Source of the DNA: Psilocybe cubensis
Lineage: Eukaryota
Direction of reading: 5' to 3'
Length of the DNA stretch: 64,000 bases
Assembly (NCBI GenBank): GCA_017499595.2
Contig: CM039008.1
Location: forward strand, 992,001-1,056,000
This document shows positions 1-64,000 of the stretch, one piece after another. Each line of letters begins with the position of its first letter. Positions within the stretch are counted from its first letter, which is position 1. A model generated the notes under the pieces. That model did no database searches. It was given only the letters and a program-made list of their open reading frames with translations, and was not told the DNA's origin. The position numbers and the translations under genes are program-made.

Positions 1-556
1 AGAGCGCTTGTATTGCAAGTCATTTTTACACAATCTGAGTTAGCACTCAGGAAGTGACTAGGACAAAAGGCCACCAGTGTGAGTCCGCAAGTTCTTCTCT
101 GAGGAAAAAGCTTTCATTCCATTTTTATTAAAGCCAAGAGGGCATCTATGACCAAGAAGATTGCAGTTTCAATTATTGTTTGCCAAATGGGCACCTGTAA
201 CCAAAAGGGTTACAGTTTTGATTATTAAGACTTTGAGAATCTACTCCTATACCTATTAAGGAAGAATCCCATCTCTAAACAAGACTGTTTATACTAAGAA
301 ACTTGAAGAATGAGTGTATGCACACAACTTTGATAAGTGCTTTTACTTGCACCTGTGAATTAGAAGTGAAACAATCTCTTTGCAATTGCAAGGGTGTGCA
401 ACACTGTGCATACTATCCACCCATCACATATATTTAAAGCCTATACTGTTCCGGGAAGAATAATAATAGCTTTGCTTTCCTCCCAGTGACAAACACAAAT
501 GTTGCAATCTATTGTTTTGGGAATTGTACCATCACTCCAAACAAAACATTTTACCA
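1..556. repeat. Dispersed decayed repeat, inverted copy of ~37810-38360
   Basis: The reverse complement aligns by eye throughout, e.g. GCTTGTATTGCAAGTCATTT near 6 vs AAATGACTTGCAATACAAGC near 38339. Differences are mostly transitions. Confidence 0.85.
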
Positions 557-557
557 G

Positions 558-750
558 AACTAGCTTAATTCAATATCCAGCTGGCTTAATAAGCACATAT
601 GACCAGGCACAGAAATTTTGGCCAATGCTAGCGCATTAAATAGGACAAAAGCTGGCAGAAAGGTGGGAATAAAAAGACTTGTCCCTCTCTTTGGTTGGGC
701 CTCATAACTAGTTAGTAATTGCTCCTGATAAGATGTCATCAGACATACCT
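558..750. repeat. Dispersed repeat, direct copy of ~35514-35710
   Basis: GGCTTAATAAGC..GACCAGG..GAAATTTT..GGACAAAAGCTGGCAGAAAG is shared. The minus-strand ORFs 560..757 and 35496..35783 have near-identical C-termini. Confidence 0.8.
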
Positions 751-827
751 TTATCAAAGTTCACAGGCATAAAAGTGCTTTATGCCAGCAAACACACTAT
801 TGCCATTCATTAATTGTGTTATCATAG

Positions 828-941
828 TTGAGGATGTTCACAAACTCAAGGTTGGGTGTGATTTTGACTGCACCAGCTCATTGAGGATATTCACAAACTT
901 GAGGTTGTTCTGCTTTGGGTGTGATTTTGACTGCACCAGCT
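828..941. repeat. Two-copy tandem duplication (~52-61 bp)
   Basis: TTGAGGAT.TTCACAAACT...GGGTGTGATTTTGACTGCACCAGCT occurs twice. Confidence 0.8.
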
Positions 942-3769
942 TATCTTCAGTCCCGCACTAAACATTGTAGGCATTATTTCTAAAAACATCCAAAAAAATA
1001 AAGAATTTTAACTCTTCTCAAATAAAATAAAACAGAGAAAAAATCTTGCACCAAAAGTAAGAACTCTATTTCAACTGCTGCCTCTCACATCATGCATAAA
1101 ATGTGGCCTGCCCAACTATGATGCAGACCAAATATCTTGTTCCACATATACTCCTGGGTATAATTGTTGCTGAGCAGAGTAGGATAATATGGCAGATGAT
1201 CATATATGTAGATAAGCTGGTGTGGTAGTGAATGCTTTTTGTTTTTAAATATTCTGGTGGAATGACAATATTGTCTACTAGATGTATAGAACAGACAGAG
1301 TATGTTGTGTTGAGTAGGGCAGTTGGAGTGAAGGCCATGGTAGTCAACATGAGATAAAGATGCTTTGATTTCCAGGGCAGCAACAATATTAACGGTAGAC
1401 ACACAGGGTTGGCTGCAAAGAAATTTGACAATATTGGCACAGAGTGTTGTATTGAGGTTGTAGCAGCATGACAAAGCTACTATGAGTGGATTGAACTGGA
1501 AAAAGAAAGACATAGGTCATATATAGCATAAGCACAAGCATGTATACATGTGCAGGTATCAAAGCAAGCAATGCAAGGTGCTGTGTGATGAAGTGGTATG
1601 TGAGTGTTGTTATGCCTGGGTTTGGAGGTTAGGGGGTGGAGTGGTTATTGTAGGTGTGGAGGGGTTTGTGAACATGGTTATTGTTGTAGGTGTGGGGTGT
1701 TGGAGGAGTACAAGTGCAAATTTGAGGGAGTAATATAATGACCATGTCTATTTGGCATAGGTGTGTGCAAGAGCAATGTCAGAGATGCCCAAAGCTGTTG
1801 GCAACTGTGCATGCAACTGTCCATGCATGCTCACATGCCTTGATTTATGTCTATATCTGTATTCATATCAATGCAAATGGCCCCCACCCATTGTAAATGC
1901 CAAAGCAGACAATACTGACACTGATAAGGAAAAAAAAAACCAAAGTATTAGCAATAGAAGAAGATGGAATTCTATACCTGCATTCTTTACACCTACACCT
2001 CTATTCTTATCCTTTTGTGTATATAACCAACATAGTGGTAGGTGCGCTATTGCAGTGGGGGTGGACTTTAGCGGGTTGCAATAGGCTTTGGCTGCAGTTG
2101 CATTGGCAAGTTGGTGTGAAAGCCATTGGAGGCTATGGTGCTGGTGTGAAAGCCATTGGAGGCTATTGCTAGCCTTTTTTTTCCATTTGTGCACAAAGGC
2201 AATATGGTGGCATAATACATATAAAAGACATAGAAGGTGTCTGCTCCTTTTGGGCTCTCAACAACATACTCTTATTCAACCTTAGAGCAACTATAGATGC
2301 TTTAATAGACACAACAGCAATACTTTCCCTCCTCTTATGCCTAGAAAGGCCCTCAAACATATTTGCCTTCACTTAATTATTCCCCATTGACCTCTGCCTT
2401 GTCACCAGAGGCAATAAAGGCTGCCCAGCCTCTGCCTGTCACCGGAGGCAGCAAGGACACTGTCTTTGTCATCTACAGCACAATTGTCAGCGTAGCCGTA
2501 GACATGACATGAATTGTACTCATGAGCTTATGCTCAGACACATTTGCAAATGTCTCTGCCTATCTTTCCTTTAACACCGGTGCACTATAGCTGGGGACAA
2601 TGTGCCAGATACATATGAGCTTGTACTACCACCATAAGGGTGCTACAATCAATCCTTGAAAAATGTCAGTAAATTATAGGAATAAAAGGAAAAAATAGAC
2701 TTGTAGAGTGGGCCAAAGATGTTGAGCATCTATAAATAGTAGCAGCAAAGATTATGGGTAGCAGAGTCAGTTATAGCAACATATAGATACAAGCAGTAAA
2801 TGCGAGTTCTGTAAAACTATCAGCACAGAAACTAGATAGGGTTGAGAAAGACATATGTACAAAATATGCTCTTCTAGAAAAGAAAGAGAGTTAATAAGTA
2901 GGGGAAAAGGCTTCATAGAAAGAATGATTGTGGTTGTTGTAGACAGAGGTAAGGTGGAAGCAAGAGGGTACCACAATTTGGATTGGCAATATTGGATTGG
3001 CAGGCTTGGTCTTCCATGAGCTCTTAAAAAAATTCCTAGTCAAATTTTTTTTTTGAACTTTTTTTGGGTTTTGATGACTTTACAAAGAACTTGTATCAAT
3101 ATACTTGTTGCAATAGGCTAATGCAAAGCGTGGCATAACAAGACTTTACATCTCACAATTGTATAAAATATTTTTAATCTAGATTTATATAACATAGTTA
3201 ATATATTAATATGTTCTAAATGCACAGCTGGATACTGGGCAAGGTTATGATTAACTTACTATGACTTAGGTCTACTATAAGCTCAGTTGTATCAGACACA
3301 AAAAAGAGCTGCACAGGTTATAAGGCCTAATTGTAAGGAAGGACTTGTCTATTATAATCTGCATATCTGCTAAATATTCAAAAGCTCCAAATCTGCTGGG
3401 AGAATCTCATAGGGGAAACTGATATAGGAAAATGCTTATGTGTATGGCTACCCAAGTAGGGAAATATTTCCTATAAATATTTTCTTATTTTTGAAAAGTG
3501 CATCAAGAATGAAACAAAATTTGTTGGTAGAAACATTTGTTTGATGCATGGATTGCTTTTTGGCCTATCTTAATATTGCTGTGAATACAATTGGCTGTGC
3601 AGAAACATATTTCAAGCATAATTTGCAACTGCTAGTGCATTATTTCTTCCCCAAAATATAGTCAATGTATAAATTACATGCATATAAGTACATTTTGTCT
3701 ACTAAACAAACCATTTAATGTGCAGAAAACATTATTTGAAATGACTGTCTCTTGACCAAAGTGGCTAGT

Positions 3770-4148
3770 GCTCAATGCAAAGTAAGTGTAGTGACCGTGG
3801 GAATATCCTGCGCACACTGTATGCAGAATATTCCCACAACCTGCTTATTAATTCATGGTCAGTACGAACAGCACAACAAGTTTAATATGACAAGATTATC
3901 TGAAGTAGCATTGAAAATAATTACTATTGCCAAAGATACTTGCACTTTACCTAAAACATATGCAATGCATCTCAGTAATGTATCAGGAATTACCAGAGAA
4001 GTTCAAGTTGCTCAATACAAAGTATAGTACCGTGGGAATATCCTGCATACACTATATGCAGGATATTTCCATGACCTGCTTATTAATTCATAGCCAGTAC
4101 AAACACCACAATAAGTCTAATATGACAAGTTATCTGAAGTGGCATTAA
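3770..4148. repeat. Two-copy direct repeat (~145 bp, period ~240 bp), each copy with a long hairpin
   Basis: GTGGGAATATCCTGC..GCAG(A/G)ATATT(C/T)CCA at 3797-3837 and 4032-4072. The downstream CCTGCTTATTAATTCAT..TATCTGAAGT is also repeated. Confidence 0.8.
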
Positions 4149-6175
4149 TGATACCTAGATACATAATGTTTATTATTTTTTATTCTATTCCTCTGCAGTC
4201 TGATAGTCATTTATGCTAACTTCATTTGGTAACAACAGAGCATTCTATTCACCTCTACTTGCTATTAGAGGTGTAGAAAGCATGCAAAATACTTGGTATG
4301 GAATTAATTATGACTAATTAATGGGCTCAAATCAATTGAATGAGGTCATTATTATAGAATTTTTGGTCTTGATCAATAACTATCTGCTTCAAAATGTTTA
4401 ATTTGTGACTAAAAAGTCATGATGTAATGATATCTAATTTTGTTTTCTACCACATGACAGCCAACCTATCTACCTAGCTAATATCCAGGATTTTAATTTC
4501 CATATTCCCTTGGTAGGAATAAGAAATAACAGAAATTCTATGAAAGTAACCGGTTATTGAGTCAAGCATACCGATTAAGTAAAAACCGGTATTAATCACG
4601 CAATTTTGATGGCATCAATGATTTACTGATTGGGACAATTGGCAAGGACATTTTTTTGTACAGTGGGTTGTGGGAATAAAAAAACTCACTTTACTTACGT
4701 AAAGTCTTGTAATTAGTATCAATTAAGCCTTTTAATATGCAGATAAATTAATATATGCCTCAATATTACCTCAATAGAATTATATTACAGGTAAGTAGGT
4801 ATCAATTGATCAAAATAGGACAGGACATTTTGCTTGGAAAGTAGCAGGCTATGATGACATCATTCTAAATTTAGTCTAAGATTTTTGCAAAGTCCTCAAT
4901 AAATACTATTCACTTTACATTGGCTTTTATCTATTTCTATTGCTTAATTGTACTAACAAAAAGTATACTATGCAAGCTATTTCTGATCCTACAAAGATAT
5001 ACAATCAGAAAATTTGAAGTAGCTGAAGTATACTTTTATTCAGATTCCCATAAAATGGTTTACTTATCTGAAAACCCTAAAGTTCCACCATTGGTGTATT
5101 GATATGATGGAGTCCCATAAAGGGAAATAGTATTGTAATGCTTGCAAAGTAACAAAAAGTCAACAAAAGAGGAGAAGGTAGTAGAAAGTTGGTGGAAAGT
5201 ATATAGAAAGGAGTTGGTAAAAACAACTTAGGGGGAGTGGGGTAATTACAAATGATCAACCAAATGTAAAACATAATCAACTGCATCCAAATATGGAAAG
5301 ACATCATGTGTACCATACGGCGGCTCTTCCTACTATAACTTTTAAAAAAAATTGACCCAATATCATTTTTTATAATCTTGGTACCCCTTGGGTGGAAATT
5401 AATCTGCATTTGCTTATATTTGCAAATTCCAACCCTTCTAATTCCATTTCAACACTGCCAATAGTAACACGGATAAGCAAGTAATATAGGTAAATATTGA
5501 ATGTAGCATAATATTATTCAAGAATAAGCATGAGATTGAGATTGAGCTGAAGGCAAAAAAGTGATGACATCATTGATTTGTAAGCATAACACAGCCTTCT
5601 GTAAATGACTAGAATCTGTTTGCACATATCATTTTGTTCCAAAAAATTGTAGTGCTATAGAGTATACCGGAGCAGATCCCAAAAAAGTTAAATAATTTGT
5701 TTAGAATGATTTTTGTATGAGATCTTGACCAAAATAAATAAAAGCTATAACAACACTATTTATCAAGAAAATTTAAACCAAACAATAGCTATAAAGCAAG
5801 CTATTATTACTTTACTGTCCATAATCTTTTATTAATAAAATTTGTAGTTAAGAACAAATGGATAACTATATCATAAGTTGTAAATAGGGACCAGACCTAG
5901 GGACTTGCAGATATTGTTGCAGAAATAAGTCCTTTCAAACTCTTTTAATGTAGTAAGACCTCCATTTCTTATATAAAATTGATGGTTTATAGAAAAACTA
6001 CAATAGAGTTCAGTCTTATATAATATTATTATGCAATATGTTTTCATTACATAGGTTTAATATATTGTATTTACAATATACAGTAATCTACAAAGAATAT
6101 ATAATCAAGGCCCATGCAACATATGGCAGTACTTACAATATGCCTGTAGACTTAATAGTCTGTGCACGAAATAAA

Positions 6176-6248
6176 TGGCCTGGTTGAGGATTGAACCATC
6201 AACCTTAGCCAAAAATAGATAGTACTTAAACCAGTAAACCACAAGACT
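6176..6248 (-). pseudogene. Degenerate tRNA-like sequence
   Basis: The minus strand has box A-like TGGTTTACTGG, box B-like GGTTCAATCC and a 3' CCAGGCCA end over ~72 nt. The anticodon arm is unreadable. Confidence 0.45.
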
Positions 6249-6433
6249 TTACAAAATAATATAGACTATAGTGTAAATGTGGATTGGGTTGTGGGGTTTT
6301 ATGGTATGAGATTGGATGGAATAGAAAGGGCGGAATGACCACAATACTAATGTCAATATTAAAAAGCACAATACAGAGTCAAAACAATGGATGCAATAGT
6401 GGATATTAACATACAACTCTCTATCTATTTATA

Positions 6434-6505
6434 GGTTATGTAGCTCAGTGGTAAAGTATTAGCATATATGTTTAGGAGTCATTGGTTCAATTCTAGTCCT
6501 AACCA
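6434..6505 (+). pseudogene. Degenerate tRNA-like sequence
   Basis: GGTTATG/CCTAACC acceptor stem, TAGCTCAGTGGTA D-arm/box A and GGTTCAATTC T-loop/box B over 72 nt. The anticodon loop is non-canonical. Confidence 0.6.
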
Positions 6506-6899
6506 TATCTTTTCTGTTGTTATCTAATTAACTAATTCTAATAGTAGATGAGTTAAAAAGAGTTAAATAGAGGTATAGTGTATTGTTGGACTTGGTAGAT
6601 GCTTACTATTCATAGTCAACTAGTTGGAGGGAGTAGGATGCCCTATTGATGATTTTTACTCAATATCAAATTGTGCATTAGCAACGTAGTACCAGTAGTA
6701 TCTATAGATTATTATTATACTATTTGTTAGAATTATAGAAAACTACAAAAGCTACATATATGACTAAGAAATCTACAGGGTCTACTGACTTTAGGTGGGA
6801 AGCTACGGGAGCAATAAAATAGGGGGGCAGTCAACAAGACTACCCAGTCTATTATACAACTATAGCACTACTGAGTTTTTTCTTTTTCTGCTGATGAAG

Positions 6900-7930
6900 A
6901 ATTTAATAGAAAGTATATTAAAAAACTTACAAATGATAGTTATAGTCAAAAATTGCCAAGAATCCATCATCTTGAATAAAGCCTTTAGGAAGAGTAAATA
7001 AAGTCTATATTTGAAAAGTTATAAAGCATTATCTGGGAAGTTTAGAGTGGTTTTTTGGTAATTGGTTTGCTCATAAATGAAGTGGCCGAAAGTTGACAAT
7101 GTATCTAGTGCAAATATATTATCAAAGTTTGTGAGATGTTTGCCTTTTACTAAAGTTTAGCCAATAGTTGTATTCCATGTAGTCTCAAAAAAGTGTATAA
7201 TAAAGGTTTCAGCCATAGAGATTTCTTAATAAATATTAGACAAATACTTATAGCAATATATAAAAAGACATTTACTTACTAAAAATCATGGTTTCCTTAT
7301 TTTTGGCCATCTTTCAAAGAAAAATCAAGAGCAAATGCAGATATTTCAAACATTCTTTGGGCATTGACTAATACTGCAAAATTATGAGTGCACTTTTTTT
7401 CTTTCTAAGCATCTAGAAAATCAAAGTACTTTACAACATTTGACTAACCAGAGTCTAATGACTAGTCATAATATAAGAATATATAATAGAAAGAAAGTAA
7501 TTTTGACTTACCAAATGGATTTTAACATTTTAATCAACTGCTATAGCTTCATAAAAAATGTTTATCAATCTTTTATTGGCTTTTCTACTACCGTCAGGTA
7601 TATAAGCAGCCAATTCTTTACCTTCATATCTGAAATTTTCATAACATATACTATAAGTCTTGTATTCTTCCTTAATAGTTTCTAAATTATTTTTTTCAAG
7701 TGCTATTAAATATAGGGTAAGTATATAGTATATTTTTAAGAAAAAGTAACTTGACTTTTTTTAAAAGATTCTATTTACCATCTGGAGTACATTTATGTGA
7801 TATGAACTTCTTGAGTATGCCAGCTTTGTTTGCTTTGATATATATTAGCCTATATCTATGAATAGTGCTGAAAACAAAGGTATATCCAGAAAAAGCATGT
7901 TTAAAGGTTGAGACCAACATATTCTTTGTC
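6900..7930 (-). pseudogene. Alpha-kinase-like relic of the agaricomycete transposon-associated type
   Basis: Manual translation gives FSGYTFVFSTIHRYR..KFISHKCTPDGK, VVKYF..KMAKNK, LSTFGHFIYEQT (cf. alpha-kinase AFxHFxYExS), GFIQDDGFLAI (cf. GDxGxxGI) and a decayed C-terminal ICK. There are many stops and GTAAGT donors. Confidence 0.5.
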
Positions 7931-8586
7931 AAGGCAATACTATAATTAGTATGACAAGACTACCAATAAAGATCAAGCAAGAAAGAGAGAGAGCAAAGGG
8001 AGAGTATAAGAGCAGAGAAAGAACGAGAGAGTGAGAGAGATTCAATGATTTTAAGAGATCACACCAATAATAGTGGATATCCTAAGAAATTGAAGCTGAG
8101 GCTACAGCTATCTACAAGTCTAGTATTTATACTCTACAGCTATTCTAAAATATTCCCTATATTACATTATAAAGGAAGATTAAAAAATAAAAGCGACATT
8201 ATATGGAAAAAGAATGAGTAAGACTAGGAATAATATAGAATTTACTAGAAAAAAGTAGAGCAATGAGGCTATAATGAAAGAAATAAACTATCTAATCAGA
8301 TAATTGATAAGATAATGAAAGGATAAGATAACTCTATAAAGATAAAGAAGAAAAACTGGAGAAACCCTGACATCCTTTTTGTATATAGGAACAAGTATTT
8401 TGGGACCTTCAGCAAGATCACAGACATATTTAAGTGAACTAGGAAAAACCTTTTTTTTTAATGTTGTATACATATGCTTTGAAGAAGGTTTTTAGGACTC
8501 AGTAAGTGATGATATATAGCCTTTAACCATAAGCAGCTTTGATTTTAAATTATAGCACTCCTGGTCTAAAATCCTAACATCACATA

Positions 8587-8983
8587 CAGTGGGCAAAAAA
8601 ACCATTTGAGTGTTGGTCACATATAAAAAGATTAATTTATAACTTTGAAATTAAAAATGTTAAAAATATAAGATTATTCACAGATATACTATATGGTGTT
8701 AGCTAAAGAATGACACACTGATTATGTGATTTGTCCAAGAATTGACCAAACAGCAGCATACACAATTTGCTAAGTCATTCGAATAGTTTTTTTGCTAGTA
8801 ATTTAAATGCTATAAACTATGTATTATCACATGACTTTGTTGATATACCAAACAACTATCAATAAAATCATGTGACTATATGTTGAATAGGTATATAATA
8901 GCTACAACCAACCTCTTTATCCCCCCAATCAAGCATGAAACCTTTCTCTAAAGCAACCATTGCTACTATTGTCTCTCTTCTTA
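8587..8983 (+). mobile_element. Truncated 5' end of a Tc1 element (TIR, promoter region and first ~16 codons)
   Basis: TA|CAGTGGGCAAAAAAACC start. It is the reverse complement of 10181-10577, encodes MKPFSKATIATIVSLL, and is cut at a TA. Confidence 0.92.
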
Positions 8984-10577
8984 CAGTGGGCAAAAAAACC
9001 GTTCAAGTGTTGGTCACATATGAAAAGATTAATTTATAACTTTGAAATTAAAAATGTTAAAAATATGAGATTATTCACAGGTATACTAGAGGGTATTAGC
9101 TAAAGGATGGCACACTGATCATGTGATTTTTCCAAGAATTGACCAAACAGGAGCATATACAGTTTGCTAAGTCATTCGAACAGTTTTTTTGCTAAACACT
9201 TGAGTATCAATAAATCATATCTACTAGTACTTTGTATGTCCACCCTTGGTCTTAATCACTGCTGCACACCTTCTAGGCATGCTAGCAATCAAATTCCTTG
9301 GGTATTCCATTCCATTCCTTCTCAACCCTCTCCCAAAGTTCATAGATACCCTTTGGTGGGACTTTATGTTCATTAAGTCTTCTTTTGAGGTATTCCCATA
9401 GATGTTCAATGGGGTTGAGATCTGGAGATTGTGCAGGCCATATGAGGACCCTAAAATTCTGCTCTTCAAACCATTTCTTGGCCAATTTTGAGGTGTGCTT
9501 GGGGTCATTGTCTTGCTGAAAGTGGATATCTTCTATCTGTTGACCATACCACTCCAAGGATTTTAGGAGCTCATCACCTAGGATCTCAGTGTATAACTGA
9601 GAATCCATCTTCCCATCAATTCTAGTGGCAAATCCAATTCCTTCCCATCCCATACAACCCCACATCATCAAGTTTCCTCCTCCAAACTTCACAGTTTGCT
9701 TGATCCTCCTGGGGTCCTGTCTGTTTTCCTTGTCTATCCACACCTGATCTCTGCCATCTGAACCCAATCTGTTGATTTTGGTCTCATCTGACCATCAGAC
9801 CCTTGTCCAGTCATCCACAGTCCACTCCAAGTGCCTTTCTGCAAACTCCAATCTAGCCCTCCTATGCTTTTTTGATAACAAAGGCTTCTTTTGTTTTGCC
9901 ACTGAGACCATGCCAGTTGATTTGAGTGCATTCCTAACTGTTTGAGGACTGATATTCTGGCCATTAATAGTAGCCAGAGACTTGGCAGCTTGCACAGCAT
10001 TCTTGATTTGTCTAGTTTGAATTCTACGCTTGGTATAGGTGATATTGGCACCAGTCAGCTTCTTTGGGCGTCCTCCATGGGAAACCACTGCCTCAGGACA
10101 GTAGTCTTGGCAAATCTTGGTGATAGAACCAGCACTAGCTCCAGTCTGGGCCTTGATAGAGGCATAGGAGTGACCAGAAGTAAGAAGAGAGACAATAGTA
10201 GCAATGGTTGCTTTAGAGAGAGGTTTCATGCTTGATTGGGGGGATAAAGAGGTTGGTTGTAGCTATTATATACCTATTCAACATGTAGTCACATGATTTT
10301 ATTGATAGTTGTTTGGTATATCAACAAAGTCATGTGATAATACATAGTTTATAGCATTTAAATTACTAGCAAAAAAACTGTTTGAATGACTTAGCAAATT
10401 GTGTATGCTGCTGTTTGGTCAATTCTTGGACAAATCACATGATCAGTGTGTCATCCTTTAGCTAACACCATATAGTATATCTGTGAATAATCTCATATTT
10501 TTAACATTTTTAATTTCAAAGTTATAAATTAATCTTTTCATACGTGACCAACACTCAAACGGTTTTTTTGCCCACTG
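8984..10577 (-). mobile_element. Full-length Tc1/mariner DNA transposon (Tc1, DD34E) with ~210-bp TIRs
   Basis: Ends TA|CAGTGGGC...GCCCACTG|TA, TIRs at ~8984-9194 and ~10367-10577, transposase inside. Confidence 0.96.
9224..10229 (-). pseudogene. Tc1 transposase with one in-frame stop (9795) and a C-terminal frameshift (~9297)
   Basis: GGRPKKL, WSDETKIN, TVKFGGGNLMMWGC, FQQDNDPKH, WPAQSPDLNPIEHLW (34 residues between D and E) and terminal KGGHTKY. Confidence 0.95.
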
Positions 10578-10649
10578 TAAGGGGGGAGAGGTGGTGGTAG
10601 GAGAGGTAGAAGAGGTAGAGGAAGAGGGAGAGGTGGTGGTGGTGGGAGA

Positions 10650-10770
10650 GGAGGAAGAAGAAGAGAAAGAGGAAGAGGAAGAGGAAGAGGAAGAGGAAGA
10701 GGAAGAGGAAGAGGAAGAGGAAGAGGAAGAGGAAGAGGAAGAGGAAGAGGAAGAGGAAGAGGAAGAGGAG
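10650..10770. repeat. (GAGGAA)n microsatellite
   Basis: A near-perfect hexamer run that produces the poly-E and poly-S ORFs. Confidence 0.95.
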
Positions 10771-11266
10771 GTGAAGGACCCTTTAGTTGTATATAAAAAA
10801 AAAAGGATTTTCTTCAAGAATTACACAAGGTCAGATTGATGCTTTGTTAACATGTACTTTAAACTGCTGATGTCCATGCTATGTATGAGAAGGCGGAAAA
10901 GGAGGAAGATGGAAAGACTATAACTGGTAATATTTGCAAGATCTGCCAGTCAGTTTTTTTATTTTGTGAGTAATGAATGAGTACTCATACATATCTTTTT
11001 AGAAGCAGGAAAGTTCCATTAGGTGCTTGCTTTATGACAGGCAGCAATAGTTCATTATGCAAGCATATTTCTTGGTTAGTTATTCTTTTTATATCTTTTC
11101 TCTAATTTAATGCTAATCTATGGATAGAAATTGGGAAACTCATGGAAAGAAGTACCTCAATGGGTGTAAAAAACTTAATATGGACCCTAATCCTATATAT
11201 TTGCCCAATTCAGCTAAATCAGATATAATAGCACATCTTTAAGGCCACTTGACATGTATGTGACAT

Positions 11267-12041
11267 TGAAGTATTGTGCGGTTTTGTAAGACTGGTAAAC
11301 CAATCTTTCTTACTCACACAGACCTTGTTCTTCACCAAATATATATTTGTAGAGGTATTAGAGAAGCTTTGTAGTTTGTTTAGAAGTTGTGCTACACTTG
11401 CCGCCCTAGGATCTCAATGTACTGAGTCAACTTATCAAGGTGTTCACAATAGTCCAAGTGACTCTCAAATTAACAAGACCCGACAGATTGTGCAAACAAC
11501 TCAATCAACCAAAATGCAATGATTCAATCTTTATTACACGACTTCAACTAACTCGCCAAAAATGGGTACAAACCCAAAACTACTGCCTGTTCTATACAAC
11601 GGGGGTTGCTTGCCTTTCCTCTCGCTGTTCCTCTCCCTTTTATCCTCTGACGCTTGGTCCATGCATATTGAGCTTGGTGCTGTTCTGATCCGTTTTTCCA
11701 TATGTGTTGAGCGGAACAGTTGAATTTTTATCCTTCACGCTGGGTGAGCTTTTCTCTTTTGTTTCACTCACGGTTATGCTTCCTAGCTTGCGCTCATGGC
11801 CGCGTTTCTTGGTTTACTGGTTGGTTTGAACTGGGTGACAGTCCCTTGCACCCCGAGTATAGCACCCTGGTCTGTCATCCTCCGTCTTACCGCCGCGTTC
11901 GAGTTTTATTTTGTGGCTTATATATACTTTGACACGTGCTTGTGCATGCCTCGTCACCTGACTTAGTCAAGGCTCGGCCCGTGTTCTAATTTTAGCTCTT
12001 GTTCGTGTTTTTCCAGGCTCATGCAACAGCGCTTCTCACCA
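11267..12041 (-). repeat. Gypsy 3' LTR
   Basis: Direct repeat of 20350-21120, preceded on the minus strand by a G-run PPT (12042-12049). Confidence 0.95.
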
Positions 12042-12265
12042 TCCCCCCCAACTAATAAAGCTTTGGTCCTGTTTCCCCGTTTTCATGTCTTATTCACCTC
12101 CCCCCTCGTCCGTTGTCTGAGACATATGGGGAGTGATCAAACCCATTCCTTTGGAGTAGGTGAGTTTGACTTGTGCATCCGCCTGTAGAGACTTTTTCAA
12201 CTCCTGTCTGCCTCAATGGTTTAAAGGTGAGTTCTGCTCCTTTTCTGTCCCTGCTTCTGGTTATC

Positions 12266-13581
12266 ATGTCTGTCTCTTCTAACACCATAGTTCTACAGCC
12301 GTTGGTTGCAGAGATCCACAATGACACGTTACTGACGCTTGGTCTTGCTTTGAACGATGGCAACCGCCTAGCGCCCATCTTTTCTCAATATGGCAAAATC
12401 CCACATGTCTTACGGGACCTTGACGAGAGTGTGCACAAGTTTGTGAGTATTAGCTGTTCAAAGTTACACCTAGCGTTTGACTTTCTCCTTTTCTTTAGGA
12501 GCATACCTGACCAGCAGACCAAGTTATGGTGGTGCAAGATGCCACTAATCTCTGTTTCGAACTGCGTACTGCTTATTTCAACATACAACGAGCTCTTTGT
12601 TTGGCCAACCCCGCGCTCCCCAAGATGCCTCAATCACCGGCGTTTGAAGTGGTGTTTGGTATTTGCAAGACCATCCAGCAACTTTGCCATGGCGCGACGC
12701 CCGAAGCTTTATCTACGGAAGTCAGTGCATCTTTGTCCGTCAAGCCTGGCAATGTCCTTTCTGTTGGAAACTCCTCCACTGGTGGCGGCGCCACTCCTGG
12801 AGAGCGCATGGAGCCTTCACGTCACAAGGTGAGGCCCAACTTTACACCTTTTAATTCCTTCTGCGTCAAACCACCACCGCCTTCCAGCGTTCCCGGCGAG
12901 TCATAAAGTCCAAGACTATTGTCGAATCCTCTGACATATGCCCTTTTTGTCTCTTTCTTCTCTTCTGGTGCTTAAGCGTTGTTTACTAATGTTTTTAGCA
13001 GGAGGATGAGGTAACACGATATGACCTCATATTATTTATCTTGCAACTCATTGACGGTATGCAGGCCATGTCCGTTGACAACGACGGCCCAAGTCAAATT
13101 GCAATCCCTACCACCATTGTGGACTCTTCTACCCCTGGTGCTTCTCAGCTGGGTTCTTCTTCTGTTTTGTCTAAGGGCAAGGGGACAAACAAGGTGTGTG
13201 TGCCTCACTAATTCGCATCTCCCTACCTGATTACCGTTCTTAGCGGCCTGAAACTGTTCTACTTGACTATGAAGCCGCCGGTGTATCATCCAGTGAGCCT
13301 GCATTGCAGAAGGCATGCCGATATGCCAACAAACGTGTGCGCTCCAAAGAGGCTAAGTCTAGTAAGTGCCACTCAATTTTTCGTCTCACCATTTGCCTAC
13401 TCATGCCACTTGGGCAGTGACTACACTGGGTTTCTCTCCCAAGAACTTGTCTGTAGACCATGCTTTGTATAATCTCTACAAGGAAAAAGCCGACTAGGAG
13501 TTCCACTTGTCGCATTTACACAACTAGAATGAGCTAACCTTGAAGGAGATTGCCAACTATACTCGCTTGAAAAAGGGCTGA
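12266..13581 (+). pseudogene. Antisense 7-exon gene inside the gypsy element (~325 aa, unknown function), with 3 nonsense changes and one mutated donor
   Basis: Exons 12266-12442, 12499-12828, 12888-12935, 12999-13010, 13065-13193, 13244-13361 and 13418-13581. Introns are 56, 59, 63, 54, 50 and 56 nt, and splicing keeps one frame. Confidence 0.75.
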
Positions 13582-13698
13582 GCGTACCTACGATAAGACA
13601 CCTTACTGCTTATGGGTTTTTATTCTAGGCCGTGATTCTTTCTTCGTGTAGATCTTAGTCATGGTTTTCCCATTGTGTAGCGACTTCAATGTCACCAT

Positions 13699-16600
13699 TT
13701 ATGCTGACTCGTCTTTGGAGCCCCAATTTGTTAGTGGGAGCCTGTCCCAATCCGGGGCAGCTGTGAATTCTTCTTTGCTGGATGCTTCTATGCGGTCTAA
13801 CCCTTCTGGAGAGGTATCTAGTATTTCTCCTATGTCATCAGGCAACGGTATGTGCTCACGCGCGTAGTATGGGACTACCCGGAATGCACCTACTTTATTC
13901 TGCCACACAGCCCCGTCCATTTTCGCCACAATATAGGCCCCTTCCTGAGTCCTCCTGACCACAATCATTGGGCCCAGGTAGCGTGGTGTCAGCTTACTGC
14001 TGTGTGATGACTCCACGGCTGTATTCCTGACCAGGACTAGGTCACCAGGGCTGAAGCTATAATTACGTATAACCACTTTGTGGTCCTCCTCGTACTTGTG
14101 CAACCATGCATATTTTTCCTTGTCTATTCTAGAGCGCATGCGATCCACATGCTCACGGTGCTTCATCAGTGCTTTAGCTTGGTAAGCTATGAGTTCTTCG
14201 ATACTCATCAATCCTTCTGGCAGATTAACTAACCAGGTTGCTTCCTGGACATCTAGCGGCAAAATAGGGTGCGCGGCTGTAACCAGGAAGTACAGAGAAC
14301 ACCCCAAGCGTCGCCAAATTGTTACACAATCTGCCCAAAACACAAAGGTGAGGAACCAATACCACTTCTTAATGTTTTCTTCGCCTAGCATCTTATACAA
14401 CATCTGTCAAATGTCAAAGTAATATTGTTCAATCTTTCTGTTTGCCTTTGAGTTATACGGTGAGATTTTAATCCCTGTGATATCATACTTCTCTCTAAGC
14501 CATTTGATTGCCACTACAAAAGGTGGTCCGTTATCCGTGACAATCGTGGTAAGACACCCCCCAGCGACATAGGATGTCCTCCCATAGCCACTGTCCTATC
14601 GCCCTACCTGTTTCTCGTACCAGGCCCCGCCCTTCTATCCAGGTCGTCAAGTTGTCTCTGCCATGCACCACCGTGTTGCATCCATTCAACGGAGGTGTCA
14701 TCCTCATACTGTCAGCGTGTAGTACTTGGAATATGGACGGTGTGAAGGTCATTATTGGCCTGAGTCGCAACAAGGTGTGTTGTCTCTGTTGGCACCTGTG
14801 ACACGTCTTCACATACCAGTTTATATCCTTTTCTATTAAGGGCCACTAGAATTGCTGGACCAGCATCTGGGTAGTCGCGTATACCCCTCTGTGCCTGGTG
14901 TGATCGTGTGCTGATTTCATCATGTACATTCTATCATTTTTGGGTACTACCAGTCGGTGCGTATTTTTGTAACTATGCAAGTACAACTGTTCCTCATGCT
15001 CAAAGAATCTGCGGGCATATCTTGTAAAGGTCTCCTGTCAATGCCCCGACCACCCTTTGCCTTTCCACTTTTTGTCTCGTAACCATACCTTGACCCACTC
15101 CAGGTCGTTATCCTGTTGTTTGGCAAGCGTAGTCCGGTGTTCTTCATTATAACGTGCCACCCTGTCTACTTTGGCTGGTAGCGCCAGGATGTTTGTGAAC
15201 TGTTCAAAAACCGTTCTTTGTTTGGTGGTTAGTTTTGTGTGCTGTTGATCCAATCATGCTTCTATAGCCTTCAATTCTTCTGCACGTAACTCATCTGCAC
15301 GACTAAGTTCTTTACTCAAGTCCTTGGTGGTCTTGGCAGCACCCGCCAAGCATCCTGTGTCTGGCACAATTTGATCGACGAAAGTCTCTATCGGTCTTGG
15401 CTTTTCACTTGGCGACAGACTTAGTGCGATATGTTGTAAGTACCCTCCTCTATTATCTATCAGAGGTTGGAATTTACTTATATCTTGCAATCCCCTCTCT
15501 GTGTCATCAAAGACTTCCGTAGGGGGCAACTTCCACTCCTCTACCTCATCACCCGCGGTTCCAGGTGGCTCATACCATGGCTATCCCTTCCTTCTTGACA
15601 ACCCGTCGGGACCAAAGGTCTTGCCTGCCTTATGCCTTAAGGTAAATTGATACAACATTATTTCCTCTATCCACCTATTGATTGTGGCATTAGGCATCAT
15701 ATCAGGATTTCGCAGCATACCATCAATGTATTGCGTGTCTGTCTTGACCACTAATTTTTGACACCCAATCAGATAAGCCCTGTTTTCTTTTAGTGCCCAC
15801 TTGAGCCCATATAACTCTCGCTTCGGTTGTGAATACCTTGACTCGTGTTTGTGCAAAGTTATCAAGCCAAATTTTACATAGTTGATGGTGCCATCCAAGT
15901 TTTCCTGATAAATATAGTACCCTATTGCAATGAACGAGGTGTTTACTGCCAATACAACCGCGTTTGCCACTTCATAATCTATATTTTTCAGACAGGGTGC
16001 GTTCTCGGCAGCTTGTTTTAACAATCCCATACTAGACTCTTGCTGTGGCCCCATTCAAACACTCTTTTCTTTTGGGTGAGTTTTTGCAAGTGATAAGCTT
16101 TCTCTGTGTACCCGGGTATGAAGGCTCTCAGTGTTCCACATGTACCTAGAAAGGCACGTATGTCCCCTATGTCTTTGCAAGGCGCCCATTCACTTATGGC
16201 CTTAACCCTTTCTACCATGGGTTTTCTTCCCTTGTACGTACATCTATGCCCGACTACTGGAATCTCTTTGGCGCATAGAACTGATTTGTAACCTGAGAAT
16301 GTCCTGCCCGCATATTTTATACGCTGGAGTACACGGTTCACGTTTCCTAAATGCTCCCATACAAATCGCCTGATGCCACTATTCTGTGGAATAGTTTCAA
16401 AGGTGCTCTCCACTTTGTATGGGGTTGCAGGTCCTTGGACGGCTACATCATCAATGTATGGTATCGTCACATTTGGTATCTCTTCCTGCAATATGTATGT
16501 TACATCGTCATGAAATATAAGTACTGAGTTCGTCCATCCCATTGGCAGGATCACCAGCCTCATGGCGCCAAATGGCGTTTGAAATGTAGTTATGTCTCTA

Positions 16601-17610
16601 AACTTTTCATCTATTTTTTGTTCATCATAGCCTACGTATAGGTCAAACATCCTGCCACATGCGCGTTTCGCAAAGTGCATAGTGAGGTCCTCCGTACCTG
16701 GCGGTAGGCCGGAATGGGCTATGGTTACTGCGTTTAGAGGTTCCAGGCTATGCACAATGCACAGGCTCTTCCCATCCTTCTTCAGCACTGTAAACCATCT
16801 TGAGCGGTAGGATGCATTTGAGGTTTCATAAACTCCTGACTCTTGCTTAGATTTTATTATTTTACAGACCTCCTCGTATAGTCCCTTCAGAATAGGTATG
16901 TTTTTATAAACCCAGGGTGTGTGCTCCACTGTGGGTATCTTAACTGGGGGAAAGAATTCCTCTTTGAAGTGCCCGCGTTTGCTGTTGTCCCAGGCAAATG
17001 CTTGGTTTTGTTGCATGATGATATTGTGTACCAGTTTCCTTTCTTCTGGCCACAGAAATTCATCTCCATGTACCTTGTCCATTGCCTCCATACGTTCTTG
17101 CGTATAACAGCGTGTTGGCACAAAGTCCGTAGGGTGCGGATTCAGCTGGGGCATGTCTGCCAGCAGATCTCCCTTGATTTGGCGCTTTATGCAGAATTCT
17201 TCCGGCAAGTCAGTATAAACTGGCCTTACTTTTTGCACTACTGGTTTATATCTCTTCTTGCCCAGATAGGTTGCCAGTTGCCTTGTTATTTTAGCCTTTT
17301 GAGTGCCTGTCTTTCGTGATACGTTATATGTTTTGCCTTGAAAGAACTGCTCCAATCTTTGCTTATCTTTTGGTTCCATTACTTTGTGTTCTAATACTTG
17401 GGATAGAAACGCCTCTCTGACCTCTTTCCTCAAGAACTTATCTGCTTTAATCTGGTATGCGTGAATTTTTAGCTCCTGTGTCTTTTTATTTAATTCAAAC
17501 ACGGCTGCCACCTCTCCGCCCTCGCCGATTTGGTTCAACAAGTTAGCCTTGAGGTTGTCCTCGAGGTGGATTAAAAACCCTCCGCCTTTTTCTTTCTCTT
17601 GTCTGTACAT
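13699..17610 (-). pseudogene. pol: Gypsy pol (RT, RNase H, integrase), broken by stops and frameshifts
   Basis: RT: SNASYRSRWF, FDLYVGY, LPMGWTNS, YIDD. RH: YSQPKRELYGL. IN: CHRCQ and KLTPRYLGPM (GPY/F-like). No chromodomain seen. Confidence 0.95.
17552..17580 (-). promoter_or_regulatory. Putative -1 ribosomal frameshift signal between gag-PR and RT
   Basis: G GGT TTT heptamer directly before the gag-PR TAA. The -1 frame continues GFLIHLED into pol. A GAGG-ACAA-CCTC hairpin lies ~8-11 nt downstream. Confidence 0.7.
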
Positions 17611-19990
17611 GTTTTTGGTCCTCTGCCTTGCTCAAAGATAGGAACCACTGCTTTCCTCCCAGTGTTAGGGTCCTCTATACAAATAGTGGCGGACCCATCA
17701 TGTTCTGTCTGCACGTTGGACCGCGTTAATGAGTCGAAGGTTCGTCCCAGCAGGATAGTATAGGCTGGGTTCCTAATAACATGGACCTGCAGATATATGG
17801 TGATGCCTCCAAAGGTGAATGGCACGTTCCTTGCAAGTCCTAACATGTGGTTAATAGTTTTATTTGCGCTTTCCATGTTGATGGTAACGTTGGGATCCCA
17901 GCTTAGACCTGTCCTAAGGGCTACTTCCTCAGACATGGATACTATTTGGGACCCGCTATCCATTATAGCTTTGATCTCTTCTACTCCATTGATTTTGGGC
18001 CAGAGAGACCGCAGTTGTTTGGTTTCTTTCCCTGTGTAGGTGGAGGTTGGTAACTTTTTCTCACCCTGCTGTAGTAACTGCAAGTAGAGGTTATTACCAA
18101 CTTTATATTGCTTTTGTGAGTCTAATTTATTGGTCAATATAAACACCGCTAACGGTTCTAATTGGGACGTTGATATTTTTATGGGAGTGACATCTTTTTG
18201 CAAGTGCTCTCGCACTTGTGGCGCACTGCCCAGTAGGTCTCTTACAGTCACTGTGACTAGTGCACTCATAGCTGTTTCATGTAGCTGCTGACTGATTATA
18301 ATGTTTTCAACTAGTGCCTTAGTACTATACACCGGTTTTGACTTGTAATCCGGCCCACGCATGTCTATTATGGGTCGCACAACTTCATTTAGTGGTTGTA
18401 CATCTATGTACGGTAGCTTGTTTTTATTTTTCTCTGTGTCTTCTTTATCTGCTTCTGCTTGTGCAGGTGTATTACCGTTCTCCGGGTTGTTTTGTTGTTG
18501 GAAATGCGGTGAGGTACATCGTGCCCCTTCATAACCCTTCCTCGAACTTAGGGAAAATTTCCCAGGGTAGGTTCTTCTTCTTCATCAAGAACTGGATGCC
18601 TCCCTAACACTGCCTCAAACGTGTCGTCCCCAAAGTCTTCTCAAAGGTTCATAAGGGATTTAGACAATTCATATTGTCTATGTAGTCGGTAGTGAGCAGC
18701 GTCCAAAGGTGAATCATTGTGACTCTGCCAGAAACTCAAAGTTTTGCTGACCGGTATAACCCCTGGTGTCCTATGCAAGCTTTCAACTACCTCTTTTCGT
18801 GACTTATTTCCCATTGGATGTACCTGGGACCCATCTGGTAATCTCACATACCCCTCGGCATTCTTGATGACCCATTTGTTATTTAAGTGCCGTCTCACAT
18901 GTGGGCAATCTATTATAATGTGGGTTTCCTCCTTACAGTAATGACACCCTGTGGTCTGGCTTATGCAAGCTTTGGGTGCAAAAGCTGTTTGAGACGTCTG
19001 TGGAAATGCCGCAGTTGGCACTGTATTTAACTGTAGACTATTTTTGAAGGTGAGCATCATGTTCTGGAATTCTAGCATCTGTTTATGCTGGCTTTCCTGT
19101 AACATTTTTAGCTCTAGGGCTCATTTATGCTCTTGGTTACTGATTACATCTGACAACTGAGATATTTGTTCTTCTAATTTGACATAATTCTTGTCCTTAG
19201 ATTCCGGAACCAGGTCTGAAGCTCTATACGCATGTGTAGTCTGGTAGGTTCCTTTCAGCAGTGCGTTAGAGTTCCATTTGGCTGCTTTTTCAGCTATGCT
19301 AATAGCGGCCTCAATGACATCTTCAAACTTATGCCGGTCTTCTCATCGGACCAGCTCTATCTCATTGGACTCTTCCGCTGCTTCGTCTTCAGCTGGCGGC
19401 TGATTCTAGGTTTTGACTACATTTGTAGTATCCAACTTGAAGTCCAGTTTCTGGCCTATTGGTCTGGCAAACTCCGTTGTCAAACAACCGATAAATCGCT
19501 CTACTAGATCACGGTTAGATAGTAGTGCGGGAGGCTGTAACAGTTTCCCAGCTTCTGCTCTAAAGGTTTGTACTAAAGCCATTAAGCCTAGGCTATCATG
19601 ACTTTTAATTTGGTTATTTCCACTATGTTTTTGGCATATTTTGTCCAAGGCATCGATAGAACCTCTATGTAGATTAACAGCTTCTGGGTACGACATGATC
19701 AGGTCCTTCCTGAATCGCTTCCAGGTGCCCTTCTGGAACATACTGAATGCACGCCATTCTGCCTCTGTAGTGGGGGATATGTAACAACACACAACTCGCT
19801 TCTTTTCTTTGTCAGTCTTGACTCTGTACTTTTTGAATAAGTCATCAAGCTGATCCAAGAAACGCAGTAGTTCCTCTGGCTTGTTCTTATCGAACTTTGG
19901 TGTGCCTTTATCGCCTAACAATGGTAAGTCTTTCGCCATTGTTTCTGTATTATTATGTTGTTCTAGAACTTGCTTGCTCTCTTCAGCCAA
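17571..19990 (-). pseudogene. gag: Gypsy gag-protease, disrupted
   Basis: Gag N-terminus TPKFDKNKPEELLRFL, zinc knuckle CHYCKEETHIIIDC, protease IMDSGSQIVSM..ILLGRTF. Confidence 0.9.
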
Positions 19991-20336
19991 TAAATAGACT
20001 GTTTCATCAGCAGCGAGTGGTTTGGTATTTGGTTCTAGTTGTTCGGTATGGGCACTACTCGACGCGGTGTCAAGGTCTACTTCGATTTTTTGTATTGCGT
20101 CTACGATAGACTGAAGTGGCTGTTTTTTATTTATTATGGACTTATGTGTCCCACGTTTAATAGGTTTTTGTTATTGTTTAAGTTTACGGGTCTCAGCTGC
20201 AGCGTAGGACTCTGCGGTTTTGTCACTGATTCCTGCTCACGCGCTTCGACGGGTTGCCACTGTCGCGTTTTTACAAACACTTAGTAAGCTTTTTGTGTTT
20301 TTATATTTTTGACTCTACTGACTAACCTCCCCTCGC

Positions 20337-20347
20337 GGTGGGCTCCA
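20337..20347 (-). promoter_or_regulatory. Gypsy primer-binding site (TGGAGCCCACC), possibly tRNA-Lys type
   Basis: Starts with TGG 2 nt after the 5' LTR. The tRNA assignment is an inference. Confidence 0.65.
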
Positions 20348-20349
20348 GA

Positions 20350-21120
20350 TGAAGTGTTGTGCGGTTTTGTAAGACTGGTAACCCAATCTTCCTTACTCAC
20401 ACAGACCTTGTTCTTCACCAAATATATATTTGTAGAGGTATTAGAGAAGCTTTGTAGTTTGTTTAGAAGTTGTGCTACACTTGCCGCCCTAGGATCTCAA
20501 TGTACTGAGTCAACTTATCAAGGTGTTCACAACAGTCCAAGTGACTCTTAAATTAACAAGATCCAACGGATTGCGCAAACAACTCAATTAATCAAAATAC
20601 AATGATTCAATCTTTATTACACGACTTCAATTAACTTGCCAAAAATGGGTACAAACCCGAAACTACCACCTGTTCTATACAACGGGGGTTGCTTGCCTTT
20701 CCTCTCGCTGTTCCTCTCCCTTTTATCCTCTGACGCTTGGTCCATGCATATTGAGCTTGGTGCTGTTCTGATCCGTTTTTCCATATGTGTTGAGCGGAAC
20801 AGTTGAATTTTTATCCCTCACGCTGGATGAGCTTTCCTCTTTTGTTTCACTCACTGTTATACTTCCTAGCTTGTGCTCATGGCCGCGTTTCTCAGTTTAC
20901 TGGTCGGTTTGAACTGGGTGACAGTCCCTTGCGCCCTGAGTATAGCACCCTGGTCTGTCATCCTCCATCTCACCGCCGCGTTTAAGTTTTATTTTGTGGC
21001 TTATACTTTGACGCGCGCTTGTGCATGCCTCATCACCTGACTTAGTCAAGGCTCGGCCCGTGTTCTAATTTTAGCTCTTGTTCATGTTTTTCCAGGCTCA
21101 CGCAACAGCACTTCTCATCA
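20350..21120 (-). repeat. Gypsy 5' LTR
   Basis: Direct repeat of 11267-12041, followed on the minus strand by the PBS. Confidence 0.95.
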
Positions 21121-24100
21121 ACATCTGTGCCCAATCCCAAGTGGACAAAGGAAGGCCTACTTGAGCATATCCTTTCATTTGTTGTTGAAGATGATCAAGT
21201 ATGTATTCTTTTGTTTTATGATTTTATACTTACGTTTATTGGTGTAGGCATTTCTGGTAATTGAAAAAGACTCTTTTCAAGCTCTTTTGAAATACTAGTG
21301 TCCTTCTATAAAGGATGATGACATTCCAAAATGTACAAAGTTGCTTGAGGAGGTCATAAAAAAGGCCAAGGTAGCAGTTAACTACTTAATTGGTCACTTC
21401 AAAGTATGTTCATTGCATTTTTACTTTATATAAGCCTATACTTATTAAATTTAGACTATTTCCAGTCAGATATTGATTACCTTTGATGCCTGGACCTCAA
21501 AGTCATATAATCCATATCTTGGTATTACTACTCATTATATTGATAGCCTGCTTGATAAGCCTCTTGATTGGGAGCTCAAATCCTGTGTCTTGGGCTTTGA
21601 GGAAATTAAAGGTAATCATGGTGGTGCCAATATAGCTGTTTTTGACCGCTTTGATATACAGAATAAGGTATATATTTTTATTTTCTTGTACATTTATTCT
21701 AATATTATGTTTAGATTGGTTGGGGGACAGTAGATAATGCTACTTCTAACAACAAAGCTATGCACTGTCTTCAATATGTTTTAAATACCATATTTTTATA
21801 ATTTTTAAGGAGCATGGAGCACACTATTCATCTAGCAACTAAAGCTTTTATTGAAATGGTTAATCCTTGCTTTTCTATACACTCAACCAAAAGAAATATT
21901 GTGTCCGCTTCTTTATGTTTTTTTATATACTCAATAAAAACAGGTACTGTGACAATGGAAGATAAAAATGAGATTGAGGAAGACGATGATTTAGACTAGA
22001 CTGCTAACTGGACATATCTTGATTCTGTTTCTGATAAAGAAGAGATTGATAAAGTTATTAATTTTCTTCCTAGTGATGTTCTAGGAAAAGTTCTAGCCTT
22101 GATTAACCAGGTGAGTATTTATTATTTTTTATTTACTTTTTCTAATATACATTTTAAATATGTCTTTCTCCACAAGCCAAGGCATACTTTGGCATTGTGT
22201 GTAAGGAGGAAGCACTTTCTCTACTTGAGTTAATCAAGTGGATTTATACCCAATGGGAATCTATGTTTGATTTAGTTGAACGGTTTCTTGAAAATGAATT
22301 AGTATGTATTTTGATTTCTTCTATTTCTTATTTTCACCTTCTTTTTAGGCAGTAAACAAGTTTGTACTTGTTGCGGATATGTCTAACCATATTCCAAAAT
22401 TGAAGAACAAAAAGTATGCTGACTTTTATCTTACTGAACATGAATGGGATCTCCTACAGCTAATGAAAGAAGTTTTGGAGGTGTGTGTACTTTTCATTGA
22501 TTTATACATAAATATTTATTGATTCTATTAGCATCCACATGCCGTCCAGTCTGAGTTCTCATCTGAGACTCAGACAACTTTGTGGAAAACTATTCCTATG
22601 CTTGAATGTCTTCAGGATAGTTGGGAAAATCTTTTAAAGATTTCCCAATTTGCTCCTATTCATGCTGCTATTCAAAAAGATCTAGATAAGCTTTGCAAAT
22701 GGTATTTGACCATTGATGAGAGTGATACTTATTTTATCTGTTTGGGTGAGCATTTTTATTTTACTCTTTTTTATTATTTTTTTAACTTTTCATGCTAGTA
22801 CTTCAACCTGACATTAAGCTTGCTTATTGCAAGAAAATGTGGGATGAAGAATATTATGACAAGAGATATAATGCTTTATGTGATATGGTGTGTATTTTAT
22901 TTCTTTATTATTAGTTATAACATTATCTGATTTACCTATAGTTTAACTTATATTATAAGCCATGCAAATTGGCTTTTCAGTCTTTACAATCATAAAACTC
23001 ATTTCAAGGTAAGTATTATTATTTATATTAATGGATTTTTTCTAATTTGTTTGGTATTTGAAAGAGAGAGTGCTATTAAGTCTAGCTATGCATCAGCTTG
23101 GATTCAAAACAGCATTCAATCCAAGGTCAATAGTCAAACGGCGGCTTAAAATCCACAAAAGGAGCTTTGTGATTATCTTGAAAGTGATCTAAAGCAAGTT
23201 TCTGATCCTATCAAGTAGTGGGGTGTAAGTAATTTGATAGTTTATTCTTTTATTTTATCTAATGCATTATTTAGTATCATTCAAAGGAATATCCTACCCT
23301 TTCACGGATTGCACACAACTATTTGGCCATTTAAGGCTCATCTATAGCAGCTGAACACTCTTTTCCAGCTAGTGCATTGACTAATGTTCTCAATTGTAAC
23401 CAGATAAATCCAGAACTCTTTGGGTATCTTCAAATTCTCAAAGATTGCTACAAATATAAACTAATAACTGCTTCTAATGAGACAAAGGCTCATGAGCCTA
23501 TGGATTGGGAATCTATTTAAATATCTTGTTATATTTTTAAAAATATTATCTTTAAAATTTTGTCAGTTCTATCAGTTCAAACCTGAACCAAACCAACTAA
23601 ACTGGTTCTAACAGTTTAGGTTCAGTTCAGTTCAGGTTCAGAAATTTTTTAGTGGGTTTAGTTCTGGTTTGGCAAAAATTGGGCTCCGAACCAAATTGAA
23701 CCAAACTTTGGCATCCCTATCCCTTAAAGTGAAGTAATTGGCAAAGTAGCCTAACACATAGTAAGAAGGACTAAGCACCAATTGTACATAGAATTATATA
23801 GAATAACAGTGGCTGAAGAGTGTACATGCATAGATGCAAATAAGAGGAATTAGAGATGTAAACATTGACACAAGGTTTTACCATTGTTAAAAAATAATAG
23901 TAAACAAATTGTTTAAGAAGACATAAGGTAGATGTCATCCATAATTGAATAATGTTACGTGCGCTAAGGTGACAGTCCCAAAATAGCAATCCAGCCTAAA
24001 TTTTACAAAAAAAAACATGGTTTTGGAGAGAATAAATATATTTTCTGCAAAAATTGAACCAACAAAAGGAAGATATAGTTAAACAATGTGCTAATCTCTA

Positions 24101-24544
24101 TTTTCTTGGCAAACAAAGTTGTTTGGAGAAGTTATTTTCCAAACAAGGTTGCAGTACTTGTAAGGTGGGCCAGTGCTATCACATGGCATATACAAGGCCT
24201 TATTAGATAAAAACCTATTTAATACAAATTCAAAAGTTAAATTCAAAAGAAAAAATTCAAGTTGAATACATAAAATTAATCACACATACTATTAATAATA
24301 TTTCCAACAACAGATTGATTGATACTAATAAAATTTTAATTTTGAATACCAGATGTGAACACATATTACATATGTTTCTATAACAGACCAAAAATATAAA
24401 TCATGGTTAGAGCCTAAAAAGACACCTTCTACGTGATTCGAAATCACGACTTTAAAAGCAGAATCTGATGAGACGCTTACTAACTAAACCATACTTGAAC
24501 ATTGAGCAGGGCAAAACTTGATAATATGTAGTTTTGCTAACTAC

Positions 24545-26260
24545 TGTCAACAGAAAAAAAAAAAGAAAAGACTATCGAGCAGGCCAGCAGGGGCATCACC
24601 AACACTACGGGGAAGATGCAAAGGTGACAAAGCGGAGACAGATGGGAGGGGGGTGCGATGAGAGACACGACAAAGGCAAGGGATGGGCAAAGGCGCTATC
24701 ATACCCTAATCCTGATTGGAGATGAGATGTTCATTTTGGATCTACACACGACGCCCTCAACCCAAGCAGTCATTCTTTCCATAAGTCATCCACACATCTT
24801 ATCTTATCAACACTTGTCACATGGGAGCCACGTTATTCCGGATCATGTCACTTTGTCGGATCATCAAGGCTATGCGACGGATCAGTCAACCATCAAACTG
24901 CACAGCTTTCTACACTGCCTTGCACAGCCGGACTGTCAACTCTATTTTTATCAATTCAATGGTCTTACTCAGCATCAGGCTGCGGATTACTCATTCCAAC
25001 TTATTTTTGGTTTGTCTTACTCATTCTTTTGTGTTTATTTATATCTTTTCTATTGTCTGTTGCGCTTTTATTGTCTTTGTCTTATCAATCTTCTATGCTT
25101 TCTGACTCATCCTTGCTTCTTTTATCTAATCTGTATTACCATTCACCTTCGTCATACACTTCTTTCTTACTCATCCTATTCATTTCTTATCTGTCGTAGT
25201 GTCGATATCGACATGTCTTATTGTTCTTGCTTATTGTTACACTTGCGTAGCCTCATTCTTGACACTTTGTACAGTATATGACTTGGTTTTCAGTAGCTCA
25301 GATTGGTATTTCGTTCACGTAGCTTTTAGTATAAAAGCTGTAGTAGAATTACATGAAATGATAGGAAAGTTACACCCAGTCCCCACTTTCTTCAAAGCAA
25401 GTCAATTTTCATCCAAGTCAAGTCAATTTCAAGTCAATCCACATCGATTCATTTCAATTCCAAGTTCAAGTTCAAGCCAAGCCCAAACCCAAGTCCAATT
25501 CAGTCATCAGTTCCACCCTCCGTTGAGACCAAGTTTACTTCCATTCATCCGAAGCCATCTTGCTTTCCATTAAGAGAGGATTTCATCCGAGACCAGTCAT
25601 CCTCCTCATCCAACGCCTCTTCTTCTTAGCGTTGAATATCCAACTTCTATCCAGACCTCCAGTACTTCCCTACTTCCTCTCCTCCATTCAATCCGTCACC
25701 GCTCCTACTCTTTCTACATCTTCCAACCATTGCCGTTAGGAGTGTATTCAAGACATCCTTTCCCTCCGTCAACTCATCTGGAGCGATTTCATTCGAGACA
25801 GACTTAGTCTTTCATCCTCGATTCAGTCAATACTCCTGCGACGTATAGCTTCATTCCAAGCTTCAGAAAGATTGTCAATTTAAAGACACTTTCACCATTC
25901 TCCAAGATTCAGCCCGTTAACGACATTCCAACTCCTAGTCATCTTCTCATCTCCCCTCGGAATGTTCCCCACTCACTTCAGACAACCCCTCTAAGATTCA
26001 CATTTATTGATTTCTCATACGCATTCTACGCATCTTCTTCACGCTTTCCATATATACCCGCCATCCAATTCCACGGTTCCATCCCATTTTCGGAAGGCTT
26101 ATTTACTATCGTACCCAGATGACCCGGTTATCCTCTTCTTACTATTTCGCTTTTGTTACCCTTCATAATCCACACCATCCTAATCTACTTAAATCCTAGG
26201 CAGCGTCCTCCCTTAAGAAACTTAGGAGAAGGTTTCGTCCTATCTAGTCTGGACCACTCT
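24545..26260 (+). mobile_element. Possible LTR-like retroelement remnant, boundaries uncertain
   Basis: G-rich tract followed by TGAGAG at 24659, TATAAAAG at ~25330, CAAGT(T)C repeats, CpG retained. No TSD or partner LTR found. Confidence 0.3.
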
Positions 26261-26349
26261 TTCCCTGGGGTTTGTGTTTGTTGGATTATATATAGTTTAT
26301 AACCAATCACAAACTTCGATCTTCAGCGCAAGAGGGTGAGGGCGAACAA

Positions 26350-27971
26350 ACCAGCAGTGCTCCATGCTGCTGGTCATTGAGGGAGGCGGGGCATGAGGCA
26401 GAGACAACATGAACCAGCAGCATGCTCCATGCTGCTGGTTGTCGATTGAGGCAGGGGTGGCAGGAACGCAGACCAGCAGTGCGCAGCTGCTGGTTGTCAA
26501 CGGTCGTCGAAGGAGACGGGGGCGGCGGGATAGACCGCTGGTCATTGAAGGAAGTGGGAGCGTTGAAGAGACAAACCAGCAATATGTGCTACTGGTTGTC
26601 AATGAAGGCAGGGATAGGGACAGAGGCAACAAGCGTGCTGCTGATTCTTGAGAACGGTGGGGGGATGGCCCCTGGCAGAATCAAGTCGATGCCGGGTATG
26701 TCATGGGAGGAAGTTGACGTGACGGAGGCGGCAGAAGTGAGAACAGAAGTCAATATGGGGCTTGTTATGGAGGGTGGTCAAAATCTTGCTCCTCTTCAGT
26801 GGTGAAGCTAGGTATAAATTGAAACTGTAAAATTTAAAACCAGAAACGCAGGAACTTACCTTTGGAGTGGTGCAGATTGCGGGGCAAGCAGCAGAAGCAT
26901 GCTGCTTGTCATCTGGGTGGGTGTCAATATATCGGAGGCGGTGGAGGGCGGAGGTGGACAGTGGATAACAGAGTAGACAGCAAACGGCAGGGCCGACAGT
27001 GGATGTGAGTGAGACGAGCAGCCCTATTGCTGCTCATTGTTGGTTTGAGAATGGAGCTGATGAGGAAGAGAAAAGACAAACAACATGCTGTTGTTCATCT
27101 TTGAGTAGAGATTGCTGTTTGACAAGTTGAAGTCAGAGGTGGCGGCAGCAACAACACAGACCAGTAGAATGGACCTGCTGGTCGTTGATGGAGCAAAGGG
27201 CAAGGCGGAGATGACACAAACCAGCAGCGCCAACTGCTGGTTTCATTGATGGGTGCAGGAATGGTGCCAGGTGCAACGCAGACTAGCAGCATCATGCTGC
27301 TGGTCGTCAAGGAAGGCAGGGGCAGCAGAAACACAGACCAGCAGTACCATGCTACTGGTCATTGATGAAGGCCAGGGCGGAGGTGAGAAGAAACAAACCA
27401 GCAGTTTTGTGCTGCTGGTTTTGTCAAGGGAGACAGATACAGAGATAGAGATGACACGAACCAGCAGCTTTGAGCTGCTGGTTGTTAAGGGAAGGACGGC
27501 GGCAGACAAAGAACCAACAGCTCCTCCATAGTTGTTGGCTTGTCAAAGTAGGAGGGGACAATGACGCAGACCAGCAGCGCACAGCTGCTGGTTGTCGATG
27601 GTGGCAGGGATGAGGGTGTAGATGACACAAACCAGCAACTTCGTATTGCTAGATTTGTTGAGGAGATAGGTGCACAAAGAACGGGGGCAAGGCGACGGGG
27701 ACAATACAGACTAGTAGCGCAAGGCTACTGGTCGTCGATGGAGGGAAAAGGTGGAGGCGAAGGCGGAGATGTGTCAATGGAGGAAGGGTGTGGCTATCAA
27801 GGGAGGCTGCGGTAGGGTTATTAAAGGATGTGGGTGCGATGGCGACACTGACCAAGCTACTAGTCGTCAAAAATAAACCAGGACAAACTGCAGTGCTGGT
27901 TCTGTTTGTCGTGCTGTAGGTAAGGCGTTGGGAGGCGGAGACGAGCAGCAAACTTAAAGTTACTGCTCGTT
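26350..27971. repeat. Array of ~20 palindromic units (ACCAGCAG-N~7-CTGCTGGT(T/C)GTC) with variable purine-rich spacers
   Basis: Clear units start at 26350, 26413, 26472, 26575, 27160, 27220, 27282, 27337, 27397, 27460, 27513, 27570, 27631 and 27710, plus degenerate ones. The period is mostly 53-63 nt. Confidence 0.9.
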
Positions 27972-30044
27972 ATCGCATGTGTACGAAATGGGGGATAGGC
28001 CGGGATGTCAAGTTGAATGGCATGACATGAGGGATACCGTAAAAAGTGGGTAGTGATGTCAAGGGTCTACTGCAGTTGTGAACAGTATGCGGCCAAAAAA
28101 ACATGACATAACAAGCAGCTACAGCAGCGCTGCACTGCTCATCAAATCGAGGGGATTACTTTGGCGGAGATGGCAAGACCGTCGGTAGTAGCAACAACGA
28201 CTTGTTGCGCATTGTAATGGGTTGTCGACACACTGCTCATCAACGGTATACTGTTATGGGTTGCTGTATGGATTGAGCTGAGTATGCAAAACATAAAACT
28301 ATGAAATGTACTAGTTGGGCCTCCCCTACATGGATTCCCCCTTGCACTATCCGACATCCCTTGCCTTCTTGTCCATTGTTCAGGTTTGCAGGTTGTCGTC
28401 ACTGTTATGCTGTGAAGAGGTTGAGATGAAAAGATGAGATAGAAAGACAGGACGCATCAGCAAAATCACGGGAAGAGTCACGTAAGCACTGAGTACCGTC
28501 CTAGTACTGGTTGCACATGCCGGTATACCCGCGCGGCAGAACCCGTGCTACCTTCTATATTGGGAATGCCATTTGCAAATTTTTGTTCTGGTATCAAAAT
28601 GGTGTACATTTTGATTGCAGGACTTGCGGTATATAGTAGACGAGGCCCTTTTTACAAAGGCCTTGTAATCTATAAACAGACATGTTGTATCGCTCTTACA
28701 TCTTCAACTTTTACCTCAATTACTCAAGCATAATCCACATTTTTATTTAATGGCACGTCCAAAAGTGAAATCCTATCAATATTTAGAACCTTCAAGGAAC
28801 AGTGGGCAGAAACACATCTAAAAAAACAAAAAATACTGGCAGACAAGCAGTATAATGGGCAACAAAAAAGTACCAGGGCCATAGATTACTACCAAGCAGC
28901 ATTATTAAAGGGCTTGAAAGATGTAGTGTTGTCTAGTAGTCAATATGAGAGTCAAATAAGAGTACAAAAGACAGTTTAACATGAGCTCTCCAACATTATT
29001 GGTAGACCCATGGTATTGACATTTAAATAATGTTACAGTAGAATCTTTTTTGAAAATAACTCTTTTAGTTCCCCTCCAATTAGGATAAAAATTTCAGATC
29101 TAATTGTTACATATAAACAAAACAGATTGTCAAAGCATTTTCTCTTTTTTCTTACTCAATACTCTATAATGTTGCATTTACTTTGGTTTTTAGGGCACTT
29201 TCCATATTGGGACCAGAAAATATCACTATTCTATCACTTCACTTGACATTATTCCATTATGGATGATATCTACCTTATCAATCAGGAAGAGACATAGAAT
29301 AAGCTGTATAGTCATGTTTGGCAAAAGGTAGAAAAGCAAGCAAATAAGTTATTCAATAATACTTGCTTACTATATATAGGCATTTTTGACCAAGGGGAAC
29401 TTTACCTATAGCAAGGCCATAACAAGGTAGATTTCTTTTGCAGTTCTTATTGGCTGCTCTGGAAATGTTAGATGTTGTAAAGCAATTGGCTTCAGGACAC
29501 TCCAGAGCAACCCTAGAATCAGCTGCAGATTGGTGGGTAGCATGATTCAGTTTCAAGTTGTTAGGTATATTGTCTTCCAAAGTGGGTAGATTAAACTAGT
29601 AAAAATGCTGGTACATCAACTAAACATATAGAAAATTACAATGTATCACAAACCAATACAAGGATTTTTTAGCATTACAAATCCAAATAATCTTTGGGGG
29701 CCGGTTTACAATATCAAGAAATAATCTTCTTAGGTTTACAAAATAGTCACAATTATTTAAATTTTTTTATTCATTTGAGTATAGTCTTGCACCTCCGCCT
29801 GCACTTTCCGTCTCATCTTATTGTCTGCCTCCATCTATCGGATCATATCAATTTCACCCTACATGGCGATTCCATCATCATTGTTATTGTTGTTGTGGAC
29901 GGGTTGTTGTCATTATTGTCATGGGCTGGTTGTTGTTAATGACAACAACAATATTAATTTAAAAAAAAAGATTGTGGAAAATTTGCATGTACCATAATCA
30001 ACTAAATTTTTTGGTTAAGCATTGTCTTTTTTTTACTGAAGTCT

Positions 30045-30240
30045 ATGGTTTAAACCTCAACCAGGCCATTTATTTGGTGCGTGGACTACAAAAACTACAG
30101 GCCTATGGTAAATACTGTATTATGTTGCCTTGGCCTTAATTAATTATACTATCTCTGTAGAATACCATATGTTATGAATGAAATGTATTAAACATATGTA
30201 GCCAAAACATATCATGTAATCTAATTATGTAAGGCTACTA
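30045..30240. repeat. Inverted copy of ~6010-6205, including the 3' half of the tRNA-like sequence
   Basis: CCTCAACCAGGCCATTTATTTGGTGC is the near reverse complement of GCACGAAATAAATGGCCTGGTTGAGG, and similarity continues for ~190 bp. Confidence 0.7.
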
Positions 30241-33105
30241 AATATTACAAAGGCTACTGGAAAGTTTGATTACTACGGTGTACAAAGCACGAGAAGTATG
30301 TGGATGAAATTCAAACAACTGATCACAAACTTGGGCATCTGGCCACTTGAATACCTGGTTTATATAAATAAATGGTAAATAGATGGAAATTTGAATATAC
30401 TTTTGTCCTCATTTCACATCTCAATAAGGCATATTCAAGAATAAAAATAATTTCTACTATAACATGAATCTATATAGAGCATATTCCTATGAAATTTGTA
30501 ATAAAAGGTGTAGCCAGGCAGCTTGTGCGCCAACTTGCACACCCAGGCTACCTAAAAAACAAATGTAAATAGACAGAAAATCAAATATTTTTATTAGCAA
30601 AATTATGATGCAACACCATAGATTTGCAGTACAATTTTTGGTGGGAAATATACTAATATAGAGTGCACCTGTACAGGTTTTGGGACAAAATATGCAGCCG
30701 GGCAGTTTGTGTACCAACTTGTACTGAGTGCCTACTTGGATACAAGTGTTACTCCATGTGATTCTATTATACGCAAGATGCAATTGACTGCTTGAAGTCG
30801 TTTTCTATCTACAATCTAATGCTTTATTGAATGCAAGCCTCAGTTTGATTTTTGAGCATAACACTCATTGTTTTTGGCTATAGTAAAGTGCTACTTATGC
30901 TATTCAAGAGCAGCAATTCAGGCTAATACATAAGTAAGGTAAGCAAAATCAATGAATATTTCAGGCTTTCATATCAATCTTTGAAATTGCTCTAGATAAA
31001 TAGTAATATATGGTATACATCAATAATCTGGAATTCTACTCCTATCCACTTGCCATTTGTCAAGAAAATAATTTTACAAATGCCAGCAGCATGAGCAAAA
31101 TTAAATAAATGGAATTTATATTTGCCATGCATAGCAATGGCCCACACAAGACAAGTAAATAACAATATTTGATGATGCAAGCACAAGCACAGACTCACAC
31201 AGTAATCCAGCAATACTATTACACTTGACCACATTCGACAGTGCATTGGCTCCTCCGCCTACCCATTCTTGAAATAGTGTGCCTTCTCTTGCATCACCCA
31301 CTGTACTATTACCTATGGCTAGTGCTACTGCTGTGCTGCTTGGAAAGAAGTGGCAGGGTGTAAACAATAAGCATATAGAAAATTATTGGCTGAATACCAT
31401 ACTATATTGCTAAAACATTCATAGGCATTTTTTAAAAGTTATTGAAGAATGAGCTAAAATTTCTTTGAGTCTTTGATGCTTAAAGCTCCTTATTGATACC
31501 AAATAGAATACTAGAGAATTTTTAAGCACAAAACTTGATTGTAAAAATAAAACTTACATGGTTCCACCAAATAGAGTATTCTGAACAATTCTACGCTTTA
31601 ACATGAAAGCCCTGTAGTTTTTCATTACTATATCTCTCCATTTTTTTAAATTCTTGTTTACCAGTTCCCGTTCTAGAATCTAGTCTGGTCTACCATAGAA
31701 TGCACCAAACAATAAATGCCATGACTGATAATAGATGTTGAATACTCATAATAATCAAAATCATAAAATATAAAATACCTCAGTGCTAGATTGGATATCA
31801 TTAGATGTCCAAGGCCCATCTCTACAGAATAGCTTCATTTGGAGAATGGTTGAAAAGTTATTGATGACCCAAGTTTAGTGCTCTGATACAAATGCAGCCT
31901 CTATATTAATATATCTTGGTTGACTATAGTTAGATGAGTAAAGATTAATCAGCTTTTTAGGAATCATAAAATGTTAAAGTTCAGCTGCCTTTAAAGAATC
32001 TTTGTTGGGGCCATTATAAGAAATTTCAGTTATAAATCTATACAGACCAGTAGGAATTCTAACTATAGTAGCTTCCAGGGCAAAAAAGATAACTAATGTA
32101 TAGCAGCCTGTAGCCATATAGATAAGTTTCTCTCTAGAATAACAAACCAAAGTAGCATATGGTTTCTTCATTATTATACTTTTTAGACCAAGTTTTTTAG
32201 TACAGGCAATAGTAGATGGTGATGCATATGTCCAGTCTGGTGTGTCAATAAGTGGAAAAGTCCTTGTATCCTAAGCTATAACTAAAATATGTTGGATAGG
32301 TGAATGTGTCTCTGGTGTGATTTCCAGGTGATCTGTCCTATGATTAGCTCAAAAGTTAAATGATAACATAAGAAAGTACATATGCATTTGTCACCTAGGT
32401 GATTTTTTCTATCCTCTACTGTCTTTCTTTCATTGATTATGCACTTAACAGTTTTTGATTACTAGTATTCTGGCATTGAAGAAGTAGATAGTTAATTGCA
32501 AAAAGCAAATTCTGGTTTACAACTGAACATGCCTAAATTTGGACAGTGGATTATATAATATGGATGCTTTACAAATATATATAACTTTTAAAACTACTAT
32601 ATTGTATAAAAGAATGAATTTTAAAGTAAGCATATGTTAAAGATGTGTATAAAATACTACAAGTAACATACAAAATATTACTATATGGAATAAAACAAGC
32701 ACAAAGGCAGTTGGTATAAATCAACCCAGTTGGTATAAATCAACCTAGATAATATAAATAGCCACAGATTGGCAAAATCTTCCTAAACAAACAAAGGTGA
32801 TTGTGTATAGCCTTGACAATAGACAGTCAGTACCTTTACAATATACTCTTTCTATCATCTATTATCAAGCTTTTTTTGTATTAATAGGAGGTTGTAGATG
32901 GTTTAAGTTGTGGGGTATTCAGGGGAATATGGGGTATTTAAGGGAATATAGGATATTAATTGCAAATTAGTAAATATGACTTCATTCTTTGCCAGTCTTG
33001 ACTAGTGCTGCTACATCCAACAATATCCAACAAGATGTGACTATGGATTATTGAGCAAACATTACAGAATTAGCATGAGCTGCAGACTTACAGGCAGAGT
33101 GCACA

Positions 33106-34096
33106 CACCAGATGCACAGTTAAATAATCCATGACAGAATATGTAATTTTTACTTAAAATATGTCAACATTTTATTGTATAATCAGCAGCTGATTACACA
33201 AGAATTATATTGTTAGAGATTGAAAAAAATAACACTCATTTATCCATAGATTATGTAGACATTATATATCTATAAAAGGATTATATATCCTTTAAACATT
33301 ATTTGTATTCACTAATATAACAATTATGCAAGAGCTATACAAATATAAAATGTAACAAAGCATGGCATACCTTTGTTGTGGTATTTTTGATGTTTGTTAT
33401 TGGAGTTCTAAATTGAAATTCCCAAATTGGCATATAAAGATGTTAACCAAGCTTGGCAGAAAATAGTCTGCCTACAAAATTGATATCACAAAAATTTTTG
33501 CAAGAAGACATTATTTTCCGGCCTTGGCACATTTATATTCTGCTATAGAAAATCTTTGTCTTCTTGTGGAATTGATGGCAAAATTGAGGAATTGATAGCA
33601 AAATTGATGGCTTGTCTTTGTGTCATTAATTCCACAAGAGAACAAAGGTTTTCCATAGCAGAACATAAATATGCCAAGGCCAGAAAATAATGTTCTCTTG
33701 CAGAAATTTTTGTGACATCAATTTTGCAGGCGGAAAATAGTCTGCCAAGCTTGGCCAACATCTTTACACGCTAATTTGGGAATTTTAATTTAGAACTCCA
33801 ATGACAAATATCAAAAATGCCACAACAAAGGTATACCATGCTTTGTTACATTTTATATTTGTATAGCTCTTGCATAATTGTTATATTAGTGAATACAAAT
33901 AATGTTTAAAGGATATGTAATCCTTTTATAGATATATAATGTTTACATAATCTATGGATAAATGAGTGTTATTTTTTTCAATCTCCAACAATATAATTCT
34001 TGTGTAATCAGCTGTTGATTATGCAATAAAATGTCAACATATTTTTAAGTAAAAATTACATATTCTATTACAGATTATCTAACCGTGCATCTGGTG
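33106..34096. mobile_element. Non-autonomous foldback DNA transposon (CACTA/CMC-like) with ~475-bp TIRs and 3-bp TSD ACA
   Basis: ACA|CACCAGATGCAC...GTGCATCTGGTG|ACA. Arms are ~33106-33580 and ~33620-34096, with no coding capacity. Confidence 0.85.
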
Positions 34097-35659
34097 ACAG
34101 TGCTAGGCTAAGATCAAGTGGCTGTGTGATGGGAATGTCAGACAATGCAGAAGCCTTGCATCTCAGTATTGTTGTCAATCAAGGAGCTCAATGATGAGTG
34201 TGTTTAATCATTATAACATCACTGCACAGTCCAAATTAGCTACAATTTAGAAAAAAAATGTGTCAAAAACTCACCACAGCCAATCAATACTCAGCAGCTC
34301 AGCAGAACAATGTGTTCAACAGCAGCTTTGACTCCAATTAGTTACCATAGTCATTGGGTTATGGTGTTTTCAGTGCATGGCAACATTCTGTTGATCAAGA
34401 ATGTACCATAGTGCAAGTCAATATTCAATGGGAGGAGACGAGGAGACATCAGACACATTCAACAGTGGTGCAGGCCAGCAAGCATAACTATCTCTTTGCC
34501 ATCAATTTTATATTTTCTTTGATGTTATCTAGACCTCTTTACCATCTTCTTTTGTGTTGTCGCTATACTAAAGTATTGTCTTTTTGTATTGGATTCTGCT
34601 CTTGCTATGGCCATATGAGACATATCAGTAGCAGTATCAAGATATATAATCCTGCTACTTACTTGACTGTATCTTATTGTGCTTTATCAGACTACATGAC
34701 TATATTTCTTGACAATGACAATACTGACACTGCAGCAAAGTTGTGGTCTTTTCTCATCCTGCCCACCATTACCAGCCTCTTTACAATAAACAGCAAATTA
34801 CCTTTTTTTGCTACTCCTGGCTGTTGTCTTGCTGCCTCCAACACATCTACAACACAAGAAGCACTGCTTATTTGTTTGCTTGTTTGCCTTCTCTCATTGC
34901 CTTTCCTATTTATTGTTTGTATTATTTCAAATTTTTTGAAGTAGCAGCAGCAGGTGGAAATGTTTTCTGTCTCTAACAAAGTACTAGTAATAAATGAATC
35001 TATTTGCTTTAACTATTGAAAAAAAGTGGGAAAAATAGCTTTAAGAGGCACATTCCAGAGATAATGTTTTTTATGCCTAAGCTTCTATATTATATATCTG
35101 TTACAGTGTTTAATCATAATGTCTAAATAGTAGTTGTATCTAGTTCCCTCTATATCACGTAGAATAGCCTGATAGCCTCTTAACCAGACATTGTTTTGCA
35201 TATTGATAGTTCATTTTCCATTCTTGATAAGTTTGGGAAATGCAGCAGAGTTGTAGTGGGTCTGGCAATAAATGTCGGTTTCCTTGTACTTTGCTTTAAA
35301 ATAAAAAACATTGACTAAAAAAGCAGTATTTTTGAAATAATGGTTATTAATGGATTGTATGTGAGCATAAAGGTGACAATTATTGTCAAAAAGAAAATTT
35401 TCTGGAGTAAATTCAGATTTTGGAAAAGTTGCTTTTGCAAAGTCCTAGAAATAAATTAGACTTTAAAAACATGGTAAAATAATAAAAACAATGACTTATT
35501 CAGTGGATGGCTGGAACTGGCTCAATTCAGTATTTGGCTGGCTTAATAAGCGCACATGACCAGGTACGGAAATTTTAGCCAATGCTGGCGCGTTAAACAG
35601 GACAAAAGCTGGCAGAAAGTTGAGTATAGAAAGACTCATTCCTCCCTTTGGTCGGGCCT

Positions 35660-36600
35660 TATAATATGCCTTGATTCTTTGATTCCCTGTTTTTAGCTTT
35701 ATTAGACAGCCTTTAACATTGTTAGAAGACTTTGTATCATGCTCTGGCTTTCCATCAAGCTGAAGCTCAGGCTTATCTGCCACAATAAATGCTTCAAAGT
35801 GATTGATTAAGTAAGTCAGAGCATGATTTTTTTAATAATATTGATCTTCAAGTATGTGATGTTCAGAATCTTTGCAAGTTCTAAAGCCAGGTTTGTGTTT
35901 TGATAGATAGCTAGTTTCTACACATAATTCATTCATATAAGCATGACTTTAGCAGAAATAATTATTATTATTATTGTATAGAGAGGTTCATGACAATCAT
36001 GAACAGCACAGCATAGATGGCCTATAGTAATACCATCATAGATGGCTAGTTATATTTTAACTAAAAAAAAGAGTTAAAAGATATATAACAACATATATAC
36101 AATTATGACATATACTTTTCTCCATATTTATTCTCTGTAACTATAAAGCATATGTTCCAAGTATGTGTATACTTCACCTGGCCTATTTCCTGCCTCTTGA
36201 CATTTCTAGCATGGAGAACAGATTTTAGGCAAAAGGGCATTATAGATAAAAAATCTATTCAAGACATGAACATTGTAAAGCTCCAATGAGATATGACATT
36301 TTTCAGGAGTAGAGAATACAACATAGAAAAATGGTGGATACAATTTGGGATTGTTCTTTGCCGATGTGCAAAAAGAATCTGAATATTTGTTGGAAGCTAT
36401 ATTGGAGGACATGTTAAATTGATAATAATAATTTGGATTGTGGGCAGAAAAACTAAAGTAAACTTCAAGAACCTCAAAATGATATTTAGACTGATAGAGC
36501 CAAGCTCTGGTATGGTAGCTAGGGCATGAAAAAGCATGGAGGCATTCATAGTTTTTTATGAGATCTACATGAAAAAAAAAGCTATATCTAGCAGACGTCA
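35660..36600 (-). pseudogene. Kyakuja-type (KDZ) transposase fragment with CxC5/CxC6 cysteine clusters
   Basis: HNPNYY, SAKNNPKLY, HVLNRFFIYNALL, then DGITIGHLCCAVHDCHEPL..FC.SH..CVE..GFRTCKDSEH (CxC6 pattern) and GNQRIKAYY. The catalytic core is missing. Confidence 0.75.
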
Positions 36601-36731
36601 TAACTAAAATTGAACACCCAACATTATGCTAGCAGTGCTGGTGATTTTTTAGTATCAATTTTTTTATCAATTCTTTTGTGAAATTCTCTCCTAGTGGATT
36701 ACATGCCCTTGTAATAATAGTAATATGATGG

Positions 36732-36840
36732 ACTTTTAACTGTCATATTGGCCCAGGCCCAGAAATTATTCAGTCATAGAACTAACAATATTACTGTTAG
36801 GTAATCTGTCATTTCAGGAACTGGTGTCACATGTTACAGA
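36732..36840. repeat. Direct repeat of ~37709-37812
   Basis: CAATATTACT.TTAGGTAATCTGTCATTTCAGGA is shared. Confidence 0.8.
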
Positions 36841-39699
36841 TAGTATTTTTCAATCCTTTTTGACTATAAAGTGCTGATTCAGTTAGCAAACACCTTGCTA
36901 TTAAAAAACAAAATAATAAAACTCAATTTGGTGCTTAGCCATAGGCAAGTTCTTGACTTACAGACCCAATCTCACTTAACCATAACTAGAAATCAATCTG
37001 CTGAGTCAATCCATTGCTATTAAACATAAATTTAGACTGGTATTTACATTAATTAACTTTTTCCCAAAGATTTTATGCTTTGTAGTCTATCTGGAGGAAA
37101 TGTGCTCAAAACCAAATAGACTTGAATTGACTTGGACTTGTATTACAAAAAATATATTTGTTAAGAAGGGTTTGCCAAATACAGTTATCAATCAGGTCAT
37201 GTAACAGACTACCATATATTACACTTGGTTGAAGATTAGACTCTAAATCAAGATTAGAGAAGTGTATTACTGCAATTTTTTTATATATAGTATAGCTATA
37301 ATAGTTACATAAATATATATCCATGAAATTTATCAGAGATTACCAAAAAATTTTAAAACAGAAGTGCGGCTGGAGTGCACATGGATTTTATATATAGAGC
37401 ACATATTTTTTCAATTACACATTATTATACAATAATGTGATATTAACTTTACTGCTATATATGTATTTAATATACTTAAAATATGTGTTTAATATATAAC
37501 AATGGGTTAGCAGTCTAGTAAACAGTACATGTTGTATTTGCCTCGTATTGGCTGCATAGTAGTTGTAGACAGATATAAAAATAAAATAGAGAAAAATCAT
37601 GTAAAATCATCAAATCTACTCATCTACTCATTTACTTTTGACTCATTTATACCACTAATCTGCATTCAACTATTGGCTGGCTATACTAAGCACAAACTTA
37701 ATACAATAGACTTTTAATTGTTATGTTGGCCCAGAAGTTGTTCAGTCATGGAACCGGCAATATTACTATTAGGTAATCTGTCATTTCAGGAGCTAAGTAT
37801 TACATGTTATGATAAAATGTTTTGATTGGGGTGATGGTGCAATTCCCAAGCAATAGGTTGCAACATTTGTGTTTGTGACTGGAAGTGAAGCAAAGCTATT
37901 ATCACTCTTTCCAGAACAGCATAAGCTTTGAATAGATGTGATGGGTGGGTAGTATGCATAGTATTGTATACTTTTGCAATTGCAAAGAGGTTGTTTTACC
38001 TCTAATTCACAGATGCAAGTAAGAGCGCTTGTCAAAGTCATGTGTGTACACTTGTTCTTCAAGTCTCTCATATAAACAGTCTTGTTCAGAAATAAAAATT
38101 TTTCTTAATAGATGTAGGAGTGGACTCTCAAAGTCCCAATAATTAAAACTGTAACCCTTTTAGTTACAGATGCCTTTTTGGCAAATAATAATTGAAACTG
38201 TAATTCTTTTGGTCATAAGTGCCCTCTTGGCTTTAACAGAAATAGAATGGAAGCTCTTTCCTTGGAAAAGAACTTGCGGACCCATGCCGGTGGCCTCTTG
38301 CCCTAGTCATTTTCTGAGCACTAACTCAAAACATGTAGAAATGACTTGCAATACAAGCACTTTTAGGCACCAGATTACTTATATCCAAGTCCGGGTGAAC
38401 TATACTTGTATTTTCTTTTATTTAGATGATGAGCTCATTTGTGAAACAATTTATCACACTGTTTCAAATGCGGGGGTTCAGAATAGATCTATATTCTAGA
38501 TTCTCAGGTATGAAATTGCTTGTCCTTAGACTACAATACATAGTTTAATTTATACTATACTAATTACTAAGAGGAGAATTTTAAAGAACATAATTAAATG
38601 GAACTTTTAATAATACTGCTACTATGCCTCTCCAAACCAGTTCATGGAGGCAGTGTTCCTGTATTTCTACTAGGCTTACTAGCAAGCACACTTACTCTTA
38701 AAATCTATTGATTATGTTATTTGCCGGTATTTCACACTCAACTTCCAACTCATTATGACTAGTCGCGCTCAGAATTTTTTTTTTCATTTTTCCAAGACCC
38801 AGTATACTGATAGTATAGTACCAGTAAGCAACCTGCCGGCTGTTATACATATTACTACCATGTGGTAGTGTATATTTCAATTTTAGTACTTGACTTATGC
38901 CTTGAGGTGGAGGGCTTAATAAGCATCATTTTAATTTAGATATTTGTTCTGTGTTGTTGCAGAATATTGCAGTTTGCAATAAAATAAGGTTTGAGACTAA
39001 TAGTAAGTATGGGTATGACGGAACACCTAATAGTATTCTCTTTTTATATACGGGAATCTACAATAATACTAGTGCAAGGGACTTCTAGATATTGAGCAGA
39101 GAATATTCTCGTTTAGGCAACTATTGCTATTTTTAGTAAGAAGTAAGCGCAACTAGTAAGCATACTTGCTCTCAATACTACTGCTTCCCCTGGTGTCTTT
39201 CAGCTGCCTTACACAAGTTCATCATAGATATTAGTTTATTATGTATAATGTACTTTGTTTCTAGTAATACATGACTACTTGCGTAGTGTTAGAATTTCTG
39301 TCGCTGTAGTATACTACTTGATAGATGGCTTTTTCTATCCTTTGTATACTAGCATGCATACTTATTTACATTAAAAATGCAAAAAATTCAGCATTTTTAT
39401 GCTTAGCGGTTTTATAGTCTCTTCAATGATTAGCATTTTCCAGTTCTCTTTGACTATAGAAACAAAGCAAGGCTGCCTTTACATAGATCAAATAATACAG
39501 TTATTACAATTTGCAATAGAACCTAAATAAATTTTTTGAGATTCAACAGATACACATATCTGCGTGACTAGAGTCCGTGATAAGTAGCCAAGTGTAGCCA
39601 ATATATGACACTTACTCATAGTGACATGACTGTTCAATTTTGAGGCTAACATGACAGTTAAAAGTCCGCTGTATGAACAAACTTACTCCGACTATTACA

Positions 39700-42310
39700 A
39701 CATGATGCATTGATGGCTCATGCTATTGAAGCTTACAAGAATGAGCAGAAAAAGGCAAAGAAGATATGTATTAGATTATGCAAGATATGTACTACCTTTA
39801 AGAATTGTCAAAAAAGGTAGTGAACATATCAAACTTTATTACAGTTGACTTTTTTTTATAGTGCATAATATCATAATGTATTTTTGTTATAATGCATGAC
39901 TTTTGGGCTTATATCACATAGAAAAATAGGAAAATAGCACCCATATTGCATAATGCATAATGCATAGGCTTGAAATAAAAATATACATTATGAAAATAGG
40001 TATAAACTGAGATTTTTTATATGTTTTGGTGGTTAAGGCCAAGATAAGGCACATTATAAAGCTTATTGGGTGCATCAACATGCTATCTAACTAATTTTAA
40101 GCCTCTTGAAGAACAACTTGATCTGTTTTCTTGTATTATGCCTTACTATTTCTTCTTTTATGCTAAAAAATACAAAAAAAAAAGCAAGCCACGTAAAAAG
40201 CCAGCTTCATGCAACCAACAAAAGCACAAAATTCTACCAAAAATGGACCAAAGACTTCATCTAGCTCAGCTGCAGCAAAATCACAGTCAAATCTAATAGT
40301 TGCTATCTGGCTATTTGTTTTTAATTTTGCCAAAAAGCACCCATTACTGTTCCAAGGCAAGATAGTTACTAATTTTAAAAATAGAAAAGAGGGTGCACTA
40401 CTTTTTGATCAATCTACATGTTCAAAGAAGCTGGCAAATAGTGATGAAATCAAAATATGAGCAAACTTCCATCCCAATGTGACATGTCTTAATACTGAAC
40501 ATGCACTGTTTTTAAGAATTAATAAGCATATAGAAGCAAGAAACAAAATAGTTTCTAGGCCTATGCTTTGAGAAAAGTAAAAGATATTTGAGAATCTGTT
40601 TAATGTTTTTTAGAAAGAGTGGCTTTTGGGAAATGAGTGGCTAGCATAATTTTGCAAAGCATACAAGATAAAAAAATTTTGACAACATGGAAAAGCCGGA
40701 TCTGTTGACACAGAAGACATAAACAAAGAGCAAAAGCATGTCCAAGGATTGACAAAAAAGTACACATTACGGGATTGGTTTAATGGAGATGAATTGGCTC
40801 TATTCCCAAAATAAGTTGTCTAATATTAGAGTAGAAATTTTCTTACTTTTTAATTTAATTATTATTTAAGTACTTTATCTGACTGGGGTCTGGCAACAAA
40901 AAAAATTAGTAGAAAGAAGAAAGACAAATCTTGCATTACTCTTATATTTGCTTGCAATGCTAATGGAAGTGAAAAGTGGCTATTACTTTTTATTGGAAGA
41001 TTAAAAAAACTGGTTGACTTTGGAAGACAATTGCCAAACTATACCAAAATGACCTTACTTATTGCTAAAAACAATCTTATAGCTTATCTGGGGGATTGCT
41101 ATAATGATTCAAACTGGCACCCAGCCTTTGAAGCTGTCATAAATGCTGAGAATAATATTTTAAAAGCACAAGAAGCCTACCAAAAATATTCAAAGATGTG
41201 CAAAAAGCCCAAACTATTCATTTGGATTCCAGCTGATACTCTACAAGGTAACAATATTGAAATAGACCTTATTAGGTCTGTGGAAGCTTCAAAAGAGCAA
41301 AATTGCATCTTTAGGAAACTGCTATTGATTGAAAATCTTATTAATCCTGCAGATGAAAATCAAAATTCAGATGACTCATTTTTTGCATTCCTAGGAGGAG
41401 AATGCAAGATTATAAAACAAGTTGTGCATGAGGAGCAAGTTAAACAATACCAAATTGTTGAGATTGATTTGGACCCTTTGGACAATAAGATTGATCCTAA
41501 TGCAGGAGTTACCAAGTGGGAGGTCATTGAGCTAGTACAAAAGCTTGAACATTTAACACTTTGTTTTGGGACAAATTCAGCATTTACATTGCAGCTAACC
41601 AAAAATTTGTGCAACTTTTATGCTGATTTGAGGTGGTATGAGCTTTAAAATGCAAAACAGAGTCTGTAGATAGTTATTTTGCTCAAACAAATGTGTCCTA
41701 GGCTTTTTATTGAATAATTAAAATTTGTGTCACACATTTGGCTGTGGTTATATTTACTCACAACACACAACTATTTTTGTATTGTGTAATTCTTATAATG
41801 CATAGCTTTTGGCTGTTACAAGTGGTATATATTATGAAAAAGTTAACTGTATATGACTTTGAAATGCATGGTCAATAGAAATGTGGCCCAAAAAAATGTG
41901 AATCATGCTAGAGCATAGCTGACTCCTTGTGTAAGGAGAGAATCATGGCTGATTTTCTATCCAAAATAGGTATGCATGGCTTTTCATACAGTCACAAATG
42001 CACTAAGAGGGCTATTGATATGATTGCTTTTGCTACATAGGAAGACTATTTTTCTATTACTGGTATTGATATTAACTGGATATATTGTTTTTTTTACTGA
42101 CATACTGACAAAATCTAAGTATTCCAAGCATATGTACTGGAAAATAAATGTAGCTGTGCTGCCAATCATACCAACAACAAAATGTCATTTGATATTGTCA
42201 AAACTGCTATTACAAATCATTCTATTACTTTTGAACAAATGTTTGAGTCTGATAAAGTAGAAATCCATCCAAACCCAAGGACAGGGCAAGTAGAAGTTTA
42301 TTTTTGGTGC
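39700..42310 (+). pseudogene. Fot1/pogo-like transposase relic, split by a second pogo element and truncated by copia DNA
   Basis: AHAIEAYKNEQKK..IKLY|YMTLKCMV..NHARA*LTP reads across the TA insertion site, then GFSYSH, INWIYCF, LENKCSCAANHTNNKMSFD and QMFESDK. Confidence 0.65.
39842..41849 (+). mobile_element. pogo/Tigger (CENP-B-like) DNA transposon, internally deleted, TA TSD
   Basis: TA|CAGTTGACTTTTT...AAAAAGTTAACTG|TA. Decayed transposase reads QHGKAGSVD, FNGDELALF and ITLIFACNANGSEK..LFIGR. Confidence 0.85.
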
Positions 42311-42312
42311 AT

Positions 42313-42849
42313 CACATCTCCGTCTGAATAGATATAGACAGAGCAATCAGATTCTATATATCTGAACCCTATATCTGACAGTGCCTCATACAACTTGAGG
42401 TTCCATTGACATGTAGACTCCTTAAGACCATGGAGTGACTTTTTAAGCTTTAAACCACACCTTGGTAAAATCCTTCAGGTTCTAGCATGGAAATCTCCAT
42501 CTACATGCTACAATCTGAAGAATTTCACCAAGGTGGTCCTAACATGGTTTTGAAGCTCAAAAAGTCGCTCAATGTTCTTAAGCAGTCTGCACGTCAATGG
42601 AACCTCAAGTTGCATGAGGCATTGTCAGATATGGCATTCAAGTGTATAGAATCAGATCGCTCTGTCTACATCTATTTAGACGGAGATATGAAAATTATTG
42701 TTCCCATTTACATTAATGACATTACCTTTGCCTCCAAATCGAACGCTGCCATAGACAGAGCTGTTAAGCAGCTAGCTGTGCGTTTTGAACTTTGTGATCT
42801 GGGTCCTACATAGTATTTACTTGGTGTTGCCATTAAGCGAGATATGGCA
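42313..42849. mobile_element. Two decayed copia RT fragments joined back-to-back (fold-back)
   Basis: 42313-42497 is minus-strand RT and 42499-42849 is plus-strand RT (IYMLQSEEFHQGG..YIND). Both start at the EIYM codons. Confidence 0.85.
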
Positions 42850-45152
42850 ATCATGCCAGATAGAAAGGACAAACCTATTTTCATGACTTTTAGGTCTTAG
42901 TGGGTTTTTTAAGGAATTGAGCCTTTTTTTTGCAAAATCTATCACTAATCAACACATACACATAACTAATCTCCCAGTTCCTACTGTTTTTTTGCAAATA
43001 TTCTCTTTTCTACAACAGTGTGTGCCTACGAAAATCCTCCATTTTTAACACAAACCTGCCATGCCATAAGGAGTCAACTGGATGTTGATAGCAAAGTGGG
43101 GGAGGGGGGCGGGGCTGAAATTAACATAAATTTAAGATGTATACAATATAATATTGTGACTTGTATAAAAGAGTTATTATATATTCCCTAGTGGAACGTC
43201 TATGATTTATAATTACAGCAATTCTAATAATACAAGGCATTGATATTCAGTTTTATATTCCCTGCATGTGAATCCCCATTGCTCAGGTCATGGGCATTGC
43301 CTTTTCTGGCTATCTTCTATATTGTATGGCTCCCAGCTTTATGTGTGCATGTGTAGGTGTATACTGAATCATGTGCCCAGTATTACAGCCATTTTAATAT
43401 ACAGGATGATACATACTTCTTGCCCATGCAGGTCTTTTTGGGAGACTTATTCTCACATGCTTAAGTGTGATAGGTTATATCCACCCCCTACTCAACCATT
43501 GTGTATTTAATTGATTTCTTGCTGGCAAACCCCAGGGCATTTGCCTTCCGCTCTGCCCAAGGAGGATGGGGTAACTATGTTCTTATAGGAGTGGATGGTT
43601 TGGAATGGGCCAATCACGCACTGGTCTTGTGGCGTGTTTGTGTTGGAATTGCGGTTTGCCCTAACTGCTTGCCCTAACTGTGCCAGCTTTAGCTTGCCTC
43701 CATATAGGACCTAGCCCATGTTATTAATAGCGTAAATTATGCAATGAACCAGGAAGACCTGGTACCACTGCCCTATCCATTCCTTATGGACAATCTTATA
43801 GAACGTAGGGTGCGGAACAGTGCCTACTGCCATGGGTATTTGGACCGGATTAGAATTAGTCATACTATATGTATCAAGCATATCAAGAATATACTGATGC
43901 TGATACAATGAGATGGTACCAGTTCACAGCCATATCTCGCTCAATGGCAACACCAAGTAAATACTGTGTGGAACCCAGATCATGGAGTTCAAAATACGCA
44001 GATAGCTGCTTAACAGCTCTATTCATGGCGGCATCCGATTTGGAGGCAAAGGTAATGTCATCAATGTAAATGGGAACAATAATCTTCATATCTCTGTCTG
44101 AATAGATGTAGACAGAGCGATCTGATTCTATACACTTGAAAATCATATCTGACAGTACCTCATACAACTTGAGGTTCCATTGACATGCAGACTGCTTAAG
44201 ACCTTTGAGCAACTTTTTGAGCTTCAAAACCATGTTAGGACCACCTTGATGAAATCCTTCAGGTTGTAACATGTAAATCTCCTCGTCTAGGTCACCTTTA
44301 GTGAAAGCAGCTGTAATATCAACAGAGCGCAACTTCAAGTCTCCAATGGTGGCCAGAGCCACAATCAAGTAGAAAGTAGCAGCGTGGAAAGTAGGAGCAA
44401 AGACCTCATGATAATCAATGCTCGGGGCATTTTGCTTGATTTTAAATACCCAACCATAGCCAATCGCCTTTTGACCCAGAGGGAGCTCAACTTGCTCCCA
44501 AGTTTGGTTGTGCTGCAACAGATTGAATTCTGTATTAGCAGCCTCTTCCCACATGTGCGCATCAGGCGCTTTCATTGCCTGTTTGAATGTTTGCGGATCT
44601 GCACTTGAAACAAGTCCAGCAAACTCCACCTCTTCAAATCTAGGATAATGGCTTTAGGCAGTTCAGGATCATGTGAGACCTTCCACCATTCACCAGGCTG
44701 CTACCCTAGGAAAGCACCTTTTGTCAAAATCAGCTCTCTCAGAGATAATGAACCTTTTGGTAACTGGGTTGTAAAACTCCCAGCCCTTGTATCCAGTAGG
44801 ATACCCAACAAAGATACAATTCTCCATATGAGGCTGCAACAATTTGCGCTTATCTCCCTGAACATAAACATATGCAAAACAAACCCAAACCTCAAATGAC
44901 TAACATTGGGTTTACGCTTGTTCCAGCTCTCGTATAGAGTTTTGTCCGGTAGATGATCTGTAGAAACGCAATTCTATACATGCATGTTTGCTGCAACACA
45001 GCAACCCCAAAACAAAGCTGGTACACAAGCCTTATTGAGCATGGAAGTAACATGTTCTTCCATGGTGCAATTTGCATGCTCTGCAACTCCATTCTGTTGT
45101 GTCCAGGACAATTTGTCATAGTATAACAAGCTACACTGGTCTGTCAATTTGA

Positions 45153-45237
45153 TGTTAAAACTGCTTTCTGTGTTTCCCTTACTTTGCTATTTTATTAGAT
45201 TAGATTACTTTCTTCTTATCTTTATTTGCTCTCTAGA
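45153..45237 (+). repeat. Partial copia LTR (5' end)
   Basis: TGTTAAAACTGCTTTCTG.. matches the first ~85 bp of the LTR. Confidence 0.8.
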
Positions 45238-45511
45238 ATCAATTAATCAAATTAACACCTTCAAAGGAGCACAACATAATTAGTCTTATGTTTTATAGGT
45301 TTTAAAGAAGAGATTCCTTCAGCTTTTTGAGAAGCTTGGTAAGATTGTTGAGACTAGTGTAATTAATGAGTGAATCTGTGCTAGTAGTAGGGATAAAGTT
45401 GTAGGAAGAGAACATACAGGCTTTAAAAGTGCAATTTGCTAGACTTGTTTATATATCTCATGGAATACAATGCTACCCAAGGATTCTCTATTACACCAAT
45501 ATAGATTAACC

Positions 45512-45890
45512 TATTAAAACTGCTCTCTATATCTCCCTCACTTTGCTATCTTATCAGATTAGATTATTTTCTTTTTTATCTTCATTTGCTCTCCAGACTA
45601 TTTTAGATTCATAATATTTATCAGTCTATAGACTGGTCTGGACTGAACCAGAGTAGACCTAGGTAGACCAGAGTACTTGAGTCTACACAGTATATAGTCA
45701 CTCTAATTTACATCCTGAAGTCTCCAGTTACTCACTTTGGACTTCAGATTAGTTTGTTAGCACTTTGCTCAATTCATCTAGTTACTCCCTTTGGACTTCA
45801 GACGCTTCATGCTCGCTTATCTCCGCGCCCTACATTTTATAACTAGGTTGCCGAGTAGCTCACACTGCCCTGAGTTTGCCTGCTTTAACA
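45512..45890 (+). repeat. Diverged complete copia LTR (solo-like)
   Basis: Full-length match to 57303-57680, with no adjacent PBS or PPT. Confidence 0.9.
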
Positions 45891-48800
45891 CTGACATCTG
45901 CAGAGAGGAAACAAGCTCCCTGACAATGAAACTCCATCAGATTAGCATCAATAGTGATTTTGAAGTATAGAACAGACAGTAGATTGTTTTGGAGATTTAA
46001 AACTCTCATTAAATCAATGCCTCTTGACTTTATTTTATTTACAACTTCTTTACTTTATTTTATTTACAACTTCTTCAAGAAACACAGTATCCATTCTTGC
46101 AGAATAAATAACTAATTCATTTGCTAATTAGATTGGAATGCAAAAAGGGTGTAATTTCTAACCCAATTGCCATGAGGCATTATATGAGAAGTTGCCCCCT
46201 ATATCTTCAATCCAATCATCATTAGTTTGGGATAAAAAGAAACATTGGTATTAAGAGCACTTGCATTTCCAGAAAATTTCATATCCTTGGACTCTTTTTC
46301 CTCACTGGATGCCTCTGAGGCCTTGTGCGCTCTATTGCCTTTGCAAGCCGCTTTGACACGCTCCCTTGCATCCTTTTGCACAGCAATAAACTGTGACACT
46401 TGTCCATTGCATGGTTGGTCATATCACAAAATATGCATTTGGGCTTGGATGTAGAAGGGGCTGGAGCGGTCTGGAAACGCGGTGGCAAGTGCAGGCAACT
46501 CCGAAGCGCGGCGACGTCGCTGTATGTCCTCTGTGACAAAGGCTTGATGAATTGTAGCCTTGTCCAACTTGTCCAAAAGGAGAAGTGAGGATGCAAATGA
46601 ACTGTACTCTTCTGGGAGTGCCCTGACCAGAGCAAGCGAAGCAAGCCTCTTCATCAAGCTTAGCCAGATCAAACCCCTTAGGGCGAAGCTGCTGAATTAG
46701 CAACATGGCTTGCCTCAACTCTATTGATCAGGGTTTGAAGGTTTGTCACCTTCCTCCTTTTGGATTGAGAACAGATCATCATATGCATTAGAGCGAAGCT
46801 TCCTTCTGAGAGCATTGGCTGTGCTCTAGCACCACTGATAATGCACTATATCCCTTTAGACTGGAGATAGGCGGTCTGTTAAAACTGCTCTCTTATGTCT
46901 CCCTCACTTTGCTATCTTATCAGATTAGATTATTTTCTTCTTATCTTCATTTGCTCTCCAGACCATTCTAGACACATGATATTTATCAGTCCATAGACTG
47001 GTCTGGGACCGGACCAGAGTAGACCTAGGTAGACCAGAGTACTTGAGTCTACATAGTATATAGTCACTCTGGTTTACATCCTGAAGTCCCCAGTTACTCA
47101 CTTCGGACTTCAGGTTAGTTTGTTAGCACTTTGCTCAATTCACTCAGTTTACTCACTTCGGACTTCAGACGCTTTGTGCTCGCTTATCCCTGCGCCCTAC
47201 GTTCTATAACTAGGGTCGCCGAGTAGCTCACACTGTCCCGAGCTTGCCTGCTTCAACAGGTTATGGGCCCCGCGCTCTAAGCGCTCCAGTTCCGTGTTTT
47301 GCGAACCAAGTTGCTTTCTGCATAGTTTTCACAAAACGGTCCATTTTAGTCTTTTTTTGCTTTTTATCCTCTACCAGGCCCGGCCATACATTGCCGCTGC
47401 TAGTAGGGTTGAACGAGCACGCCTTACGCGACTTGTTAACCTCGGTTGAGCGGGCCCCCGTCGCCTAATCCCCGAGTTATTTCTAGTTAAAAGTAAACCC
47501 TTTTAAATTAGGCTAGTTTAACTTCGTCTTTTCCACTTGCGTTCGCATCGCACCCCGAGCTCCGGGTAACGCCTAGTTCGTTTCCAGACATCATTATACA
47601 TCCCTACACATTACTACCAATACTCGTATCCATCCGCTTACGCGTTCCTTCGCAATTCGCAATAATGACTTCTGATCCCCAAATCACTCCATTGAACTCA
47701 ACCAACTACAACACCTGGGGCAGGCCAGATGACCGCCTATCTCCAGTCTAAAGGGATATGGCGCATTGTCAGCGGTGCTAGAGCACAGCCAACGCTCTCA
47801 GACAAGCCCACTGCTCAGGAGAAAGCTTTGCTTGAAACCTATTTTGAGCAGAGAGACAAAGCATGTGGTTTGATCTATCTCAGTTTGGAGAATGATCAGA
47901 GGATTCATGTGGAAGCCATCAAGAATGATCCTATCAAGATGTGGGATGCCCTCAGCCGCTGTACATCAGCAAAAGCGCCCTGGCAACCGCTTTAATGCAT
48001 ATGATGATCTGTTCTCAATCCGAAAGGAGGAAGGTGAAAACCTTCAAACCCTGATCAATAGAGTTGAGCAAGCCATGTTGCTAATTCAGCAGCTTCGCCC
48101 CTAAGGGGTTTTGATCTGGCTAAGCTTGATGAAGAGCTTGCTTTGCTTGCTCTGGTCAGGGCACTCCCAGAAGAGTACAGTTCATTTGCATTCTCACTTC
48201 TCCTTTTGGACAAGTTTGGACAAGGCTACAATTCATCAAGCCTTTGTCACAGAGGACATACAGCGACGTCGCCCGCGCTTCGGAGTTGCCTGCACTTGCC
48301 ACCGCGTTCCAGGACCGCTCCAGCCCCTTCTGTATCCAAGCCCAAGTGCGCATTTTGTGATATGGCCAACCATGCAATGGACAAGTGTCACAAGTTTATT
48401 GCTGCGCAAAAGGATGCGAAGGAGCGTGTCAAAGCGGCTCGCAAAGGCAATAGAGCGCACAAGGCCTCAGAGGCATCCAGTGAGGAAAAAGAGTCCAAGG
48501 ACATGGAATTTGCTGGGAAATGCAAGTGCTCTTAATACCGATGTTCCCTCTTCCATTTCACCCCAAACTAATGACGATTGGATTGCAGACACAGGGGCGA
48601 CTTCTCATATGACACCCCCATCGCAATTGGGTTTAGAAATTACACCCCCCTTCGCATTCCAATCCGATTAGCAGATGAACGAGTTATTTATTCTGCAGGG
48701 GTGGGCACTGTGTTCTTTGAACCAGTTGTAAATGGAATAAAGTCAAGAGGCGTCGAGTTAACTAGAGTTTTACATGTACCAGATCTCCGAAACAATCTAC

Positions 48801-51311
48801 TGTCTGTTTCTATACCTCACAAAGCACAAAGGCTTCAAAATCACCATTGATGCTAATCTGATGGAGTTTCATCGCAAAGGAGCTTGTCTCTTCTCTGCAG
48901 ATGTTAGTACATCAAACTGCGCTTTATTGAAACGGTTATACAGTTCCTATTTCGGAGTCTGCCTTCATTTCCTCCAATTCCACTCTACCCCTTGATATCA
49001 GTCTCTGGCATCGTCGGTTTGCTCATCATAGCTACACTGACATCCAGAAGATGATTAGAGAGGGTATGATCACCAGACTTAAGCTGAATTCACAGCAACA
49101 GCCTGACCCCATTTGTGAACCTTGCCTTGCAGGCAAGATGCATTCCAACCCATTTTCTTCTTCACCAAGCATGTCAGATGTTCCGCTTGCGCTTATCTTC
49201 TCAGATCTGAAAGGTCCTATCTCGCCCCCTACTCCTGAAGGCTATCGCTACTGGATAACCTTTATTGATGACCATACAAAGAGTAGAGCTGCTGTGCCTC
49301 TTAAGCGCAAAAGCGATGCATTCAGTGCGTTTCAAACGTACAAAGCATAGGCTGAGAACAAATTAGGCTTTAAGATCAAAGCGCTGCAGGATGACAAAGC
49401 TGGTGAATACATGTCAAATGCTTTCATCAAATTCACTGACCAGTGTGGCATTGAGCGTCGTCATACAACGCGAAATCGCCCACAACAGAACAGAGTTGCA
49501 GAGCGTGCAAATCGCACCATGGCAGAACATGTTACTTCCATGCTCAATGAGGCTTGTGTACCATCTTTGTTTTGGGGTTGCTGTGTTGCAGCATACATGC
49601 ATGTATGGAATCGTGTTCCTACAGCTCCTCTACCGGACAAGACTCCGTATAAAAGCTGGAACAAGCGCAAACCTGATGTTAGTCATTTGAGGGTTTGGGG
49701 ATGTCTTGCATATGTTTATGTTCAGGGAGATAAGCGCAAATCGTTGCAGCCTCATATGGAGAAGTGTATCTTTGTTGGGTATCCTACTGGGTACAAGGGC
49801 TGGGAGTTTTACAACCCACTCACCAAAAGGTTCATTATCTCTGAGAGAGCTGATTTCGACAAAAGGTGCTTCCCTGGGGTGTCCACTGGCCCTATGCCAA
49901 AGTTTGACCTTCTTCCCACTTCTTCTGCAAGTGCACCACCTCCCAATTCAGGGGGGGACTCTAATGGCTTCAATTTTGATGATGATGAGGATGACTCTAC
50001 TCCAAGTCCTGTCATTGAGCCAGAAGTGCCTATTGCGCCTCCTGAACAGCCAGCTAAACCGCCACAGCCTGAGGCCGTTCCTGCACCTCCTCCTAAGTCT
50101 GCACGCCGCCAGCATGCTCCAGTTGATCCTGCAACGTTGAGACGCACTACTCGCGTTCCTAAGCAGCCTGGTGAATGGTGGAAGGTTTCACATGATCCTG
50201 AACCACCTGAAGCCAATGATCCTGGATTTGAAGAGGTGGAGTTTGCTGGGCTTGTTTCAAGCGCAGATCCGCGCACATTCAAACAGGCAATGAAAGCGCC
50301 TGATGCGCACATGTGGGAAGAGGCTGCTAACACAGAATTCAATCTGTTGTAGCACAATCAAACTTGGGAGCGAGTTGAGCTCCCTCCGGGTCAAAAGGCA
50401 ATTGGCTGTGGTTGGGTCTTTAAAATCAAGCAAAATGCAGATGGCAGTATAGAGCGCTACAAGGCTCGTATTGTTGCCAAGGGCTACAGCCAGCGCCCTG
50501 GCATTGATTACCATGAGGTCTTTGCTCCTACTTTCCGCCCTGCTACTTTCCGCTTGATTGTGGCTCTGGCCGCCATTGGAGACTTGAAGTTGCGCTCTGT
50601 TGATATTACAGCTGCTTTCACTAAAGGTGACCTAGACGAGGAGATTTACATGCTACAACCTGAAGGATTTCACCAAGGTGGTCCTAACATGGTTTTGAAG
50701 CTCAAAAAGTCGCTCTATGGTCTTAAGCAGTCTGCACGTCAATGGAACCTCAAGTTGCATGAGGCATTGTCAGATATGGGGTTCAAGCGTATAGAATCAG
50801 ATCGCTCTGTCTACATCTATTCAGATGGAGATGTGAAGATTATTGTTCCTATTTACATTGATGACATTACCTTTGCCTCCAAATCGGACGCTGCCATAGA
50901 TAGAGCTGTTAAGCAGCTAGCTGCGCGTTTTGAACTCCGTGATCTGGGTCCTACACAGTATTTACTTGGTGTTGCCATTGAGCGAGATATGGCTGCTAAA
51001 ACCATTTCCTTGCATCAGCGTCAGTATATCCTCGATATGCTTGATACATATGGCATGACTGACTCTAATCCGGTCAAAACACCTATGGCTGTGGGCACTG
51101 TTCTCTCCAAGGCAGATGGACCTCAGAATGGAGATGAGATGGAATTTATGCGAAATGTTCCCTACCTCAATGCAGTTGGCTCCTTGCAGTATCTAGCCAC
51201 CATGACCCGTCCTGACATTGCTTTTACTGTGTCTTATCTGGCATGCTTCAACTCCAATCCTGGGCCTAAGCATTGGGCTGCGGTTAAACATTTATTCCGC
51301 TACCTCAGAGG

Positions 51312-54300
51312 TGTTGAAGCAGGCGAGCTCGGGGCAGTGTGAGCTACTCGGCGACCTAGTTATAGAACGTAGGGCGCAGGGATAGACGCCTCTTGACTTT
51401 ATTCCATTTACAACTGGTTCAAAGAACACAGTGCCCACCCCTGCAGAATAAATAACTCGTTCATCTGCTAATCGGATTGGAATGCGAAGGGGGGTGTAAT
51501 TTCTAACCCAATTGCGATGGGGCGTCATATGAGAAGTCGCCCCTGTGTCTGCAATCCAATCATCATTAGTTTGGGGTGAAATAGAAGAGGGAACATCGGT
51601 ATTAAGAGCACTTGCATTTCCAGCAAATTCCATGTCCTTGGACTCTTTTTCCTCACTGGATGCCTCTGAGGCCTTGTGCGCTCTATTGCCTTTGCGAGCC
51701 AGGGAGACATAGAGAGCAGTTTTAACACTCCCCCCTGTTCTGACAAGTCTCCAGAACAAAGAAAAATAAAGCAAAACAGAGAAAGAAAGATTAAAGTTTG
51801 AGACCCATTTTATCTCTACAAAAGTCCACTTTAGGAGGTGAGAGGGGTTTGGTAAGAATATCAGCAGCTTGCTGATCAGTAGGAATATAAGAAGGAGAAA
51901 TCTTTCCAACACCAACAGCATCCCTAAGCCAATAATAGCGCAAATCAAGGTGCTTCATCCGTCCATGGTGCTCTGGATTCTTGGAAACACTAATAGATGA
52001 CTGGTTGTCCATATGCAGCACAGAGGGCTCAGTGACTGTGTAGCCAAACTCCTCAAGGATATTGCGCATCCACACAATTTCCTTGGCTGCCTCCACCGCA
52101 GCAATGTACTCTGCCTCAGTAGTAGACAGAGTTACAACAGTTTGGAGTTTGCTTGCCCAGCCAATAGCACCTCCAGCTAGAATGGTCAAATAACCGCTTG
52201 TAGAGCGTCCAGTATCTACACAATCACCATGTGCAGCATCAGTGTAGGTGACAAAGTTATCATGGCCCACAGCGCCAGAATAAGTCAACTTGTAATCCAG
52301 AGTGCCTCTGAGATAGCGGAATAAATGTTTAACCGCAGCCCAATGCTTAGGCCCAGGATTGGAGTTGAAGCGTGCCAGATAGGACACAGTAAAAGCAATG
52401 TCAGGACGGGTCATGGTGGCTAGATACTGCAAGGAGCCAACTGCATTGAGGTAGGGAACATTTCGCATAAATTCCATCTCATCTCCATTCTGAGGTCCAT
52501 CTGCCTTGGAGAGAACAGTGCCCACAGCCATAGGTGTTTTGACCGGATTAGAGTCAGTCATGCCATATGTATCAAGCATATCGAGGATATACTGACGCTG
52601 ATGCAAGGAAATGGTTTTAGCAGCCATATCTCGCTCAATGGCAACACCAAGTAAATACTGTGTAGGACCCAGATCACGGAGTTCAAAACGCGCAGCTAGC
52701 TGCTTAACAGCTCTATCTATGGCAGCGTCCGATTTGGAGGCAAAGGTAATGTCATCAATGTAAATGGGAACAATAATCTTCACATCTCCATCTGAATAGA
52801 TGTAGACAGAGCGATCTGATTCTATACGCTTGAACCCCATATCTGACAATGCCTCATGCAACTTGAGGTTCCATTGACGTGCAGACTGCTTAAGACCATA
52901 GAGCGACTTTTTGAGCTTCAAAACCATGTTAGGACCACCTTGGTGAAATCCTTCAGGTTGTAACATGTAAATCTCCTCGTCAAGGTCACCTTTAGTGAAA
53001 GCAGCTGTAATATCAACAGAGCGCAACTTCAAGTCTCCAATAGCGGCCAGAGCCACAATCAAGCGGAAAGTAGCAGGGCGGAAAGTAGGAGCAAAGACCT
53101 CATGGTAATCAATGCCAGGGCGCTGACTATAGCCCTTGGCAACAATACGAGCCTTGTAGCGCTCTATACTGCCATCTGCATTTCGCTTGATTTTAAAGAC
53201 CCAACCACAGCCAATTGCCTTTTGACCCGGAGGGAGCTCAACTCGCTCCCAAGTTTGATTGTGCTACAACAGATTGAATTCTGTGTTAGCAGCCTCTTCC
53301 CACATGTGCGCATCAGGCGCTTTCATTGCCTGTTTGAATGTGCGCGGATCTGCGCTTGAAACAAGCCCAGCAAACTCCACCTCTTCAAATCCAGGATCAT
53401 TGGCTTCAGGTGGTTCAGGTTCGTGTGAGACCTTCCACCATTCACCAGGCTGCTTAGGAACACAAGTAGTGCGTCTCAACGTTGCAGGATCAACTGGAGC
53501 ACGCTGGCGGCGTGCAGGCTTAGGAGGAGGTGCAGGAACGGCCTCAGGCTGTAGCGGTTCAGCTGGCTGTTCAGGAGGTGCAATAGGCACTTCTGGCTCA
53601 ATGACAGGACTTGGAGTAGAGTCATCCTCATCATTGTCAAAGTTGAAGCCATTAAAGTCCCCCCCTGAATTGGGAGGTGGTGCACTTGCAGAAGAAGTGG
53701 GAAGAAGGTCAAACTTTGGCATAGGGCCAGTGGACACCCCAGGGAAGCACCTTTCGTCGAAATCAGCTCTCTCAGAGATAATGAACCTTTTGGTGACTGG
53801 GTTGTAAAACTCCCAGCCCTTGTACCCAGTAGGGTACCCAACAAAGATACACTTCTCCATATGAGGCTGCAACGATTTGCGCTTATCTCCCTGAACATAA
53901 ACATATGCAAGGCAACCCCAAACCCTCAAATGACTAACATCAGGTTTGCGCTTGTTCCAGCTTTCATACGGAGTCTTGTCCGGTAGAGGAGCTGTAGGAA
54001 CACGATTCCATACATGCATGTATGCTGCAACACAGCGTCCCCAAAACGAAGGTGGAACACAAGCCTCATTGAGCATGGAAGTAACATGTTCTGCCATGGT
54101 GCGATTTGCACGCTCTGCAACTCTGTTCTGTTGTGGGCGATTTCGCGTTGTATGACGACGCTCAATGCCACACTGGTCAGTGAATTTGATGAAAGCATTT
54201 GACATGTATTCACCAGCTTTGTCATCCTGCAGCGCTTTGATCTTAAAGCCTAATTTGTTCTCAGCCCATGCTTTGTACGTTTGAAACGCACTGAATGCAT

Positions 54301-56720
54301 CGCTTTTGCGCTTAAGAAGCACAGCAGCTCTACTCTTTGTATGGTCATCAATAAAGGTTATCCAGTAGCGATAGCCTTCAGGAGTAGGGGGCGAGATAGG
54401 ACCTTTCAGATCTGAGAAGATAAGCGCAAGCGGAACATCTGACATGCTGGGTGAAGAAGGAAATGGGTTGGAATGCATCTTGTCTGCAAGGCAAGGTTCA
54501 CAAATGGGGTCAGGCTGTTGCTGTGAATTCAGCTTGAGTCCGGTGACCATACCCTCTCTAATCATCTTCTGGATGTCAGTGTAGCTATGATGAGCAAAGC
54601 GACGATGCCAGAGACTGATATCAAGGGGTAGAGTGGAATTGGAGGAAATGAAGGCAGACTCCGAAATAGGGACTGTATAACCGTTCAATAAAGCGCAGTT
54701 TGATGTACTAACATCTGCAGAGAAGAGACAAGCTCCTTTGCGATGAAACTCCATCAGATTAGCATCAATGGTGATTTTGAAGCCTTTGTGCTTTGTGAGA
54801 TATAGAACAGACAGTAGATTGTTTCGGAGATCTGGTACATGTAAAACTCTAGTTAACTCGACGCCTCTTGACTTTATTCCATTTACAACTGGTTCAAAGA
54901 ACACAGTGCCCACCCCTGCAGAATAAATAACTCGTTCATCTGCTAATCGGATTGGAATGCGAAGGGGGGTGTAATTTCTAACCCAATTGCGATGGGGCGT
55001 CATATGAGAAGTCGCCCCTGTGTCTGCAATCCAATCATCATTAGTTTGGGGTGAAATGGAAGAAGGAACATCGGTATTAAGAGCACTTGCATTTCCAGCA
55101 AATTCCATGTCCTTGGACTCTTTTTCCTCACTGGATGCCTCTGAGGCCTTGTGCGCTCTATTGCCTTTGCGAGCCGCTTTGACACGCTCCTTCGCATCCT
55201 TTTGTGCAGCAATGAACTTGTGACACTTGTCCATTGCATGGTTGGCCATATCACAAAATGCGCACTTGGGCTTGGATGCAGAAGGGGCTGGAGCGGTCTG
55301 GAACGCGGTGGCAAGTGCAGGCAACTCCGAAGCGCGGCGACGTCGCTGTATGTCCTCTGTGACAAAGGCTTGATGAATTGTAGCCTTGTCCAACTTGTCC
55401 AAAAGGAGAAGTGAGGATGCAAATGAACTGTACTCTTCTGGGAGTGCCCTGACCAGAGCAAGCAAAGCAAGCTCTTCATCAAGCTTAGCCAGATCAAACC
55501 CCTTAGGGCGAAGCTGCTGAATTAGCAACATGGCTTGCTCAACTCTATTGATCAGGGTTTGAAGGTTTTCACCTTCCTCCTTTCGGATTGAGAACAGATC
55601 ATCATATGCATTAAAGCGGTTGCCATGGCGCTTTTGCTGATGTACAGCAGCGAGGGCATCCCACATCTTGATAGGATCATCCTTGATGGCTTCCACATGA
55701 ACCCTCTGATCATTCTCCAAACTGAGATAGATCAAACCACATGCTTTGTCTCTCTGCTCAAAGTAGGTTTCAAGCAAAGCTTCCTCCTGAGCAGTAGGCT
55801 TGTCTGAGAGCGTTGGCTGTGCTCTAGCACCGCTGACAATGCGCCATATCCCTTTAGACTGGAGATAGGCAGTCATCTGGCCTGCCCAGGTGTTGTAGTT
55901 GGTTGAATTCAATGGAGTGATTTGGGGATCAGAAGTCATTATTGCGAATTGCGAAGGAACGCGTAAGCGGATGGATACGAGTATTGGTAGTAATGTGTGG
56001 GGATGTGTAATGATGTGTGGAAACGAACTAGGCGTTACCCGGAGCTCGGGGTGCGATGCGAACGCAAGTTGAAAAGATGAAGTTAAACTAGCCTAATTTA
56101 AAAGGGTTACTTTTAACTAGAAATAACTCGGGGATTAGGCGACGGGGGCCCGCTCAACCGAGGTTAACAAGTCGCGTAAGGCGTGCTCGTTCAACCCTAC
56201 TAGCAGCGGCAATGTATGGCCGGGCCTGGTAGAGGATAAAAAGCAAAAAAGACTAAAATGACCGTTTTGTGAAAACTATGCAGAAAGCAACTTGGTTTGC
56301 AAAACACGGAATTGGAGCGCTTAGAGCGCGGGGCCCATAACCTGTTGAAGCAGGCGAGCTCGGGGCAGTGTGAGCTACTCGGCGACCTAGTTATAGAACG
56401 TAGGGCGCAGGGATAAGCGAGCACGAAGCGTCTGAAGTCCGAAGTGAGTAACTGAGTGAATTGAGCAAAGTGCTAACAAACTAACCTGAAGTCCGAAGTG
56501 AGTAACTGGGGACTTCAGGATGTAAACTAGAGTGACTATATACTGTGTAGACTCAAGTACTCTGGTCTACCTAGGTCTACTCTGGTCCGGTCCAGACCAG
56601 TCTATGGACTGATAAATATCATGTGTCTAGAATGGTCTGGAGAGCAAATGAAGATAAGAAGAAAGTAATCTAATCTGATAAGATAGCAAAGTGAGGGAGA
56701 CATAGAGAGCAGTTTTAACA
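51312..56720 (-). mobile_element. Ty1/copia element B inserted into A, 5-bp TSD AGAGG
   Basis: AGAGG at 51307-51311 and 56721-56725; 5' LTR 56343-56720; PBS 56331-56342; PPT 51728-51735; chimeric 3' LTR 51312-51727. Confidence 0.97.
51791..55939 (-). pseudogene. Copia B gag-pol polyprotein with a single in-frame TAG (53264-53266)
   Basis: CAFCDMANHAMDKC knuckle, WIADTGATSH protease, LWHRRFAH/CEPC and integrase core, RT YIDD, RH YTDA..ADILTK. ORFs 53264..55939 and 51791..53062 are in the same frame. Confidence 0.95.
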
Positions 56721-57302
56721 AGAGGCACTCTGGATTACAAGTTGACTTATTCTGGCGCTGTGGGCCATGATAACTTTGTTACCTACACTGATGCTGCACA
56801 TGGTGATTGTGTAGATACTGGACGCTCTACGAGTGGTTATTTGACCGTTCTAGCTGGAGGTGCTATTGGCTAGGCAAGCAAACTCCAAACTGTTGTAACT
56901 CTGTCTACTACTGAGGCAGAGTACATTGCTGCGGTGGAGGCAGCCAAGGAAATTGTGTGGATGCGCAATATCCTTGAGGAGTTTGGCTACACAGTCACTG
57001 AGCCCTCTGTGCTGCATATGGACAACCAGTCATCTATCAGTGTTTCCAAGAATCCAGAGCACCATGGACGGATGAAGCACCTTGATTTGCGCTATTATTG
57101 GCTTAGGGATGCTGTTGGTGTTGGAAAGATTTCTCCTTCTTCTATTCCTACTGATCAGCAAGCTGCTGATATTCTTACCAAACCCCTCTCACCTCCTAAA
57201 GTGGACTTTTGTAGAGATAAAATGGGTCTCAAACTTTAATCTTTCTTTCTCTGTTTTGCTTTATTTTTCTTTGTTCTGGAGACTTGTCAGAACAGGGGGG
57301 AG

Positions 57303-60300
57303 TGTTAAAACTGCTCTCTATGTCTCCCTCACTTTGCTATCTTATCAGATTAGATTACTTTCTTCTTATCTTCATTTGCTCTCCAGACCATTCTAGACAC
57401 ATGATATTTATCAGTCCATAGACTGGTCTGGACCGGACCAGAGTAGACCTAGGTAGACCAGAGTACTTGAGTCTACACAGTATATAGTCACTCTAGTTTA
57501 CATCCTGAAGTCCCCAGTTACTCACTTCGGACTTCAGGTTAGTTTGTTAGCACTTTGCTCAATTCACCCAGTTACTCACTTCGGACTTCAGACGCTTCGT
57601 GCTCGCTTATCCCTGCGCCCTACGTTCTATAACTAGGTCGCCGAGTAGCTCACACTGCCCCGAGCTCGCCTGCTTCAACAGGTTATGGGCCCCGCGCTCT
57701 AAGCGCTCCAATTCCGTGTTTTGCGAACCAAGTTGCTTTCTGCATAGTTTTCACAAAACGGTCATTTTAGTCTTTTTTGCTTTTTATCCTCTACCAGGCC
57801 CGGCCATACATTGCCGCTGCTAGTAGGGTTGAACGAGCACGCCTTACGCGACTTGTTAACCTCGGTTGAGCGGGCCCCCGTCGCCTAATCCCCGAGTTAT
57901 TTCTAGTTAAAAGTAACCCTTTTAAATTAGGCTAGTTTAACTTCGTCTTTTCCACTTGCGTTCGCATCGCACCCCGAGCTCCGGGTAACGCCTAGTTCGT
58001 TTCCACACATCATTACACATCCCCACACATTACTACCAACACTCATATCCATCCGCTTACGCGTTCCTTCGCAATTCGCAATAATGACTTCTGATCCCCA
58101 AATCACTCCATTGAACTCAACCAACTACAACACCTGGGCAGGCCAGATGACCGCCTATCTCCAGTCTAAAGGAATATGGCGCATTGTCAGCGGTGCTAGA
58201 GCACAGCCAACACTCTCAGACAAGCCTACTGCTCAGGAGGAAGCTTTGCTTGAAACCTACTTTGAGCAGAAAGACAAAGCATGTGGTTTGATCTATCTCA
58301 GTTTGGAGAATGATCAGAGGGTTCATGTGGAAGCCATCAAGGATGATCCTATCAAGATGTGGGATGCCCTCGCTGCTGTACATCAGCAAAAGCGCCCTGG
58401 CAACCGCTTTAATGCATATGATGATCTGTTCTCAATCCGAAAGGAGGAAGGTGAAAACCTTCAAACCCTGATCAATAGAGTTGAGCAAGCCATGTTGCTA
58501 ATTCAGCAGCTTCGCCCTAAGGGGTTTGATCTGGCTAAGCTTGATGAAGAGCTTGCTTCGCTTGCTCTGGTCAGGGCACTCCCAGAAGAGTACAGTTCAT
58601 TTGCATCCTCACTTCTCCTTTTGGACAAGTTGGACAAGGCTACAATTCATCAAGCCTTTGTCACAGAGGACATACAGCGACGTCGCCGCGCTTCGGAGTT
58701 GCCTGCACTCGCCACCGCGTTCCAGACCGCTCCAGCCCCTTCTGCATCCAAGCCCAAGTGCGCATTTTGTGATATGACCAATCATGCAATGGACAAGTGT
58801 CACAAGTTCATTGCTGCACAAAAGGATGCGAAGGAGCGTGTCAAAGCGGCTCGCAAAGGCAATAGAGCGCACAAGGCCTCAGAGGCATCCAGTGAGGAAA
58901 AAGAGTCCAAGGACATGGAATTTGCTGGAAATGCAAGTGCTCTTAATACCGATGTTCCTTCTTCCATTTCACCCCAAACTAATGATGATTGGATTGCAGA
59001 CACAGGGGCGACTTCTCATATGACGCCCCATCGCAATTGGGTTAGAAATTACACCCCCCTTCGCATTCCAATCCGATTAGCAGATGAACGAGTTATTTAT
59101 TCTGCAGGGGTGGGCACTGTGTTCTTTGAACCAGTTGTAAATGGAATAAAGTCAAGAGGCGTCGAGTTAACTAGAGTTTTACATGTACCAGATCTCCGAA
59201 ACAATCTACTGTCTGTTCTATACCTCACAAAGCACAAAGGCTTCAAAATCACTATTGATGCTAATCTGATGGAGTTTCATCACAAAGGAGCTTGTCTCTT
59301 CTCTGCAGATGTCAGTATTTGAACGGTTATATAGGTCCTATTTCAGAGTCTGCCTTCATTTCCTCCAATTCCACTCTACCCCTTGATATCAGTCTCTGGC
59401 ATCGTCGGTTTGCTCATCATAGCTACACTGACATCCAGAAGATGATTAGAGAGGGTATGGTCACCAGACTCAAGCTGAATTCACAGCAACAGCCTGACCC
59501 CATTTGTGAACCTTGCCTTGCAGGCAAGATGCATTCCAACCCATTTTCTTCTTCACCAAGCATGTCAGATGTTCCGCTTGCGCTTATCTTCTCAGATCTG
59601 AAAGGTCCTATCTCGCCCCCTACTCCTGAAGGCTATCGCTACTGGATAACCTTTATTGATGACCATACAAAGAGTAGAGCTGCTGTGCCTCTTAAGCGCA
59701 AAAGCGATGCATTCAGTGCGTTTCAAACGTACAAAGCATGGGCTGAGAACAAATTAGGCTTTAAGATCAAAGCGCTGCAGGATGACAAAGCTGGTGAATA
59801 CATGTCAAATGCTTTCATCAAATTCACTGACCAGTGTGGCATTGAGCGTCGTCATACAACGCGAAATCGCCCACAACAGAACAGAGTTGCAGAGCGTGCA
59901 AATCGCACCATGGCAGAACATGTTACTTCCATGCTCAATGAGGCTTGTGTACCACCTTCGTTTTGGGGTCGCTGTGTTGCAGCATACATGCATGTATGGA
60001 ATCGTGTTCCTACAGCTCCTCTACCGGACAAGACTCCGTATAAAAGCTGGAACAAGCGCAAACCTGATGTTAGTCATTTGAGGGTTTGGGGTTGTCTTGC
60101 ATATGTTTATGTTCAGGGAGATAAGCGCAAATCGTTGCAGCCTCATATGGAGAAGTGTATCTTTGTTGGGTATCCTACTGGGTACAAGGGCTGGGAGTTT
60201 TACAACCCACTCACCAAAAGGTTCATTATCTCTGAGAGAGCTGATTTCGACGAAAGGTGCTTCCCTGGGGTGTCCACTGGCCCTATGCCAAAGTTTGACC

Positions 60301-62657
60301 TTCTTCCCACTTCTTCTGCAAGTGCACCACCTCCCAATTCAGGGGGGGACTCTAATGGCTTCAATTTTGATGATGATGAGGATGACTCTACTCCAAGTCC
60401 TGTCATTGAGCCAGAAGTGCCTATTGCGCCTCCTGAACAGCCAGCTAAACCGCCACAGCCTGAGGCCGTTCCTGCACCTCCTCCTAAGCCTGCACGCCGC
60501 CAGCATGCTCCAGTTGATCCTGCAACGTTGAGACGCACTACTCGCGTTCCTAAGCAGCCTGGTGAATGGTGGAAGGTTTCACATGATCCTGAACCACCTG
60601 AAGCCAATGATCCTGGATTTGAAGAGGTGGAGTTTGCTGGGCTTGTTTCAAGCGCAGATCCGCGCACATTCAAACAGGCAATGAAAGCGCCTGATGCGCA
60701 CATGTGGGAAGAGGCTGCTAACACAGAATTCAATCTGTTGCAGCACAACCAAACTTGGGAGCGAGTTGAGCTCCCTCCGGGTCAAAAGGCAATTGGCTGT
60801 GGTTGGGTCTTTAAAATCAAGCGAAATGGAGATGGCAGTATAGAGCGCTACAAGGCTCGTATTGTTGCCAAGGGCTACAGCCAGCGCCCTGGCATTGATT
60901 ACCATGAGGTCTTTGCTCCTACTTTCCGCCCTGCTACTTTCCGCTTGATTGTGGCTCTGGCCACCATTGGAGACTTGAAGTTGCGCTCTGTTGATATTAC
61001 AGCTGCTTTCACTAAAGGTGACCTTGACGAGGAGATTTACATGTTACAACCTGAAGGATTTCACCAAGGTGGTCCTAACATGGTTTTGAAACTCCAAAAG
61101 TCGCTCTATGGTCTTAAGCAGTCTGCACGTCAATGGAACCTCAAGTTGCATGAGGCATTGTCAGATATGGGGTTCAAGCGTATAGAATCAGATCGCTCTG
61201 TCTACATCTATTCAGATGGAGATGTGAAGATTATTGTTCCCATTTACATTGATGACATTACCTTTGCCTCCAAATCGGACGCTGCCATAGATAGAGCTGT
61301 TAAGCAGCTAGCTGCGCGTTTTGAACTCCGTGATCTGGGTCCTACACAGTATTTACTTGGTGTTGCCATTGAGCGAGATATGGCTGCTAAAACCATTTCC
61401 TTGCATCAGCATCAGTATATCCTCGATATGCTTGATACATATGGCATGACTGACTCTAATCCGGTCAAAACACCTATGGCTGTGGGCACTGTTCTCTCCA
61501 AGGCAGATGGACCTCAGAATGGAGATGAGATGGAATTTATGCGAAATGTTCCCTACCTCAATGCAGTTGGCTCCTTGCAGTATCTAGCCACCATGACCCG
61601 TCCTGACATTGCTTTTACTGTGTCTTATCTGGCACGCTTCAACTCCAATCCTGAGCCTAAGCATTGGGCTGCGGTTAAACACTTATTCCACTACCTCAGA
61701 GGCACTCTGGATTACAAGTTGACTTATTCTGGCGCTGTGGGCCATGATAACTTTGTCACCTACACTGATGCTGCACATGGTGATTGTGTAGATACTGGAC
61801 GCTCTACGAGTGGTTATTTGACCGTTCTAGCTGGAGGTGCTATTGGCTGGGCAAGCAAACTCCAAACTGTTGTAATACTGTCTACTACAGAGGCAGAGTA
61901 CATTGCTGCGGTGGAGGCAGCCAAGGAAATTGTGTGGATGCGCAATATACTTGAGGAGTTTGGCTACACAGTCACTGAGCTCTCTGTGCTACATATGGAC
62001 AACCAGTCATCTATCAGTGTTTCCAAGAATCCAGAGCACCATGGACGGATGAAGCACCTTGATTTGTGCTATTATTGGCTTAGGGATGCTGTTGGTGTTG
62101 GAAAGATTTCTCCTTCTTATATTCCTACTAATCAGCAAGCTGCTGATATTCTTACCAAACCCCTCTCACCTCCTAAAGTGGACTTTTGTAGAGATAAAAT
62201 GGGTCTCAAACTTTAGTCTTTCTTTCTCTGTTTTGTTTTATTTTTCTTTGTTCTGGAGACTTGTCAGAACAGGGGGGAGTGTTAAAACTGCTCTCTATGT
62301 CTCCCTCACTTTGCTATCTTATCAGATTAGATTACTTTCTTCTTATCTTCATTTGCTCTCCAGACCATTCTAGACACATGATATTTATCAGTCCATAGAC
62401 TGGTCTGGACCGGACCAGAGTAGACCTAGGTAGACCAGAGTACTTGAGTCTACACAGTATATAGTCACTCTGGTTTACATCCTGAAGTCCCCAGTTACTC
62501 ACTTCGGACTTCAGGTTAGTTTGTTAGCACTTTGCTCAATTCACTCAGTTACTCACTTCGGACTTCAGACGCTTCGTGCTCGCTTATCCCTGCGCCCTAC
62601 GTTCTATAACTAGGTCGCCGAGTAGCTCACACTGCCCCGAGCTCGCCTGCTTTAACA
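57303..62657 (+). mobile_element. Ty1/copia element C (378-bp LTRs at 57303-57680 and 62280-62657)
   Basis: LTRs TGTT..AACA are nearly identical. PBS GGTTATGGGCCC is of the internal tRNA-iMet half-molecule type (as in Ty5 and copia). PPT precedes 62280. Confidence 0.97.
58084..62216 (+). pseudogene. Copia C gag-pol, frameshifted by a net 16-nt deletion at ~59317
   Basis: ORFs 58084..59322 and 59292..62216. C reads AGTA-TTTGAACGG where B reads AGTA-CATCAAACTGCGCTTTATTGAACGG. Confidence 0.93.
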
Positions 62658-62776
62658 CGGTCATCTGGCCTGTCTAGGTGTTATAGTTGGTTGAGTCCAA
62701 TGGAGTGATTTGGGGATATTATTGCAAATTGCAAAGGACTGCCTAAGCAGATGTATACAGTCTGTGACACATAACC

Positions 62777-63099
62777 TGTAGCTACTCAGTAACCTAGTTA
62801 TACAATGTATCTGAAGTCCAAAGTGATTAATTGGGTGAATTGAGCAAAGTGCCAACAAACTAACCTGAAGTCCAAAGTGAGTAACTAAAGACTTCAGAAT
62901 ATAAACTAGAGTGACTATGTACTGTGTAAACTCAACTACTCTGGTCTACCTAGGTCTACTCTGGTCCAATCCAGATCAGTCTATGGACTGATAAATATCA
63001 TGTATCTAGAATGGTCTAGAGAGCAAATGAAGATAAGAAGAAAGTAATCTAATCTGGTAAGATAGCAATATGAGGGAGATACAGAAAGCAGTTTTAACA
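62777..63099 (-). repeat. Decayed 5' LTR of the older copia copy
   Basis: Reverse complement of the LTR with deletions; GGTTAT PBS remnant at 62771-62776. Confidence 0.88.
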
Positions 63100-64000
63100 G
63101 ACTTAATCTGAATTTACAGCAACAGCCTGACCCTTGCCGGCAAGATAAGCGCAAATTGTTGCAGCCTCATATGGAAAAGTGTATCTTTGTTGGGTATCCT
63201 GCCGGGTACAAGGGCTGGAAGTTTTACAATCCAGTTACCAAAAGGTTCATTATCTCTGAAAAAGCTGATTTTGACAAAAGGTGCTTCTCTGGAGTGTCTA
63301 CTGGTCACCCTTCAGATCAAAAGCCAATTGGCTTATGGTTGGTTCTTTAAATTTAAGCAAAATGCAGATGGCAGTATAGAGTGCTACAAGGCTTGTATTG
63401 TTGCCAAGGGCTATATATAGAGTCAGCTCCCTGGCATTGATTACCACAAGGTCTTTGCTCCTACTTTCTGTCCTACAACTTTATACTTGATTGTGGCTCT
63501 GGCAGCCATTGGAGACTTGAAGTTATACTCTGTTGATATTACAGCTGCTTTTAATAAAGGTGACCTAAATCTCCTCGTCTAGGTCACCTTTAGTAAAAGT
63601 AGCTGTAATATCAACAGAGCGCAACTTCAAGTCTCCAATGGCGGCCAGAGCCACAATCAAGTAGAAAGTAGCAGCGCGGAAAGTAGGAGCAAAGACTTTA
63701 TGGTAATTAATGCCCGGGGCATTTTGCTTGATTTTAAATACCCAACCACAGCCAATCGCCTTTTGACCCAGAGGGAGCTCAACTTGCTCCCAAGTTTGGT
63801 TGTGCTGCAACAGATTGAATTATGTATTTGTCAAAATTAAAGTCAGTGGAGTCTCACCCTGAATTGGGAGGTGGTGCGCTTGCAGAAGAAGTGGGAAGAA
63901 GATCAAACTTTGGCATAGGGCCAGTAGACACTCCAGGGAAGCAGCTATAATCGAAATCAGCTCTCTCACAGATAATGAACCTTTTGGTGACTGGGTTGTA
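63100..64000. mobile_element. Scrambled copia IN/RT fragments with a fold-back junction at ~63567
   Basis: Plus-strand IN/RT pieces run to AAAGGTGACCTA, then minus-strand RT from AATCTCCTCGTCTAGGTCACC, then a minus-strand IN piece. Confidence 0.85.

Follow-up and report, generated by a model that had tools for sequence, protein, structure and literature searches.

A decayed, intron-containing gene lies antisense to pol inside a Ty3/gypsy retrotransposon of Psilocybe cubensis

Introduction

HBZ of HTLV-1 is a spliced bZIP gene that is transcribed from the 3′ LTR. It is mentioned as a comparison for antisense open reading frames (ORFs) in the relevant passages of two papers (PMC7264820, PMC11963269). 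According to the same passages, maize Grande, rice RIRE2, Silene Retand and Botrytis Boty have antisense ORFs in the interval from pol to the 3′ LTR, and Phaseolus PvRetro13 also carries one; the Retand ORF has a TRP28 domain, and an own promoter as well as a nuclear product are reported for gene23 of Grande (PMC7264820, PMC11963269). The Boty gene, brtn (Zhao et al. 2011, Virology 417:248), is described in excerpts of citing papers as an additional gene that lies antisense in a gypsy element, with pol on one side and the 3′ LTR on the other (PMC7264820, PMC8365987, PMC4227169).

Antisense extra genes of LTR retrotransposons are known from plants and from one ascomycete element, and their functions are not understood. 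A basidiomycete example would be useful, as it contains several introns and an intact relative is available in a species that can be cultured. It would offer a tractable system for studying the role of such genes and the means by which a spliced gene persists in a retroelement despite reverse transcription. Here, we describe such a locus in Psilocybe cubensis. A preliminary description had proposed that the strand opposite to a gypsy element splices into a single frame through six introns. We find that the gene is real, contains introns, lies inside the element and has decayed, and that an intact paralogue is present in the protein databases.

Materials and methods

The analysis was carried out on a 64,000-nt stretch of Psilocybe cubensis DNA, henceforth referred to as the window, and all coordinates are those of the window. 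Relatives were sought with phmmer in an exhaustive search of 1.84 billion representative proteins, using as a query the translation of exon 2 (106 aa, 3′ of the first stop). For comparison with other DNA copies, contigs of four sequencing runs were placed on positions 10900-14400 at a likeness of at least 80%.

Results

The host element is a Ty3/gypsy LTR retrotransposon

The minus strand of the window, antisense to the gene, contains a Ty3/gypsy (Metaviridae) LTR retrotransposon that measures 9,854 bp from LTR to LTR. Its features are as follows.

11263..11266, no strand: flanking repeat ACAT, left target-site duplication, read from the LTR alignment
11267..12041, minus strand: 3′ LTR (TG...CA), 775 nt, 94.45% identical to 20350-21120
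12042..12050, minus strand: polypurine tract (minus-strand sequence GGGGGGGA), immediately next to the 3′ LTR by direct reading
13699..18581, minus strand: pol, broken and in several frames, with protease, reverse transcriptase (RT), RNase H, integrase zinc finger and Tf2-type SH3
19406..20170, minus strand: presumed gag region, a 254-aa open frame without a Pfam family, assigned from position alone
20331..20347, minus strand: putative primer-binding-site-like sequence TGGAGCCCACCGCGAGG, two bases past the 5′ LTR, by sequence position
20350..21120, minus strand: 5′ LTR, direct repeat of the 3′ LTR
21121..21124, no strand: flanking repeat ACAT, right, the same four letters on the other flank

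The LTR pair differs by 39 substitutions over 771 aligned sites; 37 of these are transitions, and 19 involve a CpG in one of the two copies. The candidate primer-binding site is of the TGG type, with TGGAGCCCACC... located two bases beyond the 5′ LTR. Along the minus strand, from 18581 down to 13702, Pfam domains appear in the order gag-asp_proteas, RVT_1, RT_RNaseH, Integrase_H2C2 and SH3_Tf2-1, which corresponds to the PR-RT-RH-INT order of gypsy elements. RVT_1 (25.9 bits versus a cut-off of 29.6) and SH3_Tf2-1 (23.3 versus 30) score below their cut-offs, as is expected for a decayed copy. Moreover, the pieces of pol are found in different frames, so pol is broken. The earlier assignment of the host to the gypsy group is supported by both LTRs, the 4-bp flanking repeat, the purine tract and the domain order. 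No chromodomain was detected in the element, and a scan of 11000-21400 revealed no known RNA family. The element sits in a repeat-rich region, where rearrangements are common.

Homology identifies the antisense frame as a gene

The phmmer search yielded five matches at E ≤ 0.001. Two of these, P0001 (E 5e-44) and P0002 (E 2.8e-22), are true relatives; the other three are internally repetitive, unrelated proteins. P0001, named 'hypothetical protein JR316_0011477 [Psilocybe cubensis]' in its source, is the public gene model of the same locus (269 aa, 99% identical). P0002 (UniRef A0A8H7XS11_PSICU) is a protein of 354 aa without an internal stop, is assigned to the same species by UniRef, and carries the annotation of an ordinary gene; it is 55% identical to the window frame over exon 2 and 46-55% identical overall. 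P0001 and P0002 are both computational predictions. A tblastn comparison of P0002 with the 64-kb window resulted in five blocks, with summed E-values of 1e-49 and 2e-32.

12287-12439, frame +2: block 1, 23/51 identical (45%)
12499-12804, frame +1: block 2, 58/105 identical (55%)
12999-13193, frame +3: block 3, 44/66 identical (67%)
13244-13378, frame +2: block 4, 27/45 identical (60%)
13417-13593, frame +1: block 5, 44/59 identical (75%), including AYLR past a TGA

The changes of frame from block to block coincide with GT..AG segments of 56, 170, 50 and 56 nt. It is this homology that gives the frame its significance, as splice motifs alone would be insufficient. Judged by sequence comparison, what splices together on the antisense strand is a true intron-containing, protein-coding gene, and the proposal to this effect in the preliminary description is borne out by the five blocks shared with P0002. 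The P0001/P0002 family is made up of conserved blocks with divergent linkers between them, and such block-wise conservation at about 50% identity points to long independent evolution under constraint.

Word-index protein searches for further relatives, performed with the whole of P0002, with its residues 236-354 and in the shorter-length class, retrieved only P0001 and P0002. Likewise, none of 260 pattern matches in metagenome_contigs and none of 239 in viral_contigs was confirmed as a relative. A reading of 12051-13698 on the sense strand of the element was also considered and rejected, the six minus-strand frames being only 62-106 aa long and matching no Pfam family.

Revised gene model

The antisense gene extends from 12266 to 13596 on the plus strand, between the pol stop at 13699 and the polypurine tract at 12042-12050 of the minus-strand element. 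As had been supposed, the gene has pol on one side and the 3′ LTR on the other, and it falls within the reverse-transcribed unit. The revised model comprises five exons with a total of 999 nt, corresponding to 332 codons and a stop.

12051..12265, plus strand: region 5′ of the antisense gene; possible donors of 5′-UTR introns (GTGAGT) at 12160 and 12228
12266..12442, plus strand: exon 1, 177 nt, ATG start; P0002 aligns over 12287-12439
12443..12498, plus strand: intron 1, 56 nt, GTGAGT..TAG; P0002 passes from residue 57 to 59 and the frame from +2 to +1
12499..12828, plus strand: exon 2, 330 nt; conserved N-terminal domain, then a low-complexity linker
12829..12998, plus strand: intron 2, 170 nt, GTGAGG..TAG; P0001 and P0002 both fit a single intron
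12999..13193, plus strand: exon 3, 195 nt; a single ungapped-frame block, 44/66 identical to P0002
13194..13243, plus strand: intron 3, 50 nt, GTGTGT..TAG; P0002 residues 239 and 240 are contiguous and the frame passes from +3 to +2
13244..13361, plus strand: exon 4, 118 nt, with a conserved KR(A/V)R basic motif; 27/45 identical to P0002
13362..13417, plus strand: intron 4, 56 nt, GTAAGT..CAG; required by the window frame
13418..13596, plus strand: exon 5, 179 nt including TAA; the most conserved block, 44/59 identical, predicted long helix
13597..13698, no strand: spacer of 102 nt between the converging stop codons; the pol stop is 13699-13701

The first two residues of exon 1, M1 and S2, are common to P0002. 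Both relatives join ..SRHK / ..NTRN straight to (Q/K)EDEVTR, thus skipping 12829-12998. The gene model of P0002 reads through the equivalent of 13362-13417, so that this last intron is needed by the frame without being confirmed by the relative. On sequence grounds, three introns are firm and one is probable, instead of six.

The seven-exon model from which the number of six was derived could be reproduced in full: it measures 978 nt (325 codons and a stop), contains six spacers of 50-63 nt with the donors and acceptors given for it, starts with MSVSSNTIVLQPL, ends in ..YTRLKKG* and includes three internal stops. The existence of introns stands; their count does not. What had been called intron 4 (13011-13064) is in frame and open, and 16 of its 18 residues are identical to P0002 (VTRYDLILFILQLIDGMQ versus VTRRDLILFITQLIDGMQ). 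Being both open and conserved, this segment is coding and the adjoining 12-nt exon is an artefact; exon 3 of the revised model (12999..13193) takes in the 12-nt exon, the supposed intron 4 and the former exon 5. The former exon 3 (12888-12935, plus strand, 48 nt, RSRRVIKSKTIVESSD, donor AT), on the other hand, has no counterpart in P0002 or P0001. It had been obtained by cutting intron 2 into 59 nt, a 48-nt exon and 63 nt, and we consider it doubtful that these 48 nt are an exon. The basic patch followed by KSxxxVxSSD, to which a resemblance to chromatin proteins had been attributed, falls within this same segment, the sole exon without support from a relative. The 3′ end has changed as well. 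As AYLR followed by a stop is common to P0002, the frame continues past the TGA at 13579-13581, previously taken as its end, to the TAA at 13594-13596, and the distance to the pol stop is corrected from ~118 bp to 102 nt.

The window copy is dead

Alignment with P0002 reveals four premature stop codons in the gene.

12508..12510, plus strand: lesion 1, TGA versus W in P0002; TGG in run X7 (12510 A>G)
13495..13497, plus strand: lesion 2, TAG versus Q in P0002, from the P0002 alignment
13525..13527, plus strand: lesion 3, TAG versus Q in P0002, from the P0002 alignment
13579..13581, plus strand: lesion 4, TGA versus K in P0002; formerly supposed to be the true stop

The public 269-aa model, P0001, avoids these stops by splicing devised for the purpose and by ending early. 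A pseudogene has here been annotated as a gene, with a model pieced together so as to circumvent the stop codons. With both the gene and pol inactivated, the copy of the element in the window is dead.

In run X1, which is source-like, a single contig with 0 differences is the sole cover of 12070-14400, and extra depth is seen at the LTR only. The interior of the element, including the gene, is therefore single-copy in X1 at a likeness of at least 80%. Nor was a closely similar parental gene seen elsewhere in X1: at this likeness only the locus itself was found over 12070-14400, which excludes a recent capture in X1. Two further runs, X13 and X14, presumed to be RNA, contributed no contig to 10900-14400 at this likeness, which speaks neither for nor against expression.

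Run X7, which bears another organism label, covers parts of the gene at 97.5% (11 differences in 439 nt) and 95.3% (22 in 473 nt) identity, and 160 of its 177 differences are transitions. At least 22 differences are listed inside the gene, at least 11 of them in 162 intron nt and at least 11 in ~741 exon nt; intron 3 (13194..13243) holds 6 of the 22 listed. The exonic differences are mostly non-synonymous: the 11 that are listed comprise 3 synonymous and 6 missense changes, one that turns the TGA at 12508-12510 into TGG, and one new stop. The latter is private to X7 and is located at 13319 (CGA to TGA).

Since the window carries TGA where X7 carries TGG, and X7 has a stop of its own, the lesions are lineage-specific and the common ancestor was intact at both codons. 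The preliminary description had taken the stops for secondary transitions, in agreement with the TGG found at the first of them in the 97.5% identical X7 copy. Both surviving copies, in the window and in X7, are dead, and the listed exonic differences between them (3/11 synonymous) bear no sign of recent constraint.

The encoded protein is an orphan

The encoded protein has a helical domain at its N-terminus and a long helix at its C-terminus; its other parts are linkers rich in Ser, Thr and Pro, a conserved hydrophobic helix of short length and a conserved basic KRxR motif. When P0002 and P0001 were compared with Pfam at E up to 5, no family was found. With the five exon translations (E up to 1), the only match was that of exon 2 to PF14594 Sipho_Gp37, which is at chance level (E 0.37, 10.2 bits versus a cut-off of 26.2). 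NCBIfam contains no family for the protein, the best match in a PDB sequence search has an E-value of 1.4, and the ESM Atlas offered no usable feature match, the Atlas model having a pLDDT of 0.41.

AlphaFold2, run on a two-sequence alignment, produced an unreliable model (mean pLDDT 39.1, pTM 0.19). In this low-confidence model, the N-terminal part forms four helices, the conserved DLILFIxQLIDGMQ forms another, and a long helix is found at the C-terminus. Within exon 3, a helix is predicted at P0002 181-196, and the residues of the supposed intron 4 are predicted as helix. The C-terminal helix (P0002 residues 321-350, pLDDT 72-81) is the sole stretch above 70. The protein is an orphan, with no family, fold or structural match on which a function could be based. 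Its KR(A/V)R motif is kept in both P0001 and P0002 and may act as a nuclear signal. The nuclear location, the anti-silencing or targeting function and the promoter in the 3′ LTR put forward earlier found no result in their favor, as no family and no fold emerged.

Discussion

We favor as reasonably probable the explanation that the window contains a dead copy of a very low-copy Ty3/gypsy element carrying an extra opposite-strand gene between pol and the polypurine tract, an arrangement known as an antisense additional ORF (aORF-3R). The gene would be transcribed towards pol from a putative promoter of its own, beside or within the 3′ LTR, and its short introns would be spliced out of the antisense transcript. 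The genomic RNA of the element would hold the introns as their reverse complement, unseen by the spliceosome, and reverse transcription would copy them unchanged; the survival of the introns would thus be due to the antisense orientation. That antisense introns survive retrotransposition is established, and forms the principle of antisense-intron retrotransposition reporters. The protein would most likely serve the element as a nuclear regulator or adaptor, a tentative suggestion prompted by the KRxR motif and by analogy with other antisense accessory genes. In this copy, transitions such as build up in methylated repeats of fungi have inactivated both the gene and pol. The joint transposition of gene and element, the position of the promoter and the function are inferred.

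That the gene was borne by the element is probable. No terminal or flanking repeats surround 12051-13698, where only matches of 10-21 nt, of chance size, occur. Several observations weigh against carriage by the element: only one copy of the element interior is present in X1; P0002 may belong to the host as an ordinary gene; two proteins make up the whole family in the protein libraries searched; and the second copy, in X7, has its own stop, with 3 of 11 listed exonic differences being synonymous.

These observations leave some room for a passenger origin, in which the element lineage, or one copy, picked up an ordinary host gene of the P0002 family on a single occasion and in reverse orientation; the gene would have played no part in the life cycle and would have decayed along with the element. 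We consider this rather unlikely. It would be consistent with an intact P0002 annotated as an ordinary gene, with the lack of recent constraint among the listed X7 differences, and with an element that is single-copy in X1, given that antisense ORFs present in one or a few copies are described in a passage of PMC7264820 as typical of transduction. However, X1 contains no parent at 80% likeness or more and the protein identity to P0002 is 46-55%, which would require an old capture or the loss of the parent; the gene, which has a start and a stop of its own, also fits neatly into the space from pol to the polypurine tract, leaving a 102-nt spacer to pol, and insertion scars are absent. A later arrival, by ectopic recombination or another DNA event, of a segment that entered the integrated, dead element and was never reverse-transcribed is improbable: the purine tract still immediately adjoins the LTR, the pol stop and the spacer downstream of it are intact, neither direct nor inverted repeats flank the segment, and X7 contains the gene segment at 95-97.5% in addition to diverged versions of the pol end (which attests the presence of each, not their linkage). 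The age of the element (5% LTR divergence) and its repeat-rich surroundings would fit such an event.

Most improbable of all is that there is no gene, the spliced frame having arisen from the choice of splice sites and the database proteins being prediction artefacts. P0001 and P0002 are indeed computational predictions, and the confidence of AlphaFold and ESM Atlas is low. Nevertheless, five blocks of 45-75% identity in alternating frames (E 1e-49 and 2e-32) are not accounted for in this manner; nor are the GT..AG ends of the spacers that do not align, or the fact that P0002 keeps a frame of 354 codons open despite divergence to ~50%.

The preferred reading, an antisense gene carried by the element, can be extended further. 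An agaricomycete Ty3/gypsy lineage might long have kept a multi-intron antisense gene whose product, an orphan nuclear protein, controls the element or protects it against host silencing, P0002 being the active copy in a sister element. Though possible, this fuller scenario is one that we hold with reserve. If true, this would be the first family of accessory genes with introns in a fungal retroelement, and a demonstration from nature that retroelements can accommodate a spliced gene in antisense orientation. If, on the other hand, P0002 is an ordinary host gene, the finding reduces to one old gene capture in a dead element. Interest is limited by the copy being dead and single-copy. For genome annotation, the practical point is that the public gene model of the locus is a pseudogene.

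Comparison with known antisense genes

Boty is the only other fungal case that we found in print, and no intron-containing antisense gene in a basidiomycete LTR element was found in the literature searched; both searches covered literature outside subscription journals. Boty is an element of an ascomycete, whereas Psilocybe cubensis is a basidiomycete, and the comparison with brtn is based on its description in parts of citing papers. Like the Psilocybe cubensis gene, HBZ is an antisense gene at the 3′ end of a reverse-transcribing element; the former, however, has no bZIP domain (Pfam; PDB best E 1.4), resides in a fungal host and is part of an element without env.

The plant aORF-3R genes (Grande gene23, RIRE2, Retand and PvRetro13) share with the present gene the same position, the same orientation and a protein of no known function, while their hosts are plants and the host here is a fungus (an agaricomycete). 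The TRP28 domain of Retand (Transposase_28, PF04195) is absent from P0002 and P0001 in Pfam searches at E up to 5. Whereas the plant antisense ORFs occur in most copies of abundant families, one copy per genome was seen here. The Psilocybe cubensis gene has three to four spliceosomal introns; the word 'intron' occurs 0 times in PMC7264820 or PMC11963269. Taken together, the arrangement is that of the known antisense extra ORFs, and the protein is unrelated to theirs and of an orphan type; the gene contains several introns and adds a new fungal phylum to the arrangement.

Annotation of the antisense pseudogene and its upstream region

The public gene model P0001 (12266-13497), a 269-aa 'hypothetical protein' at the locus of the antisense gene, avoids the first premature stop (TGA, 12508-12510) by an alternative splice and terminates at the second (TAG, 13495-13497). 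The annotation of P0001 presents a pseudogene as a gene. On the plus strand, TATATATA is found within the 3' LTR of the gypsy element (11917-11926), coinciding with a 4-nt indel that distinguishes the two LTRs, and GTGAGT occurs twice upstream of the antisense-gene ATG, at 12160 and 12228. Judged by sequence, these motifs could represent a candidate antisense promoter and candidate 5'-UTR introns, respectively.

Transition bias

Between the gypsy LTRs (11267-12041 versus 20350-21120), 37 of 39 substitutions are transitions, 19 of which touch a CpG. Likewise, transitions account for 160 of the 177 differences over 10900-14400 between the window and X7, a sequencing run carrying another organism label. 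Such extreme bias is consistent with deamination of methylated cytosines in repeats.

Repeat context

The flank of the 3' LTR (10900-11227) is itself repeated, with 84-92% identical pieces in X7 (covering 10900-11137) and in the source-like run X1 (covering 11044-11227); therefore, another repeat may have been the insertion site of the gypsy element. Repeats are abundant throughout the window, and the following were also identified in it:

9285-10262 (-) and 10557-10796, Tc1/mariner-type transposase remnants, from domain matches
43886-44653 (-), Ty1/copia copy or fragment
49351-51339 (+), Ty1/copia copy or fragment
51794-56092 (-), Ty1/copia copy or fragment
57931-62213 (+), Ty1/copia copy or fragment, almost open

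The Tc1/mariner-type remnants match DDE_3 (E 1.2e-15) and HTH_Tnp_Tc3_2 (E 1.2e-14) and are divided over two frames; a long GAG/GAA-rich microsatellite adjoins them. Domains in the Ty1/copia sequences comprise RVT_2, rve, Retrotran_gag_2 and SH3_retrovirus, and three of these copies or fragments have near-identical peptides in common.

What the first reader, a model, noticed from the sequence alone, without database searches (positions are those of the whole stretch)
26350..27971. Repeat-spacer array of conserved hairpins with compensatory changes in a eukaryote
Seen: about 20 units of ACCAGCAG-loop-CTGCTGGT, often extended by GACAC..TGTC, separated by ~30-nt spacers that differ from one another. 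Spacings in the best block are 60, 62, 55, 60, 63, 53, 57, 61 and 79 nt, so frame is not preserved. Stems covary while loops are free: ACTAGTAGC/GCTACTGGT at 27710, CCAACAGCT/AGTTGTTGG at 27514 and AGCAA/TTGCT at 27634. CpG is retained here, unlike in the flanking DNA. Inference: the palindrome or RNA structure, not the sequence or a protein, is being maintained. Candidates are a multi-hairpin ncRNA or small-RNA precursor, or phased binding sites for a dimeric protein such as a transposase in a large element's subterminal region.
Basis: partly seen in the sequence, partly recalled or inferred. Interest (0 to 1): 0.78.

Follow-up and report, generated by a model that had tools for sequence, protein, structure and literature searches.

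The report
Decayed palindromic tandem repeat among transposons
About twenty diverged 60-base tandem repeats, each built round the same short palindrome, lie in transposon-rich eukaryotic DNA; they look like an ordinary non-coding minisatellite, not an RNA gene or a repeat-spacer array.

Summary
The hairpins are real: 7 exact ACCAGCAG-loop-CTGCTGGT sites against 0 in 100 shuffles. A covariance model finds 19 same-strand units, all within 26340-27981. It is not a repeat-spacer array, because the "spacers" align as diverged copies of one ~60-nt unit. Covariation does not exceed shuffles. G.T and A.C mismatches are equal, 14 each, so nothing favours an RNA on either strand. No frame is kept, and I found no ORF over 130 aa, no Pfam domain and no protein relatives.

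Read depth shows the array is single-copy. It lies on a 4.5-kb segment (24157-28668) that is absent from a diverged copy of its flanks. That segment is nested in a TA-flanked inverted-repeat element, and a ~55x-copy 1.63-kb element (24697-26325) has inserted at the array's left edge.

One oddity remains. The arm sequences (0.81-0.88 identity, almost no transversions) are much better kept than the flanks (0.5-0.66) or loops (~0.3).

Verdict: a decaying palindrome-bearing minisatellite in transposon debris, a new member of a known kind. A DNA binding-site array is not excluded.

The parts
26340..27981 (+). Array of ~60-nt head-to-tail units, each with the palindrome ACCAGCAG-loop-CTGCTGGT. There are 19 covariance-model matches on this strand. 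The loop is 7 nt in 9 of the 14 best units.
27150..27770 (+). Best-kept block: 10 consecutive units. Arm identity is 0.86/0.81, flanks 0.64-0.66, loops 0.35.
27982..28270 (+). Degenerate tail of the array, with weak palindromes at 28120-28142 and 28191-28208.
24560..24692 (+). Purine-rich (75% purine, 54% GC) continuation of the array region on the far side of the transposon insertion. No recognisable hairpin unit.
24697..26325 (.). High-copy (~55x baseline depth) 1629-nt interspersed element inserted at the array's left edge. It has a 4-nt duplication GCGC (24693-24696 and 26326-26329). Reads and contigs lacking it join 24692 to 26326.
24157..28668 (.). 4.5-kb carrier segment that is absent from a ~10%-diverged copy of its flanks. 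It lies between A and T, shows no target duplication, and starts and ends with CTTGTAA. Its left part (24157-24559) is AT-rich and ends in an A-run.
28640..28666 (+). Hairpin with an 11-pair stem (one bulge), 2 nt from the right end of the carrier segment.
26808..26859 (-). 52-nt AT-rich stretch (31% GC, in 51-58% GC surroundings). On the minus strand it reads GTAAGT...TAG, so it is intron-like. It is unproven, as I saw no RNA data.
23926..23961 (+). Left terminal inverted repeat of the outer, old, CpG-poor element, preceded by TA.
29240..29275 (-). Right terminal inverted repeat of the outer element (33 of 37 bases match the left one), followed by TA.

Best explanation
The feature is a non-coding, single-copy, decaying tandem repeat (a minisatellite of ~60-nt units with a purine-rich strand). 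Its founder unit happened to contain a 9-10-bp inverted repeat. All units, including the so-called spacers, descend from that founder by tandem duplication (slippage or unequal exchange; this step is inferred). The palindrome is therefore inherited, not re-invented by compensatory change. Later divergence is mostly transitions at CpG and CpA/TpG sites. The array rides on a 4.5-kb present/absent segment nested in an old TA-flanked inverted-repeat element, and a young high-copy element has split its left edge. Shown here: unit homology, lack of covariation, lack of coding, copy number and the nesting. Inferred: the duplication mechanism. Also inferred: that the better-kept arms reflect how the array grew or homogenised (palindromes as slippage or exchange hot spots) and not a cellular function.
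For: The units align end to end and all point one way. Covariation does not exceed shuffles, even on a structure-fitted alignment. Among 198 stem cells, 154 are Watson-Crick, 14 G.T, 14 A.C and 16 other, which is the 1:1 ratio expected from unselected transitions. Arm differences from consensus are 15 transitions and 1 transversion in 224 sites. Read-versus-window differences are about 10:1 transitions. About half the units, those outside 26340-26620 and 27150-27770, have decayed arms. No ORF exceeds 130 aa. None of 58 ORFs reaches a Pfam cut-off. No credible protein relatives were found. No Rfam family matches. Depth is ~29 in the array against ~45 in the flanks and ~1600 in the inserted element. 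The segment-absent joint and the insertion-absent joint are both seen. The outer inverted repeats are seen. Precedents exist for tandem repeats with a palindrome in each unit inside non-autonomous transposons (PMC3879986, abstract) and for hairpin-forming fungal minisatellites (PMC4560493, passages).
Against: The arms are much better kept than the rest of the unit. Pairwise identity is 0.88/0.85 with transversions 0-0.018, against 0.52-0.64 in the flanks and 0.29-0.35 in the loops. The contrast holds in an unselected block of 10 consecutive units. Plain neutral decay of whole-unit copies does not predict this, and CpG decay explains the transition excess in the flanks but not the transversions. 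In run X6, two versions of array pieces differ by 17-18 letters in 251-275 with 0 gaps. The array is therefore not length-hypervariable, as classical minisatellites are. CpG obs/exp of 0.61 shows it has escaped the decay seen in its flanks, either by youth or by protection.
Confidence: 0.55

Rival explanations
1. The feature is an array of sequence-specific palindromic DNA sites. The two arms (half-sites ACCAGCAG in inverted orientation, about 7 nt apart) would be recognised by a dimeric DNA-binding protein, either of a mobile element (a cis-acting region of a non-autonomous element) or of the host. Selection would keep the arm sequence while loops and linkers drift.
For: The arm sequence itself, not just the pairing, is kept: 0.81-0.88 identity, with 1 transversion in 224 sites. 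Loops are at random level and flanks are intermediate. The loop length of 7 is kept in 9 of 14 units. G.T = A.C fits a DNA-level constraint better than an RNA one. The array lies on a discrete present/absent segment inside transposon DNA.
Against: About half of the units have decayed arms. The array is single-copy by depth. No transposase or other DNA-binding ORF lies in the segment. The array fills the middle of its carrier and is not subterminal. No candidate protein is known. The 14 best units were picked partly by their arms, which is an ascertainment bias; answers this only in part.
Confidence: 0.17
2. The feature is a multi-hairpin non-coding RNA or small-RNA precursor. The array would be transcribed and each stem-loop processed or used as a structural module.
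For: Both strands fold far better than shuffles: z = -5.5 on the plus strand and -6.6 on the minus strand for 27140-27770. There is an intron-like 52-nt AT-rich stretch with GTAAGT...TAG on the minus strand. A few changes occur on both sides of a pair, for example A-U 7 / G-C 5 at the pair just outside the arms.
Against: Covariation is not above shuffles. G.U-compatible and A.C mismatches are equal, 14 and 14, so neither strand is favoured. The stems are only 8-13 bp, which from recall is short for Dicer-type precursors. No Rfam match was found. The fold z-scores follow trivially from repeated palindromes, and the minimum-energy folds pair arms of different units.
Confidence: 0.07
3. The feature is the wreck of a protein-coding repeat. 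On the plus strand a 20-residue unit reads ..TQTSSxxLLVVDGG + linker. Variation falls on every third base, as if it was once under purifying selection.
For: Column entropy by codon position is 0.45 / 0.53 / 0.94 in 14 units and 0.70 / 0.71 / 1.12 in 18 units. The variable second-half codons change conservatively (L/L, V/I, D/N/E/K, read). With the inserted element removed, an ATG at 24642 runs in frame into the first TSS.
Against: The third-base pattern is equally explained by mutation context, since every variable arm position is a CpA/TpG or CpG site (read). Third positions coincide on the two strands, so the pattern names no strand. Only 5 of 11 unit periods are multiples of 3. Yet the two X6 versions differ by 17-18 substitutions with 0 gaps, so indels are rare and the frame breaks are old while the arms stayed intact. 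Stops occur in all frames. phmmer against 1.84 billion representatives gave only 2 weak hits (E 1e-5 and 4e-4), both unrelated repeat proteins. The minus-frame search gave none of 12 candidates. No Pfam domain was found.
Confidence: 0.07
4. The carrier segment 24157-28668 is a non-autonomous rolling-circle (Helitron/HINE-like) element whose internal module is the tandem array. The palindromes would derive from, or serve as, termination-type hairpins.
For: The segment is absent from a diverged copy of its flanks, lies between A and T and has no target duplication. Its layout is a left module ending in an A-rich run, then a central tandem array, then a right module with a hairpin 2 nt from the end. 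This resembles the HINE layout described in PMC7492417 (passages read). Two X7 contigs start matching at 24156 with unlike sequence before it (table 7).
Against: The ends are CT.. and ..GTAA, not the 5'-TC and CTRR-3' recalled for Helitrons. The only subterminal inverted match (11 nt) is reached by 14 of 300 shuffles and is itself a palindrome. Depth is single-copy. No Rep/helicase ORF was seen in the window. The 'empty' copy is ~10% diverged, so the junction could instead be an old deletion.
Confidence: 0.1

Closest known systems
Tandem-repeat-containing non-autonomous DNA transposons (DTC84/pearl-type MITEs; PMC3879986, abstract and outline read)
   Same: A short array of diverged core repeats is embedded between non-repetitive flanking modules of a mobile element. 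Each repeat harbours a palindrome, which the authors propose as a hot spot for changes in array length.
   Different: Here the array is much longer (~20-25 units, ~1.9 kb, against up to 5 repeats). The carrier is single-copy by depth. No AA target duplication and no clear short inverted repeats are seen at the carrier ends. The organism is a transposon-rich eukaryote with fungus-like short introns, not a bivalve.
HINE: Helentron-associated interspersed elements carrying satellite-like arrays (PMC7492417, passages read)
   Same: The layout matches: left module with a microsatellite, central tandem array, right module with a palindrome near the 3' end, and no target-site duplication.
   Different: Subterminal inverted repeats are not demonstrable. 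Canonical rolling-circle termini are absent. The copy number is about 1. No Rep/helicase partner was seen.
Hairpin-forming minisatellites of fungal rDNA spacers (PMC4560493, passages read)
   Same: These are tandem units of tens of nucleotides, each predicted to fold into a stem-loop, and are speculated to give small RNAs.
   Different: This is not in rDNA: no rRNA gene was found in the window. The units are longer (~60 nt against 23/39 nt) and far more diverged. No length variation was seen between the two X6 versions.
Classical GC-rich minisatellites (recalled general knowledge)
   Same: Units are 10-100 bp, lie head to tail, show strong purine/pyrimidine strand asymmetry (62% purine) and are non-coding.
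   Different: The units are only ~50-65% alike outside the palindrome, so Tandem Repeats Finder misses the array. There is no evidence of hypervariable length.
CRISPR-type repeat-spacer arrays
   Same: Both have a regularly spaced palindromic repeat of similar period.
   Different: The 'spacers' are homologous to each other. The repeats are not identical. This is a eukaryotic transposon context and there are no cas-like ORFs. It is not a member.

Membership tests
Repeat-spacer (CRISPR-like) array | Spacers are unrelated to one another | tested here: not met
   The units align across their full ~60 nt, and the 10-14 nt on each side of the palindrome are 0.52-0.66 identical.
Diverged tandem repeat / minisatellite | Head-to-tail units of 10-100 bp, all in one orientation, homologous over the whole unit | tested here: met
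   There are 14 nhmmer hits at E <= 1e-5 and 19 covariance-model hits, all on the plus strand, with periods of 53-79 nt. Minus-strand hits cover only the palindrome.
Diverged tandem repeat / minisatellite | Detected as a periodic array by a tandem-repeat finder | tested here: not met
   TRF at minimum score 30 gives no ~60-nt period in 24000-30000. The units fall below its ~70% likeness limit.
Diverged tandem repeat / minisatellite | Length polymorphism between alleles or individuals | tested here: inconclusive
   X6 holds two versions of 26771-27045 and 27539-27789 that differ by 17-18 letters with 0 gaps. A possible 36-nt skip (27422->27459) rests on contigs with only 25 letters on one side.
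Structured RNA (multi-hairpin ncRNA / small-RNA precursor) | Compensatory base-pair changes beyond chance | tested here: not met
   43/500 and 51/500 shuffles reach the observed percentage paired. 96/500 and 39/500 reach the number of double-changed pairs.
Structured RNA (multi-hairpin ncRNA / small-RNA precursor) | Strand-specific tolerance of G.U over A.C | tested here: not met
   14 G.T against 14 A.C in 198 stem cells.
Structured RNA (multi-hairpin ncRNA / small-RNA precursor) | Match to a curated RNA family | tested here: not met
   Rfam gathering-threshold search gives only a tRNA at 6434-6505. The E-value mode on 23900-29300 gives one chance hit at E 0.48.
Structured RNA (multi-hairpin ncRNA / small-RNA precursor) | Transcription and processing | not testable with these tools
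   No RNA run that holds the stretch is listed.
Protein-coding repeat | Open frame with unit lengths in multiples of three | tested here: not met
   The longest ORF is 130 aa. 5 of 11 neighbour periods are multiples of 3.
Protein-coding repeat | Protein relatives or a domain | tested here: not met
   Plus frame: 2 spurious hits among 1.84 billion representatives. Minus frame: 0 of 12 candidates, near lengths only. None of 58 ORFs reaches a Pfam cut-off.
Helitron / HINE-type rolling-circle element (the carrier segment) | Insertion without target duplication, present/absent between copies | tested here: met
   The joint 24156->28711 carries 39 letters between; by eye these equal 28669-28707 at 33/39. 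It is seen in 8 X14 reads and one X7 contig. No duplicated flank is present.
Helitron / HINE-type rolling-circle element (the carrier segment) | Canonical termini (5'-TC, CTRR-3'; recalled) or subterminal inverted repeats | tested here: not met
   The ends read CTTGTAAGG.. and ..GGCCTTGTAA. The best inverted match of the ends is reached by 14 of 300 shuffles.
Helitron / HINE-type rolling-circle element (the carrier segment) | 3' subterminal palindrome | tested here: met
   Hairpin at 28640-28666, 2 nt from the end.
Helitron / HINE-type rolling-circle element (the carrier segment) | Multiple dispersed copies | tested here: inconclusive
   Depth is single-copy at >= 85% likeness, but two X7 contigs begin at 24156 with unlike upstream letters. 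No genome is held to search.
TA-flanked inverted-repeat DNA transposon (the outer element, 23926-29275) | Terminal inverted repeats flanked by a duplicated TA (Tc1/mariner-type target, recalled) | tested here: met
   33 of 37 bases match between the ends (BLAST E 2e-8), with TA on both sides. No transposase lies inside.

The most novel reading that the evidence does not exclude
The palindrome arms are held by selection as recognition sites for a dimeric DNA-binding protein. About twenty phased sites would sit on a duplication-free, Helitron/HINE-like mobile segment. That would make this a cis-acting binding array of a so far undescribed tandem-array-carrying element in this eukaryote. The arm-versus-loop conservation contrast and the present/absent segment without a target duplication leave this open.
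Probability: 0.12. Interest if true: 0.55.

Novelty: new member of a known kind. Interest (0 to 1): 0.24.

Why it matters
As it stands, this matters little. It is one more tandem repeat born in transposon debris, and it is useful mainly as a caution. A palindrome inherited by all copies of a repeat looks like conserved hairpins with compensatory changes until the units are aligned and tested against shuffles. A three-base rhythm of variation can come from CpG/CpA mutation context as well as from coding. The locus would matter more if the well-kept arms proved to be protein-binding sites or processing signals. In that case it would be a compact natural array of about twenty phased sites on a mobile segment, and the system could be tested directly.

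Tried and rejected
1. Whole-genome search for further arrays was not possible, because no genome is held for this window.
3. Expression could not be assessed. No RNA holder is listed among 17 runs; the two 'RNA?' runs of the same species label hold next to none of the words. This is no evidence either way.
4. Pattern scans for hairpin-spacer-hairpin gave 41 loci in metagenome contigs and 32 in prokaryote genome contigs, each with a single exact match, mostly in GC-rich bacterial DNA. With loose matching, at most 3 hairpin-like sites occur per locus. The one with 3 (L029) is an unrelated 29-nt palindromic repeat. These were rejected as chance.
5. The CRISPR-like reading was rejected.
6. An rDNA-spacer origin was rejected, because no rRNA was found in the window.
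7. G-quadruplex spacers were rejected: there are 0 canonical G3 motifs, and the relaxed G2 count of 17 lies within the range of shuffles (maximum 18).
8. Protein searches found nothing credible. The plus-frame 93-aa ORF gave 2 spurious repeat-protein hits. The minus-frame 99-aa ORF gave none, although only proteins of 54-174 aa were searched.
9. Subterminal inverted repeats at the carrier segment's ends are not above shuffles.
10. I considered whether the 4.5-kb segment is an original part of the outer inverted-repeat element with the short copy being a deletion derivative. This is not resolved. The CpG contrast (0.61 in the array against 0.13-0.34 in the outer arms) favours a later insertion.
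12. I opened no supplementary file of any paper.
Full report
WHAT IS THERE

The sequence between 26340 and about 28270 is G+A-rich on the plus strand: 52% GC and 62% purine, against a window mean of 40% GC. It is studded with short perfect or near-perfect palindromes.

- The exact pattern ACCAGCAG-N(3-14)-CTGCTGGT occurs 7 times, all between 26350 and 27592. It occurs 0 times in 100 dinucleotide-preserving shuffles of the window.
- The repeat finder lists 23 short inverted pairs in 26200-28300.
- My own scan finds 16 perfect hairpins with stems of at least 6 bp in 26200-28400. Most are variants of the same palindrome.

The raw observation is therefore real and far above chance.

THE "SPACERS" ARE NOT SPACERS

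I cut the region at the hairpins and aligned the pieces. The units are homologous over their whole length. The consensus is roughly GACACAG-ACCAGCAG-(7-nt loop)-CTGCTGGT-YGTCGATGGAGG, followed by a purine-rich tail of 11-37 nt.

- A profile HMM of the unit finds 14 strong copies (E <= 1e-5), all on the plus strand. There are weaker partial copies at 26537, 26634, 26889, 27772, 27791, 27853 and 28122. Minus-strand hits cover only the palindrome.
- A covariance model built from 18 units finds 33 matches at E <= 1 in the whole 64-kb window. Nineteen are on the plus strand, all within 26340-27981. Fourteen are mirror hits of the palindrome core on the minus strand. None lies elsewhere.
- Tandem Repeats Finder sees no ~60-nt period, because the units are too diverged.

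This is a diverged head-to-tail tandem repeat with a palindromic core, not a repeat-spacer array.

COVARIATION

I tested a 14-pair structure on the 18-unit alignment: the arms, one pair outside them, two pairs inside, and the outer GAC/GTC.

| Measure | 18-unit alignment | Structure-fitted, 16 units |
|---|---|---|
| Cells paired, observed vs shuffles | 81.3% vs 79.5 +/- 1.2% (43/500 reach it) | 85.3% vs 83.5% (51/500) |
| Pairs changed on both sides | 6 vs 4.5 (96/500) | 6 vs 3.8 (39/500) |
| Covariation score | 0.225 vs 0.185 (12/500) | 0.239 vs 0.207 (32/500) |

The second alignment was fitted to the structure by the covariance model, which biases it towards pairing. Given the tool's stated false-positive behaviour for related sequences, neither result is significant.

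Among 198 stem cells, 154 are Watson-Crick, 14 G.T, 14 A.C and 16 other. The 1:1 ratio of G.T to A.C is what unselected transitions give. An RNA hairpin on either strand should tolerate G.U and not A.C.

Both strands fold better than shuffles (z = -5.5 and -6.6 for 27140-27770). That follows trivially from repeated palindromes, and the minimum-energy folds pair arms of different units. No Rfam family matches.

CODING?

Variation in the conserved part of the unit has a striking three-base rhythm. Mean column entropy by codon position is 0.45 / 0.53 / 0.94 in the 14 best units. In one plus-strand frame the unit reads TQTSSxxLLVVDGG. I do not think this shows coding, for five reasons.

1. All variable arm positions are CpA/TpG or CpG sites. 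The ancestral unit (ACC AGC AGC ... CTG CTG GTC GTC GAT) carries these sites every third base, so a transition-biased decay gives the same rhythm. Read-versus-window differences are about 10:1 transitions.
2. The third positions of the best plus frame and the best minus frame coincide, so the rhythm names no strand.
3. Only 5 of 11 neighbour periods are multiples of three, and all six frames have stops. The longest ORF is 130 aa.
4. In run X6 two versions of array pieces differ by 17-18 substitutions in 251-275 nt with no gap. Indels are therefore rare here, and the many frame breaks must be old while the arms stayed intact.
5. Searches found no protein. phmmer with the 93-aa plus-frame ORF against 1.84 billion representatives gave two weak hits, both to unrelated repeat proteins. 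The 99-aa minus-frame ORF gave none of 12 candidates, near lengths only. None of 58 ORFs of at least 45 aa in 23900-29300 reaches a Pfam cut-off; the best E-value is 0.019.

CONTEXT

The window is transposon-rich eukaryotic DNA.

- A gypsy LTR retrotransposon lies at 11267-21120.
- A hAT-like pseudogene with short AT-rich introns lies at ~21121-23520 (read).
- Several copia copies lie from 43.9 kb to 62.2 kb.

Laying one raw-read DNA run and three contig sets on 23500-29500 resolved the neighbourhood.

(a) 24697-26325 has about 1600x depth, against about 29x in the array and about 45x in the outer flanks. Its edges are sharp, and hundreds of reads run on into unlike sequence there. A joint 24692->26326 in X14 (5 reads), X7 and X6 shows copies lacking it. 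It is flanked by GCGC on both sides. It is a young high-copy element that inserted into the left edge of the purine-rich region, which continues at 24560-24692.

(b) The array itself is at baseline depth, so it is single-copy at >= 85% likeness. It is not a dispersed repeat.

(c) A joint 24156->28711 is seen in 8 X14 reads and one X7 contig, with 39 letters between. By eye those 39 letters equal 28669-28707 at 33 of 39, and all six differences are transitions. This shows a ~10%-diverged copy of the flanks that lacks the whole 4.5-kb segment 24157-28668.

(d) That segment sits inside an older element with 37-nt terminal inverted repeats (33/37 identical; 23926-23961 and 29240-29275), flanked by TA.

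CpG obs/exp is 0.61 in the array and 0.55-0.78 in the young retroelements. It is 0.13-0.34 in the outer arms and 0.13-0.17 in the other old flanks. The contrast suggests the carrier segment is younger than its surroundings, or is protected.

THE CARRIER SEGMENT

The segment has these features:

- It lies between an A and a T, with no target duplication.
- It begins and ends with CTTGTAA.
- It has an AT-rich left module ending in an A-run.
- It has the central array.
- It has a right module with an 11-pair hairpin 2 nt from the end.

This layout resembles tandem-repeat-carrying non-autonomous elements: DTC84-type MITEs, whose core repeats each carry a palindrome (PMC3879986, abstract), and Helentron-derived HINEs (PMC7492417, passages). 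But the canonical rolling-circle ends (recalled) are absent, the best inverted match between the ends is reached by 14 of 300 shuffles, and the depth is single-copy. I keep this as a lead at about 10%.

WHAT REMAINS ODD

The arms are much better kept than anything else in the unit.

| Part of unit | Pairwise identity | Transversions |
|---|---|---|
| Arms (14 units) | 0.88 and 0.85 | 0 and 0.018 |
| Adjoining flanks | 0.52-0.64 | 0.07-0.17 |
| Loops | 0.29-0.35 | 0.35-0.40 |

Against the consensus, the arms show 15 transitions and 1 transversion in 224 sites. The contrast holds in an unselected block of 10 consecutive units, 27150-27770: arms 0.86/0.81, flanks 0.64-0.66, loops 0.35. So it is not only an effect of picking units by their arms. 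However, roughly half the units outside the two good blocks have decayed arms.

Because the same arm sequence is kept in all good units, and not just complementarity, a sequence-specific DNA-level constraint fits better than RNA structure. One possibility is a palindromic protein-binding site. The other is some arm-centred homogenising or proliferating process. I could not test either.

VERDICT

The most likely reading (about 0.55) is a non-coding, single-copy, decaying minisatellite whose founder unit carried an inverted repeat. It was born on or captured by a mobile segment, and is now nested in and interrupted by other transposons. The rivals are:

- a palindromic binding-site array (0.17);
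- the internal array of a Helitron/HINE-like element (0.10; this concerns the carrier and overlaps the main reading);
- a hairpin or small-RNA precursor (0.07);
- a wrecked coding repeat (0.07).

The kind is known: tandem repeats with palindromic units in transposon-derived DNA, and hairpin-forming fungal minisatellites (PMC4560493, passages). I rate it a new member of a known kind, of low to moderate interest. The unexplained arm conservation is the one thread worth pulling.

LIMITS

- No genome of the organism could be searched.
- No RNA data were available.
- Only the best-supported rows of the read-laying output could be seen.
- No paper supplements were opened.
- The Helitron termini, the Tc1/mariner TA target, CpG-deamination decay and the stem length needed by Dicer-type precursors are recalled knowledge, not tool results.

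Noticed in passing
24697-26325: A 1629-nt C/T-rich element at about 55x baseline read depth in X14. It has sharp edges and a 4-nt duplication GCGC, and it is absent in some reads and contigs (joint 24692->26326). It is probably a young solo LTR or other high-copy interspersed repeat. It has no match elsewhere in the window.
   Followed up: partly
23926-29275: An old, CpG-poor element with 37-nt terminal inverted repeats (33/37 identical) flanked by TA, and no transposase ORF. A diverged, shorter copy exists elsewhere in the genome (contig in X7).
   Followed up: partly
21121-23520: A hAT-like transposase pseudogene with short AT-rich introns and in-frame stops, directly after the gypsy 3' LTR. 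This was read from the sequence only and was not searched.
   Followed up: no
11267-21120: A gypsy-type LTR retrotransposon on the minus strand (RVT_1, aspartyl protease, Tf2-1 SH3 domain), with ~775-nt LTRs that are 94-95% alike.
   Followed up: partly
8585-10589 and 10557-10796: A 400-nt inverted repeat at 98% (arms 8585-8984 and 10180-10579) abuts a GAA/GAG-rich microsatellite. A loose end of an X10 contig that breaks at 25246 matches the start of that microsatellite region.
   Followed up: no
33106-34096: A foldback-like structure: 437-nt inverted arms (91%) only 34 nt apart, inside 54-nt outer inverted repeats.
   Followed up: no
43883-62216: At least three copia-type copies in both orientations (gag, integrase, RVT_2). 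Two of them have long open frames (942 and 983 aa).
   Followed up: no
6434-6505: An Rfam tRNA match (33.8 bits, gathering score 29) that ARAGORN does not call. It may be a degenerate or tRNA-derived sequence.
   Followed up: no
26808-26859 (minus strand): A 52-nt AT-rich island (31% GC) inside the GC-rich array, reading GTAAGT...TAG on the minus strand. It is intron-like, and would imply a minus-strand transcript through the array if it is real.
   Followed up: partly
27160-27182: The loop of this unit (AATGGAC) contains the reverse complement of the CCAT core shared by the loops of five other units (26350, 26413, 27282, 27337, 27513). It may be a loop inversion between the arms. The loops fall into about three sequence groups.
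   Followed up: no
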